Assembly: GCA_003446605.1 (NCBI GenBank)
Contig: DMDF01000072.1
Location: 1 to 55,028, forward strand
DNA length: 55,028 nucleotides
DNA from: Anaerolineaceae bacterium
Lineage (GTDB): Bacteria; Chloroflexota; Anaerolineae; Anaerolineales; Anaerolineaceae
Reading direction: 5' to 3'
Of the stretch, positions 1 through 55,028 are shown in pieces. A program made the position numbers and the translations under genes. Positions within the stretch are counted from its first letter, which is position 1. Each line of letters starts with the position of its first letter. The notes below the pieces were generated by a model, which was not told the origin of the DNA, made no database searches, and saw nothing but the letters and a program-made list of their open reading frames with translations.

Positions 1-2
1 CG

Positions 3-509
3 CAGATTTTTATAATGAATGCCGATGGCACGGATGTGATGCCGCTAACCCTTGCTGCTGAGTCAGCTCAACTGGCTGGCTGGTCACCTGATAGCAGCCA
101 AATTCTATATGGGGCAAAGGATGAAAGAGGAGCCACGAAAGTACGCCTGATAAATATCGCAACCGGAGATATCACGGATTTATTCTCTGTTGATTTCGAT
201 GCACCATCACCAGCTTTTTCACCAGATGGTCAGTGGATTGCCTATCTTGATCGGGTTCCCGGGCGCATGGCAGGTGGCATATATTTATCTCATCCTGATG
301 GAACCGAAAAGAATTTGGCTGTTCAATTGGATTATTGGATGGTTGGCAATGTGAGTTGGAGTCCAGATGGAAAATGGCTGGTTTTTGATGTGTTAAATAC
401 CGATCTCTATATCCCAACATCCACCACAGGATTGTTGAATCTTGAAACCTGTCAGGTGATTCCTCTGATTAATCTGGATGGAACGATCCAAACTTGGGTA
501 AATCCGTAA
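3..509 (+). CDS. PD40/TolB-like beta-propeller protein, C-terminal fragment (5' end outside window)
   Basis: The reading frame is open to the window edge. It carries repeated PD40 blade motifs (AFSPDGQWIAYL, SWSPDGKWLVF, GWSPDSSQILY). Confidence 0.6.
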   Translation, partial: QIFIMNADGTDVMPLTLAAESAQLAGWSPDSSQILYGAKDERGATKVRLINIATGDITDLFSVDFDAPSPAFSPDGQWIAYLDRVPGRMAGGIYLSHPDGTEKNLAVQLDYWMVGNVSWSPDGKWLVFDVLNTDLYIPTSTTGLLNLETCQVIPLINLDGTIQTWVNP

Positions 510-581
510 ATAGCAGATGTAATTTCCATAGAATTTGTTTTGATTACAACCGTTTTTTGTTACTTTTTTGACGTATTCACG

Positions 582-598
582 ATATATATATATATATA
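582..598. repeat. (AT)n dinucleotide microsatellite, 17 nt
   Basis: The run atatatatatatatata was read directly. It lies about 30 nt upstream of the TTG start of the ECF sigma gene at 630. Confidence 0.9.
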
Positions 599-629
599 AG
601 GATAAGCAATTGATCATCTGCCATATAAA

Positions 630-1202
630 TTGTTAAAGGGAAACGAATCTCTGGTGAGAAACGAAGAAAACATTCAAGACGAAGATACCTTGGTGGAGAA
701 AGCCCGACATGACCCTGATGCCTTTGCTGCACTCTATCGGCATTATCTCACACCGCTCTATCGCTACTTGCTGCGCAGGTTAAACAACATTCACGATGCA
801 GAAGATCTCACATCCCAGGTTTTTATGGAGGCTCTCGATGGTTTGATTGCGCATCGTTATAAAAAAGGAGGGTGCTTTGCTGCCTGGCTCTTCACCATCG
901 CCCGACGCCGTTTGGTGGATTTCTATCGGCAACATCCCTCCGAACCACTTGAGGATCCGCCATCTCCAGAACCGGAGCTGCTGACTGCCATCGAAAAGGG
1001 CGAAGATGTACAGCGACTTGCTCATCTGTTGGCACAACTTGACGAGCAGCAGCAGGAATTATTACGATTGCGCTTCTCGGCGAGCTTGAGTTTTGCAGAA
1101 ATAGGAATACTGGAAGGGCGCAGCGAGGCTGCTGTCAAGATGGCTGTATATCGAACCCTCGATTTTCTTCGTGACCATTGGGCAGATGATGATGGTAACT
1201 GA
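630..1202 (+). CDS. ECF-type RNA polymerase sigma-70 family factor (copy 1)
   Basis: 190 aa. Region-2-like segment: DAEDLTSQVFMEAL...AAWLFTIARRRLVDFYRQ. Region-4 HTH: LSFAEIGILEGRSEAAVKMAVYRTL. A membrane anti-sigma-like gene follows directly. Confidence 0.85.
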   Translation: MLKGNESLVRNEENIQDEDTLVEKARHDPDAFAALYRHYLTPLYRYLLRRLNNIHDAEDLTSQVFMEALDGLIAHRYKKGGCFAAWLFTIARRRLVDFYRQHPSEPLEDPPSPEPELLTAIEKGEDVQRLAHLLAQLDEQQQELLRLRFSASLSFAEIGILEGRSEAAVKMAVYRTLDFLRDHWADDDGN

Positions 1203-3471
1203 AATGAAAAAAAACTTACCGTCCAACTTGGAGGTTGCGATGAGGCAATTCTATGCTATGGAGGAACCTGAACCTGCTTTTGCTGCCCATCTGAAAGCAC
1301 AATTGTGCCAGCGCCATAGCGAATTGGTGCCGTCAAGTCAGAAATCCCATCATTCTTTTTTAGATATGAAGCGGTCATTGGTGCAGAGAATGCGGACAAG
1401 ACCGATTATGACGATGACCACAGTTATATTGACTTTACTTTTTCTGACCGGTATTGTCTATGCAGTCACCCGCTCGGTTGGCTTTGTACCTGAGATCGGA
1501 TTTGTAAAAGATGTTCAATCTGTCCTAGAAACTCCGGTTGTTGCCAAGCGTCAGATTATGCATACACCAACAGTTGAACCCACAAATGATGTAAATCCTT
1601 CCGATACCCCGGTTCCTGTTACAACCCAGAATCGTGACGGGATTACGATCACCGTAGAACAAGCAGTAGCAGAAGTGAACCGGCTTGTGATTGCCTATAA
1701 AATTACTGGATTACCCCCAGATATTTTTAGCCCAGAACGATCTCAAGCAGTATCTGGTGAGCAGATTGAAGAGCCGATCCCTGAGCAGGTGCGCCTCCCA
1801 GATGGTACATATTTAAATTTCATGGGTGGAGGAAATTGCGAAGGTGCGGGCGACTCGGTGACATCATGGGTAGCATGCCGGATCATATTTTCACCCTTGC
1901 CGGAAGGGCTCTATGATTTTACATTAGAGATTCACCGGCTCCAAAACGCGTCTCCTGGCGAACTACCCGAGGATTGGCAGATTCCCATCCACCTGACGCC
2001 CGTTTCATCCTCTGAATCTAGTGCTCCCAGCGAGTTACAAGAACCAGATCTTCATAGCCAATCGATCGAAGGTATCACCTTGCGACTACTCAAAGCCAGT
2101 CAGGGTCCTGCGCAAACCGCTTTCCAATTCGGGCTAGAATGGGAAGGGCAAAACAATATCGTTCATCACACTGCGCCCATCACGTTGCAAGATGACCAGG
2201 GCAGATACTACATCCTCTCAGGTGGACTGGAACCCGGAAATTATTCCAGCGACAATCCTAATTTTTCCACCTTAAGCTCCTTGGTGACCGTACCTTTAAA
2301 TACAAGCGAGCTATTGACTTTCCAACTCGACTGGATCACCATGACAGCTATGGGACCGACCAATCTGCCATTTGATCCAGGAAAAGATGCAAAACCAGGT
2401 CAGGAATGGCTGCTGGATGAAAAGATTAATGTAGGTGGATTTGATCTATTTTTCACGAAGGCTCGATTGAAAAAAGATTTGGATGGATCCATCACATTTG
2501 AATTCGATATCGAAGCGCCTGATGGGGTAGTTGGTGTTGGTCTCTCTTCAAATGCTGACTCTTTCTCAACTGAGAGCGGATATGATAAAGGGAACGGAAT
2601 GCTGGTCAGCCGCATCACTCTGCCTGTACTTCCCGTCCAACCGATCACCTTTCAGGTCTCAGAAGTCCTCTATAAAGTTAACGGTCCATGGGAAATCACG
2701 TGGCAGCCCGAGCCAGTAAACTTCCTGGCAGATTTAACTGTTACTCCAGCTCCCACCCGCATGCCTGCCGCCACCCCAACCATTGCCTCTGATAATCCAC
2801 TCCTTTCTGATTTACAAGCGCTGCTAAAACATGCTGAAGCAGATAATCCACGGGGACCCGGGTGGGTACATCAGGTGATGGAAATAGACTTACCCGAATC
2901 TACTAACGTACTGGATACGGGCGACCTGCCGGAACAACCGCTCCATACACGTGTTGAAGCCTGGTATCACCTGGACGAAAAAGGATATGTTCGGACGACG
3001 GTTTATATCCGAAAGACACCGGATGGAAAATTCTTGTCAGCCGATATCGATAATGGAATTTACCACTTTAGCATCCCTGAAGGGCGGGGGTCAATCGGCG
3101 AAGATATTTATCTAGCAAAGCCATCTTATGATTTGAACCTCCTCTCCACAATGAACTCTTATGTGATGGAAGGAGGAATGCTTCGCAAGGAAAGCAGTGT
3201 GGTCGATGGAATTTCCTGTCAATTGTACCAGGCAACCCATCCTTATGATCCTCCTCAACTATTCTATGGAGAAGCGGCTTCAGTTCGCGCAGTGATTTAT
3301 TCGGCTTGTGTAGATCCTGTGAATGGAAAAGTGCTCCAGGTCCAAAGCCAAATGGAGTATGAAGATGGAACTTCATTGACTAAAGGAACAACCCGGTTTG
3401 TATCCCTTGAAAAGGTTGATGTTCTGCCGGATGAAGTGCGTCAGCTTTTGGAACAGATCGTTATGCCGTGA
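1171..3471 (+). CDS. Anti-sigma-factor-like single-pass membrane protein with large extracytoplasmic domain (paralog A)
   Basis: It overlaps or abuts the sigma stop at 1200-1202, with alternative ATG starts at 1186 and 1204. It has a short cytoplasmic N-terminus, one TM helix (IMTMTTVILTLLFLTGIVYAV) and about 660 extracytoplasmic residues. It is paralogous to 3517..5637 at both termini. There is no HxxxCxxC zinc motif. Confidence 0.65.
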   Translation: MTIGQMMMVTEMKKNLPSNLEVAMRQFYAMEEPEPAFAAHLKAQLCQRHSELVPSSQKSHHSFLDMKRSLVQRMRTRPIMTMTTVILTLLFLTGIVYAVTRSVGFVPEIGFVKDVQSVLETPVVAKRQIMHTPTVEPTNDVNPSDTPVPVTTQNRDGITITVEQAVAEVNRLVIAYKITGLPPDIFSPERSQAVSGEQIEEPIPEQVRLPDGTYLNFMGGGNCEGAGDSVTSWVACRIIFSPLPEGLYDFTLEIHRLQNASPGELPEDWQIPIHLTPVSSSESSAPSELQEPDLHSQSIEGITLRLLKASQGPAQTAFQFGLEWEGQNNIVHHTAPITLQDDQGRYYILSGGLEPGNYSSDNPNFSTLSSLVTVPLNTSELLTFQLDWITMTAMGPTNLPFDPGKDAKPGQEWLLDEKINVGGFDLFFTKARLKKDLDGSITFEFDIEAPDGVVGVGLSSNADSFSTESGYDKGNGMLVSRITLPVLPVQPITFQVSEVLYKVNGPWEITWQPEPVNFLADLTVTPAPTRMPAATPTIASDNPLLSDLQALLKHAEADNPRGPGWVHQVMEIDLPESTNVLDTGDLPEQPLHTRVEAWYHLDEKGYVRTTVYIRKTPDGKFLSADIDNGIYHFSIPEGRGSIGEDIYLAKPSYDLNLLSTMNSYVMEGGMLRKESSVVDGISCQLYQATHPYDPPQLFYGEAASVRAVIYSACVDPVNGKVLQVQSQMEYEDGTSLTKGTTRFVSLEKVDVLPDEVRQLLEQIVMP

Positions 3472-3516
3472 CGTATCCTTACTCAGTAGCTCAGTTTCTT
3501 CATAACTATTGGGAAG

Positions 3517-5637
3517 ATGATGGTGAATGAAATGAATCAACTCTTACAACCCAATTTGGAATCTGCCATGAGTCAATTTTATGTCTCACAAGAGCCAGAA
3601 CCTGTTTTTGCCGCTCACCTGGAAGAACGATTGCGACAGCGCCAACGTGAACTGGTTTCACAGAAACGGAAATTTCGTTTCTCATTTGCAGATAAAAGGA
3701 GAGCTATGATACAAAAATTACGCGCACAACCTATTCTGGCATTTTTCTTTGCCATCCTTTCGCTCGCGGCTATAACGGGAATCGTGTATGCTCTGGGACG
3801 ATTGACCGGTTTCATCCCGGGTTTTGGGTTCACGTCAGAAGGCGAGATTGTATATGTACTGGCTGAACCAGTAGAAAGCAGCGCTGGCGGGAACACACTG
3901 CACGGAGATCAAGCGGGCCGTGGCGAAGACCAATTCTGGGTAGAGCTGACGGTTGAAGGCGATGGCTTGTCTGAATGGGAGGATTTTTCAAAGGCGTTTG
4001 TTCAGCAACCGGATCATGAACCAGTGGAGTTCCGGACTAGCGGTAGTTCTGGAATTATAGAAAATGAAGTGGAATTGAGCTATAGCTTCCCTCCACTGGT
4101 AAATCAACCGCAAGAAGTAACACTTCTGATTGAGGATTTGTATGGGCAGGATTTTGCCATATCTTTAGAGCTCGAACCGGTTGAAGAAGGGGAAGTTGTT
4201 CCTGTTCCGGCAGAAGCGAGTATCCTGCAGAAGAGTGAAAGCCATCAGGGTGTGCAGTTGGTGTTGGACAATGTTGCCGTGAACAGCGAAAAGACAATTT
4301 TCCAGGTATCTCTACACTATGACCAACCGCACACATGGGTAATAGGTCCCTGGAATGTAACCTTGAGTGATGAAAAGGGTAGTTTGTATCCACTAACGGA
4401 TATTACGCCCACTACAATGCATAGTGAAGATACGCATATCTACAAAACTATTCCGTTTGATGGTACAGAAAAATTGGTGCTAACCCTGGCAACCTTTCCT
4501 CCTTCAGACTCCTTGTCTTTGTTCACGGATTTTTCGGAAGATAGCCCCAGTTTTACTTTTGATGCGGGAGAAAATCCTGAAATAGGGCAACTATGGAAAT
4601 TGAATCACGCGCTCTCTGCCGGCAGTTTTGACTTGAAGGTTATCAGCGCTACCCTGACAGATGAACCAGGTCTGGTGTTTGAGATTGAGACAGGTCCATC
4701 CGTAAGTGGCGCGAGGTTCTATTCCACTGATCCACTGGTGACCGGCTCTACGGGTGGAATCCCAGTGCATAACGGAAATATAACGGCTGGACTCACCTTT
4801 TCGGGAATGCCCGAACAACCACTTGAAATTCAGTTAATGGGTGTTTACTACCAGGCAAAAGGCACCTGGCAAATTCATTGGCAACCCCCAGCAGCTCCTC
4901 CCCAAGATATGACTGCACCAACGCGAACGGTAGCGCCTACCATGCTTCCATTACCCAGCGCGACCCCTATCACGGGTAATCCGCTCTTGCTGGAAGTGAA
5001 ACAACTGGCAGACAAATACGATGCGCCTTTCCAAAAAGGACCGGGTTGGGTGCATGTAGTTCAAGAAACTACCAGTGATCCGCGTGCTGGGCAGACCTAT
5101 CCGCCGGCTTATCTCAAAAGCGAGCAATGGTACGAAATAGATAGAGAAGGCTATGTTACCCGCATTGTATGGCTTGATTACAATAGTGATGGACAAATTA
5201 TCCAACAGAGCGCCACGGTCGGTGATTACTCGATCAACTTTACTACCGGTGATTCGGGGTTGAATAATGGTTTGCGCTATCGCTTCTCGCTAGATATAGT
5301 AACCCAAAGTTTGAGCAAGGCTGATCAAAACGGTACACAGGTGCTGCGCGAGAACAGTAAATGTGAGGATGGAAGACCCTGTTTGCTCATTACAATGCAA
5401 AATAATTTTGCCTCAGCGGTGCAAAACCCTGGTGAAGAACAAGCTTTTTCTGGCACCGGGCAACGCGCCTGGATTGATCTGGAAACTGGGCAGCAAGTGA
5501 AACATCAATCATTCTGGTTGCTTGAGGATGGCAGCGAATCAGTTATTTCTACCAAAAGCACGGTCCTCGTTGAAAAGGTGAGCAACCCGCCACAAAAGAT
5601 TCTGGATATTCTGGAAAAGGTGATTATGGTACCTTAA
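3517..5637 (+). CDS. Anti-sigma-factor-like single-pass membrane protein (paralog B, tandem duplicate)
   Basis: The N-terminus NLESAMSQFYVSQEPEPVFAAHLEERL matches NLEVAMRQFYAMEEPEPAFAAHLKAQL of the upstream gene. It has the TM helix ILAFFFAILSLAAITGIVYAL. The shared C-terminal module carries GPGWVH, WYxxDxxGYV and an IVMP/IMVP end. By homology the start is probably ATG 3532. Confidence 0.65.
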   Translation: MMVNEMNQLLQPNLESAMSQFYVSQEPEPVFAAHLEERLRQRQRELVSQKRKFRFSFADKRRAMIQKLRAQPILAFFFAILSLAAITGIVYALGRLTGFIPGFGFTSEGEIVYVLAEPVESSAGGNTLHGDQAGRGEDQFWVELTVEGDGLSEWEDFSKAFVQQPDHEPVEFRTSGSSGIIENEVELSYSFPPLVNQPQEVTLLIEDLYGQDFAISLELEPVEEGEVVPVPAEASILQKSESHQGVQLVLDNVAVNSEKTIFQVSLHYDQPHTWVIGPWNVTLSDEKGSLYPLTDITPTTMHSEDTHIYKTIPFDGTEKLVLTLATFPPSDSLSLFTDFSEDSPSFTFDAGENPEIGQLWKLNHALSAGSFDLKVISATLTDEPGLVFEIETGPSVSGARFYSTDPLVTGSTGGIPVHNGNITAGLTFSGMPEQPLEIQLMGVYYQAKGTWQIHWQPPAAPPQDMTAPTRTVAPTMLPLPSATPITGNPLLLEVKQLADKYDAPFQKGPGWVHVVQETTSDPRAGQTYPPAYLKSEQWYEIDREGYVTRIVWLDYNSDGQIIQQSATVGDYSINFTTGDSGLNNGLRYRFSLDIVTQSLSKADQNGTQVLRENSKCEDGRPCLLITMQNNFASAVQNPGEEQAFSGTGQRAWIDLETGQQVKHQSFWLLEDGSESVISTKSTVLVEKVSNPPQKILDILEKVIMVP

Positions 5638-5683
5638 ACGCAGAATTTGGTGGAAGAAACTCGAATCCGGTTACAATAATAAA

Positions 5684-7060
5684 ATGAGCTGGCATGCAAT
5701 CTTCAGTGAGCGAGAAGAAGAAGTTATTGCTCTCTTATTAGAAGGGAAAAGCAACAAACAAATTGCCTTGGCATTGAGTATATCTATCCGTACAGTTGAA
5801 TTCCATTTGGGGAATATATATTCGAAGCTACATGTCTCTTCTCGTAGCGAGGCGATCATAAAATTAACCAATAATCAACTGTGGAAATCCACAGGAAAAC
5901 TAAGAAATCACAAACTATGGCAAACCACAGTTGGACAGAAGGCGCGATCATCCGAAAATAAAAGAAACTTTAGCTCAACATGGAGGTTTCTTATGAAGAA
6001 GAGCTTTTCGAGTAGAACTGGCTTGATCGCTATCCTGGTGATCGTTGTAATCGTTTTTTTAGTACTGATCAAACCCAGTGGAAACCAAATCGCAGACCAG
6101 CCGACAATTTCACCCAGAGACCAAATTGTTACAGAAGCACAACAATTGGTCACACAATATGATCAAGCTATTCAAACTGAGATGCAAAAGGGCGAGGTGG
6201 AAACCAGTAGCGACCCTTCATCCGGGAAAGAGATTTTCCATTTCAAAGGAGATTCTTATGGAACAATTGTGACGCTCTATCATGATCTCAATGAAAAATT
6301 GCAAACCCTGAATGAACAGTACTTGGCGCTTTATATTGCGGATGTTCAACCCACCCCCTTTCCAACCCGATCCACCGAAACAGAGAATGATGATTATTAT
6401 CAGGAGCTCCTCGAGCAATATCCGAACTTTTTTAACCAATTGCTCAACGATGGTCCCACGGTAATGATCTATGACCCGGACGATGGTAACTACCACCAGC
6501 GCTTAATAGGGGATGCCTATGCTAAAAGCGAAATCATGACAGGTGCCATTGAAACTCTGCACCAGGCTCCACAAATGGCAAAGATCGATCAGGAAGCACA
6601 CATGGCACTAATACGAGAGATTTTGGGCAATCCTGATATGCACCTAACTTTTCAGGGAATACAAGGACTTGCTAATGCTCCTTGGATCAATGCAGCATTG
6701 TATGCTGATGAAATGGGAGCCACATATTGGGTCGCCATTGATGCTGGTTGCCTGGCAACCATTGATCCGGGACTAACGTCCAGAGTGGATGTTCCGGCAG
6801 TTGATGTCAAGAACATGGATGATGTCCGCCCCATAGCAGAGAAATTTGCATCCGTTTCATCGTTCCGTTTTGACGAAATGAAAAACGAATTGCTGTATGA
6901 AGAGGGAAGTAAAGGCGATATTTACTTTTTCCGGTGGGATTCTCGAAATAAAGATTGGAGCGGTACGTCTTGGGAGATGATGCCGCCTTTTCTTCAGATT
7001 GGCATGTCCGCAGATGGTGAGCTTGTAACCTACATCAACACATTGGATACCTATCCATGA
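5684..7060 (+). CDS. Membrane-tethered LuxR/GerE-family HTH regulator with about 320-aa extracytoplasmic domain
   Basis: The N-terminal GerE-type HTH reads REEEVIALLLEGKSNKQIALALSISIRTVEFHLGNIYSKLHVSSRSEAI. It has a single TM helix (GLIAILVIVVIVFLVLI, around residues 113-130). No motif was recognised in the C-terminal domain. Confidence 0.7.
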   Translation: MSWHAIFSEREEEVIALLLEGKSNKQIALALSISIRTVEFHLGNIYSKLHVSSRSEAIIKLTNNQLWKSTGKLRNHKLWQTTVGQKARSSENKRNFSSTWRFLMKKSFSSRTGLIAILVIVVIVFLVLIKPSGNQIADQPTISPRDQIVTEAQQLVTQYDQAIQTEMQKGEVETSSDPSSGKEIFHFKGDSYGTIVTLYHDLNEKLQTLNEQYLALYIADVQPTPFPTRSTETENDDYYQELLEQYPNFFNQLLNDGPTVMIYDPDDGNYHQRLIGDAYAKSEIMTGAIETLHQAPQMAKIDQEAHMALIREILGNPDMHLTFQGIQGLANAPWINAALYADEMGATYWVAIDAGCLATIDPGLTSRVDVPAVDVKNMDDVRPIAEKFASVSSFRFDEMKNELLYEEGSKGDIYFFRWDSRNKDWSGTSWEMMPPFLQIGMSADGELVTYINTLDTYP

Positions 7061-7265
7061 AGAAAAAACAATAGAGGTCGTTTTCATATACAAGTTTGTG
7101 AAGAAAGTGCATTCTCACTCGGGTGATTCCAAAAATACGAACAAGTGTTTTCTGTGTTTTCCTTGCGTTCTTGATTTTCACTTCTCAGTTTTATTTTGTC
7201 CCGTTTCTATGTTTTCCCCGTTTTACTTAATAGGAGTGTGAAATAAACATTCAAGAGGCTTTTAG

Positions 7266-7832
7266 ATGAAGAAAAAAAGAAGACACCAGCAAGATAGCCA
7301 AGATAGCAATGATGAGCCTGAAGAAAAAATGGTAGCAGAGGCAAAACAATCTCCCCAAGCTTTTGTGGCTATCTATGATCGCTATGTTAACCAAATTTAT
7401 CATTACTTTCTTAGCCACGTAGGAAATTCCGTCGAAGCTCAAGACCTGACTTCTCATGTTTTTTTAAGTGCCTTAGATGGATTAGCCACTTATCAACATA
7501 GAGGGCATTTCGCTGCTTGGTTGTTTACGATTGCAAGGCATACATGGGTGGATTATTATCGGCAGGACCACAAAGAAGTACCCCTAGAGGCTGTTATTAA
7601 CCTCCCTTCCAAAGATGACCCTTCCTGTGAAATTCTTGACCTGGAAGAAATTCAAAAGATTCGCAAAGCTGTTTATAAATTATCAGAGGATGATCAAGAG
7701 CTCATACGCCTCCGTTTTGTCGCTCGATTGAAATTTGCCGAAATCGCTTTAATCTTGGGGTGCAAAGAGGAAGCTGCCAAGAAGAGGGTGTACCGCTTAT
7801 TAGCTCGTCTGGAAAACGAAATGGAGATTTGA
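7266..7832 (+). CDS. ECF-type RNA polymerase sigma-70 family factor (copy 2, paralog of 630..1202)
   Basis: 188 aa. EAQDLTSHVFLSAL...AAWLFTIARHTWVDYYRQ parallels copy 1. Region-4 HTH: LKFAEIALILGCKEEAAKKRVYRLL. Confidence 0.85.
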   Translation: MKKKRRHQQDSQDSNDEPEEKMVAEAKQSPQAFVAIYDRYVNQIYHYFLSHVGNSVEAQDLTSHVFLSALDGLATYQHRGHFAAWLFTIARHTWVDYYRQDHKEVPLEAVINLPSKDDPSCEILDLEEIQKIRKAVYKLSEDDQELIRLRFVARLKFAEIALILGCKEEAAKKRVYRLLARLENEMEI

Positions 7833-7833
7833 A

Positions 7834-10491
7834 ATGAATAATAATTTTCCTTCGAATATATGGATATCAAAATTTGAGGCTGCCTATCTTCTCGCAGATC
7901 CAGAGGAAGGGTTTGTTCTTGGGTTACGTCATTCCTTGCTTGAACATGCAGAAAAGTTGACTGCGAAATCTGTGGGTAATGGAAAACCTGTGCAGAAAGC
8001 ATTTGTTCATATTTTCCCGCGCAAGACTTGGGTTGTTATTGGATTGGCGTTGGTGGTTCTCGTCACGGCATTCATCTTCCACCAACCTGTTTTGGCGGCG
8101 CTAGGTCGCTTATTTGGGTTTGGCTATTTACCAGAAATTGGTTTTGTTCAATTGGATACAACGCGGGTCTTGCGTAATCCCGTCACTCAGGAGGCGGAAG
8201 GGAGCAGTCTGACAGTGTTGTATGGGTTGACCGATCCGGATCAAACCATCTTGTGGTTATCGTTTGATGACGAAGCCCAACCAGCCGATGGTGCCTGGTT
8301 GGAAACCCCAACAGGAGAGCGGTTTAACCTGCTGTATTGGAATTGGGAAACGACCCGCACCAACCCAGAGGGAGTGCGGCTGGAATTTCCAGCACTAGCT
8401 GCAGATATCAACCAAATCACTCTGGCGCTACCCCAAGGTTGGCGTATTCCACTGGAATGGATTCCGGCAGCTCAAGCCGGCATTCCTTCTGCTGAGATCA
8501 ACGCCCCGTACCCAACGACCCAAGCAAACGGCACATCCTCCTCTCCCATTGAGACTTCTCAACCTTGCATACAAGCCTCTGAACTGCAAGTTTGTTTGAA
8601 AGCCGCCCAAATGGACGAACAGGGTGCCCATGTACTTCTGGAAGCGGTCAGCCTAGGAAATCAGTTTACCCCCGGGAGTCTATTTTGGGGATTGGCTGAA
8701 ACCAATCCTTTCAATTATGATATAAAGCTCCAATTGAGTGATGATCTGGGAAATAGCGTTTTGTATTCTGAAAGTTCCTTTGAAGCTACTCAACCTGAAG
8801 GGGATCGTCTGCTGCAACCTCTAACATTTCCAGTGCTTTCAACCGATGCAAAGTATTGGACGTTGCGCGTTCCAGCCTTTAGGGCGACCACTGTTTTCGT
8901 TGAACCACTCGAATTGACCATCGATCTTGGCTCTGACCCCCAACCCGGGCAAGTGCTATCCATTAACCAGGAGCTGAATATCCTGGGGCAAACCATTCGT
9001 TTCACGCAAGCAACCCTGGAAGGCGATGGGGTGACCAGTTTGCGCGTCAAATTGCTCAGTGAACCGCAATCAGAAAACCAGGATTTGGTAATTGCTGGTC
9101 TCGATTTGAGTAAGCCAGAAGGAATCGATGACCGGTATGGCTCTGGCTTCAACTCACAGGGACAGGTGGTGGTATTTTCCGAGTTGATCGGTCCCATTTC
9201 TGGCAAAAAGACAGAACTGCTGACCTTCCCCATCCTGGGGGCGCAAATTATCCTGCCCGGTCCATTTGAATTTGTGGTTCCCGCTCCATCCTTGGCTGTA
9301 GATTCACCCGTAGAGACACCGGTTATTGTGGATGGGAGCAATTTTATTCCCCAACCTACGCCAACACCCATTACCTTGGATAGCTATCAATACAGCGGGC
9401 GGGCAATTCAAGCAGGAGATTTGCTCTTCACGGTTGTTGGAGAGGATGATACCAGCCTGTATGCGGCTCACCCTTCCTCTGATGATTTTGTACCTGAGTT
9501 AATTGCGACGCTGCCGGGACAGGTTTACCAGTTCTACATCCATCCGGATCGGCTGGGGTTGGATTACCTGGTTGGTGAAAAAGTATCCGAAGATGGATTC
9601 TCGTTTTATCGTTCACCGCAGCTATTTAGCCTGCGCTTTGCAGATTCACAGCCACAACAGCTGTTTGCTTTTCAACGGGGATCGGATCAGGTGAAAGGAA
9701 CAGAATTGCTTGCGACCTGGTCCAATGATGGAAGATTGATGGTTTTCTCATCTACTGGATTCTTTCCCAAACCAGGTGAGGCGCCCAATAAGATGGGTTG
9801 GTTCGACTTTACTTGCCGGGATACGGGCAATTGCCAGCCGGAATACCTTCAATTGCCCGCTGGTTTAGCTATTAATCCGTTTGAGTTTTCACTGGATGGC
9901 TATAAGTTGTTGATGCAAGGAAGATATATTAATGGGGTGGGATCTGGCGCAGGTGACATTTTCTTTATTAATTTCAACGCACAGTTACAGCCAGAAGCTA
10001 TTCAAAATCTTACAAATAGCGATCAAGTCGATGAAGAATCGCCGCAATGGCTGCCAGATGGTAGTGGATTTTTATCGGCATGTTCGGATGACCAAACCCC
10101 GAACAATGAATATAACCTCTGTCAGCATGGAGTGTCTATTAGGCAAAATGAAACACTCTTGCGTTTACCTTTTAACATGCACCAGTTTGAACTATCGCCT
10201 GACGGAAAAATGCTGGTGGATCTAATATTTGTGCCGGATGCTATCAAGTCTCAACGGAATTTGCGGTTATTCAATCTGGAAACTCGTCAGACAACCACCT
10301 TGATGCAAAACAGCGATTTGTACCTGGATGCTCAAAGCTTTTCGCCGGATAGCCAATATCTGGGCTTTGTGTGGGATGGGAGTAGAAAGTTGAGCGTGAT
10401 CCAGCTTGAGTCCGGAAAGGAATATAATTTAAGTGATAGTGTAAAAACGGGAGCCATTTCCTGGTTGAGTTGGGTACATATTGCACAATAA
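7834..10491 (+). CDS. Anti-sigma-factor-like single-pass membrane protein with C-terminal PD40/TolB-like beta-propeller
   Basis: The ATG lies 1 nt after the sigma stop. It has the TM helix WVVIGLALVVLVTAFIF and the same juxtamembrane G-x-x-P-E-I-G-F motif as 1171..3471. The C-terminus has PD40-like blades (WSNDGRLMVF, FSLDGYKLLM, WLPDGSGFLS, LSPDGKMLVD, FSPDSQYLGF). Confidence 0.65.
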   Translation: MNNNFPSNIWISKFEAAYLLADPEEGFVLGLRHSLLEHAEKLTAKSVGNGKPVQKAFVHIFPRKTWVVIGLALVVLVTAFIFHQPVLAALGRLFGFGYLPEIGFVQLDTTRVLRNPVTQEAEGSSLTVLYGLTDPDQTILWLSFDDEAQPADGAWLETPTGERFNLLYWNWETTRTNPEGVRLEFPALAADINQITLALPQGWRIPLEWIPAAQAGIPSAEINAPYPTTQANGTSSSPIETSQPCIQASELQVCLKAAQMDEQGAHVLLEAVSLGNQFTPGSLFWGLAETNPFNYDIKLQLSDDLGNSVLYSESSFEATQPEGDRLLQPLTFPVLSTDAKYWTLRVPAFRATTVFVEPLELTIDLGSDPQPGQVLSINQELNILGQTIRFTQATLEGDGVTSLRVKLLSEPQSENQDLVIAGLDLSKPEGIDDRYGSGFNSQGQVVVFSELIGPISGKKTELLTFPILGAQIILPGPFEFVVPAPSLAVDSPVETPVIVDGSNFIPQPTPTPITLDSYQYSGRAIQAGDLLFTVVGEDDTSLYAAHPSSDDFVPELIATLPGQVYQFYIHPDRLGLDYLVGEKVSEDGFSFYRSPQLFSLRFADSQPQQLFAFQRGSDQVKGTELLATWSNDGRLMVFSSTGFFPKPGEAPNKMGWFDFTCRDTGNCQPEYLQLPAGLAINPFEFSLDGYKLLMQGRYINGVGSGAGDIFFINFNAQLQPEAIQNLTNSDQVDEESPQWLPDGSGFLSACSDDQTPNNEYNLCQHGVSIRQNETLLRLPFNMHQFELSPDGKMLVDLIFVPDAIKSQRNLRLFNLETRQTTTLMQNSDLYLDAQSFSPDSQYLGFVWDGSRKLSVIQLESGKEYNLSDSVKTGAISWLSWVHIAQ

Positions 10492-10520
10492 TGGGGCTAG
10501 ACAAGAAAGAAGAGGTTTCT

Positions 10521-12869
10521 ATGAAGAACAAACTTTTCCACAGACCAATTCTGACGTTTGTGCTAATCATCTTATTAACTGGTTGTGCTACAGAGACGGC
10601 TGTTCCTGCCACGCCTGCTTATCCGACCAGTCTTTCCACAGCTACCCAACCAGTATCTAGTTCTACTGCAGAACCCGCGTCTGGATGGGAAAACGTAGAA
10701 ACGCAGCTATCCTCAGCGATTTTACGAACACCGGATGGAAAATGTGAGTGGGAGGTATGGGGCTGGCTGGAGCAAGAGGTATACGTCTGGGCATTTTGCC
10801 AGTCAGGAGCTATGCCGCATGCCAGCGCAGCAAGCGTCCCTGCTGTACTGCACCTTCGCGAGGATCAGTCGGTTGAGACTGTTGACTTACCCCAAGATGG
10901 TAATGCTTATGGAGTGAGTGTGAGACGTTTGTTTCCTCCGGCAGTGCAGGAAAAGATTTCCGCACATGCTTTTGATGTAGATGCCGCCCAAGCCCATCTT
11001 GCGCTGCGTTGGGAAGATCCATCCCTCACGCCAGCCATTTATATTGAAACCGGTGACCCACTGCCTCTGCCGGGCGAACCGGCAGTTCCTGCCATTTCAG
11101 CAGACTATGTGGATCGCCTTACAACGATTTCCACGCTGGGAGCGGGGAATGTCAATCGCTTGGTATTCCTGACAGACGACCGATTGGTAGCATACGGCGA
11201 GCGAGGGATTGAGTTTGTAAATATGACCATCATGCAAACCAGCCATCCATACCAGGAAATTCTTGTAGGCAGAGAAGGCGTGCTCTCTCCCGATGGTCAA
11301 CTCTTGGCGGTTTGGGAGGATGGCAAGCTGCAGATTTATACTCTTGAAAATGGCTCCCTATTACAGACCGTTGAGATTAATGAACAGGATGGACGTGTCA
11401 TATCAGCCAACTTTCTCTCCGATGGAGAGACCCTGGCAATAGAATTACGCCCCATCGGAGAAGAGGTATATTCACACCAGGTTATGTTCTATCGCATGAA
11501 TGATGGCATGCTTCTCAACCGTTGGGATATGCAGGGCATGAGTATGGTCTTTTCGCCGGATGAGCATAGCATGGTCAGTCAGGCAATGAGCGGGCTTAAG
11601 GTATGGTCTGTTCCGGAAGGCGAACTGCTGCATACCTTTCAGGCAGTCACCAGTTCAGCAACGTTTTCAGCGGATGGACAATTCTTGGCTGTTGCGGATA
11701 TGGGTGTGGTGCGAATTTTGTCGGTTGCGGATGGCAGCGAAATTGGGCATCTTCCGGAAGATATCGGGGCTGTCTCCGGGGTGGATCTTTCTCCGGATGG
11801 CAAGCTGTTGCTCACGTGGTCGAACGACTCGTCCCCGGCGCGCCTGTGGCGCGTATCCGACCTTTCTCTACTTCTCGAATTGCCCATTGAAGGTGTTTCC
11901 GCAGGAGTATTTCACCCCAATGGGACTGCTGTCGTACTGGCTGGAAATGGTGCCATAGGACTATATTCTATATCGACGGGCGAATTGATCGGAAGTGTCG
12001 ATGATCAGTTTCCAGCCATTGCAGGTCTATCATTTGCGCCAGATAAGACCCTGAGCGAGGGCGCTCGTTTAGCGGTGCTGTATGGAATAAACACCGATCA
12101 CTCCCTTTTGGTGAATTGGGGCATTCCCCAGGGCACGCGCCAGTTCATGAGTGATGCTTATTCAGCCATCAGTTTGGAATATACCAGCGACCCTTATGGG
12201 ATTGCTGTCGGCTCGTGGGATGGGACCGTGCAGATGGTTGATCCAGATGATGGGGCGCTGCTGCGCACATTCGAGGGACTGCCTGCTCAAGTGCAAGCCA
12301 TCCAGCAGGATGGTTGGGGGCAAATGGCAGCCAGTTCGATGAATGAAGCGCGCATTTTTGTGCTGCCGGATGTAAATGAAAGCAGTGGGCGGGAGGTTAG
12401 CATGTCTGGCGGGTGGGTAAGCGCTCTATCCTGGACCTGTTACCTCTTCGCTGCGCCTATGGATGGATCCGTGTGGGTGCTGGATGAGACAGGGGAAAAT
12501 GTTGTGCAGACCTTGACGACGATGGACGATGGGTATGAAAGTTACCTGGCTGTTCCAGCGGACTGCATGCAGATAGTAGCAGGCAAAAATCAATCCATCT
12601 ACCGCTGGCAGACAGTAGACTGGGAAGCATTGCCGACCTGGTCGATGCCGGCAACGATTACTGCACTGGCAGTTTCGCCAGATGGTTCGCTTGTGACGGT
12701 GGGCTTGGCAGACGGTCAAGTGCAGTTGCTGGAACGTGAAACTGGTACATTGCTGCGGGTATTAGAAGGGCATTCTGGCGAGATAACTGCACTCGATTTT
12801 TCTCCGTATGGTAATTTCTTGGCTTCGGGTGGGACGGATGGTGTGGTCACGGTGTGGGGGATGAAGTAA
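10521..12869 (+). CDS. WD40/beta-propeller repeat lipoprotein
   Basis: ATG 10521 is preceded by GAAGAGG. The signal peptide has a lipobox (ILLTGC). There are many propeller blades and a canonical terminal WD40 unit, LEGHSGEITALDFSPYGNFLASGGTDGVVTVWGM. The ORF-track start at 10470 overlaps the upstream gene and is less likely. Confidence 0.75.
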   Translation: MKNKLFHRPILTFVLIILLTGCATETAVPATPAYPTSLSTATQPVSSSTAEPASGWENVETQLSSAILRTPDGKCEWEVWGWLEQEVYVWAFCQSGAMPHASAASVPAVLHLREDQSVETVDLPQDGNAYGVSVRRLFPPAVQEKISAHAFDVDAAQAHLALRWEDPSLTPAIYIETGDPLPLPGEPAVPAISADYVDRLTTISTLGAGNVNRLVFLTDDRLVAYGERGIEFVNMTIMQTSHPYQEILVGREGVLSPDGQLLAVWEDGKLQIYTLENGSLLQTVEINEQDGRVISANFLSDGETLAIELRPIGEEVYSHQVMFYRMNDGMLLNRWDMQGMSMVFSPDEHSMVSQAMSGLKVWSVPEGELLHTFQAVTSSATFSADGQFLAVADMGVVRILSVADGSEIGHLPEDIGAVSGVDLSPDGKLLLTWSNDSSPARLWRVSDLSLLLELPIEGVSAGVFHPNGTAVVLAGNGAIGLYSISTGELIGSVDDQFPAIAGLSFAPDKTLSEGARLAVLYGINTDHSLLVNWGIPQGTRQFMSDAYSAISLEYTSDPYGIAVGSWDGTVQMVDPDDGALLRTFEGLPAQVQAIQQDGWGQMAASSMNEARIFVLPDVNESSGREVSMSGGWVSALSWTCYLFAAPMDGSVWVLDETGENVVQTLTTMDDGYESYLAVPADCMQIVAGKNQSIYRWQTVDWEALPTWSMPATITALAVSPDGSLVTVGLADGQVQLLERETGTLLRVLEGHSGEITALDFSPYGNFLASGGTDGVVTVWGMK

Positions 12870-13007
12870 GAATATCGGTTCTTCACCACGTGATCCTTTC
12901 GATTATTTTTTCCAGGTTCAGTAGCAAGAGCAGATCTTGTTTTTGGATGGATGGCTTAAAAGCTTGTCTTTTTAGCTCCCTATTTTATTAAACTTATCCA
13001 TTTTTAT

Positions 13008-13042
13008 ACTATGAGACTGTCCCAAAAGGGCAGTCTCATAGT
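13008..13042. terminator. Strong hairpin between convergent genes (putative bidirectional terminator)
   Basis: The sequence actatgagactgtccc-aaaa-gggcagtctcatagt gives a 15-16 bp stem with one bulge. It sits between the ends of 10521..12869 (+) and 13067..15229 (-). There is no clean U-tract. Confidence 0.5.
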
Positions 13043-13066
13043 TAATCTGTCCTGCATCGATGAATT

Positions 13067-15229
13067 TCAAAAAGCATACCTGACCAGTTTCATCATGTTT
13101 CCGTCATAATAGTAGGCAATCAAAGAACGATTCGTTTCATCAATGACCAGCCGAGGAAAACCGCGTTCCAAATTTATCTGGCGGATCAGTTCCATTGTCT
13201 GCCCATCATATATCTTGATAGAACCTGCAGTATAGTCTGCGCCTGCTTCGGCTGTATCTCTGACCGTTACTATATATTTACCGTTCTTAGAAACAGTAAC
13301 GTAATGGCTTTCTTCATCATCGGCTAGCTGAATCTCCTGTTTTTCCAATGTATCTAGATTTATCTTAAATATTTTCCCTGAGCTCGGATACCATGGACCT
13401 TTGAACTCCTCATGGAAAAAGACTGCATGATCAGTGGTTTGAATGTCCTCACCGATTGCGTCCCATTTCGTATAATCAATCACCTTGTTGTTATGGTTAT
13501 CCAGATCTATGATCCCGAAACCAGATCCGGAACTTTCAGTGGCGGTAAAAGCTAGGTATTCATCATTTCCGGCAAACTCTAGTGAATCGATATACCCAAA
13601 AGTCGCTAGTCCGCTCTTCGAAAAATCAAAAACGACCTGTTGCTCCTTCGTCTGCAGATCATAAAGCAAAACTTGATTGGTTACAATATTGGCACAAGCA
13701 ACTTTTTCTCCACTTTTTGATAATGCGCAAATATGCGGGTCAAGCACATGATATGGTATATCAAATATCTGTCCCACATCAACCGTATTGATTAAATTAA
13801 GGCTTGCATCATATCTATCCAATATGAGAGGACAGTCCATAGCATGTTCCGTCATACATTTCAGGTCTTGTTCAAATAAACCCACAATGTTTTCAGCAAA
13901 GTCAACTTTCTGAGCAAGATAAGGATCAGTAGAGATTTCCGTTTTATAAAGCAGCGTTTCTGAATTCAAATCAAACAGCGCAGCAGAATCAAACCATATC
14001 AGGAGATTATGATCATCCGTTAGATGAATTCCTGGCGTGCTGTATTGGGAGAATAGGTCATTCTCAATCAGCAAATTCGTCAAATCCTTATCTGCAGCCG
14101 GCGCAATAGCTGTAGCCGCGTTATTGTTCGACAAATCTGAGTTTGCAGTTAGTGCAATCACTGCAGCCTCGTCGTTGACTAACAAGACAGACTTTGTTTT
14201 ATGACCATAGATTTCACTGTCTTTATAACTTTCTCCGACAGGAATAATCATGGCATAAATTGTATTCAGCCGATCGTAGTCATGGATGTCTAAAGTGAAC
14301 TTATACTTTGACATTTTGTCATTGTGAATTCCCATCAGAAAACTCTGCTGTCCTGCAATGCTGACCGGTTCATGATTCACAAAAATGGTAACACGGTAAT
14401 CGGTCTCAGTACCGCCGTAACCGCTCAATTCCAGATCAATTTTTCCGTTTTCCGCAAATAAATTAACATTTGACCAATTAAATTCACCAGTGTATAAATT
14501 AAAATCAGCTTGACGGACTCTTCCCGATGCGTCCAGGTCTTTATTTTGACTAATTTCTTTCGCTGATTGAGGAATAGGTTCCGTCTCAATGGCGGGAGCA
14601 TAATTTTCCGTATACTGAGGCGCATCGGTTTCCATGATTACGGTCAGCGGTATATAAAATGATGCATCTTGATAGATGCCGAAACCCTTGTCTTCTGTTT
14701 CTGGAACAAAAGAGGGTTCCCACAGAAAAACTCCGAACAGACCAAGATCATCTCCAGCTGAGCCGGTTACCGGAGTGAATGACACAGTAAACTCAATCCT
14801 GCCATCACTGCTGACACGGTGTTTGCTTAATAACACTTCCTGATCAGCGTCTATTCTGCCATCTTGCTGACTGCTTTCTATAACTTGATGCGGCTGTGGA
14901 ACCCCATCCAGAAAAAGCATCAGACCAACTTCAGTATCAGATCCGGTTCCTTCGAGATAGTAAGAGAGCTGGATAGGTTCGCCGTCATACGTTAGGGTAT
15001 CATCCTCAAGGGGATCAAAATCAATAGGACCTATACCATACCCTCCAATCCTCTGTCCCTCGCTCGACTGCTCCCCGCCGGAATCCGTTTGCTCAGATGG
15101 ATTCATTGTAGGAAGAGTCAGTATCTGTTCCGTTGCGGTGGGTGAGGATGAACAAGCCGCCAGCGTCAAGATTAAGATAGCGATGCTGCACAATTTCATT
15201 TTTATCTGATAGTTCATTTTTTCCTCCAA
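13067..15229 (-). CDS. Secreted lipoprotein with internally repeated Ig-like modules and beta-propeller-like C-terminus (function unknown)
   Basis: Signal peptide and lipobox: ILILTLAAC. Two similar modules: IQLSYYLEGTGSDTEVGLMLFLDGVPQP and IDLELSGYGGTETDYRVTIFVNHEPVSI. The C-terminal part is blade-like (VSKNGKYIVTV...). Confidence 0.5.
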   Translation of the reverse strand: MEEKMNYQIKMKLCSIAILILTLAACSSSPTATEQILTLPTMNPSEQTDSGGEQSSEGQRIGGYGIGPIDFDPLEDDTLTYDGEPIQLSYYLEGTGSDTEVGLMLFLDGVPQPHQVIESSQQDGRIDADQEVLLSKHRVSSDGRIEFTVSFTPVTGSAGDDLGLFGVFLWEPSFVPETEDKGFGIYQDASFYIPLTVIMETDAPQYTENYAPAIETEPIPQSAKEISQNKDLDASGRVRQADFNLYTGEFNWSNVNLFAENGKIDLELSGYGGTETDYRVTIFVNHEPVSIAGQQSFLMGIHNDKMSKYKFTLDIHDYDRLNTIYAMIIPVGESYKDSEIYGHKTKSVLLVNDEAAVIALTANSDLSNNNAATAIAPAADKDLTNLLIENDLFSQYSTPGIHLTDDHNLLIWFDSAALFDLNSETLLYKTEISTDPYLAQKVDFAENIVGLFEQDLKCMTEHAMDCPLILDRYDASLNLINTVDVGQIFDIPYHVLDPHICALSKSGEKVACANIVTNQVLLYDLQTKEQQVVFDFSKSGLATFGYIDSLEFAGNDEYLAFTATESSGSGFGIIDLDNHNNKVIDYTKWDAIGEDIQTTDHAVFFHEEFKGPWYPSSGKIFKINLDTLEKQEIQLADDEESHYVTVSKNGKYIVTVRDTAEAGADYTAGSIKIYDGQTMELIRQINLERGFPRLVIDETNRSLIAYYYDGNMMKLVRYAF

Positions 15230-15273
15230 AACTTATTTTCAACAACTATAGCTTAAAGGAACTGCCCTGTGTT

Positions 15274-15321
15274 TTACGGATCAGTAACAGTAAGACGGTG
15301 CAGTGTTACGGTTTGGTAACA
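15274..15321. promoter_or_regulatory. Two copies of a 16-bp palindromic motif TTACGG-N4-GTAACA (candidate operator) in a divergent intergenic region
   Basis: Copy A is TTACGGatcaGTAACA at 15274-15289. Copy B is TTACGGtttgGTAACA at 15306-15321, extendable to the perfect inverted repeat GTGTTAC-N6-GTAACAC at 15303-15322. The copies are 32 bp apart centre to centre. Confidence 0.45.
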
Positions 15322-15403
15322 CCCATAGTCTTTCGGGATTTTACCTATCTGATAAAATAAGGAAAAATCATCCATCACAACATTGGCATGAATTGAACCT
15401 GTT

Positions 15404-16117
15404 ATGGCAAAAACCCAGTTACTGATCGCAGACGATGAGCCTGATTTGTTGGCAGAACTAAACCCATTGCTTGAACGGGCGGGGTTTGCAGTGTTGACAG
15501 TATTGGATGGAGAGCAGGCATTGAAAGCGATCGATATAAATCACCCTGATCTCATTGTTTTAGATGTACTGATGCCTCATATGGATGGTAGGGAGGTTTT
15601 GCGACAGCTTCGCCAACAAGGTAATTGGACCCCGGTCATTCTGCTGACCCAGATAGGTACGCCGACTGAACGGGCACTTAGTTTGCAGGAAGGGGCAGAT
15701 GACTACCTCAACAAACCTTTTGAACCGCTTGAACTCGTTGCAAGGATTCAGGCAGTTCTCCGGCGCAGCCAGCACGAGAACTTACCTCTCAATAGTTTTC
15801 GCCTTATTTGCTCTGAAAAATTACTTCTTGACCGCCAGACACGTCGTGCATTTTGGGATGGAAGGGATTTGATGCTTTCAGCCAGAGCATTCGGGGTTTT
15901 GGAATATCTTATGCTCAACAATCAGGAAATTATTACCCGGGAACGGTTACTGGATCAAGTCTGGGGATGGAGCTCACCCATTGGAACACGAGCAGTCGAT
16001 ACCAGAATAAATGAGATACGAAAATCCCTGGAGGATGATCCTGAAAAACCTCAATTTATTGAGACTGTGATAGGATCAGGCTACCGATACCTTAAGGGAG
16101 TTTCAGGTCAAAAATGA
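15404..16117 (+). CDS. OmpR/PhoB-family response regulator
   Basis: Receiver domain: LIADDEPDL...DLIVLDVLMPHMDG...KPF. Winged-helix output: TRERLLDQVWG...VDTRINEIRKSL...IETVIGSGYRY. Confidence 0.9.
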   Translation: MAKTQLLIADDEPDLLAELNPLLERAGFAVLTVLDGEQALKAIDINHPDLIVLDVLMPHMDGREVLRQLRQQGNWTPVILLTQIGTPTERALSLQEGADDYLNKPFEPLELVARIQAVLRRSQHENLPLNSFRLICSEKLLLDRQTRRAFWDGRDLMLSARAFGVLEYLMLNNQEIITRERLLDQVWGWSSPIGTRAVDTRINEIRKSLEDDPEKPQFIETVIGSGYRYLKGVSGQK

Positions 16118-17049
16118 GCAAATCGGTTTCGCATCGTCTGATATTGGCACTTCTCCCACTCTTTCTGGGCATTCTATTCGTATTCTTGATCAAATCTAAC
16201 TTGTTCGAAAACTATGTCGTGCTTGGCCATTTTCACGTTGACCTGATAGCGCTCTGTCTTCTGATTAGTTGTATCCTCTCGTTATGTTTTGTGATCATAA
16301 TTCTTACTCAATCAAAAAAGAAGTCAGACCAAGATCGAAAAATAGCACATGAGAGGGAAATACAGTCTCTGGAGAGACAACGTTTCATGTATCGCTTAGA
16401 CCACGAAATGAAAAATCCGTTAACGACAATACGTCTGGGAATAACCAATTTACAGGATCGTCAAGTCAACGACCCGGATGAGACCGAGACACTTAATCGC
16501 ATTGGCTATCAAGCCCAGAGATTACAGACGCTCGTAGAGGATATGAGGCGACTCGCTGATCTTGACGAGGCAAGCATGGACATTGAAGACAACAGTCTAG
16601 CTGATATCCTGGAAGAGGCAGTTACTCAATCCAGAAGCTTGCCTGGAAGAGACCAATCCTCCGTCCAATTAACTGTTCAAGAAGTCCCATGGCCACTGGC
16701 ACCCATTCGAGGAGATCGAGATTTGTTAGTAATCGCCTTTCGCAATTTAATCGAAAATGCTCTTAAATTCAGTGAATCATCCGGTCAGATTGAAGTTCGT
16801 GCTACTGAAGATAATCACCGCATTTTAGTTGAAGTTGCCGATAGCGGCAGAGGCATTCCCCCCGAGGATTTACAATACATTGGTACCGAATTATATCGGG
16901 CGAAAAATGCTCAAGATCAACCGGGAAGTGGGTTGGGGTTGGCTATGGTTAAACGTATCGTAGAACTACACCATGGTCGCATTGAGATCAACAGCCGGCT
17001 GGGACAGGGGACTGTGGCTCGTGTGGTGTTGCCAATGAAGGTGAGCTGA
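16114..17049 (+). CDS. Sensor histidine kinase (two TM helices, DHp + HATPase_c)
   Basis: It overlaps the regulator gene via ATGA. H-box: YRLDHEMKNPLTTI. N/G boxes: NLIENALKFS, DSGRGIPPEDL, GSGLGLAMV. Confidence 0.9.
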   Translation: MSKSVSHRLILALLPLFLGILFVFLIKSNLFENYVVLGHFHVDLIALCLLISCILSLCFVIIILTQSKKKSDQDRKIAHEREIQSLERQRFMYRLDHEMKNPLTTIRLGITNLQDRQVNDPDETETLNRIGYQAQRLQTLVEDMRRLADLDEASMDIEDNSLADILEEAVTQSRSLPGRDQSSVQLTVQEVPWPLAPIRGDRDLLVIAFRNLIENALKFSESSGQIEVRATEDNHRILVEVADSGRGIPPEDLQYIGTELYRAKNAQDQPGSGLGLAMVKRIVELHHGRIEINSRLGQGTVARVVLPMKVS

Positions 17050-17050
17050 A

Positions 17051-17839
17051 ATGGGTAATCTGGCAGGCAAAGCGGGAAAAGTTAGAAGAATGGTAAATTA
17101 TGTTTTCCGAATATCTGCTATCTGGATCCCCGCGCTCTTGCTATTGGCAGGTTGTGGAGGAATCCAGATAGATTCGCAAATACTCAAACCATCTCTTGCA
17201 ACAGCCACAGCAGTTGAACAAACACAACAGGCTGAACCCACCAGGCTGCTGCCCGTGGTAGGGATGCTGACGGCAACTGCCACTCCAGGAATCAGTCCAA
17301 CACTTTCATCTACCCTGGGAATTGTTACAGTTTCTCCCTCAATGGAAGAATCCGATTTTGTCAGTTGGGAAAGTTTAATTGACTACAATCTTCTCAAAGA
17401 TATTGACTGGGCAGTATATAGTGAAGTCATCATAGCAGGTCGCTTGGGTTGGCGGCGATACGCAGTTCCTGTGCCAACCACATGGGCAATAAATCCCGAA
17501 TCTGGAGAGAATGGCTTGGTTGTGACCAATGATTATCCTATTATGGAAAATACAGATAGCATTGAACTTGTGAGATTTGATTTTCGAGCTCTTGGGGATT
17601 TTGTCTTGCAGACTCCTGCTGGAAAAGAGCGGAAGGTTAGAATCACAGGAGAGCCTGGCGTACTTTGGACCAATATTGTCGAACCAGACAGGTATCATGA
17701 ATACGTACTTTTATTTGAACATGATGGCGTGAACTATGCAATCTGGGGCACGATCAAGTTGCCAGCTACTGACAGTGTTGCTATGGAAAAATTTCAAGCT
17801 ATGCTTTTTTATGTTATGTCTTTCTTAATCATTGATTAA
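17051..17839 (+). CDS. Lipoprotein of unknown function, starting 1 nt after the histidine kinase gene
   Basis: It starts 1 nt after the kinase stop. Lipobox: LLLLAGC. No catalytic motif was recognised. Confidence 0.55.
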   Translation: MGNLAGKAGKVRRMVNYVFRISAIWIPALLLLAGCGGIQIDSQILKPSLATATAVEQTQQAEPTRLLPVVGMLTATATPGISPTLSSTLGIVTVSPSMEESDFVSWESLIDYNLLKDIDWAVYSEVIIAGRLGWRRYAVPVPTTWAINPESGENGLVVTNDYPIMENTDSIELVRFDFRALGDFVLQTPAGKERKVRITGEPGVLWTNIVEPDRYHEYVLLFEHDGVNYAIWGTIKLPATDSVAMEKFQAMLFYVMSFLIID

Positions 17840-18056
17840 GAAAACCAAAACGACAACGCTGCTGACAAGCTAAGTTTAGATGAACAGTGATACCCACTGT
17901 CACTTAAAGTTCTGGTCTTCAATGAAATGTACTCAATTCGCATAACCAAGGTTGAGATTTTTACTAATTTCTGTGACGAGTAGTGTATGGTCAAAAACTA
18001 AAAGTTTTCTTCGAATGTTTCTGAAATCATCTATCTTGAAGTTGATTTAAACATTT

Positions 18057-18090
18057 CACCCCTTCTGCCATATCTAGAAGGGGTGTTTTT
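18057..18090 (+). terminator. Rho-independent terminator
   Basis: The stem is CACCCCTTCT / AGAAGGGGTG (10 bp), the loop is 9 nt, and TTTTT follows at 18086-18090. Confidence 0.7.
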
Positions 18091-18092
18091 AG

Positions 18093-18166
18093 CGGGAGCG
18101 ACGGGATTCGAACCCGCGGTCTCGGCCTTGACAGGGCCGCATGTTAAGCCACTACACCACGCCCCC
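18093..18166 (-). tRNA. tRNA-Asp (anticodon GTC)
   Basis: The reverse complement folds by hand. Acceptor stem: GGGGGCG/CGCTCCC. Anticodon stem: CGGCC/GGCCG, with loop CTGTCAA. T-arm: GGGTTCGAATCCC. The discriminator is G and CCA is not encoded. Confidence 0.85.
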
Positions 18167-18212
18167 GTGATGTGGAAAACAGTTTAACACAGGATAAAAC
18201 CAGCGTCAAGTT

Positions 18213-18680
18213 TTAGTTTTTACCAAATATCCATTTATGATGCTGATCGCTCCATTCGCAAATCTCTTCAGGTTTGAACCACAGTGCGATCTCTCGTTCA
18301 GCAGTCTCATGGGAATCTGAAGCATGGATGAGATTTCGGCTGGTCAATAAAGCATAGTCATGGCGGATGGTTCCCGGGGCTGCTTCAAGAGGATTGGTTT
18401 TGCCTACGGTTTGGCGCACCGCCTCAATGGCATGTTCGCCCGCCCATACCATTGCCATGGTAGGAGCCGAAGTGATGTATTCCACCAAGCCATTATAAAA
18501 ACTCTTGCCTTTGTGTTCCTTATAATGTGTTTCCGCCAATTCACGGCTAACGAGCAACATTTTAGCGGCTACCAGCTGCAAACCGCGGTTTTGGAAACGA
18601 TCAATGATCTCACCGATTAATTTACGCTGTACCCCATCTGGTTTTATCAGCACGAGTGTTTTTTCAAAGTTTTCTTCCAT
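18213..18680 (-). CDS. ndk: Nucleoside diphosphate kinase
   Basis: TLVLIKPDGVQRKLIGEIIDRF...NLIHASDS (active-site His region). 155 aa. Confidence 0.93.
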   Translation of the reverse strand: MEENFEKTLVLIKPDGVQRKLIGEIIDRFQNRGLQLVAAKMLLVSRELAETHYKEHKGKSFYNGLVEYITSAPTMAMVWAGEHAIEAVRQTVGKTNPLEAAPGTIRHDYALLTSRNLIHASDSHETAEREIALWFKPEEICEWSDQHHKWIFGKN

Positions 18681-18692
18681 GAAATTTCTTTC

Positions 18693-20258
18693 TTATACCA
18701 ATGAATTTTTTTCTGCATTATGAAATGCTTGCAGGGCTTTTTCTTTTTGATTGGTTTTTAGATAAGCTTTTCCAAGAACAAACCACGCATCCGGTTCTTG
18801 AGATAATAATTGATCCGTGTTTTCCATGATGGCGATGATTTCTTCAAGCCTGTATTCTTTATCAACAAGAGTATCTAATTTTTGGATTGCATAGCGGTAA
18901 TTGTTACCCTCAATCGCCTTGAGCACTATTTGCATTCCTTCATTGTTGTTTTCAAGATTATCGATCTTTTGTGTATCTTCAAGAATTGATTTCTTTTGGT
19001 GATTGGGTTCGTTTTCAATTTTCACCCAATCCTTAGAGATAGCTTCAGATTCTGGTTCTGAAATAGTGGGTACTTCATTATCAACCATACCTGTTTCATC
19101 TTTTTCAATATCGCTGAGATTGGGAATTTTCTCATCTTCTGGTTGAAGAAATTGGGGAAGATTCCTTTCATCCATATTACTTGCATCAATAGCATCATCG
19201 AATATCCATCCAGGGATGTCTGAGACAACTTCTTCCTGTGGAATCATGAGATTCTTGGCAGGGAAAGTTTCTTTTTCTGGTGGGGAGTCGGATTCGGTCT
19301 CACTTTCAATGGGGAGAGCGGCTTCTTTAGAAAACTCGCTTTCTGGTTCTGTCAAACGATCTTCAATGATAGAATCCCAATCAATCACAGAGTTAACGTC
19401 TTTTTCAGGGTCCCACATGCTTGCTTGATTCCAGTACTCTTCAATATCCTCCTGCCATTTCACCGTACTGAGATCAGGAACGGGATCTCTGCCATTATAT
19501 TTATCCAAATTGACGGCAATGTCCGGCACATCTTCCACAACCTTGATTTTCTCGCCCACATACAGGTAATATGGATCGACATCAATAAGGCGTTGGTGAA
19601 ACGCTTCTGTATCAAGAGCTTCTGAGGTATGGGGAAGGACCTCGAAAACAATCTGGTTTGCTATAAAATTGAAAGGTGAGGAGCCAAGTATTTCGATACA
19701 TAATTGAACCGCTTCAATGCGTTCTCCGGTTTGCATCAGAGCGTGTGCCAAATATCCTTTGAAATCGGTGCGCGAGGGGTTGGTTTGTAAACCAATGCGC
19801 AATTCAGCAATTACTTGGGGATACAGCCCACTGCGCCGATACATGTTGACCAATGCGCCACGCGTAAGGCGGATCGTTTGGGGTTCGACTCCGTCTTTTT
19901 TCAAATGGAGGCGTTTTAATTCTTCTTTGAGCATGGCATTGGTTGGTTGTAGCTCAAAGGCGCGTTCCATATGCAATACCGCATTGTCGAGCTGGTTGTT
20001 GACTTCAGCAATGAAACTCAAACCTATGTGCGCTACAAAATCATCGGGGTAGACCTCGAGCACTTTTTCCAAAACAAAATAGGAATCCTCATAGTTCCCT
20101 TTTTCCATGAGGATTTTCCCTAATAGGCGATATGTCTGAATATGTTTTGGATAAGTCTGGAGAATGAACCAGCAGTGTTTTAGCGCTTCGTCAAGGTTTC
20201 CATTCTGAATGAATACTTCAATTTCCTGAACGTATTTTCGTAAGGGAATCCTCAACAT
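18693..20258 (-). CDS. TPR-repeat protein with acidic low-complexity centre
   Basis: TPR-like helices occur at both ends (AHIGLSFIAEVNNQLDNAVLHMERAFELQP; WFVLGKAYLKTNQKEKALQAFHNA). It lies in an operon between rpoD and ndk. Confidence 0.6.
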   Translation of the reverse strand: MLRIPLRKYVQEIEVFIQNGNLDEALKHCWFILQTYPKHIQTYRLLGKILMEKGNYEDSYFVLEKVLEVYPDDFVAHIGLSFIAEVNNQLDNAVLHMERAFELQPTNAMLKEELKRLHLKKDGVEPQTIRLTRGALVNMYRRSGLYPQVIAELRIGLQTNPSRTDFKGYLAHALMQTGERIEAVQLCIEILGSSPFNFIANQIVFEVLPHTSEALDTEAFHQRLIDVDPYYLYVGEKIKVVEDVPDIAVNLDKYNGRDPVPDLSTVKWQEDIEEYWNQASMWDPEKDVNSVIDWDSIIEDRLTEPESEFSKEAALPIESETESDSPPEKETFPAKNLMIPQEEVVSDIPGWIFDDAIDASNMDERNLPQFLQPEDEKIPNLSDIEKDETGMVDNEVPTISEPESEAISKDWVKIENEPNHQKKSILEDTQKIDNLENNNEGMQIVLKAIEGNNYRYAIQKLDTLVDKEYRLEEIIAIMENTDQLLSQEPDAWFVLGKAYLKTNQKEKALQAFHNAEKNSLV

Positions 20259-20276
20259 AATGTTCCATCCTCAAAT

Positions 20277-21500
20277 TTATTCTCCCAGGTAATCTCGTAA
20301 TTTTCTTCGAATGGTCGGATGTCGCAGACGACTGAGCGCCTGAGCTTCGATTTGGCGTACTCTTTCACGAGTGACGCCCATTTTACGACCGACCTCTTCC
20401 AGCGTGTATGCTTGTCCATCCAGCAAACCGTAGCGCAGCTGGAGGATGCGCACTTCACGCGGTGGGAGTGTATTTAATATTACATTAAGATGCTCTTTTA
20501 ATAAATTATAAGTGGCAGTTTCATCGGGCGCAGGGATCTCATCATCTTCGATAAAATCGCCAAGCACGGAATCATCTTCATTGTCAGTGGGAGTTTCCAG
20601 TGAAAGCGGTCGCCGTGACACCTTTATCATATTTTCTACTTTCTTAGGCGTAACGTCTAATGCTTCAGCCAGTTCATCAATTGTTGGATCTCGACCAAGT
20701 TTTTGGGTAAGCTGATGTTGTATTCGCAAGAGTTTGTTGATCTGATCGCCCATATGAACGGGCACACGGATCGTGCGTCCCTGATCAGCAATGGCGCGAG
20801 TTACCGCTTGACGGATCCACCAGGTGGCATAGGTGCTGAATTTATGCCCTCTGCGGTAATCGAATTTTTTCGTGGCACGGATCAATCCGATATTTCCTTC
20901 TTGGATTAGATCAAGAAAAGGAACACCACGCCCCATGTATTTTTTGGCAACGCTGATGACAAGGCGAGAGTTGGCAGTAACCAGGTGTTCACGAGCTGCC
21001 CAACCATCTTCGATAAGATCACGCAATTCAGATCGGCGAGTATTATTAATATTTCCCGTCGCAAGTTCTTCACGTGCCATCCTACCACGTTCAATGCGTT
21101 GAGCCAGGTCAACTTCCTCATCTGCGGTTAGCAGCGGAACGCGGCTCACTTCCTTGAGATACAAACCGATGGTATCATCGGTATCAATGTGACGCAGATC
21201 ATCAACATCCACGTCGATCTCAATTTCATCTTCGTCGCGATCGTCATCCTTGATAAGTTCTTCTTCAGTAGGCTCGGGAATAGTGTCATCATCCTCAATA
21301 TAAGGAATGCCGGCACTCATCAAAGAGGCGAAAGCTTCTTCTAATTGTCCAAGATCCTGTTCGGCATCGGGGAAGAAATGCAAAACATCATCATAGGTTA
21401 CGTAATTTTTTTGACGACCAAGTTCGATAAGTCTAGCAATTGCTGAGTAACCAATGACATCATCTTCTTCTTCAAGAACACTGATTTTGCTATTTGCCAT
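20277..21500 (-). CDS. rpoD: Primary RNA polymerase sigma factor (sigma-70/SigA)
   Basis: Region 2: [30 protein letters not shown]. Region 4: [25 protein letters not shown]. The N-terminus is acidic. Confidence 0.93.
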
Positions 21501-21690
21501 AAATGATCACAACCTTTTTATAAACAAAATTATGGCACGCAAAAATGAATACTCCTTATGAGCATACATGTTTTCAAAACAAAATGCAATACTACTTTCG
21601 TTTTATAGAAAATATTTACAAATTTGCGTGCTGCGCAACATCCTACTATACACAATTGGCTTGTAAAAGTCAACAACCAATCCACATTTA

Positions 21691-22377
21691 TTATATATTT
21701 TTTACATGATCGCTAAAATATGGCGGAAGTAATGAGTGGATGTGAATGGGCTCACCTGTTTTAGGATGATGAAACCAGATATTGTGTGCATGCAGTAGTA
21801 ATTTATCCGAATCTGGGTGATAGGTTTCAAGTGAATGCGTGAATCGATACGCTCCATACAGGCTATCCCCCACAACTGGCAACCCACAATATGCCAGGTG
21901 AGCTCTAATTTGGTGGGTTATTCCACTTTCAATTGAAATAGAAAGAAATGTTTCGGTTTCATACCTTTTCAATACTTCTACGTTTGAAACTGCTTTCTTC
22001 CCTCTGGCAGTGTCAGGGATCGTTCGATGATGTCGGTCTCCATTTTTTAACAGGGGAATGGTGATAGTTTTCTTTTCCCACATAGGGCTACCGTGAACAA
22101 CGGTTTTGTATTCCTTGTGGATCTCGCGATGTTCGAACTGCATATTTAAAGAACGATGGGCATTTGCATTGCGAGCGAAGAGGAGTATTCCACTGGTCTC
22201 TTTATCGAGCCGGTGAACAACCCATACCTCCCCAAAATTTTGAGAGAGAATATTTCGCAAGCAAGGAACATTTTTATCATATCCGTCCGGGATGGTTCGT
22301 AATCCTCCAGGTTTATTAACTGCAAGGATATCTTCATCCTTATAAAGAACTTTCAAAGAAGTAATTTCATCCATCAA
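21691..22377 (-). CDS. RluA-family pseudouridine synthase
   Basis: Catalytic motif: VVHRLDKETSGILLFARN. It also has GITHQIRAHL. 228 aa and no S4 domain. Confidence 0.85.
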   Translation of the reverse strand: MMDEITSLKVLYKDEDILAVNKPGGLRTIPDGYDKNVPCLRNILSQNFGEVWVVHRLDKETSGILLFARNANAHRSLNMQFEHREIHKEYKTVVHGSPMWEKKTITIPLLKNGDRHHRTIPDTARGKKAVSNVEVLKRYETETFLSISIESGITHQIRAHLAYCGLPVVGDSLYGAYRFTHSLETYHPDSDKLLLHAHNIWFHHPKTGEPIHIHSLLPPYFSDHVKNI

Positions 22378-22428
22378 CGACCGCTCTGATTTATAATCAT
22401 ATTAAATAAACCTACGTGAAGGTGCTAA

Positions 22429-22734
22429 ATGTTGATTGTAATTGTACATGTTCATGTTGAGGAAAATTGCGTTAATGATTTTATCAGAGCAACAAAGAAT
22501 AATGCCGAACACAGCATTCAAGAGGAAGGGGTTGTTAAATTTGATTTCATCCAGCAAAATGATGACCCTGCCAGATTTGTGCTGCTGGAAGTTTATCAAA
22601 ATGAAGAAGCCGCTTCTGCACATAAGGAGACATCTCATTATCAGGAGTGGAAGGGAATTGTTGCAGAAATGATGGTAGAACCACGGTACAGTGTGAAATT
22701 TCACGAGATCTACCCACCTTCCGAAAAGTGGTAA
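22429..22734 (+). CDS. ABM-domain (antibiotic-biosynthesis-monooxygenase-like) protein
   Basis: 101 aa. It shows the typical ABM pattern: VIVHVHV...F..ATKNNAEHSIQEEGVVKFDF.Q...P.RFVLLEVYQNEEAASAHKETSHYQEWK. Confidence 0.7.
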   Translation: MLIVIVHVHVEENCVNDFIRATKNNAEHSIQEEGVVKFDFIQQNDDPARFVLLEVYQNEEAASAHKETSHYQEWKGIVAEMMVEPRYSVKFHEIYPPSEKW

Positions 22735-22741
22735 ATATAGT

Positions 22742-23902
22742 GTGATGGTAGAAAACAAATTTTCATTTGCAACTGCTGATACCATTATTTTTGGATGGGG
22801 CGAAAGGCATACAGTATCTCAATATGCTGCAAAATTTGGCTCTCATGGTCTTTTACTTCATTCTCGTAGTGTAAAAGAAATACCTGAAATTGTGGAAACA
22901 CTTCACCGTTCAGGTATTTCTGTAACTCAACAAGTGCTTACAGGGGAACCAACGGATGAAAAGGTCAGCACATTGGCTGATTCATATCGTGACCAGCAAA
23001 TAGATTTTATTATCGGCGTTGGAGGAGGCAGTGTTTTGGATACAGGGAAAGCTTTATCTGCCTTAGTGACCAATCACGGTACTTTACTGGATTACCTGGA
23101 AGTTGTGGGGAGGGGTCTTCCATTGCAAAATCCTCCCTGCCCGTATATCGCGCTTCCCACCACCGCGGGGACCGGCACAGAAGTAACCAAAAATGCGGTC
23201 ATTAAAGTGACCAGTAAGAATGTAAAAGTCAGCATGCGCAATGCAGCTATGATCCCAGATATCGCTTTGATCGATCCGGAATTAACAGTGAGTTTACCTC
23301 CCACTATAACAGCATCAACGGGTATGGATGCTTTTATACAGGTACTTGAACCATACTGTTCGCGGAACGCAAATAAAATGGTGGATATGTTCTGCCGTGA
23401 AGGTATTCCCCTGGCGGCGAAGACTCTACCCATTGTTTACCACAACCCAACCGATGAAAAATCCAGAACGATGATGGCATGGGTGAGTTTATTAGGTGGA
23501 CTTTCACTGGCGAACGCAAAATTGGGGGCTGTACATGGGTTTGCAGGACCGATTGGTGGCATGTTCGATGTTCCACATGGTGTTATTTGCGCGTGCTTAC
23601 TGCCGCAAGTCTTTAAAAAGAACATTGTCAAAGTACAGGAATGTGGAGATGAGAATTTAGTAAAACGGTTTAATCAAATCGCTGCATGGGTATTAGGAGA
23701 AGATAATCCATCTGCCCCAAAAGCAGTGGAGTGGTTCATCGCGCTTAATGAGGAATTATCCATTCCAAAATTAGGACAGCTCGGTATAAAGGAGCCGAAT
23801 TTTGATGCCATCATCGAAAAATCTCTTGTCTCCAGCAGTATGAAGGGGAACCCCGTGCTGCTGGATGCAGCGGATCTGCGTGAAATTTTACTGAATTCAT
23901 GA
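22742..23902 (+). CDS. Iron-containing (class III) alcohol dehydrogenase
   Basis: GVGGGSVLDTGKA, LPTTAGTGTEVT, and metal-binding His region GAVHGFAGPIG...PHG. Confidence 0.85.
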   Translation: MMVENKFSFATADTIIFGWGERHTVSQYAAKFGSHGLLLHSRSVKEIPEIVETLHRSGISVTQQVLTGEPTDEKVSTLADSYRDQQIDFIIGVGGGSVLDTGKALSALVTNHGTLLDYLEVVGRGLPLQNPPCPYIALPTTAGTGTEVTKNAVIKVTSKNVKVSMRNAAMIPDIALIDPELTVSLPPTITASTGMDAFIQVLEPYCSRNANKMVDMFCREGIPLAAKTLPIVYHNPTDEKSRTMMAWVSLLGGLSLANAKLGAVHGFAGPIGGMFDVPHGVICACLLPQVFKKNIVKVQECGDENLVKRFNQIAAWVLGEDNPSAPKAVEWFIALNEELSIPKLGQLGIKEPNFDAIIEKSLVSSSMKGNPVLLDAADLREILLNS

Positions 23903-23926
23903 GAGGTGAAGATTTCTTCACCTCTC
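23901..23926. terminator. Perfect 11-bp hairpin between convergent genes (bidirectional terminator candidate)
   Basis: The sequence is gagaggtgaag-attt-cttcacctctc. It overlaps the ADH stop codon and is followed by cctttattt. It lies immediately before the end of the DegV gene. Confidence 0.6.
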
Positions 23927-23929
23927 CCT

Positions 23930-24769
23930 TTATTTAACAAGGAATGAACACCCTAAAATTGTAGGACCACCATGCAGAATAATTGCTGGCGGGAGGTAAT
24001 TAACCGGGATGGTAGAGACACCGGATTCTTCTTTTAATGTCGATGCAAATTCCTGTGCTTTACCAACAATACCACCGTGTTCAATATTAAGATAAGAAGT
24101 GTCACTGGCAGGGCATTCATCCAGAATGATCTCTTTAAAACGCTCTATTGCTTTTTTAGTGGTACGTTGTGTTTCTTTTGCATCAATTTGACCATCTACT
24201 ATTTGTAGAATGGGTTTCATCTGCAGCATACTTCCAACCAGTTTTGAGGCTGCTCCTATACGCCCACCTTTGTAAAGATACTCAAGCGTATCCACCAGGA
24301 AATAAGTGCGAGTTTTTGCTGATAATTCTTGGAGTGTTGATTCTATTTCATTAGCACTGGCGCCATCATCAAGCATTTTTTTAGCTATCCGCACCAGAAT
24401 CCCCTGTGCCGTTCCCAGTGTTTTAACGTCGATAATACGAATATCCGCAGCTGGATGTTCTTGTTTTGCCGTGCAATATGCGCGATATGTTCCACTGATT
24501 TTTTCAGAAGGGCAAATAGCAATGGCAGTGTCTCCTTTTTCTTCTATTTGTTTGAATATAGGCTCTACAATAGCAGGAGGTGGAGCCGCAGTGGTTGGCA
24601 GCTGTTTAGCAACCGATAATTTTTCACCAAAAGTAATCGAATCGATTTCACTATCATCACGGTATGTCTTATCTCCAAAAACAATGATCTGGGGTAAATA
24701 CAGCAATCCCATATTGTTTGCTTCATCTAGAGGAATGCAGGATAAGGTATCACTGATTAATTGGATCAT
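23930..24769 (-). CDS. DegV-family fatty-acid-binding protein
   Basis: 279 aa with DegV-like sequence (IQLISDTLSCIP...YLPQIIVFGDKTYRDD...TTAAPPP...SEKISGTY). Confidence 0.8.
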   Translation of the reverse strand: MIQLISDTLSCIPLDEANNMGLLYLPQIIVFGDKTYRDDSEIDSITFGEKLSVAKQLPTTAAPPPAIVEPIFKQIEEKGDTAIAICPSEKISGTYRAYCTAKQEHPAADIRIIDVKTLGTAQGILVRIAKKMLDDGASANEIESTLQELSAKTRTYFLVDTLEYLYKGGRIGAASKLVGSMLQMKPILQIVDGQIDAKETQRTTKKAIERFKEIILDECPASDTSYLNIEHGGIVGKAQEFASTLKEESGVSTIPVNYLPPAIILHGGPTILGCSFLVK

Positions 24770-24786
24770 AAATTCTCCATCACACT

Positions 24787-25794
24787 TTAAGTTGCTTGTA
24801 CTGACTGATTCGATGGTAATGCTTCAAGAGGTTCAGCAGTTTTGACCGCATCCAGGATCGCTTCTGCTACCATATCCGCTGCAAAAGCACCAATAGTATT
24901 GACATCACATTTTTTCTTTCCGGTGGCGAGTGCGAAGATGGTATCTCCATCAAACATGGTATGGGCAGGGCGGATTACTCTGGCTAGACCATCCTGTGCC
25001 ATCTGTGCCACCTTATTTACTTCTTCTTTATTAAGAGTGGCATTGGTTACCACTGCTCCAATCACAGTATTGGATTTAGAAGCGAACTGTAACGCCGTTT
25101 TTCCGATCATCGAACGCATGACCTGCTGTGTGTTTGCAAAATACTCTGTCTCGCCAATCGTGACGGGACCTCTTTGTAGGGAACGGGTGCCTGCTAGAAT
25201 TGAACCGGTGGCGGGGTCAACCACATCTCCAAACGCATTCACCGCAATGATTGCGCCAACATAGAGACTCTGCGAAATTTCCACTGCTGCAGTTCCAATA
25301 CCTGCTTTCATCGCCTGCCCCATGCCAAGAATTTTCCCAACACTAGCCCCAGTTCCAGCTCCAAAGTTTCCGCTTTTAGGTTGATTGTTGGATGCGTCTA
25401 CACAAGCTTGATATCCCATGGTCGCATCCGGGCGAATGGTAGCGTCCCCAACTCCTAGGTCAAATAAGATAGCCGCAGGAACAATTGGAACCCGGGCAAA
25501 GCCGGTATCAAAACCGATCTTATGTTCCTCAAGGTAGTGCATAACACCTGAGGCTGCATCCAGCCCATAGGCGGAACCACCAGCTAATAAGACTGCATGC
25601 ACTTTTTCTACCATGTGCATGGGTCTTAGTAAATCGGTTTCTCGTGTACCAGGTGAACCTCCACGCTGGTCAACACCTCCGACTGCACCTTCTTTGCACA
25701 GGAGAACAGTGCATCCCGTCCAAGCTGTATGATCGCTGACCTGCCCGATCAAAAGATTATCTATGTCAGAAATACGAGCTTTCTTATAAACCAC
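24787..25794 (-). CDS. P1/S58 (DmpA-type) family aminopeptidase
   Basis: GCTVLLCKEGAVGGVDQRGGSPGTRETDLL, and NTVIGAVVTNATLNKEE (self-processing/nucleophile region). Confidence 0.75.
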   Translation of the reverse strand: MVYKKARISDIDNLLIGQVSDHTAWTGCTVLLCKEGAVGGVDQRGGSPGTRETDLLRPMHMVEKVHAVLLAGGSAYGLDAASGVMHYLEEHKIGFDTGFARVPIVPAAILFDLGVGDATIRPDATMGYQACVDASNNQPKSGNFGAGTGASVGKILGMGQAMKAGIGTAAVEISQSLYVGAIIAVNAFGDVVDPATGSILAGTRSLQRGPVTIGETEYFANTQQVMRSMIGKTALQFASKSNTVIGAVVTNATLNKEEVNKVAQMAQDGLARVIRPAHTMFDGDTIFALATGKKKCDVNTIGAFAADMVAEAILDAVKTAEPLEALPSNQSVQAT

Positions 25795-26052
25795 CTGAAT
25801 CTCCTTTCAAAACAAATAACCTAAAAAATCACACCTGTTTTAATGTCGAAATTAACCAGAGATATTGTAATTTGTAATTACTTTTTAGATAAAGACAATC
25901 TCATATCCATAGAAATAAAATGGCATAAATTCCCTCAAGCGAAATGAAAAAACGTATCAAGAGTATTAATATTCCATAAAAAAACTGGCAGATTGAAGCA
26001 AGTCAATGTCAAAATAGTAAGATATGATTATATCTGAATCAAGGGATTTGAA

Positions 26053-26970
26053 ATGAGAATTGCATTAATTGGATTGGGGAAAATGGGCGCAAATATGGCT
26101 CGTCGATTAAGTGCCGGAAATATCGAGCTGGTCGCGTACAATCGCAGCCCCGAAAAAACACAGGAGCTTTCTGAAGAAATAAGTTTACAGCCTGCGTATA
26201 GCTATGAAGAAGTTGTCACGTATTTAGACAAACCCCATATCATCTGGTCTATGGTCCCAGCTGGAAAAACAACCAAAGAGGTGGCAAAAGCTTTTTACGA
26301 CCTGCTAGGGGAGGATGATATATTTATTGATGGTGGCAATTCATTTTACAGAGATTCAATGCAGCTGGCAGAAATGTTTTCCGCGAAAAAGATCCATTTC
26401 TTGGATGTAGGCGTTAGCGGAGGAATATGGGGGTTAGAGGAAGGTTATTCGCTGATGATAGGAGGGGAAAGAAAGGTTGCTGATTATCTTAGCCCTGTTT
26501 TTGAAGTATTGGCGCCTGGAAAAGATAAGGGCTGGGGCTATGTAGGACCGCATGGTGCGGGTCATTTTGTAAAAATGGTTCATAATGGCATTGAGTATGG
26601 CATGATGGAAGCAATGGCAGAGGGATTTGAGATATTACATGCCAAGCAGGAATTTGACCTCAATCTGGAAGAGGTTTCCAGAATCTGGCAGGATGGATCG
26701 GTTGTTCGTTCGTGGCTGTTAGATTTAACCCATGATGCACTTGAAGAGGACCGAGAACTATCAACGATTGAAAGCTGGGTGGATGATTCAGGAGAAGGGC
26801 GTTGGACAGCCCATGAAGCGATTGAACTTGGGGTACCAACACCTGTGATAACCAATGCTCTCTTCCGGAGATTTGACAGTCGCCAGAAGGATAGTTTTGC
26901 GATGAAAATATTAGCAGCCATGCGAAATAAATTTGGAGGACATGCAATAAAAGAAAAGAAGGGTAAATGA
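26053..26970 (+). CDS. gnd: 6-phosphogluconate dehydrogenase, short (about 300 aa, Gnd-like/YqeC-type) form
   Basis: Rossmann motif: MRIALIGLGKMGANMARRL. It also has GGNS..., GAGHFVKMVHNGIEYG and WxxGSVVRSWLLDL. It overlaps zwf by 4 nt. Confidence 0.85.
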   Translation: MRIALIGLGKMGANMARRLSAGNIELVAYNRSPEKTQELSEEISLQPAYSYEEVVTYLDKPHIIWSMVPAGKTTKEVAKAFYDLLGEDDIFIDGGNSFYRDSMQLAEMFSAKKIHFLDVGVSGGIWGLEEGYSLMIGGERKVADYLSPVFEVLAPGKDKGWGYVGPHGAGHFVKMVHNGIEYGMMEAMAEGFEILHAKQEFDLNLEEVSRIWQDGSVVRSWLLDLTHDALEEDRELSTIESWVDDSGEGRWTAHEAIELGVPTPVITNALFRRFDSRQKDSFAMKILAAMRNKFGGHAIKEKKGK

Positions 26971-28463
26971 ACAAGAACTCACCTGATCACGATTTGATCG
27001 GTTTCGTGATATTTGGAGCAACAGGGGATCTTACCCGGCGCAAGCTACTCCCTGCGCTTTATCAGTTAGCCAAGGAGCAAAATCTACCCGATGGAATAAA
27101 GATCATCGGATTTGCAAGAAGACCGTGGAGCGATGATTTTCTGAAAGATACTTTAAAAAAAGGAATAGATGAATTTTCACGTCAAAAACCGGTCGACTCA
27201 CAAGTTGTTTCAAAGTTGTTAGAAAATGCAACCTATGTGCAGGGGGAATTTGAGAAACCGGAAGGGTTTAATAAACTGCGTACGCTGATCGAAGAAGAAA
27301 ACATCAAAAGGGTCATTTATTATCTGGCAACACCACCTACTGCATATATGGATATTCTTGATAACCTTCATATCTGTAGCTATCCTCAGATGATGCACGA
27401 AAATGGCTGGGCTCGTATAGTAGTTGAAAAACCGTATGGGCAGGATCTGGAAACAGCAAAATCGTTGGATGAAAAAATCCATACTTGTTTTAAAGAAGAA
27501 CAAATATTTCGTATCGATCATTATCTGGGAAAAGAAACGGTACAGAACATCCTCGTTTTCCGTTTCGCAAATGGAATTTTTGAACCTCTTTGGAACAATC
27601 ACTACATAGACCATGTCCAAATTACAGTTGCTGAAACAGTGGGGGTTGGAACTCGCGCAGGATATTTTGATGATTCAGGGATCATCCGGGATATGTTTGC
27701 CAATCATATGCTGCAGCTGTTATCGCTTACGGCTATGGAGGCGCCTTACGCCTTCAATGCCAGTTCGGTTCGCGATGAAAAGCTAAAAGTACTCAAAGCC
27801 CTTCGCCATTTAAAGGGGCAAAAAGCCCTGGACAATACCTATCGAGCTCAATATGGTAGTGGGATTGTGAATGGTAAAGATGTGAAAGCGTATCTCGATG
27901 AAGATCGCGTGAAAGATGCTTCCATCACCGAGACATATATGGTTGCCAAACTTTTTGTAGACAACTGGCGCTGGTCGGGAATCCCTTTTTACCTGCGTTG
28001 TGGCAAACAACTGCACAAACGAACTACTGAGATTGCCATTCAATTCAAACAGGTACCTTTACCTTTGTTTGATTGGCATAACATGGCTGGCGATGCACCG
28101 AATGTGCTTCGTTTACGGCTACAGCCAGATGAAGGAATCACCCTAACATTTGGGGCGAAAGTACCCGGACCGGTCAACGAAATCGCACCTGTAAACATGG
28201 AATTTTGTTATGAAGATACTTTTGGCAGCGAGCCTCCGGAGGCGTATGAAAGGCTACTGTTGGATTGCATGGTGGGAGATGCCACCTTATTTACCAGATC
28301 GGATGAAGCATTAGCGCAATGGGAATTTACATCAGATATCATGAATGCCTGGGAGAACGATCCCTTGAAAAAATTAGCAATGTATACGCCCGGATCATGG
28401 GGTCCGCAAGGAGCTGATGAATTCATGCAGCGTGATGGAAGGAAGTGGCTGAACCCGGAGTAA
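26967..28463 (+). CDS. zwf: Glucose-6-phosphate 1-dehydrogenase
   Basis: FVIFGATGDLTRRKLLPAL, and signature RIDHYLGKETVQNILVFRFANGIFEPLWN. Confidence 0.93.
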   Translation: MNKNSPDHDLIGFVIFGATGDLTRRKLLPALYQLAKEQNLPDGIKIIGFARRPWSDDFLKDTLKKGIDEFSRQKPVDSQVVSKLLENATYVQGEFEKPEGFNKLRTLIEEENIKRVIYYLATPPTAYMDILDNLHICSYPQMMHENGWARIVVEKPYGQDLETAKSLDEKIHTCFKEEQIFRIDHYLGKETVQNILVFRFANGIFEPLWNNHYIDHVQITVAETVGVGTRAGYFDDSGIIRDMFANHMLQLLSLTAMEAPYAFNASSVRDEKLKVLKALRHLKGQKALDNTYRAQYGSGIVNGKDVKAYLDEDRVKDASITETYMVAKLFVDNWRWSGIPFYLRCGKQLHKRTTEIAIQFKQVPLPLFDWHNMAGDAPNVLRLRLQPDEGITLTFGAKVPGPVNEIAPVNMEFCYEDTFGSEPPEAYERLLLDCMVGDATLFTRSDEALAQWEFTSDIMNAWENDPLKKLAMYTPGSWGPQGADEFMQRDGRKWLNPE

Positions 28464-28465
28464 GA

Positions 28466-29050
28466 TCAGAGTTTCTTTTTACAGTTCGGGCAAGTTTTTT
28501 CGTAGTTGATGATGATGAATCCACAATTTAGGCAAGATCTTGGTTGTAAGTTTCCCATGGGAGCTCCACAAGCCACACAGGTGGGAGAACCGCTAGGGTT
28601 AGCCGCATCGCAATAATCACACTTAATACGTTTTAATTTTTCAGATAACTCATACCCGCTACCAAGCGAACGCGCATTGGTTTCTAAAACCTTCCAGACT
28701 TCGTCGGTGAGCTGCAAGTATTCCACATCCTGCGCGATATCATCTAATCGGTTGAGAAGATTGGCAGGGTTGATGATGGTAGCTAATGCAGAATATCCGA
28801 GACTGGCAGCTATTCCTAACCAAGTTTGCTGACCGACCTGCACAGAAATTCCATCCTCGACCTTCCTGAAGTGGATTCCAAGGGCAGTATCTCCCCCTGA
28901 GGAGGGTTGAGTGCGTGTTTTTATTTGAATTCCTATACCATCTTCATATTCAACGCGCTGTACAAGCAAATTACCGCGATTGAAATGAATTTGCAGGCAT
29001 TCAGCTAAATCTTCAGAAGAAAACTGTCCGTGAAAAATTTTTTGTTCCAT
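28466..29050 (-). CDS. Hypothetical protein with C-terminal double zinc-ribbon
   Basis: The last about 60 residues hold four CxxC pairs (CDYC...CVAC...CLNC...CPNC). The N-terminal domain was not recognised. Confidence 0.5.
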   Translation of the reverse strand: MEQKIFHGQFSSEDLAECLQIHFNRGNLLVQRVEYEDGIGIQIKTRTQPSSGGDTALGIHFRKVEDGISVQVGQQTWLGIAASLGYSALATIINPANLLNRLDDIAQDVEYLQLTDEVWKVLETNARSLGSGYELSEKLKRIKCDYCDAANPSGSPTCVACGAPMGNLQPRSCLNCGFIIINYEKTCPNCKKKL

Positions 29051-29093
29051 TAGATTGCATTATAATCAAAAACATTATTAAGAAGAGAAAAAC

Positions 29094-29711
29094 ATGCACA
29101 AGAAGTCAATATTAATACTTTCACTCATTTTCGCGGTAGTGTTATTGGGTTTATTTACTAATACGGTAAATGCTGATTATCGTTTCCAGCAACCTACCAT
29201 CGCAATCCCGACGGTAACCGGAACTCCACGCAGAGCAACGGCTTTTGTTAGATTAGATCAAGTAGATCCTGTCAACGTACGTTCAGGTCCTGGTGTTTTC
29301 TATGATCAGGTTGGCGTATTATTGCCCGGTCAGGAGGTAACTGCCCTGGGAAAATCAGCCGGGGAAGATTGGGTTTTAGTGGAATATCCTGGTATCGCGG
29401 AGGGATCAGGCTGGGTGTATTCACCTCTGGTGGTCTTATCCGGTGAAGAATTGCCGATCATTGAACCACCATCCACACCCACACCGGCTGTAACAACTAC
29501 TATTGATGCAACATTGGCAGCACAGTTTATCACCACTCCGGTAGCAACGCGTCTACCAACTTACACAGCCGCGCCACCCCAAACTATTCCAACCTATACC
29601 GATGAAGTGACGTCAGGTATTTCCCAACATATCCCGATCGGGTTGATCATTCTGGTGATAGGTGGTTTGGGCGGATTGCTAGCTGTTATAGCTGTCTTTA
29701 CCGACCGATAA
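29094..29711 (+). CDS. SH3b-domain membrane protein (N-terminal signal/anchor, Thr/Pro linker, C-terminal TM)
   Basis: SH3b-like segment: VNVRSGPGVFYDQVGVLLPGQEVTALGKSAGEDWVLVEY. The C-terminal helix is IGLIILVIGGLGGLLAVIAVF. Confidence 0.6.
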   Translation: MHKKSILILSLIFAVVLLGLFTNTVNADYRFQQPTIAIPTVTGTPRRATAFVRLDQVDPVNVRSGPGVFYDQVGVLLPGQEVTALGKSAGEDWVLVEYPGIAEGSGWVYSPLVVLSGEELPIIEPPSTPTPAVTTTIDATLAAQFITTPVATRLPTYTAAPPQTIPTYTDEVTSGISQHIPIGLIILVIGGLGGLLAVIAVFTDR

Positions 29712-29901
29712 CATCTAACAAACATCGTTTATGAATTGGTCAGCTAAATTCATACGTGCGGTTCTTCATGTATCGCTATGGTCAGGATTTTAGTTTCTCC
29801 ATGAGAAAATAAAATGACATTTGTTGGCTTTCAATTACGAAATTGACTTAAGAAAAGAAAGAAAGCACTCCAAAGCTTAAAACTCCGTTAAAATCAATCC
29901 T

Positions 29902-30348
29902 ATGGATAAAAAGACCATCGCGACCAATCGCAAGGCAAAGTTCGAATACAACCTGCTGGAACATTATGAAGCAGGGATCGTTCTGTTGGGAACAGAGATC
30001 AAATCTATCCGTGCTCGGCAGGTTAGTATCGCTGAAGCATACGTTCAAACCGATGGTGATGAGGTATGGTTGATCAATGCCCATATTGCACCGTATGACC
30101 CTGCTAGCCGTATGAACCACGATCCAAAACGGAAAAGGAAATTACTTCTCCATAAAAAAGAAATTTTAAAATTATGGAACAGCGTCAGACAAAAAGGGCT
30201 AACCATTATACCGGTTGAAATATATTTAAAGAATGGGAAAGCGAAGATTGATATTGCAGTAGCCCGCGGGAAAAAGTTGTACGACAAACGCAGGGATATC
30301 GCTGATAGAGATATGAAAAGGGATCTTGAAAGAAGCAGGAAGATTTGA
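29902..30348 (+). CDS. smpB: SsrA-binding protein
   Basis: NRKAKFEYNLLEHYEAGIVLLGTEIKSIR...GWLINAHIAPY...KRKRKLLLHKKEI. Confidence 0.93.
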   Translation: MDKKTIATNRKAKFEYNLLEHYEAGIVLLGTEIKSIRARQVSIAEAYVQTDGDEVWLINAHIAPYDPASRMNHDPKRKRKLLLHKKEILKLWNSVRQKGLTIIPVEIYLKNGKAKIDIAVARGKKLYDKRRDIADRDMKRDLERSRKI

Positions 30349-30367
30349 TCCAGGAGAGGGAAAAACA

Positions 30368-31897
30368 ATGATTGAAATTACAGGACAAGACCTTTCGATA
30401 GAAGAGGTCATACAAGTTGCTTTTAATCACGAAAAAGTAAATCTCAGCAAACAAGCTGCCCAGCGGGTGCAAGCATCACAGGCTATTTTACAAAAGAATT
30501 TAAAAAAGGACTTTCCCTTGTATGGGATCAATACCGGATATGGTATTTTTCACAATCAGAAGATATCAACGGATCAGCTGTTGGCTCTAAATCGTAACCT
30601 GATCATAAGCCATGCCATTGCAGTTGGTGAACTCTTTGAAGAAACCACCGTTCGCTCAGCCATGCTTATTCGAGCCAACACACTGGCAAAGGGGTTCTCT
30701 GGCATCCGTGTGGATGTGATCCAAACGCTGTTGGATATGTTAAATGAAAATGTAACCCCACAAGTGCGGCAGCAAGGATCTATGGGATCGTCCGGTGATT
30801 TATGCCAGCTGGCACAGATGGCACTTGTATTGACCACCGATGATATTGATCTGGATGAACAGTCAGGAGCAGCCTGGTTTAAGGGAAAGCTGATGAGTGG
30901 TAAAGCTGCTATGCATGCAGCTAACATTCAACGGATCATTTTACAACCCAAAGAGGGTTTAGCGTTGATCAACGGTGCTACTTTCTCAGCAGCACTGGCG
31001 GTTATTTCCTGCTGGATGACCCGGAAATTATGCCTTATGGCAGATTCAAACCTGGCATTATCTCTGGAAGCATTAGCTGGTCGTCGAGAAGCGTTTGACC
31101 CACGACTGCATGAAGTTCGCGGAATGAATGGTCAGATCAGAACCGCTGCATATGTATGGGAAATGGTTAATGGCAGTCAGATGGTAAACAGCACCCATCA
31201 TGTACAAGATGGGTATGCTATTCGCTGTGCACCACAGGTGCATGGCGCAGTATGGGATACATTGGAACATGCTGAAAAAATCATCACCAAAGAGATCAAT
31301 GCTGCGACCGATAATCCCTTACTGTTTGAGAATGGAGATGTCATCTCCGGGGGTAATTTCCATGGCGAACCGATTGCATTCATTATGGATTTTCTTGGAA
31401 TTGCATTAGCTGAGCTAGGAGCAATATCCGAGCGCCGCATTTTTCGATTGCTTGATTCTAATCTGAATAATGGATTGCCGCTGATGTTGATTGCTGATAA
31501 ACAAGAAGCAGGGATAGAATCAGGGTTGATGATTCCGCAATATGCGGCTGCCTCGCTTGTGATGGAAAACCAGCATCTTGCCAATTCTGATGCAGTGTAT
31601 TCAATTCCCACCTCTGCCAATCAAGAGGATCACAATTCCAATTCACTTAATGCAGCTCGCCACGCAATCGCAATATCAGAAAACGTCTTGCATATTCTAA
31701 CCATCGAGATGTACACCGTCGTTCATGCGTTGGATATCCGAATGCAATATGAACCACTACACAAAATGGCTGAGGGCACTCATGAGATTTACAAAGAGAT
31801 CCGAGCGGTGGTACCTTTTAAAGAGCATGAGACATTGTGGGGTGATGAAATTAATACATTGTTAGAAAGTTTGCAGGGGAATTTATTTAAAGTATAA
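30368..31897 (+). CDS. hutH: Histidine ammonia-lyase-like MIO enzyme
   Basis: YGINTGYG, the Ser-His pair in LIISHAIAVG (HAL-type), the MIO region GSMGSSGDL, and NQEDHNS. ATG 30368 is preferred over the TTG at 30326, which overlaps smpB. Confidence 0.8.
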   Translation: MIEITGQDLSIEEVIQVAFNHEKVNLSKQAAQRVQASQAILQKNLKKDFPLYGINTGYGIFHNQKISTDQLLALNRNLIISHAIAVGELFEETTVRSAMLIRANTLAKGFSGIRVDVIQTLLDMLNENVTPQVRQQGSMGSSGDLCQLAQMALVLTTDDIDLDEQSGAAWFKGKLMSGKAAMHAANIQRIILQPKEGLALINGATFSAALAVISCWMTRKLCLMADSNLALSLEALAGRREAFDPRLHEVRGMNGQIRTAAYVWEMVNGSQMVNSTHHVQDGYAIRCAPQVHGAVWDTLEHAEKIITKEINAATDNPLLFENGDVISGGNFHGEPIAFIMDFLGIALAELGAISERRIFRLLDSNLNNGLPLMLIADKQEAGIESGLMIPQYAAASLVMENQHLANSDAVYSIPTSANQEDHNSNSLNAARHAIAISENVLHILTIEMYTVVHALDIRMQYEPLHKMAEGTHEIYKEIRAVVPFKEHETLWGDEINTLLESLQGNLFKV

Positions 31898-31943
31898 AAA
31901 AGAGAGTTTGACTTTTTAATTGTAGATTGGTAAGCTTTACGAG

Positions 31944-33092
31944 ATGACGATAAATAACAAGAATATTTCACGAAGAGATTTTTTAAAGAAATCCATGGCA
32001 GGGGTAGGTGGTCTAGCATTATTGGCTAATCGCCTTAATACTCGATTGTTTGACGACTTCGATTATTTGCAAGATTTTCCGGATAGTGAATATTTTGCTC
32101 GCAATATGGTGTATTTACCCAATACGCTGCCAATCCGTTCGAAACCTTCAGCAGATGCCAGCGCAGTACGTTTAATGGGCGTGGATGAATGTCTGGCATG
32201 GAACAGAGTAGTGGTTGGTGAAGCTCCCCTTGGTAGAAACAGCAATAATCGCTGGGTTGAAACACCCGAAGGATACGTTTATCTTCCAAGTGTTCAAAAA
32301 GTACGTAATTTACCCAACAGCCAACCGGTTTCTCAAATTCCGGAGACGACGAGTGGACCTGGCATGTGGGCTGAAGTCACAGTTCCTTACGTCAAGATGA
32401 CACTTGAGAATCCACCAGCTCGCGCCCCCTGGTTGAATGATGTAACCTCAGATCTATGGCGTATGTATTATAGCCAGGTGGTTTGGATTGACCAGATGAG
32501 TGTGGACGCGGATGGGATTGTCTATTATCGCGTGAATGAAGATTATGGACATGGGTATGGGTATGGAGATATCTTCTGGGCAGAAGCATCCGCTTTTAGA
32601 CCCATCACCGAGGAAGAAATAGCGCCCATCCATCCGGATATAACTGACAAAAATATTGTGGTAAACGTAAATCAACAGACCCTTTCGTGTTACGAGGGTT
32701 CAAATGAGGTTTATTTCTGTCAGGTTTCCACCGGTCAGAAATTTGATCAATATGGTTTGCGTGTGGATGAATGGGCTACTCCTGTTGGCAGTCATTGGAT
32801 TTGGCGTAAAACCATTTCTCTCCATATGAGTGGCGGTGGAACTGGCGCGGGATGGGACACCATGGCAATCCCATGGACATCCTTATTCGCGGGAACCGGG
32901 GTTGCCATTCATGCGACCTTCTGGCATAACGATTTCGGCACAGCCCGTTCCCATGGTTGTGTGAATGCCAGCCCTGAAGATGCCAAGTGGGTTTTTCGTT
33001 GGACAACACCATACGTTGGATTAGATCCCGGAGATCTTACGCCAACTGATTACAGTGGTACGGTGGTAAATGTCGTTGAACCCTTATATTAA
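31944..33092 (+). CDS. L,D-transpeptidase (YkuD-domain) protein with Tat-type signal
   Basis: N-terminal twin-arginine motif: SRRDFLKKSMAGVGGLALLA. The catalytic region is IHATFWHNDFGTARSHGCVNASPEDAKWVF. Confidence 0.8.
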   Translation: MTINNKNISRRDFLKKSMAGVGGLALLANRLNTRLFDDFDYLQDFPDSEYFARNMVYLPNTLPIRSKPSADASAVRLMGVDECLAWNRVVVGEAPLGRNSNNRWVETPEGYVYLPSVQKVRNLPNSQPVSQIPETTSGPGMWAEVTVPYVKMTLENPPARAPWLNDVTSDLWRMYYSQVVWIDQMSVDADGIVYYRVNEDYGHGYGYGDIFWAEASAFRPITEEEIAPIHPDITDKNIVVNVNQQTLSCYEGSNEVYFCQVSTGQKFDQYGLRVDEWATPVGSHWIWRKTISLHMSGGGTGAGWDTMAIPWTSLFAGTGVAIHATFWHNDFGTARSHGCVNASPEDAKWVFRWTTPYVGLDPGDLTPTDYSGTVVNVVEPLY

Positions 33093-33115
33093 CAAATTCA
33101 TCGAGATGTAATTCC

Positions 33116-33769
33116 ATGAACGGCTCATGGTGCTGGATTTATCGTAACTATGTACTGATTTCATGTTTGTTGATTCTGCTATATCTGCTAGGTGCTTTTC
33201 TTGCTCCAGTTTTCCAGTATTTCGATATAGATATACCAGCTAAACTAACCTATGCCTTTTACAGTACTACCTGTCACCAATTTGCATTTCGATCTTGGTT
33301 CCTTTTTGGCGATCAAACTTTCTATCCACTGGAGAAGGCAGGTTTGCCAATGGTCAGTTCTTACGAAGAGGTATCGGGCAATTCTACAATAAATATTGAG
33401 GTTGCCAGACAATTCATCGGTGATGAGACTATAGGATATAAGGTTGCTCTTTGCCAGCGCGATGTTGCAATTTTTGTAGGGCTCTTTATATTGGCTGTAG
33501 GATTCGAATTGAGCAAGAGAAAGTGGCAGCCTATTCCAGTAATTTTATGGATAGTGTTGGGGGTTTTCCCCATCTTGTTGGATGGGATCAGTCAATTCGG
33601 AGGTAGTACTTTCCCAATATTCAATTTTTTCCCGGGACGTGAAAGCAATCCTGCCATGCGCACTCTTACCGGATTATTCTTCGGAGTTACAACTGGCTTA
33701 TACTTATTTCCGAAATTGGAAATCATGATGAAGATCGTTAAAAACAACCACCGCTGTGAGGAAAGCTAA
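33116..33769 (+). CDS. DUF2085-like polytopic membrane protein
   Basis: It has multiple TM helices and the CHQ.AFRSW and LCQRD motifs typical of DUF2085. Confidence 0.55.
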   Translation: MNGSWCWIYRNYVLISCLLILLYLLGAFLAPVFQYFDIDIPAKLTYAFYSTTCHQFAFRSWFLFGDQTFYPLEKAGLPMVSSYEEVSGNSTINIEVARQFIGDETIGYKVALCQRDVAIFVGLFILAVGFELSKRKWQPIPVILWIVLGVFPILLDGISQFGGSTFPIFNFFPGRESNPAMRTLTGLFFGVTTGLYLFPKLEIMMKIVKNNHRCEES

Positions 33770-34564
33770 ATGCCATTTCATGAACAGGGCGAATTACGTT
33801 ATTTTACGCTTTCAACCTTCGACAGACAAGGCGTGAAGCACGGTTTTTTTACACGTAAGGGAGGCATCAGCCCCCAACCATGGGATTCTTTAAATGTTGC
33901 CACTTCTGTTGGTGATAGCCGAGAAAATGTGATCGAAAATCGTAATCGCATCATGGCATTATTTGGAAAACGCTATGATTCCATTTTTGATACGTGGCAA
34001 ATCCACAGTGATATTGTCTACTACTCTGAAACCGCCAGACCGATCCTTGAACCTCATCAAAAAGGGGATGCGGTGATGACATCCAATCCTGATGTAGCGT
34101 TGATGATGGTGTTTGCTGATTGTGTGCCGCTCCTTTTTTATGATACACAGAAAAAAATCATTGCCGTTGCACATGCGGGTTGGCAGGGCACGGTGCAACA
34201 TATTGCCAGTAAGACCATTCATAAAATGAAGAAGGTGTATGGTTCTCAAACAAGTAACATCATCACCGGTATTGGTCCTTCAATAGGTGCAGATCATTAT
34301 GAAATAGGGGAGGATATCGTAAAACAGGTAGCAAACAGTTTTAGTTTTGATGGAAACGAGGATAAGGTACTGATAAAAAGAGATGACAAGATTTATTTTG
34401 ATATGTGGCAAGCTAACAAGCTATTATTGGAAAAAGAACATGTGGCATCGATCGAAATTGCCGGTTTGTGCACAGCTTGTGATACTTCAAATTGGTATTC
34501 TCACCGCGCTGAAAACGGCACCACCGGTCGTTTCGCCGCAGTATTGACGGTTGAACATGAATGA
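33770..34564 (+). CDS. pgeF: Peptidoglycan editing factor PgeF / YfiH (DUF152, laccase-domain) protein
   Basis: GDAVMT...FADCVPLLFYD...AHAGWQGT...CTACD...YSHR. Confidence 0.85.
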   Translation: MPFHEQGELRYFTLSTFDRQGVKHGFFTRKGGISPQPWDSLNVATSVGDSRENVIENRNRIMALFGKRYDSIFDTWQIHSDIVYYSETARPILEPHQKGDAVMTSNPDVALMMVFADCVPLLFYDTQKKIIAVAHAGWQGTVQHIASKTIHKMKKVYGSQTSNIITGIGPSIGADHYEIGEDIVKQVANSFSFDGNEDKVLIKRDDKIYFDMWQANKLLLEKEHVASIEIAGLCTACDTSNWYSHRAENGTTGRFAAVLTVEHE

Positions 34565-34823
34565 ACTGCATCTGACCTTTAAAGTGATTCCTAACGCCCC
34601 CAAGACTGAAGTAGTAGGGCGGATGGATAATGGCGTTATTAAAATTAAAATAAGTGCTCCACCTGAAAAAGGGAAAGCAAACCAGGAGTTATTGAAATTT
34701 CTGGAGAGAACATTTAACGTAACCAAAGGGGAAGTGTCAATTACTTCTGGAGAAACATCCCGATTGAAGAATGTGCGCGTGACAGGTACACACAGAGATA
34801 TCTCCTCTTTAATAAAAAAGTGA
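34551..34823 (+). CDS. DUF167 (YggU-like) protein
   Basis: 90 aa: KVIPNAPKTEVVG...IKIKISAPPEKGKANQELLKFLERTFNVTKGEVSITSGETSRLKNVRV. It overlaps pgeF by 14 nt. Confidence 0.8.
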   Translation: MNMNELHLTFKVIPNAPKTEVVGRMDNGVIKIKISAPPEKGKANQELLKFLERTFNVTKGEVSITSGETSRLKNVRVTGTHRDISSLIKK

Positions 34824-34830
34824 GGGATCG

Positions 34831-35529
34831 TTATTTGATGTGAAGGATCCTTCCACAGGTGGGGCAATGAAAAAGGACGTTAGTGAGACGTACTTCCTGC
34901 CGTTCACTGGGAGTAAGTTGGGTACCGCAAGCTGCACAGGCATCATTTTCAAGCAACACAATAACCAGACCGTTTTTCCGAGATTGCAGCGTTTCATAAT
35001 GTTTGAGCAGATCAGGGCTGATCGATTGCAGCACTACTTCTCTTTTCTTTTTTAACATGGCTTCATCTGAAGTTAAAACGTTCCTACGGGCTGCAAGTTG
35101 TGATTTCGATGTCTCAAATTGTGATGAGATGGAATTAAGAGTGGAATTGGCTTGTTCCACCTGACTTTGTGCTTCTTCCAGGCGAATCATCTGATCCAAT
35201 TGTTTATCTTCCAGTTTCGCGATGATCTTCTTGAGTGATTGGATCTCTAATTGCAGGTCTTGCAATTCTTTCGGGTTTTGAACCTTACCACTGTATAGCA
35301 TTGCATCGCTTTGTGAAAGTTTTATTTTTTTCTGATCGATCTCTTCGATGATCTGTCTCAGAGTTCTTTGTTCAGATTCTTCAACCTTTTGCGATTCTTC
35401 AAGGCATTTCGTTGCAGAAAGTACCTGCTGGTTTTGTTTTAACTTCTTTTCGATACTCGCTATCTCAACAGTGATGGAGTTAAGCTGGGTATCAATGAGT
35501 TGCAGTTCGTACAGATTGGTTAGGTTCAT
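34831..35529 (-). CDS. Coiled-coil protein with C-terminal C4 zinc ribbon (COG1579-like)
   Basis: It has long heptad-rich coiled coils, then CAACGTQL...CPTCGRIL at the C-terminus. Confidence 0.7.
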   Translation of the reverse strand: MNLTNLYELQLIDTQLNSITVEIASIEKKLKQNQQVLSATKCLEESQKVEESEQRTLRQIIEEIDQKKIKLSQSDAMLYSGKVQNPKELQDLQLEIQSLKKIIAKLEDKQLDQMIRLEEAQSQVEQANSTLNSISSQFETSKSQLAARRNVLTSDEAMLKKKREVVLQSISPDLLKHYETLQSRKNGLVIVLLENDACAACGTQLTPSERQEVRLTNVLFHCPTCGRILHIK

Positions 35530-35617
35530 TGCATCATTCTGGTGATGGAATGTTATATATTATTTTAATATTTCCATCATTCTTTGTGCAATATGATAAC
35601 ACGTACAGCGTTTTTCA

Positions 35618-35646
35618 TTGTAAAAATAGATGGGCAATCTTATAAT
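35618..35646 (+). promoter_or_regulatory. Near-consensus sigma-70 promoter (TTGTAA-17 nt-TATAAT)
   Basis: -35 is TTGTAA at 35618-35623. The spacer is 17 nt. -10 is TATAAT at 35641-35646. AGGAGG at 35664-35669 precedes the ATG at 35678. Confidence 0.65.
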
Positions 35647-35677
35647 CAAGTTAAGAAAAGAGTAGGAGGAACAAACC

Positions 35678-36397
35678 ATGAGTTCGGCGGTTTCATCAAA
35701 CACAAAGATCCTCGTTATTGAAGATGAAGAAAGAATGGCGCGCTTCATCAGATTAAATCTGGAACAGGATGGATTTCAAGTAAGTGAAGCTTTGAATGGA
35801 AGAGAAGGATTGGATAAACTGCGCACCTTTATGCCTGACCTGGTATTGTTGGATGTTATGCTTCCTGATCTGGATGGATTTGAACTATTGAAAATGATCC
35901 GTGAGATCGATAATGTTCCCGTTATTATGCTTACCGCCAAAGGAGAAGAGGAAGACAAAGTTCGTGGGTTGGAGCTAGGTGCGGATGATTATGTTACCAA
36001 GCCTTTCAGCCCGCGTGAATTGGTCAGTCGGGTCAAAGCAGTTCTAAGAAGAATAGAATCATCAAGTGTCAGCTCTGATGATGTCATCCAGGTGGATGAC
36101 CGCTTGAAGATCGATTTCAACCGGCGTGAGATTTGGGTTGAGGGAAAATTGGTAAAATTACGCCCTACTGAATATCGCCTGTTGTATCATCTTGTACAGA
36201 ATGCGGGCTGGGTGCTTACATACGATCAAATTCTATCTAGGGTGTGGGGGTATGAATACCGTGATGAGCCACATTATGTTCGGCTCTACATTAATTACCT
36301 GCGGCAAAAATTGGAAAAAGATCCATCTGATCCTAAATACATCCTTACAGAACGTGGCGTGGGTTATCGATTCTATGATTATCGCCGCAGTACATAA
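35678..36397 (+). CDS. OmpR/PhoB-family response regulator (no adjacent kinase)
   Basis: Receiver: ILVIEDEERM...DLVLLDVMLPDLDGF...TAKGEE...KPF. Winged helix: LRPTEYRLLYHL...YVRLYINYLRQKLE...ILTERGVGYRF. Confidence 0.9.
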   Translation: MSSAVSSNTKILVIEDEERMARFIRLNLEQDGFQVSEALNGREGLDKLRTFMPDLVLLDVMLPDLDGFELLKMIREIDNVPVIMLTAKGEEEDKVRGLELGADDYVTKPFSPRELVSRVKAVLRRIESSSVSSDDVIQVDDRLKIDFNRREIWVEGKLVKLRPTEYRLLYHLVQNAGWVLTYDQILSRVWGYEYRDEPHYVRLYINYLRQKLEKDPSDPKYILTERGVGYRFYDYRRST

Positions 36398-36481
36398 CAG
36401 ATATTTAATACATTTCCTATATGGCGTTTGTATATTTTTTATGCAAGCGCTGTATTATTTAAAACGATAAAGGAGGTCGAA

Positions 36482-36922
36482 ATGACGAAAATAACAAGAA
36501 GTGATCCATTTTTGGATATCGTGAGTGCAAGAGATACGATGGATAGAATGTTGGATAACTATCTCGGTCATTCTGCCTTATCCTTTGAAGGATATGGGAT
36601 TCTCGATCTGGATATGTACCAGACGAATGACGAAGTAGTGATCGAAGCGTCTATTCCAGGTGTGAAACCCGACGATATCAACATTTCTGTGGCTGGTGAA
36701 GTACTCACCATTAAGGGAGAAATAAAACAGGAGAAAGAGAGCGAAAATGTGGATTACCACATTAAAGAACGACGGTTTGGAAGCTTCAGCCGTTCCATCT
36801 CTTTACCTGTTCAGGTTGTCGCTGAAAAAGCCAATGCAGAGTTCAAAAACGGTATTCTCAAATTGACTCTACCAAAGGCGGAAGAAATAAAGCCCAAAAC
36901 CATCACGGTAAAGGCAAAGTAA
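36482..36922 (+). CDS. Small heat-shock protein (Hsp20/alpha-crystallin family)
   Basis: AAGGAGG lies 6 nt before ATG 36482. ACD motifs: DMYQTNDEVVIEASIPGVKPDDINISV...GEVLTIKGE...FSRSISLP...A.FKNGILKLTLPK. Confidence 0.9.
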   Translation: MTKITRSDPFLDIVSARDTMDRMLDNYLGHSALSFEGYGILDLDMYQTNDEVVIEASIPGVKPDDINISVAGEVLTIKGEIKQEKESENVDYHIKERRFGSFSRSISLPVQVVAEKANAEFKNGILKLTLPKAEEIKPKTITVKAK

Positions 36923-37034
36923 GAAACATAAGAATATTATTAGTAAATAAAGGAAACCTTTCCGTAGATGAAAAATCCTGTACAATGACGGGAAGGTTTT
37001 CGGAATTTTATTAAGAATGATAGGAGAAGATTAG

Positions 37035-37382
37035 ATGAACGAACCAATACATGTAACGGATGCTGCTTTCAAGACTTCTGTGCTTGAATCCACAGTTCCT
37101 GTGGTCGTCGATTTTTGGGCTCCGTGGTGTGGTCCTTGCAAGATGGTGGCACCTGCATTGGAGAAAATCGCCAAAGAATATAACGGCAAATTGCTGGTAG
37201 CAAAAGTAAATACTGATGAAAACCAGGAATGGGCATCACGCTACGGTGTGCAAGGAATTCCTACAATGCTCTTTATATCGGAAGGAAAAGTGATCCATCG
37301 ACAGGTTGGTGCAATGCCTGAAGGTATGCTGCGTGAGACCGTTGACCAATTTTTGGATGTGATCAAAGAAGATAAAGAATAA
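37035..37382 (+). CDS. trxA: Thioredoxin
   Basis: VVVDFWAPWCGPCKMVAP active site. 115 aa. Confidence 0.93.
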   Translation: MNEPIHVTDAAFKTSVLESTVPVVVDFWAPWCGPCKMVAPALEKIAKEYNGKLLVAKVNTDENQEWASRYGVQGIPTMLFISEGKVIHRQVGAMPEGMLRETVDQFLDVIKEDKE

Positions 37383-37401
37383 ACGAACCAGATGATGTGG
37401 A

Positions 37402-37430
37402 TTAAGAAGACCCCGCCGGGGTCTTCTTAA
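37402..37430. terminator. Bidirectional rho-independent terminator between trxA and murA
   Basis: The sequence is ttaagaagacccc-gcc-ggggtcttcttaa, a 13-bp perfect stem with A/T tracts on both sides. Confidence 0.8.
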
Positions 37431-37431
37431 T

Positions 37432-38706
37432 TTAACAACGTTTGATGGAAGCCCCTAATTCCGCCAATTTTCGGTCTATCTTTTCGTAACCCCGGTCAAT
37501 TTGCCCAATATTGCGTATAGTTGAAACACCGTCAGCAGATAATGCTGCTAGAAGAAGAGCCATTCCAGCACGAATATCTGGACCAGCCATGTCATCCGCT
37601 AAAAGACGAGTGGGACCCTGAACAATGCAACGGTGAGGATCACATAGGACAATTTGAGCGCCCATGCTTACCAGTCTATCCGTGAAGAACATACGGCTGG
37701 GGTACATCCAATCGTGAAAGAGCATTGTCCCTTTCGATTGGGTGGCAACCACGATCGCAATACTCATCAAATCAGTAGGGAAGGAAGGCCATGGCATGAC
37801 GCTTATCGTGGGGATAGCATTATCCAGATCAGGTTCGATACAGAGACACTGGTCAGATGGGACAAGAATATCTTCTCCATTGACATTCCAGTCAACACCC
37901 ATCCGATTGAAAACTAATTTCACCATGGAAAGAGACTGCGGAGCAGCATTTTTAATAGTGATGGAACCCTTTGTTATGGCAGACGCACCAATGAAACTTA
38001 CCACCTCCAGATAATCTGGACCAATGGTAAATTCACCTCCAGCAAGGTTCGTAACCCCCTCAATTTCAAGGGTGTTTGAACCAATATTCTTGATCTTCGC
38101 ACCCATATTGTTCAAAAACAGGCATAATTCTTGAATATGCGGCTCAGATGCTGCATTGCGAAGTATAGTGGTCCCTCTTGCCAGAACAGATGCCATGATC
38201 GCATTTTCTGTAGCGGTAACACTGGCTTCATCGAGCAGAATATCAGCGCCAACCAGTTCTTTACAGCGAAATGTAAAAGAGCGATTAAATTCTAGTTCTA
38301 CGCCCAATTTCTGCAGTGCCAGGATGTGGGTATCCACACGCCGCCGACCGATCACATCTCCGCCAGGAGGTGGGAGAATAATATACCCTGCACGTGCCAG
38401 CATAGGACCAGCCAGTAATATCGATGCACGAATATTCCTACATAGTTCAGGGTCAAGTTCAGCCGGATGAATTTCTGTTGCCCACACCTCCCAAGTGTGC
38501 GCATCCAGACTTTTGAATTTAACCCCTAAACTTTCAAGCAAGGCACGCATAGTATGCACATCCAGGATGTCAGGGATGTTGTGTAAAACTACCGGTTGGT
38601 CAGTTAGAATACAGGCAGCTAAGATCGGAAGTGCAGCATTTTTATTACCAGATGGTGTCACTTCACCATTCAGGGGTACACCACCTTCAATGATGAATTT
38701 ATCCAT
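37432..38706 (-). CDS. murA: UDP-N-acetylglucosamine 1-carboxyvinyltransferase (Asp-type active site)
   Basis: MDKFIIEGG.PLNGEV..SGNKNAALPILAA. The active-site loop is PPPGGDVIGRRRVDTH, against E. coli LPGGCTIGARPVDLH. Confidence 0.93.
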   Translation of the reverse strand: MDKFIIEGGVPLNGEVTPSGNKNAALPILAACILTDQPVVLHNIPDILDVHTMRALLESLGVKFKSLDAHTWEVWATEIHPAELDPELCRNIRASILLAGPMLARAGYIILPPPGGDVIGRRRVDTHILALQKLGVELEFNRSFTFRCKELVGADILLDEASVTATENAIMASVLARGTTILRNAASEPHIQELCLFLNNMGAKIKNIGSNTLEIEGVTNLAGGEFTIGPDYLEVVSFIGASAITKGSITIKNAAPQSLSMVKLVFNRMGVDWNVNGEDILVPSDQCLCIEPDLDNAIPTISVMPWPSFPTDLMSIAIVVATQSKGTMLFHDWMYPSRMFFTDRLVSMGAQIVLCDPHRCIVQGPTRLLADDMAGPDIRAGMALLLAALSADGVSTIRNIGQIDRGYEKIDRKLAELGASIKRC

Positions 38707-38743
38707 TCAAAACCTCCATCAATGGGATACTTTTTATAATTGT

Positions 38744-39796
38744 TCAGAAAGTCTCGGTTACTTTGTTCAGACCTTCTGGTTTATCGGGGTTTAAGCCGCG
38801 TTCAATGGCAATTTGCCACCCGAAAAACTGACCGGGAATGGTGCTCACAATAGGAGAAAGCGGTTCTGGTATAGCCGTTGGAATTTGGAACCCAAGATTG
38901 CTTTCTTGAAGAACATTCTCATCATTACTCACACTGATTACTTCTGCTTTACGCTGAAGAAGGTCTTGCACCATTTGACGCATATCAGAGAATACCTGCC
39001 CATGGGGTGCAATGGCAAAAACAGGGAAACCTTTATATACGGTAGCTATTGGACCATGTCTAAAATCAGCCGAAGAGTATGGATTTGCATTAATACCGGT
39101 TAATTCTTTTATTTTAAGAGCAATTTCAAAAGCAGTACAATAATTCAATCCTCGCGCAAGCACTGCGCAGGATTCAATATAGCGATATCGCTGAATTTTG
39201 GCGAGATTTTCTTGAGTTGAAGTAATGGTTGATTGTAACCATTCAGGGATTTGTAGAATTTGATCATCAAATTCGGATTTTCCGTAAAAAGCTGCAGACA
39301 GCATCGCTAACGTGATCAGGGAATTGGTATAAGATTTTGTTGCAGCAACTGCTTTCTCTTCTCCTGCGTGAATTGGAATCGTAAATTTTGATTCTACAGA
39401 TAAAGGAGATTCTACATTATTCGTGATGCAAATGGTAGTGCAACCCTGGGAATTCGCATTGTTAACAATTTTTATGATGTCAGGAGACATCCCAGATTGA
39501 GAAATGGAAAGCACCAGAGCCCCTTTAAGCATCGGCGGTGTAGCATAAAGGGTAAAGAGAGAAGGGGTCGTAAGTGCAACGGAGAAGCGGTTATTGCAGC
39601 CAAATAAATACTGCGCATAGCGTCCGGCATTGTCAGAACTACCTCTGGCAGCAATCAGAATGTAATTGAAATCTTTATCAATTTTTTGGATAATTTCTCT
39701 AATGTGGGAGAACTCTTGTTGGATTAGTACGGTGGCAGCGGCAGGTTGTTGTGTAATCTCTTGAAAAAGTTGATCCATTTTTCCTTCATCCATCAC
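38744..39796 (-). CDS. Double-SIS-domain sugar-phosphate isomerase/deaminase (GlmS isomerase-domain-only, GlmD/NagB-II/FrlB-like)
   Basis: 350 aa with no N-terminal Cys/glutaminase domain. SIS motifs: IAARGSSDNAG, LVLSISQSGMSPD. The GlmS-like C-terminal tail is NPDKPEGLNKVTETF. Confidence 0.7.
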   Translation of the reverse strand: MMDEGKMDQLFQEITQQPAAATVLIQQEFSHIREIIQKIDKDFNYILIAARGSSDNAGRYAQYLFGCNNRFSVALTTPSLFTLYATPPMLKGALVLSISQSGMSPDIIKIVNNANSQGCTTICITNNVESPLSVESKFTIPIHAGEEKAVAATKSYTNSLITLAMLSAAFYGKSEFDDQILQIPEWLQSTITSTQENLAKIQRYRYIESCAVLARGLNYCTAFEIALKIKELTGINANPYSSADFRHGPIATVYKGFPVFAIAPHGQVFSDMRQMVQDLLQRKAEVISVSNDENVLQESNLGFQIPTAIPEPLSPIVSTIPGQFFGWQIAIERGLNPDKPEGLNKVTETF

Positions 39797-39889
39797 TTTT
39801 TTGAAAAAACTGTGTTAACTACAATGGTATAGTATAACCGCAATATAAAACTGAAGTATACTAAATTAATTCTATCTCGGAGAGAAATT

Positions 39890-41017
39890 ATGCTTACTAT
39901 TCATAAGATTGATACCAGTGTGAAAAAAGAAGTAAATGATTTCGTGAAATTCCCGTTTGGTTTGTATGAAGATGTACCGCAATGGGTTCCTCCCATTAAA
40001 TCAGGAATTCGCGATACGCTTGATCGAAACAAACACCCCTATTATGAACATTCTGATGCTGATTTCTTCCTGGCTAAGGATGGCAAAGATATTGTAGGGC
40101 GTATCGCAGTATTGGAGAACAAAGAATATAACAAGTATCACGATAAGAAACAGGCTTCATTTTATTTCTACGAAAGCATTGATGATCAAAAGGTAGCAGA
40201 TAAATTGTTTGAAACTGCCTACGATTGGTCTCATGCGCGTGGTTTGAATTATTTCCTTGGACCGAAAGGGTTTTCTCCCTTTGATGGATATGGTTTTGTT
40301 GTGGAAGGATTCGAATATCGCCAGATGATGACCATGATGAACTATAACAAACCCAATTACCCTGCTTTTATGGAGCATCAGGGTTTTACAAAGGTGCTTG
40401 ATTGGGTTTCCTGTTATGCCGATCTTACGCAATTCACTATGCCGGAAAAAATAAGGACGGTTGCAGATAAAGTGCGCAAACAGGGAAAATTCAAAGTACA
40501 TAAACTTTCCTCGAAAGCTGAACTTAAGCGATATGTTCCGCTAATTGGGCAGGCTTACAATAAAACCTTTGTGAATAATTGGGAATATTATCCATTAACG
40601 CAAAAAGAAGTGGATTGGGCTTTACAGGATTTAACACTGGTAGCACTACCTGACCTGATCAAGATCATCACATACAACGATGAAATAGTCGGGTTCTTAC
40701 TGGCATTTCCGGATATTTCCGCCGCGATACAACGACATCAAGGTTCACTGACACCACTTTCAATAGTAGATATTCTTCGTGAGTTAAAAAAATCAGAATG
40801 GATTGATTTCAATGGTGTCGGTGTTCTACCTGAATATCAGGGTTCCGGTGGAAATGCCCTCTTATTTGATGAAATAGAAAAAACAGCAAAAAGCCACAAT
40901 TTTATCCATGGTGAATTGACCAATATCGCTGAATCTGCAGTTCAAATGCGGAAGGACCTTGAGAATCTCGGTGTAAAACCATACAAAAATCATCGTATTT
41001 TTGGCAAGAGTATTTAG
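39890..41017 (+). CDS. GNAT-fold acyltransferase-like protein (about 375 aa, two-lobed)
   Basis: The C-terminal lobe has an acetyl-CoA-binding-like motif, GVGVLPEYQGSGGNALLFDEI. The N-terminal lobe has GRIAVLEN. Confidence 0.5.
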   Translation: MLTIHKIDTSVKKEVNDFVKFPFGLYEDVPQWVPPIKSGIRDTLDRNKHPYYEHSDADFFLAKDGKDIVGRIAVLENKEYNKYHDKKQASFYFYESIDDQKVADKLFETAYDWSHARGLNYFLGPKGFSPFDGYGFVVEGFEYRQMMTMMNYNKPNYPAFMEHQGFTKVLDWVSCYADLTQFTMPEKIRTVADKVRKQGKFKVHKLSSKAELKRYVPLIGQAYNKTFVNNWEYYPLTQKEVDWALQDLTLVALPDLIKIITYNDEIVGFLLAFPDISAAIQRHQGSLTPLSIVDILRELKKSEWIDFNGVGVLPEYQGSGGNALLFDEIEKTAKSHNFIHGELTNIAESAVQMRKDLENLGVKPYKNHRIFGKSI

Positions 41018-41019
41018 CA

Positions 41020-41068
41020 GCAAAGAAAAGGGAGATGTTGCCATCTCCCTTTTCTTTGCTTTCTTTAT
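41020..41068 (+). terminator. Strong rho-independent terminator
   Basis: The stem is gcaaagaaaagggagatg / catctcccttttctttgc, a perfect 18 bp, with loop ttgc. The T-rich tract tttctttat follows. Confidence 0.85.
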
Positions 41069-41110
41069 CGATTTATACAACTTACATTACAATAATGCAA
41101 GGAGAATTAA

Positions 41111-41503
41111 ATGATAAAACACAGTAAACCAGTCCTGATCCTTTCATTATTATTCCTGTTTACTTTTTTGCTGGGCTGTTCTACGAAATCCGATCCTGCA
41201 CAATCTGTGTTGGAATATCTAAATTCATTAGTTAACCAGGATGCTGACAGAGCAGTAGCAGTATCTTGCGCCGATTGGGAGAAGCAAGCTCTCCTAGAAA
41301 CAGATTCATTTCTTTCTGTTGAGGCATTATTGAACAACGTAACCTGTAAAACGGTTATGGAAGGGGACACGGAAGCAGAAGTAACTTGTAATGGAACAAT
41401 CGATATGACTTATAACGAAGAAGTACGGTCTATTGATCTGAGTCTGCGTACTTATTCATTGATCTACCAAAGTGGTGAATGGTTGGTATGCGGTTATAAA
41501 TAA
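41111..41503 (+). CDS. Small Cys-rich lipoprotein, first gene of the Dlt-like operon
   Basis: AAGGAG lies before the ATG. Lipobox: FLLGCS. 130 aa. It ends only 8 nt before the next ORF. A candidate promoter is TTATCG(41065)-17 nt-TACAAT(41088). Confidence 0.55.
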   Translation: MIKHSKPVLILSLLFLFTFLLGCSTKSDPAQSVLEYLNSLVNQDADRAVAVSCADWEKQALLETDSFLSVEALLNNVTCKTVMEGDTEAEVTCNGTIDMTYNEEVRSIDLSLRTYSLIYQSGEWLVCGYK

Positions 41504-41511
41504 CCTGATAG

Positions 41512-41634
41512 ATGAAAATGAAAAAAACAGGACAATCTGAGAACATTTTGGTTTTAATCTTAGTTTTTATCATTATCGCTGTTTTGATTTTTAGCGTCGA
41601 TACATCACCACTTTGGATCTATCAGGGTTTCTAA
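41512..41634 (+). CDS. Unannotated 40-aa single-pass membrane peptide, DltX-like (C-terminal W-I-Y-Q-G-F)
   Basis: Hand translation: MKMKKTGQSENILVLILVFIIIAVLIFSVDTSPLWIYQGF. The stop TAA at 41632-41634 abuts the MBOAT ATG at 41635. It is too short for the supplied ORF track. Confidence 0.6.
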   Translation: MKMKKTGQSENILVLILVFIIIAVLIFSVDTSPLWIYQGF

Positions 41635-43050
41635 ATGAGTATTACGCAAATAGCATTCGCGAGTTTGGGAAGTATTCTATATAGAATATTTGGAAAGAAC
41701 TGGCAGCGAGAGCGAATAATCTTTACGGTAAACATATTCTTCTTGTTCTTGCTCCAACCTACCGGTTCACTCCGATATCTCAATTTCATTCTTCCATGGT
41801 TAATGATCTTTTTACTTTTAGGAACTGGCATGGCACTTACGAAGGGGAGTAAGAAAGAATTTTGGTGGATTTCTGTGCTCTGCCTTATTGGATTCTCTCC
41901 CTTTTTGCTTGCAGAAATAATACCCTCGCTTAAATCTAGCTTTTTAGATATCCACCTCAATACTCAAATACTTGTAATTATCCTGGGGGGTGGTGCACTT
42001 TACATTTTATGTTCTTATTTACTGAGATCAAAAAAACGATTTTTGAATTTCATTATTGTTTTAGTGCTGCTGATCTTTATTCTTCTAAAACAACCCAATC
42101 TAACGACCGTGATGAGCCGTATACTGCGCGGTCTTTTTCAACAAAACACCCAATTAGCATCACCGCTGGATATTCGTTGGATTGGCTATTCCTATATTTC
42201 ATTTCGCCTGATTCATGTCATTCGCGAGTTTCAAAAAGGTCGTATTACAGACATTTCTTTGATCCGGTTTATGAATTTTTGTTTGTTTTTTCCTGCGATG
42301 ACAGCAGGTCCAATTAACCGATATGACGATTTCTCAAAGCAAATGGATGCACCGGAACAATCGATGCAGGATGGGATATTGGAAGGTGGTAAAAGACTTT
42401 TTGTGGGGTTACTTAAAAAGTTTGTCGTTGCAGATAGCCTTGCCAAGATAGCGCTGAATACAACCAATGCTGCACAAATAACAACAGCCGGTTGGATGTG
42501 GGTGGCACTTATCTTTTACTCGTTACTACTTTATTTTGATTTCAGCGGCTATACCGATATAGCAATTGGAATGGGTTTATTTCTGGGTATCAGACTTCCC
42601 GAGAATTTCAATAAACCATACCTGAAGAGCAATTTAACCAAATTTTGGGATAGCTGGCATATTACCTTATCTCAATGGATCCGTGCTTATTATTTCAATC
42701 CCATCAATCGTTCATTACGAAAGACCAAATTATCCCAATCGCCATCCACTATTCTTTTCATTTTACAGGTTACAACCATGCTGCTCATCGGACTTTGGCA
42801 TGGGATCACTTGGACTTTTGCGATATGGGGATTATGGCATGGCATTGGATTATTTATCCAAAATCGATGGAGTGCATGGAGAACCCATTCTAATAGAGCC
42901 AAAAAACAAGCTGGACCAGCTCATACGTTTTTAAATATAATATCTACCGGATTGACTTTCACGTATGTTTCTTTAGGATGGGTATGGTTTATTAGCCCAA
43001 CCATTCAGGATGCTTTGGGAATTTTTCAAAAATTATTGGGGTTAGGGTAA
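41635..43050 (+). CDS. MBOAT-family membrane O-acyltransferase (DltB/AlgI-like)
   Basis: 471 aa and polytopic. Motifs: FWDSWHITLSQWIRAYYFNPI and the conserved His in LLIGLWHGITW / GLWHGIG. Confidence 0.85.
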   Translation: MSITQIAFASLGSILYRIFGKNWQRERIIFTVNIFFLFLLQPTGSLRYLNFILPWLMIFLLLGTGMALTKGSKKEFWWISVLCLIGFSPFLLAEIIPSLKSSFLDIHLNTQILVIILGGGALYILCSYLLRSKKRFLNFIIVLVLLIFILLKQPNLTTVMSRILRGLFQQNTQLASPLDIRWIGYSYISFRLIHVIREFQKGRITDISLIRFMNFCLFFPAMTAGPINRYDDFSKQMDAPEQSMQDGILEGGKRLFVGLLKKFVVADSLAKIALNTTNAAQITTAGWMWVALIFYSLLLYFDFSGYTDIAIGMGLFLGIRLPENFNKPYLKSNLTKFWDSWHITLSQWIRAYYFNPINRSLRKTKLSQSPSTILFILQVTTMLLIGLWHGITWTFAIWGLWHGIGLFIQNRWSAWRTHSNRAKKQAGPAHTFLNIISTGLTFTYVSLGWVWFISPTIQDALGIFQKLLGLG

Positions 43051-43057
43051 TTTTTTT

Positions 43058-44176
43058 ATGAATCAAAAAGGAATCAGTCCTGTTCGCATCTTTCTCAAAG
43101 CAATAGTGATCTTGTTATGTTTTAATTTTGCATTTCCCATTATTGATCATGTTCCTTCAGACAGAATATCCTTATACAATAATCTGGTAGTTGGGAGAGA
43201 GCGCTTACCCTTTGGTGAAAATCCTGACTTGGCATACAACTTGACGATGAATGATATGGATGCAATGCTGGCATCGCATGAAATTTCCAAAGCGCAAAAG
43301 GATGAATCTTTTTCGATCCTAATAACCGGTGATTCATCAGTATGGGGGACGTTACTTAATAACGAGGAAACTATTTCAACAAGGCTCGAGCAAAGAATCC
43401 ATTCCGATGAAACGTTGGATATTTATGGTAGAACGAGCGTTTACAATCTTGGGTATCCGACCACATCTATTCTAAAAGATCTTGTCATTCTGGATGAGTG
43501 CCTTAAATTTCAACCTGATACAATCATTTGGTTTATTACTCTCAATTCTGTTATCAAAGATGCCCATCAAGATGCTCCCATTATTTTGAATAATCCTGAA
43601 AAAACGAACGCGGTTATAGAGAAATATGACTTGCGTGTTCCACTTCTAGCGGAAAAGACTTATATGGAAAAAACTTTTTTGCAACAACGACGAGATATCC
43701 ATGATCGTATTCAATTGCAGCTCATGGCTGTAATGTGGGCAGCTACAAATATTGACCAATACATACCGCAAGACTATAAATCTGCCGCTCGAGATCTTGA
43801 GGCTGATGATTCTTATATGAATATCACGAATTATGAACTTACCGAGCAGGACATTGAACTAGAAGCAATTACAGCATTCATTGACCAGAATCCATCCATC
43901 AATGTAATTGTGGTAAACGAGCCAATTCTGATCAGTACTGGGATGAATAGCGAAGTTCGCTATAACTTTTATTATCCTCGATGGGTTTACGATAAATACA
44001 GATCACTGGTTGCAGCAAAATTTCAAGAAATGGGGATAAAATATATCGATTTATGGGATTCCATACCTGAAAAATTATTTACAAACAGCGCAATCCATTA
44101 TAATGCTCAGGGCGTGGATATTCTTATTGAACATCTATATCCTGAAATTGAGAAGGAAGTATTGTTGAAACAATGA
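43058..44176 (+). CDS. Membrane-anchored GDS(L)/SGNH-like protein (DltD/AlgJ-like partner of the MBOAT)
   Basis: N-terminal anchor: VRIFLKAIVILLCFNFAFPII. Block-I-like motif: ILITGDSSVWG (Ser93). Its size and topology resemble DltD. Confidence 0.55.
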   Translation: MNQKGISPVRIFLKAIVILLCFNFAFPIIDHVPSDRISLYNNLVVGRERLPFGENPDLAYNLTMNDMDAMLASHEISKAQKDESFSILITGDSSVWGTLLNNEETISTRLEQRIHSDETLDIYGRTSVYNLGYPTTSILKDLVILDECLKFQPDTIIWFITLNSVIKDAHQDAPIILNNPEKTNAVIEKYDLRVPLLAEKTYMEKTFLQQRRDIHDRIQLQLMAVMWAATNIDQYIPQDYKSAARDLEADDSYMNITNYELTEQDIELEAITAFIDQNPSINVIVVNEPILISTGMNSEVRYNFYYPRWVYDKYRSLVAAKFQEMGIKYIDLWDSIPEKLFTNSAIHYNAQGVDILIEHLYPEIEKEVLLKQ

Positions 44177-45123
44177 AATACACCAAACTTATATTAATTC
44201 TACTCAATGCTTTGATCATCACCAGTTGTACCCAACCTCAACCGACCGTACAAACAGTACATACAGATGTAGAAGATGCTACTGTTCTGATTGAAGAGAA
44301 TAGCACACTTACACAAATGACAATAGAAATAACTGAAGTGGTGACGGAAACAACATCACCAACAGAAACACCCGCATTTACACCTACACCAGATACACGC
44401 ATGTTGCCTGAGGATTGGAAGAAATGGTCTGTCAATCCTCAGATTTCTGGAACCGTTATGGATATTTTTCTTCACGGTCAAGAACTGGGTAGAAATCCCA
44501 ATGCTTTTTCAAAAATTGGAGATTGCCAAAATGTGAAGGAAGCATTTTTAGGTTTTTTTGATCGACAGGTTGTTTACCTCGCTGAAAATCAACAGCATTT
44601 ACAAGAAACCATTGACAATTTCAGTGGGTATTTCAATCGTGATGGCTTTGCTGTAAAAGGAGGCTTAAACGCACCTTCAAGTCTTAATCCACTGATGGCA
44701 GATCCTGTAGCATGCCAACCTGATGAAAACCCCTTGATGTGTGAAGTGAGAAATAACAATCCTGCCTATGCATTTGTCAGCTTTGAATTATGGTATGAAG
44801 GTCGATCGGCAGAAAACTACGAAACCTATCTCAGGCAAGTTCTGGACTATCTGATATCACAGGGAATCGTACCGATTTTACTAACGAAAGCGGATAATAC
44901 CGAAGGCGATGATTCGATTAACTACACTATTGCCAAATTAGCCTATGAATATGATATTCCCATGGTGAATTGGTGGTATACAGCCCATACCTTGCCCAAC
45001 AATGGTATGGACCCTGAGAGAAACGATGACTTTCATATATCATCCACAGCATGGACGGAAAGAAGCTACGATGCCTTAGAAACGCTAGACGCTGTTTGGC
45101 GAACCGTAAGGGATCTTCAATAA
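44173..45123 (+). CDS. Lipoprotein with SGNH-like block pattern but Cys in place of the nucleophile Ser (GDC ... DDFH)
   Basis: It overlaps the upstream gene by 4 nt. Lipobox: IITSC. It has a Thr/Pro/Glu linker. Motifs: KIGDCQN (residues 116-118), KADN (about residue 242), NDDFHIS (residues 285-288). Confidence 0.45.
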   Translation: MKYTKLILILLNALIITSCTQPQPTVQTVHTDVEDATVLIEENSTLTQMTIEITEVVTETTSPTETPAFTPTPDTRMLPEDWKKWSVNPQISGTVMDIFLHGQELGRNPNAFSKIGDCQNVKEAFLGFFDRQVVYLAENQQHLQETIDNFSGYFNRDGFAVKGGLNAPSSLNPLMADPVACQPDENPLMCEVRNNNPAYAFVSFELWYEGRSAENYETYLRQVLDYLISQGIVPILLTKADNTEGDDSINYTIAKLAYEYDIPMVNWWYTAHTLPNNGMDPERNDDFHISSTAWTERSYDALETLDAVWRTVRDLQ

Positions 45124-45140
45124 AGAAAAAGGATATAAAG

Positions 45141-45389
45141 ATGGACAAGAAAACAATCATCGAAAAATTGGAAAAAAGGATTGTGTCAGATATTCTCAAA
45201 GAACCAGGTCGGACTATTGCCTTTGATGAAGCTTTAATTAGCAGTGGATTAATCGATTCTTTTTCAATGGTTGATATAGCATTGATTGTTGAAGATCTCT
45301 TCGATGTTCAAATTGATGATGCGGAACTTTCTGCCGATACTTTCGATACGCTGGACCAATTAGCGGATCTCATACAGCAACGGTTATAA
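45141..45389 (+). CDS. Acyl/peptidyl carrier protein (DltC-like)
   Basis: 82 aa. The phosphopantetheine site is SGLIDSFSMVDIALIVEDLF (Ser40) and the C-terminus is acidic. ATG 45141 is preceded by aaaaaggatataaag. The ORF-track start at 45051 overlaps the previous gene. Confidence 0.8.
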   Translation: MDKKTIIEKLEKRIVSDILKEPGRTIAFDEALISSGLIDSFSMVDIALIVEDLFDVQIDDAELSADTFDTLDQLADLIQQRL

Positions 45390-45392
45390 ACG

Positions 45393-47087
45393 ATGAGGAA
45401 TTTCACAACAGTATTGCTTGACCATTATAAAGAAGATGCGGAATTCCCGGTAATAATTTTTCAAAGTGCCGGAAAGCCTGATATTCCAATTACCTATAAA
45501 GAACTGGTTGAAAAATCCTATTGCTACGCAGAAAAATATTTCAACGATGGTATTCGACCTGGTGATGTCATTGTGCTGGTCTTACAGCATAGCCTGGACC
45601 TCATCTACTCCTATTTTGGAGCTATTTTAGCTGGGGCAGTACCTTCCATGATGCCTTTTTTAACCGAAAAGCTCATCCCTGAAAAATACCAAAATGACTT
45701 TCAATCCCTTTTAACGATCATTCATCCAAAAGCTATCGTCACCTACCGTGAATTTAAAAACGAGGTTTTTGACCATTTTGATACAGCCTCGCAAGTAAAG
45801 CACATAATCCTTAGCGATGATATTGTTTTCGTGAAAAAGAAAATACCTGCAGAAATACCAGGAATATTCTGTGATGATGAAAGTGTTGCATTGTTGCAAC
45901 ACTCTTCAGGAACCACTGGTTTGCAGAAAGGGGTAGCTCTTTCACATAGAGCTGTTTTTAATCAATTGGATGGTTACATCAAAGCGATAAAGCTTGATCC
46001 AGATAAAGATGTGATTGTAAGCTGGCTACCTTTGTATCACGATATGGGATTAATAGCCTGTTTTCTCATGCCAGTTTTATACAGGACACAGGTTGTAATG
46101 ATGTCACCTTTTGAATGGGTGAGGGCTCCTTACCGTTTGTTGACAGCTATCAGCGACTATAAGGGCACTATTTGCTGGTTACCCAACTTTGCGTTTAATT
46201 TTTGTGCCAAGAAAGTACGCGATAGTCAATTAGAAGATGTGAACCTCTCTTCGATGAGAGCGCTGATTAATTGTTCAGAACCAATGCGCGATTCAAGTCA
46301 TCAGGTATTTGCAGAACGTTATGTACATTATGGATTTAATGTAGATGCTTTTGCAACAAGTTATGGAATGGCAGAGAACGTTTTCTCGGCAACCCAAGGT
46401 GGCATTGATTCTCCCATAGTAAAAGATATCATCAATCGCGATATTTTTCAAACAGAAAAAAAGGCTGTCCCCGCTACACTGGATGAACCCTCGATCGAGA
46501 TGCTTTCAACTGGAAAAGCGGTGGGAAGTGTACAAATTGCGATCCTTGATGAGAAAGATAACACTCTTAGTGATCGAGAAATTGGTGAAGTAATTATTAA
46601 AAGTAATTGTTTGTTTAATGGGTATTACAATCGACCTGACTTGACTGAAAAATGTTTTATAAATGGGTGGTTTCGTACCGGTGATTATGGTTATATGGCT
46701 GATGGAGAGTTATACATCACAGGACGGAAAAAAGATCTTATCATTGTGGGTGGCAAGAATATTTACCCACAAGATTTGGAAGCGCTAGCAATGGACGTAC
46801 CTGGAGTTCATCCCGGGCGTGCAGTAGCATTTGGTATTTTCGATGAAGATAGTGGAACGGAGGAAGTCGTGCTTATCGCAGAAGTTGATGTCGATTCTGA
46901 GGAAGAGAAAAGCACTATCAGTCGAGCAATAAAAGAAAAGGTTACTCGAAATTCAGCTATTTCCTTACGACATGTCATGCTTGTTGATGAAAAATGGTTG
47001 ATCAAGACCAGTAGTGGGAAAATGGCTCGCGCTGCGAATAAAGAAAGATATATTCGTCTAACGACGAATTCCAAAACATCAATTTGA
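45393..47087 (+). CDS. AMP-forming adenylating enzyme, fatty-acyl-AMP ligase / acyl-CoA-synthetase type
   Basis: Core motifs: LLQHSSGTTGLQKGVALSH, YGMAE, WFRTGDYGYM, GRKKDLIIVGGKNIYPQDLE, SSGKMAR. It starts 4 nt after the carrier-protein gene. Confidence 0.85.
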   Translation: MRNFTTVLLDHYKEDAEFPVIIFQSAGKPDIPITYKELVEKSYCYAEKYFNDGIRPGDVIVLVLQHSLDLIYSYFGAILAGAVPSMMPFLTEKLIPEKYQNDFQSLLTIIHPKAIVTYREFKNEVFDHFDTASQVKHIILSDDIVFVKKKIPAEIPGIFCDDESVALLQHSSGTTGLQKGVALSHRAVFNQLDGYIKAIKLDPDKDVIVSWLPLYHDMGLIACFLMPVLYRTQVVMMSPFEWVRAPYRLLTAISDYKGTICWLPNFAFNFCAKKVRDSQLEDVNLSSMRALINCSEPMRDSSHQVFAERYVHYGFNVDAFATSYGMAENVFSATQGGIDSPIVKDIINRDIFQTEKKAVPATLDEPSIEMLSTGKAVGSVQIAILDEKDNTLSDREIGEVIIKSNCLFNGYYNRPDLTEKCFINGWFRTGDYGYMADGELYITGRKKDLIIVGGKNIYPQDLEALAMDVPGVHPGRAVAFGIFDEDSGTEEVVLIAEVDVDSEEEKSTISRAIKEKVTRNSAISLRHVMLVDEKWLIKTSSGKMARAANKERYIRLTTNSKTSI

Positions 47088-47114
47088 TCAAATGGTTTTT
47101 TATTCAGAAAATCG

Positions 47115-47144
47115 TTGTATTTGATATTCTATTTTATGTAGAAT
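47115..47144 (+). promoter_or_regulatory. Candidate sigma-70 promoter (TTGTAT-18 nt-TAGAAT)
   Basis: Read directly. It lies 27 nt upstream of ATG 47171. Confidence 0.45.
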
Positions 47145-47170
47145 AATAATATTCAATCAGAAAGCATATC

Positions 47171-48430
47171 ATGCCAAATCATCCATTTAATCTACAAGAG
47201 CGGTGGAAAAAACAGCGATCGGGGAAGCAAATAATTCAACGTTATGCTTTTTATGCACTTGCCATACTGTTATTATTTGCGCTCAACTTGATTATCGCGA
47301 GAAATGTCACCGGTGGGGTAGATTTCTATGTCAAGTGGGGAAGTGCCAGGATCATGCATGATGGGGAGATGAGCGTTTACAGTAACGCAGCAAGAGATCT
47401 ACTCGTGGAAAATGCCAAAAACACCATATATTTCTCCCTATCAGATACCACGCAATTTACGACGCCCATTTATACTCTTTTTCTTTATTTCCCCTTCGCT
47501 TGGATAAATGATTTTGAATTAGCACGTGCCCTATGGATGACAATATGCTGTATCTTACTGGTTGTTGGGATACAACCGCAAGAAAAGGCAGTTTTCCAAC
47601 TCCAGACAAAAAACAATGCAACATATTTTCTGATCGCATTCCTTATCACAAATATATTTTCTGCTATTTCAATTATTTCCGGAGATACGTTAATAATTGC
47701 TTTAACCCTTGTCTTGATATCACTCAAGCATGCTCGAAAGGGAAATTATGAGCTGGCGGGAATTTTCTGCGGTCTGGCAACCATTCAACCGGTGCTGGCA
47801 ATTGTATGGGTCATTTTATTGGGGATTGTTAGCATTCGAGAAGGGAATTGGGGAGTGGTGGTTTGGTTTATCATTTCATCAGTTCTGCTTGTCTTTTCAG
47901 GTTTTATTCTTCAAGCGGGTTGGACTGTGGAATATTTGCAGACAATCATACTTGCGATACGGAAAATTCCGGAAATTTTACAGTTCAATTCTCGTAATAT
48001 AAACCAGATTCTACGGTTAACGATCCCGCTCATAATTCTCATTGTAGAGTGGGTTCGAACGGTATCGCGGGTGGATCGCCCGCAAACAAATATCTGGTTG
48101 TTTAATCTCAGCCTAATTCTATTTGCTATAGGGGTGGCTCCCCTAAAACCTGAAGCTTTTGTTTTGACAATACCAGCCTGGGTCGAGATTTTTGATGAAT
48201 GGAATAAACGACAAAACAACAGCGCTAAAGTGATTGGATATATCAACCTAAGCGTTTATATATTATTCACTATTTTATTTATATTTGTAAAACCAGCCAC
48301 AATAGTGAACCAGCAAGCGATTTCAGATACGTTGCTTTCACTATCTTCAGTGCATGTGTTGTTCAATATGTACTGGATACGAGGATGGCTAAAACAGGAA
48401 GATTTGAAGAATTACATAGAACCAGCGTGA
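47171..48430 (+). CDS. Polytopic membrane protein, GT-C fold / GT87 (DUF2029)-like glycosyltransferase candidate
   Basis: It has about 11 predicted TM helices. The first loop motif is GGVDFYVKWGSARIMHDGEMSVY, which resembles the D-x-x-Y...G..(L/V)Y motif of DUF2029 proteins. Confidence 0.45.
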   Translation: MPNHPFNLQERWKKQRSGKQIIQRYAFYALAILLLFALNLIIARNVTGGVDFYVKWGSARIMHDGEMSVYSNAARDLLVENAKNTIYFSLSDTTQFTTPIYTLFLYFPFAWINDFELARALWMTICCILLVVGIQPQEKAVFQLQTKNNATYFLIAFLITNIFSAISIISGDTLIIALTLVLISLKHARKGNYELAGIFCGLATIQPVLAIVWVILLGIVSIREGNWGVVVWFIISSVLLVFSGFILQAGWTVEYLQTIILAIRKIPEILQFNSRNINQILRLTIPLIILIVEWVRTVSRVDRPQTNIWLFNLSLILFAIGVAPLKPEAFVLTIPAWVEIFDEWNKRQNNSAKVIGYINLSVYILFTILFIFVKPATIVNQQAISDTLLSLSSVHVLFNMYWIRGWLKQEDLKNYIEPA

Positions 48431-48493
48431 TAGATATCTAATTTATGCTATACTTTTTCCGGTTAATCTCAACACAGATTTATGGAGGAAGGT

Positions 48494-49660
48494 ATGGCAA
48501 AAACTATTGGGATTTTGACTGGGGGGGGTGATGTACCAGGTCTGAATCCGGCGATGAAAATGGTGGTACTCAACGCACTCGAAGAGGGATATCGGGTAAT
48601 GGGAATTCGCCGTGGGTGGATGGGATTGTTGAATTATGATTTTGACGAACCATCCACACACGAATATTACGTCAACGAATTGGATGAGATTGATGTTCGC
48701 AAGATAGATCGGAATGGTGGTACATTTTTACACACATCCCGAACGAATCCCCAAAAAGTCAAGTACCAGGATATCCCGGATTTCCTGAGAGATTCCCCTC
48801 TGGGAGAAAATCTTGAAAATGGTACATACGATTTTACGAAGCATATCCTGCAAGTGCTGGATCATCTCAATATTGATGTTTTGGTGACCATCGGTGGGGA
48901 TGACACATTGAGCTATTCAGCAAGATTGACGAAAGAAGGCTTCCCGACTGTTGGTATTCCAAAAACCATGGATAATGATGTATACGGTACTGATTACTGT
49001 ATCGGTTTTTCAACGGCAGTCACCCGTAGCGTAGAACTGATCACCAATATGCGCACATCGCTTGGATCCCATGAGCGTATAGGTGTTGTGGAATTATTTG
49101 GGCGAAATTCAGGTGAAACCAGCCTGATTAGTGCTTATCTTGCACATGTTGACCGAGCAATTATCTCCGAAGTGCCATTTGATATAGAAAAATTGGCAAA
49201 TATGTTGCTTGAAGATAAACGCTACAGCCCTTCAAATTATTCAATCATGACCGTTTCTGAAGGCGCCACTTTTAAAGGTGGTGAGATTATCGAAACCGGA
49301 GAAACGGATGCTTATGGACATAGGAAATTAGGTGGTATTGGTGAGATCATCTCCGAAGAGATCAAACGTATCACCGGTCAGCATACCATGTATCAAAAAT
49401 TAGGTTATTTGATGCGCTCAGGACCACCTGACTCTCTGGATAGAATGGTTGCCATGAGTTTTGGCACTCTTGCATTCCAGATGATCAAAAATAACGAATT
49501 TGGGAAGATGACAGCGCTTAAAGACGGAAAATATGCAACATTCCCGCTTGAACAGGTTACATCGGGTAAGAAAATCGTGGATGTTGATTCTTACTACGAT
49601 ACAGAAAATTATAAACCACGCGTGAATAATGTCCTGGGGCACCCTATGTTCCTCAGATAA
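48494..49660 (+). CDS. pfp: 6-phosphofructokinase, pyrophosphate-dependent-type signature
   Basis: GGAGG precedes ATG 48494. Motifs: [21 protein letters not shown] (Asp where ATP-PFKs have Gly), PKTMDND (Lys where ATP-PFKs have Gly). Confidence 0.85.
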
Positions 49661-49669
49661 AAAAACTAG

Positions 49670-49692
49670 AGGCGGGCAAAAAAACGCCTTTT
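49670..49692 (+). terminator. Weak hairpin plus T-tract after pfp
   Basis: The sequence is aggcg-ggcaaaaaaa-cgcct followed by ttt. The stem is only 5 bp. Confidence 0.3.
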
Positions 49693-49702
49693 ACTAAAAA
49701 AC

Positions 49703-50200
49703 ATGGAAGAACAAGTAACAAATCGCCCCGACACCTTTACAGTGATTCCCAGAGTGTTGGCTTTCATTGAGAGAGATGATGAAATATTACTCATCAAGAG
49801 ATTCAAAAAAGATGCCTTTGCGTACCAAAAATTGAATGGAGTAGGGGGGCACATTGAAAAAGGGGAAGATCCACTTACAGCAATTCGTAGGGAAGTACTG
49901 GAAGAATGCGGATTGGTCATCAATAACTTTGCATTACATGCCGTAATTTTCATAGATATTGAGAGCAACCCGGGGATCACTATATTTGTTTTTTCTGCTG
50001 ATTACACGGGTGGTAAAGTACGACCCTCCGAAGAGGGGGATTTAGTATGGGTAAAAAGAAGTGACATATACAGAAAACCAGTTGTCAAAGATGTACCCAT
50101 GCTATTGAAAATGATTGAAGAATCCAAAAAGGATGGACAGATCAAATATTTGCAATATATCTATACAGAGAAAGAATTATCCATACGGAAGATCACCTAA
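49703..50200 (+). CDS. NUDIX hydrolase
   Basis: Complete Nudix box: GGHIEKGEDPLTAIRREVLEECGL. Confidence 0.85.
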   Translation: MEEQVTNRPDTFTVIPRVLAFIERDDEILLIKRFKKDAFAYQKLNGVGGHIEKGEDPLTAIRREVLEECGLVINNFALHAVIFIDIESNPGITIFVFSADYTGGKVRPSEEGDLVWVKRSDIYRKPVVKDVPMLLKMIEESKKDGQIKYLQYIYTEKELSIRKIT

Positions 50201-50755
50201 ACAACGTTGATAAAATATCAATAATGTACTTCCGTACGAGCGCGTGTCAAATAGCTCCAGATGTACCAAGTCAATTGTTTTATTTTCGACCGGATGGATT
50301 TGGACAATCACCCAGCCATCATTACTTAGGATAGAAATATTTTTATCGACCAGATGCAAGGCTTTTTCCCACAGCCCCATATACTGTGGGGGAGCGATGA
50401 AAATATAGTCAAAACCAGTAGCTTGTTTTTTCTGCAAAAAACTAAAAGCATCCCCCATGATTGCCTGTGCTTTTTGCTCGACATTGCAATAGGATAGATT
50501 ATATTTTAATATTTGAAAAGCGCTTCGATTTTTTTCAATAAAACAAGCCGATGCAGCTCCGCGGCTTAATGCTTCAATTCCAACACTCCCGGTTCCCCCA
50601 AAGAGATCCAAAAAAGTCGCATTCTGAATGTCATTTCCCAAAATATTGAATAAGGCTTCTTTTACACGGTCAGTGATGGGTCGTGTGGAATTTCCAGGTA
50701 CGGATTTTAACCGCAACCCTTTGGCTGTTCCTGAGATGATCCGGGGAGAGGACAT
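50177..50755 (-). CDS. rsmD: RsmD-family (COG0742) SAM-dependent methyltransferase
   Basis: SAM motif: FLDLFGGTGSVGIEALSRGA. Motif IV reads FIAPPQY rather than (D/N)PP(Y/F). Confidence 0.75.
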   Translation of the reverse strand: MSSPRIISGTAKGLRLKSVPGNSTRPITDRVKEALFNILGNDIQNATFLDLFGGTGSVGIEALSRGAASACFIEKNRSAFQILKYNLSYCNVEQKAQAIMGDAFSFLQKKQATGFDYIFIAPPQYMGLWEKALHLVDKNISILSNDGWVIVQIHPVENKTIDLVHLELFDTRSYGSTLLIFYQRCLGDLPYG

Positions 50756-50769
50756 ATGATGATCCTATA

Positions 50770-51216
50770 TCACTTGATGCCTTTGTATGTCCAAAAACGA
50801 TTTGCAAAGTAATTCCAGAAAAGCACCACAATGATAGCTATTGCCAGCGAAACATTGTGCCCGATGGTTACAGGGCTAAGGGGAAAATCGGAACTTAGCG
50901 ATTGTTCCGCGAGCGTGATGATTGGATTTTCAAGATAAGCGAACAGTGGAGTACGAATGATAAGACCTATAACACTGATAATACTAAACTTCACTAATTG
51001 TTGACTAATTGGTATAGATTTTGATTCTGGATAGGTCCAATTGCGATTCCATATAAAATTATTGATCACTGCTATTGAAAAGGAACAGACGCTGGCTTCA
51101 ATTGACTCAAAATGAAATAAGTTGATACATAAGTTAAATATCGCAAAATCGACCACGGTTCCGCTCAAACCAACCAGAGCAAATTTAAGGAACCGTTTTG
51201 GTTTTGTGTTTTTCAA
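50770..51216 (-). CDS. GtrA-family membrane protein
   Basis: 148 aa with 4 TM helices. N-terminal [21 protein letters not shown]-terminal [10 protein letters not shown]. Confidence 0.8.
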
Positions 51217-52178
51217 TTGCCCTCCTGCTTGATCTTTTGTTTGAAATAGGGAATTGTTCTATCGAGTCCTTCTATCAAATCAATGGTCGGGTTCCACCCG
51301 AGCATCTCTTTTGCACGAGTGATATCGGGTTGACGGCGATAGGGATCTTTCCCCGCCACCTTGTTCTTGAGGTGTACAACGCCTGCTTGATTATCAAATA
51401 TTTGATTGATGGTTTTTGCTAATTCATTGATGGTAATTTCTTGTGGGTTTCCAATATTAACCGGTTCGTGAATATCAGAATTCAATAAACGTATGATCCC
51501 ATCAACAAGGTCATCCACATAACAAAAACTGCGTGTTTGGTAACCATTTCCATAAACCGTCAATGATTCTTTTTTAATGGCTTGCAGTAAAAAATTGGGG
51601 ATTGCACGCCCATCATCTAAGCGCATGCGTGGACCATAAGTATTAAAGATACGGACAATACCTGTATTGATATCATGATAGCGGTGATATGCCATGGTAA
51701 GCGCTTCGGCAAAACGTTTGGCTTCGTCATAAACAGAACGCAGCCCAATAGGATCGACATTCCCCCAATAGGTTTCTTTTTGAGGATGTTCAACCGGGTC
51801 TCCATAGATCTCAGAAGTGGATGCCAAGATATAGCGCGCTCCAAAGGCACGAGCCACCCCTAAGGTATTATGGGTGCCCAGAGCCCCTGCTTTCATGGTT
51901 TGTATGGGGAGATTCGGGAAACCGTATGGGGAGTCTGGATTGGGACTGGCAGGAGAAGCAAAATGAAGAACAGCATCCACTTTTTCAGGCATAACGATGA
52001 AGTTGGAGACATCGTGTAAAATAAATGTGAAGTTATTGTTTCCTGTTAGATGGGCTATATTATCAGGACTGCCGGTGATGAAATTATCCATGGCATAGAT
52101 GTAATGCCCTGAATCAAGAAGCACATCGCAAAGATGCGATCCAATAAAACCTGCTGCGCCTGTAATCAATATTTTCAT
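51213..52178 (-). CDS. UDP-glucuronate decarboxylase (UDP-xylose synthase)-like SDR
   Basis: [16 protein letters not shown], the catalytic YDEAKRFAE, and [11 protein letters not shown]. It overlaps gtrA by 4 nt. Confidence 0.8.
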
Positions 52179-52251
52179 AGGTATGTAGATTTGATTCCTG
52201 TATCCTAATCTCAGTTATAATGTCTATCTTGAATGAACAAAGAATTATAGC

Positions 52252-52824
52252 ATGGGAAAAGATAATATGGACGAAGCGAGAACAAAAAATAAAAATATAA
52301 TTGAAGCTATTTTATTTATATCGTCCGGTTCTATACCCTTAGATCAGCTATCAAAGTTCCTGGAGCTTCCAACATCAGATATTCTTTCTCTGATTACTGA
52401 AATGAATGAAGAATATACTGGGAGCCATGGTTTGAGGATTATGTTGCACAATCAAAGGGTGCAGTTGACTACCGATCCCAAATTAGCACTTGAGTTGGAG
52501 GAATTTCTAGGTCTTGAGATCACTACCACATTGAGTCGAGCTGCGTTGGAGACGATTGCCATTATTGCTTATAAACAACCAATAACGCGACCGCAAATTG
52601 ATGAGATTCGGGGTGTGAACAGCGATGGCGTTGTACGTACACTCCTCAGTAAAGGGCTTATTCAAGAAGAGGGTAGAGCAGAAAGTATTGGAAAACCCAT
52701 CCTGTATGGTACAACGGAGGACTTTTTACATTATTTTGGACTCCAATCCATTAAGGAAATGCCAGAAATTGAATTAATTTCAGGTGCAGGTGGTAAACCG
52801 AGCACCACTATTTTGAAACAATAG
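52252..52824 (+). CDS. scpB: Segregation and condensation protein B
   Basis: IEAILFISSGSIPLDQL..., LETIAIIAYKQPITRPQIDEIRGVNSDGVVRTLLSKGLI. Confidence 0.9.
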   Translation: MGKDNMDEARTKNKNIIEAILFISSGSIPLDQLSKFLELPTSDILSLITEMNEEYTGSHGLRIMLHNQRVQLTTDPKLALELEEFLGLEITTTLSRAALETIAIIAYKQPITRPQIDEIRGVNSDGVVRTLLSKGLIQEEGRAESIGKPILYGTTEDFLHYFGLQSIKEMPEIELISGAGGKPSTTILKQ

Positions 52825-52825
52825 A

Positions 52826-53542
52826 GTGCCTATGGAAGAGCGATTACAAAAGATACTTTCTCGTTACGGATATGGTTCTCGGAGAGAATCAGAAAAGTTA
52901 ATCCAGGATAGAAAAGTATCTGTAAATGGGAAAATTGCTGAGTTAGGGCAAAAAGCAGATATAGAAAGAGACGCCATTAAAGTCGGTAGTCGCCTGTTAC
53001 AACCAACTCAGCAAAAGATGATTTATATTGCGTTTCACAAACCACGCGGTGTACTTTCTGATATTGTAAAAACACGTGAAGAAAAGATCGTTCGAGATTA
53101 TATTGATATTCCCGAACATATCTTCATTGTGGGGCGCTTGGATAAAGACAGTGAAGGGTTGATGCTGCTCACAAATGACGGTAATCTTGCAAATATTTTG
53201 ACACATCCACGTTATCAGCACGAAAAAGAATATCAGGTATTGTTAAATCGCACACCGGATGAAAAACAACTTAACGCATGGAGAAATGGAGTCGTTCTTG
53301 AGGATGGGTCACGAACCGGAAAAGCTAAAATCGATATATTGCGCATAGATGTTAAGGGCTGCTGGGTCAATGTCACTCTCAAAGAAGGTCGTAAGCGACA
53401 AATCCGTGAAACTGCAGCACGCATCGGATTGTATGTAAAAAGGATTATTCGTGTAAGAATAAGCACACTTGAACTTGGGAATCTGCCAAAAGGGAAGTGG
53501 AGATACCTAACAGAAAAAGAAATAAAAGAATTGAAAAGCTGA
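52826..53542 (+). CDS. rluB: RsuA/RluB-family pseudouridine synthase with S4 domain
   Basis: S4 domain: RLQKILSRYGYGSRRESEKLIQDRKVSVNGK. Catalytic motif: VGRLDKDSEGLMLLTNDG. It also has GRKRQIR. Confidence 0.9.
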   Translation: MPMEERLQKILSRYGYGSRRESEKLIQDRKVSVNGKIAELGQKADIERDAIKVGSRLLQPTQQKMIYIAFHKPRGVLSDIVKTREEKIVRDYIDIPEHIFIVGRLDKDSEGLMLLTNDGNLANILTHPRYQHEKEYQVLLNRTPDEKQLNAWRNGVVLEDGSRTGKAKIDILRIDVKGCWVNVTLKEGRKRQIRETAARIGLYVKRIIRVRISTLELGNLPKGKWRYLTEKEIKELKS

Positions 53543-53561
53543 CTTGCTCATGCAAGTCAGC
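53538..53561. terminator. Perfect 10-bp hairpin at the rluB stop (terminator between convergent genes)
   Basis: The sequence is gctgacttgc-tcat-gcaagtcagc followed by tttctct. It overlaps the TGA at 53540-53542. Confidence 0.65.
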
Positions 53562-53566
53562 TTTCT

Positions 53567-54268
53567 CTATTGTTGTTCAGGCAGTTGAGCTGTAATTTTC
53601 TCAACCTCTTCAACCGGGAAATTTGTATTTTTTGCAGTTTTACGAATAAAATCTTTCAACTTCTCGGAGGTGAGAAGCACTTCGTGATATTTTGAAGCAT
53701 CCAGAACAACATCTTCGCTGATAAAAACATTCACGATATTCACTTCTGGAAGAGGTGTCACCCCTTGTTTCTCAAAATAAGTATTTAATTTAGCTTTAAT
53801 AACTTCAGATTCTCTATCAATATTACCGATCCCTTCATTGGCAAATATCTTAGTTATAAAACTACCGCCACCTTTTTGTTTAAGGACATTCTTTTTTTCG
53901 TCAAGATATATTTTCCCACTCTGATGATAAGTTTTTATAATCCACACACCAGCGGGACCTACCAGAAGATGAGGGATAGCTGTGGTGTAGATGTACAAAG
54001 TAAATTGATTATCCAACCCTTTCAGTGATTGGGTAACAACTTCATCAGGGCGAGGAGAACGGCTCCACCTATTGCCCATCGTAATGGATATCTGAACTAA
54101 GATATACGAAGGGATAAGAAAAAGATAAGCAGTACCGATATCCTCCGCGGTGTTATTAGTAAAAGTGATATAGATACCGACTACCAAGCAGATTAAAGCT
54201 GCATAAAGAATGTATTGACTGATTTTTGCATTACGAGTAATGAGTTTATCGTTACGTATAATTTTCAT
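53567..54268 (-). CDS. Membrane protein with NERD-like (nuclease-related) domain
   Basis: It has two N-terminal TM helices. Then IPHLLVGPAGVWIIKTYHQSGKI resembles the NERD core (D/H)HL(V/I)(V/I)GPxG(V/I)(F/W)(V/I)IExK. Confidence 0.45.
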   Translation of the reverse strand: MKIIRNDKLITRNAKISQYILYAALICLVVGIYITFTNNTAEDIGTAYLFLIPSYILVQISITMGNRWSRSPRPDEVVTQSLKGLDNQFTLYIYTTAIPHLLVGPAGVWIIKTYHQSGKIYLDEKKNVLKQKGGGSFITKIFANEGIGNIDRESEVIKAKLNTYFEKQGVTPLPEVNIVNVFISEDVVLDASKYHEVLLTSEKLKDFIRKTAKNTNFPVEEVEKITAQLPEQQ

Positions 54269-54277
54269 AATATTTTC

Positions 54278-55028
54278 CTATTTCACAAGTTCCTTTTGAA
54301 GAGTATTTGTCATTTCAGCCAGAAGATTCGCATCAATGGATCGCTGTGCTTGTATCAGTGCAGATTCTATGGCACGTGTATTAGAACGACCGTGTCCGAT
54401 CAGTACCAAACCATCTACACCCAGGAGCGGAAGAGCACCGATCTCGTCGGGGTCCATCATTTTTTTCAAATTTCTGAAAGCAGGTTGAGCAAGCGCAGCA
54501 CCGATTTTGTTACGCGTTGATGAGTACAATTCTGATTTTAACGAATCGAACATGAATTTTGCAATTGCCTCACTACCTTTGAGAAATACATTTCCTACAA
54601 ATCCATCCATAACAACCACATCCACCTTGCCGCCAAAAACTTCTTTGCCTTCCACGTTTCCAATAAAATTGAGATTGGTTTCTTTCAACAAAAGATATGT
54701 TTCTTTAACAAGTGCATTCCCTTTACCAGCCTCTTCGCCATTTGCTAGTAAACCAATACGGGGATTTTCAATTCCAAGCATGATCTTCGCATAGGTACTA
54801 CCAAAGAGTGCAAATTGCACGAGGAATTCAGGTTTGCAATCCACATTTACTCCCACATCAACTGCAACACATTTTCCGCTTTGCGTAGGGATCACTGCCG
54901 GTAGAGCAGGTCGTTCAACCCCTTTGATCCTACCTAAAGTGCGGATGGCATTGAACATTGCTCCACCGGTATTTCCAGCCGTTACAAATGCACTTTGTTC
55001 CAAAATTTTTAGCTGATTGATTCCAACA
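54278..55028 (-). CDS. plsX: Phosphate acyltransferase PlsX (N-terminus outside window)
   Basis: FVTAGNTGGAM...GRIKGVERPALPAVIPT...VDVGVNVDCKPEFLVQFALFGS...NFIGNVEGKE...DGFVGNV. The frame stays open to the window edge, so the TTG at 55003 is not the true start. Confidence 0.9.
   Translation of the reverse strand, partial: VGINQLKILEQSAFVTAGNTGGAMFNAIRTLGRIKGVERPALPAVIPTQSGKCVAVDVGVNVDCKPEFLVQFALFGSTYAKIMLGIENPRIGLLANGEEAGKGNALVKETYLLLKETNLNFIGNVEGKEVFGGKVDVVVMDGFVGNVFLKGSEAIAKFMFDSLKSELYSSTRNKIGAALAQPAFRNLKKMMDPDEIGALPLLGVDGLVLIGHGRSNTRAIESALIQAQRSIDANLLAEMTNTLQKELVK

Follow-up and report, generated by a model that had tools for sequence, protein, structure and literature searches.

A candidate carrier-protein-dependent MBOAT-SGNH transmembrane acyl relay encoded by a seven-gene operon of Anaerolineae

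Described acylation systems and the locus

The mechanism of MBOAT-SGNH acyl transfer has been set out for DltX/DltB/DltD and for PatA/PatB, and the FxYxxF acyl-shuttle motif has been defined (PMC12148441). The PatA/PatB/Ape1 and AlgI/AlgJ/AlgF/AlgX systems use an acyl-CoA donor, employ neither carrier protein nor ligase, and have the shuttle as a C-terminal fusion to the MBOAT (PMC12148441), and a 2025 paper describes MBOAT-SGNH pathways other than Dlt as lacking a carrier protein. The seven-gene operon of Anaerolineae analyzed here probably encodes a carrier-protein-dependent MBOAT-SGNH transmembrane acyl relay (probability about 0.7), and a published description of this system was not found in the literature.

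The window, a 55,028-nt stretch of DNA from an Anaerolineaceae bacterium, had been reported in an earlier note to carry seven closely spaced ORFs at 41111-47087. When coordinates and spacing were checked, all seven were present, all on the plus strand and densely packed, with gaps of 8, 0, 7, -4, 17, and 3 nt in order. Homologues of each ORF number in the hundreds to thousands, and many species keep the set in synteny; the ORFs are therefore genuine rather than products of chance. The motifs singled out in that note (the WHG His, GDS, GDC...DDFH, and IDS Ser40) are likewise present, and they are conserved in homologues. As for the boundaries, the 5' one held: the GNAT gene upstream has a strong intrinsic terminator (41019..41068, plus strand), made up of a 19-bp stem at 41019-41060, with 8 G-C pairs and a 4-nt loop, and a T-run after it. 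The ATG at 41111 follows an AAGGAG ribosome-binding site at a distance of 7 nt. Support for the 3' boundary is poorer than the note implied: promoter-like matches over the region did not exceed chance (31, with 31.3 expected), and 47088-47170 yielded no terminator-like site.

Components of the module

The first gene (41111..41503) encodes a 130-aa lipoprotein with the lipobox LLGC, four invariant cysteines (C53, C79, C93, and C127), and weak matches to DUF4440 and SnoaL_3, which recur in 11 and 5 of 25 family members, respectively. Previously listed as an extra lipoprotein, it can now be described as an NTF2-like member of the conserved core, being found in 45 of 47 well-flanked loci, nearly always immediately 5' of the microprotein gene. 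It possibly handles hydrophobic cargo or the acceptor. The 40-aa microprotein (41512..41634) has a basic N-terminus, one transmembrane helix, and a C-terminal WIYQGF, which we propose to be extracytoplasmic, with Tyr37 as the acyl-shuttle residue. A small ORF with such a Tyr hexapeptide abuts the MBOAT gene or lies just 5' of it in 82 of 83 loci (WIYQGF in 78, a near variant in 4), and this near-invariance of a DltX-type C-terminus supports the suggestion that the peptide is the counterpart of DltX. A sequence search with the peptide retrieved 20 representative small proteins, which matched via their C-termini at 49-68% identity, and reached no family beyond the peptide's own; it is thus by motif, size, topology, and gene position that the peptide is tied to Firmicute DltX.

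The MBOAT gene (41635..43050; 471 aa; Pfam MBOAT, 3.1e-25) starts immediately after the stop codon of the microprotein gene. Its WHG His389 and W341-H342 are invariant among 27 MBOATs, and His389 and His342 are the predicted catalytic residues. The protein ends in ...FQKLLGLG, without a fused C-terminal shuttle motif. DltB was the only match among solved structures (8jem, 6.8e-44; 6bug, 1e-43) and the only one in NCBIfam, where the score of 230 bits lies under the cut-off of 375; the MBOAT assignment is supported. It has 31% identity to the DltB core and scores at least as well against DltB (159 bits on the core) as against the FAAL-associated fused MBOATs (median, 126 bits).

Both exoproteins that had been described as SGNH-like have an SGNH fold according to structure models and Foldseek. 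In the membrane-anchored one, SGNH1 (43058..44176; 372 aa), an N-terminal transmembrane helix precedes a GDS motif with Ser93, and the AF2 model (pLDDT 87.4, pTM 0.89) places a helix at residues 8-29 ahead of the SGNH fold. Lipase_GDSL_2 was matched by 39 of 42 family members, and G91-D92-S93, N130/G132, N287, and H347 are invariant in 42 homologues, while the canonical DxxH position lacks the Asp (T-N-S-A-I-H). Foldseek returned SGNH esterases and, across the full length, DltD (3bma), with TM-scores to DltD of only about 0.4. We rejected membership of the DltD family by sequence on the basis of these scores, of a profile search against the sequences of solved structures that retrieved no DltD, and of Pfam DltD matches that were faint and confined to 3 of the 42 members. 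By analogy, SGNH1 is proposed to fill the role of DltD, PatB, or AlgJ as recipient of the acyl group carried by the Tyr shuttle.

The other exoprotein is a lipoprotein of 316 aa (44173..45123) with a KADN block, in which Cys118 of a GDC motif replaces the nucleophilic Ser. Its AF2 model (pLDDT 81) matched TesA and other SGNH esterases in Foldseek, and G116-D117-C118 and D285..H288 are invariant in 41 homologues. Across the family, the Cys is kept in 70 of 72 members, together with two more invariant Cys, and as many as four paralogues occur in one locus. The cysteine at the nucleophile position and the frequent presence of several paralogues thus refine its earlier description. Its role could be that of a second transferase or of a de-acylase.

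The acyl carrier protein (ACP; 45141..45389; Pfam PP-binding, 1.4e-6) is taken to be 82 aa long from orthologue calls, the mechanical ORF beginning at 45051. Its predicted phosphopantetheine site is Ser40 (LIDS), within a conserved D39-S40, and its ACP and DltC matches in NCBIfam were weak and all under cut-off. In 37 of 38 loci, 5-119 nt separate the end of the ACP gene from the start of the gene for the adenylating enzyme. This enzyme (45393..47087; 564 aa; Pfam AMP-binding, 1.2e-46), which the note had held to be a loader of a different type from DltA, is by its family and structure matches indeed of the fatty acyl-AMP ligase (FAAL) type: its best NCBIfam score was 358 bits, to FAAL families, whereas the amino-acid adenylation domain reached 119 bits, none of the best 25 matches was a DltA model, and its best solved structures are FAALs (7r7f at 1.9e-70, 3kxw, and 3pbk; range 1.9e-70 to 1.2e-66). 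The core catalytic motifs are invariant and intact, and we propose that the ligase activates the acyl cargo and charges the ACP with it.

Conservation and the proposed relay

The module is conserved among Anaerolineae species. Among 47 species-level loci with enough flank, the NTF2-like lipoprotein and SGNH1 were each found in 45, the Cys-SGNH lipoprotein in 39, and ACP and/or FAAL, scored within 10 kb, in 31; all five families occurred together in 26, and gene order was identical to that of the window in 24. When all neighbouring ORFs were clustered without bias, the only recurring families were those of the module, with no recurring PKS/NRPS or lipid-synthesis partner for the FAAL-ACP pair and no conserved glycan-synthesis or export gene. 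In the reverse direction, metagenomic FAAL homologues served as the starting point, and 18 of the 25 loci that had 3.5 kb or more on each side contained an MBOAT. For FAALs of 35-41% identity the MBOAT was mostly the immediate neighbour, ACP occurred in 10 of 16 well-flanked loci, and SGNH/AlgX-like partners adjoined the MBOAT in several. The assignment of ACP and ligase to the same pathway is thus supported by MBOAT linkage in both directions and qualified by the 16 of 47 loci, about one third of species, in which both are missing within 10 kb; in these the core may also use another donor, or the genes may lie elsewhere in the genome.

The Dlt-type acylation logic suggested in the earlier note is supported by the identities, folds, and motifs of the parts and by their co-conservation, whereas the chemistry, cargo, and acceptor are drawn by analogy from Dlt and PatA/PatB. 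In the proposed relay, the FAAL-type ligase would adenylate a free carboxylic acid and load it as a thioester onto the phosphopantetheine arm (Ser40) of the adjacent ACP. For the cargo, a hydrophobic acid, fatty or otherwise, is most likely, rather than D-alanine; enzymes of the FAAL class are also able to load acids other than fatty ones. The MBOAT (His389/His342) would accept the acyl group from ACP on the cytoplasmic side and hand it on, through the tunnel of the MBOAT, to Tyr37 of the extracytoplasmic WIYQGF, and the acyl-Tyr ester would then be transferred to Ser93 of SGNH1. From Ser93 the group could reach an extracytoplasmic acceptor, which we assume to be an envelope polymer, directly or via the Cys118 lipoprotein; alternatively, the latter may work as a de-acylase.

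A true Dlt orthologue, which would D-alanylate a teichoic-acid-like polymer with a DltA that has simply diverged, is suggested by DltB as the sole structural and NCBIfam relative of the MBOAT, by the carrier protein and separate microprotein, and by the 'DltB' label that JGI pipelines give to homologues. We consider it highly improbable, because the ligase scores and best structures point to FAALs, DltA is absent from its best 25 NCBIfam matches, and two additional conserved components, the NTF2-like and Cys-SGNH lipoproteins, are present. As the equivalog tests for DltA, DltB, DltC, and DltD all fell short, the relay appears to be Dlt-like in its working and not a member of Dlt. It is also quite improbable that the core performs acyl-CoA-dependent O-acetylation in the manner of AlgIJFX or PatAB, with ACP and FAAL as neighbours serving another pathway. 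The 16 loci without ACP/FAAL and the automatic 'AlgI' annotation of homologues would fit this, and two SGNH-like proteins with an accessory recall AlgJ, AlgX, and AlgF of alginate systems. However, in two-thirds of species ACP-FAAL and the core are found together, in varied arrangements, distant FAAL homologues likewise adjoin ACP and MBOAT, no recurrent alternative user of the pair lies nearby, and the separate microprotein resembles Dlt rather than the characterized acetyl-CoA systems, which fuse the shuttle to the MBOAT (PMC12148441). None of the outcomes that the earlier note had named as contrary (an acetyl-CoA AlgI/PatA-type system, an unrelated ACP/ligase, or lack of co-conservation) was what we found.

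The same relay could instead serve a non-polymer acceptor, such as a membrane glycolipid, a lipoglycan anchor, or exported (lipo)proteins acylated at their N-termini or side chains, in which case the system would lipidate envelope molecules rather than decorate a polysaccharide. The lack of a conserved glycan gene beside the Anaerolineae module, the hydrophobic cargo hinted at by the FAAL-type loader, plausible hydrophobic-ligand binding by the NTF2-like lipoprotein, and the multiplied Cys-SGNH paralogues, which hint at several acceptors, speak for it. It is nevertheless unlikely, given that related fused-type loci lie in polysaccharide contexts (a Wzm/Wzt exporter, a Wzy_C-like protein, and a NodU-like carbamoyltransferase) and that polymers are the targets of all characterized bacterial MBOAT-SGNH systems (PMC12148441).

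Comparison with known systems

The ligase is most similar to stand-alone FAAL-ACP pairs (Legionella 3kxw, E. coli 3pbk, and the olefin-synthase FAAL domain 7r7e-g), and it is encoded directly 3' of a small ACP. Known pairs of this kind supply cytoplasmic PKS/NRPS or lipid assembly, whereas here an MBOAT is the conserved partner and no PKS/NRPS lies nearby. Metagenomic FAAL-ACP-MBOAT-SGNH modules (L112-L162), apparently uncharacterized so far, share the FAAL subfamily (35-45% identity), an adjacent ACP, an MBOAT, and SGNH/AlgX-like partners. They differ in having an MBOAT of about 480-520 aa with a fused FxYxxF-type end (FMYRRF, FIYFQF, FVYALF, or LMYGNF) and no separate microprotein; no homologues of the NTF2-like or Cys-SGNH lipoproteins were detected in them, and several lie in polysaccharide-export contexts. 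With PatA/PatB/Ape1 (peptidoglycan) and AlgI/AlgJ/AlgF/AlgX (alginate), the operon has in common an MBOAT, extracytoplasmic SGNH protein(s), and an acyl-Tyr shuttle motif; a small accessory (AlgF) and two or more SGNH-like proteins (PatB and Ape1; AlgJ and AlgX) are shared features as well. Here, however, the shuttle has its own gene, and the core is linked to an ACP and a ligase.

The DltXABCD system for D-alanylation of teichoic acid in Firmicutes likewise combines an adenylating enzyme that serves a small carrier protein, an MBOAT of DltB type with both conserved His and no shuttle fused to it, a separate single-pass microprotein ending in an aromatic-x-Tyr-x-x-Phe hexapeptide, and an N-terminally anchored extracytoplasmic SGNH protein. 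In contrast to that system, the Anaerolineae operon has a FAAL-class loader instead of DltA, a WIYQGF rather than FxYxxF motif, an ACP, SGNH protein, and MBOAT under the DltC, DltD, and DltB family thresholds, an additional NTF2-like lipoprotein and an often multiplied Cys-nucleophile SGNH lipoprotein, a different gene order, and a host in the phylum Chloroflexota.

Layout and boundaries of the operon

The seven ORFs described in the earlier note were all found to be present on the forward strand: lipoprotein A (41111-41503, 130 aa, with a lipobox), a DltX-like microprotein of 40 aa that ends in WIYQGF (41512-41634), an MBOAT matching the Pfam family of that name (41635-43050), an SGNH protein with the motif GDS93, here called SGNH1 (43058-44176, 372 aa), lipoprotein B with the motif GDC118 (44173-45123, 316 aa), a carrier protein (ACP) with a PP-binding domain (45141-45389), and a ligase assigned to the FAAL (fatty acyl-AMP ligase) class by NCBIfam and solved-structure matches (45393-47087). 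The mechanical ORF of the carrier protein starts at 45051, and the coordinates used here follow the 82-aa calls in its orthologues. Spacing within the operon runs from a 4-nt overlap to 17 nt, and the stop codon of the microprotein directly abuts the ATG of the MBOAT. The 40-aa peptide is missing from the gene calls of the two homologous loci examined, L001 and L002, and the public call for the MBOAT (P0001) has a later start and comprises 415 aa, 88% of the ORF. The longer form of the MBOAT is supported, because its homologues are 471-475 aa long and the stop/start junction with the peptide is conserved.

Of the two boundaries that had been proposed, a strong terminator on the 5' side and a promoter-like gap on the 3' side, the former was confirmed and the latter proved weaker than proposed. 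The upstream GNAT gene is closed by a terminator with a 19-bp stem (41019-41060), and an AAGGAG ribosome-binding site lies ahead of the lipoprotein A gene. Promoter-like matches in the operon region occurred at chance level (31 found versus 31.3 expected), and a search 3' of 47087 found no terminator, which leaves the 3' end less well defined. Because the FAAL gene has no terminator after it, the next gene (47171-48430) could be co-transcribed with the operon; it encodes a multi-TM protein, its L001 orthologue carries Pfam GT87 (PF09594), and it is syntenic in the closest relatives only. Both this GT87-like gene and the upstream GNAT gene were rejected as parts of the system, since their synteny is confined to close relatives and neither recurs in unbiased clustering of neighbouring ORFs. 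Rfam searches gave no element inside or ahead of the operon, the sole match in the window being a tRNA gene at 18093-18166 (-). Going by the organism names of homologues, the window is chromosomal DNA from a member of the Anaerolineae (Chloroflexota). Elsewhere in it, three large ORFs of 766, 706 and 720 aa (1171-3471, 3517-5637 and 13067-15229 (-)) had no Pfam match with E of 1e-5 or below, and they are adjoined by WD40/PD40 beta-propeller proteins at 7834-12869.

Activating, membrane and extracytoplasmic components

The best NCBIfam matches of the ligase were to fatty acyl-AMP ligase families, at 358 bits (NF006624) versus 119 bits for the amino-acid adenylation domain, and the top matches (NF006624, NF009124 and FadD32) all fell under their own cut-offs of 600-975. 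No DltA model was among the best 25 NCBIfam matches. Among solved structures it best matched 7r7f, 3kxw and 3pbk, all FAALs that align with it end to end, and the catalytic motifs are invariant. Residues 330-375 align without gaps to the FAAL 7r7f, which is suggestive only for the insertion by which FAALs block CoA ligation. Judged from the family of the ligase, the likely cargo would be a fatty or other hydrophobic acid and not D-alanine. The carrier protein matches the PP-binding domain (1.4e-6) and has a conserved D39-S40 site, and it reached no specific ACP or DltC threshold in NCBIfam; the DltC models scored 26.9 (cut-off 68) and 19.9 (cut-off 52.35). The ACP gene is adjacent to the FAAL gene, at 5-119 nt, in 37 of 38 loci.

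The MBOAT matches the Pfam MBOAT family at 3.1e-25, and its relatives among solved structures are DltB only (8jem, 6.8e-44; 6bug, 1e-43). These matches point clearly to homology with DltB, though the DltB equivalog TIGR04091, the sole NCBIfam match, was reached with 230 bits, under its cut-off of 375. W341-H342 and W388-H389-G390 are invariant in 27 MBOAT homologues. The C-terminus (...GIFQKLLGLG) contains no Tyr motif, and the same is true of the consensus of these homologues, so that the feature of a shuttle hexapeptide joined to the MBOAT C-terminus on two extra TM helices is lacking.

A candidate shuttle is found instead in the microprotein. The acyl-shuttle motif of DltX is FxYxxF; DltB hands D-Ala from DltC to the invariant Tyr of the motif, which then donates it to the DltD serine (PMC12148441). 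A small ORF lies just 5' of the MBOAT gene, usually abutting it, in 82 of 83 loci, ending in WIYQGF (78 loci), WIYLGF (2), WIYQNF (1) or WIYQGY (1); the sole locus without it has just 150 nt of sequence upstream of the MBOAT gene. The N-terminus of the microprotein is basic and is followed by a single TM helix and, at the C-terminus, a short tail, which the positive-inside rule would place outside the cell. It therefore has the DltX feature of a separate membrane microprotein with a C-terminal shuttle Tyr, with W and not F in the first position of WIYQGF. A phmmer search with the 40-aa peptide against 1.84 billion representatives returned 20 small proteins of 38-88 aa, all matched through their C-termini; these were its own family only, and Firmicute DltX was not reached.

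Fold prediction was needed for both SGNH proteins, because profile searches against solved-structure sequences gave nothing firm: the SGNH1 profile returned nothing meaningful and no DltD, and that of lipoprotein B returned marginal TesA matches only (E ~0.04). The confident AF2 model of SGNH1 (pLDDT 87.4, pTM 0.89) places an SGNH fold after a TM helix at the N-terminus, and Foldseek retrieved SGNH esterases, with DltD (3bma) among the few full-length matches (E 2e-4, TM ~0.4). Lipase_GDSL_2 was matched by 39 of 42 family members, and the DltD family (Pfam PF04914) was matched faintly by 3 of the 42, at best 0.038. SGNH1 is thus a GDSL-superfamily member by sequence and not a member of the DltD family, and its likeness to DltD is at the fold level only. 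It has GDS93, N287 and H347, with no Asp at H-3.

Structure prediction and Foldseek gave lipoprotein B an SGNH fold like that of TesA, with the motifs GDC118, in which Cys replaces Ser, KADN242 and D285xxH288. Both exoproteins therefore combine the SGNH/GDSL fold with a block I nucleophile, a block III Asn and a block V His. The Cys is kept in 70 of 72 members of the lipoprotein B family, along with two further invariant Cys, and 11 of the 72 have Tyr in place of the block V His; as many as four paralogues cluster at one locus (L014, L022, L041, L052, L064 and others). Such a family of SGNH lipoproteins with a Cys nucleophile is an enzymological curiosity. Lipoprotein A has four invariant Cys besides its lipobox; its NTF2-like matches were weak (DUF4440 in 11 and SnoaL_3 in 5 of 25 members), and its profile matched none of the solved-structure sequences.

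Conservation and linkage of the module

A scan with one genome per species gave 80 loci, 79 of which are labelled Chloroflexota, nearly all Anaerolineae, including the cultured Leptolinea tardivitalis. The exception, L065, is labelled as a Roseobacter sp. MAG and carries an Anaerolineae-type cluster with its WIYQGF peptide; the contig was probably mis-binned. Components were counted in the 47 loci whose flanks extend for 6 kb or more upstream and 8 kb or more downstream, ACP and FAAL being counted within 10 kb. Lipoprotein A and SGNH1 were each found in 45 of these loci, lipoprotein B in 39, and ACP or FAAL in 31, with all five components together in 26 and the gene order of the window in 24. 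In unbiased clustering of neighbouring ORFs, the families that recurred were the MBOAT (79 loci), SGNH1 (72), lipoprotein A (66), lipoprotein B (55) and the FAAL (40); the next most frequent family was present in 11. Since only those families recur, the module is exactly the gene set originally proposed, and the expectation that the set would recur in related genomes was borne out across Anaerolineae by both the counts and the clustering. The same clustering found no glycan-synthesis gene travelling with the module. Sixteen of the 47 species have no ACP-FAAL nearby, for which gene relocation and another acyl donor are both possible. In L. tardivitalis YMTK-2 (L068:11580-15622), the operon is interrupted after the MBOAT gene, and directly 3' of it, at the place expected for SGNH1, lie two genes, one with a Bro-N domain and one for Type ISP restriction-modification. 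The cluster is intact in another cultured species, Pelolinea submarina.

The reciprocal scan, which started from the FAAL in metagenomes, also gave 80 loci. FAALs of at least 45% identity lie in the Anaerolineae-type cluster, and those of 35-41% identity also adjoin an MBOAT, 27-34% identical to that of the window, and mostly an ACP too. Where at least 3.5 kb was available on both sides of these more distant FAALs, an MBOAT was found in 12 of 16 cases, mostly directly adjacent, and an ACP in 10 of 16. Their MBOATs are ~480-520 aa long and carry a fused FxYxxF end in 25 of 27 complete cases (endings include FMYRRF, FIYFQF, FVYALF and LMYGNF), and SGNH or AlgX-like proteins come next in several of the loci. 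Because distant FAALs also adjoin an ACP and a fused-type MBOAT, the FAAL-ACP-MBOAT linkage is deep and independent of the shuttle architecture. The window MBOAT scored 159 bits (31% identity) against the DltB core and a median of 126 bits against its fused relatives.

These fused-type FAAL-ACP-MBOAT-SGNH modules (metagenome loci L112-L162, for example L122:4311-9117) apparently form a wider, uncharacterised class. Some are in polysaccharide-export contexts; the module of L122 adjoins a Wzm/Wzt-type exporter and a NodU-like carbamoyltransferase. An exact-sequence look-up identified L112 as Chloroflexi bacterium RBG_19FT_COMBO_62_14, the only fused-type locus so named. A search of a plasmid collection with a fused-type FAAL returned stand-alone or NRPS-type FAALs only, with no MBOAT nearby. 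One lone homologue, 40% identical to the L122 FAAL, is carried by the 212-kb plasmid AP024711.1 of Leptolinea sp. HRD-7 (L163, 148815-150497); sugar-transport genes surround it, and neither an MBOAT nor an ACP is annotated nearby.

Proposed route and comparison with known systems

The identities, folds, motifs and linkage of the parts are matters of observation, and by analogy with Dlt and PatAB we infer from them the chemistry of each step as well as the cargo and acceptor. The FAAL would adenylate an acid and load it on the Ppant of ACP Ser40, the MBOAT would transfer the group to Tyr37 of the microprotein on the outer side of the membrane, and Ser93 of SGNH1 would take it from Tyr37 and pass it to the acceptor, either directly or via the Cys118 lipoprotein. 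The latter could act either like AlgX, as a transferase for a second stage, or as a de-acylase like Ape1 or DltE. A Cys nucleophile would form a thioester, as sortases and L,D-transpeptidases do, and for this reason the transfer role seems preferable.

We give somewhat less than even odds (about 0.45) to the full reading, namely that this is the first recognised carrier-protein-dependent bacterial MBOAT pathway for a cargo other than D-alanine, that it fatty-acylates (lipidates) molecules at the outer face of the membrane via ACP, MBOAT, acyl-Tyr microprotein and Ser/Cys SGNH proteins, and that it is one branch of a wider class of split and fused FAAL-ACP-MBOAT-SGNH systems that has gone unnoticed in environmental bacteria. 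If true, it would parallel in prokaryotes the lipid-transferring MBOATs of eukaryotes (Porcupine, HHAT and GOAT), and if the cargo is a fatty or other hydrophobic acid, bacteria would possess a dedicated path by which envelope components are lipidated from outside the cytoplasm. Anaerolineae are abundant filamentous bacteria in sludge, sediments and soils, and to our knowledge their wall polymers are essentially uncharacterised; the pathway would give a first handle on their envelope chemistry.

A literature search found no description of a FAAL-ACP-MBOAT system, which is no proof of its absence, and in databases the components go under generic or misleading labels ("hypothetical protein", "MBOAT family", "AlgI", "DltB"). 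Two donors are recognised for bacterial MBOAT-SGNH acylation, acyl-CoA with a fused shuttle and D-alanyl-DltC with a separate DltX, the latter being held unique to Dlt (PMC12148441). In PatA, the fused shuttle motif takes an acetyl group from acetyl-CoA by auto-acetylation and passes it to PatB, and the non-Dlt MBOAT/SGNH pathways have neither a carrier protein nor a DltX-like microprotein (PMC12148441). The operon resembles Dlt in its presumed working, but the ligase, carrier protein and SGNH1 fell outside the DltA, DltC and DltD families and the MBOAT missed the DltB equivalog threshold. The interpretation of the earlier note, a Dlt-like pathway that differs from dlt, is supported. The acetyl-CoA systems PatAB and AlgIJFX share with the operon their extracytoplasmic SGNH partner(s), of which the operon has two, but their shuttle is fused and they lack a carrier protein, whereas the operon has no fused shuttle and has a dedicated carrier protein and ligase, as the 31 of 47 loci with ACP or FAAL and the reciprocal linkage indicate. 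The locus and its relatives show a third arrangement, which is widespread and in which the MBOAT would be supplied by a FAAL-type ligase and an ACP.
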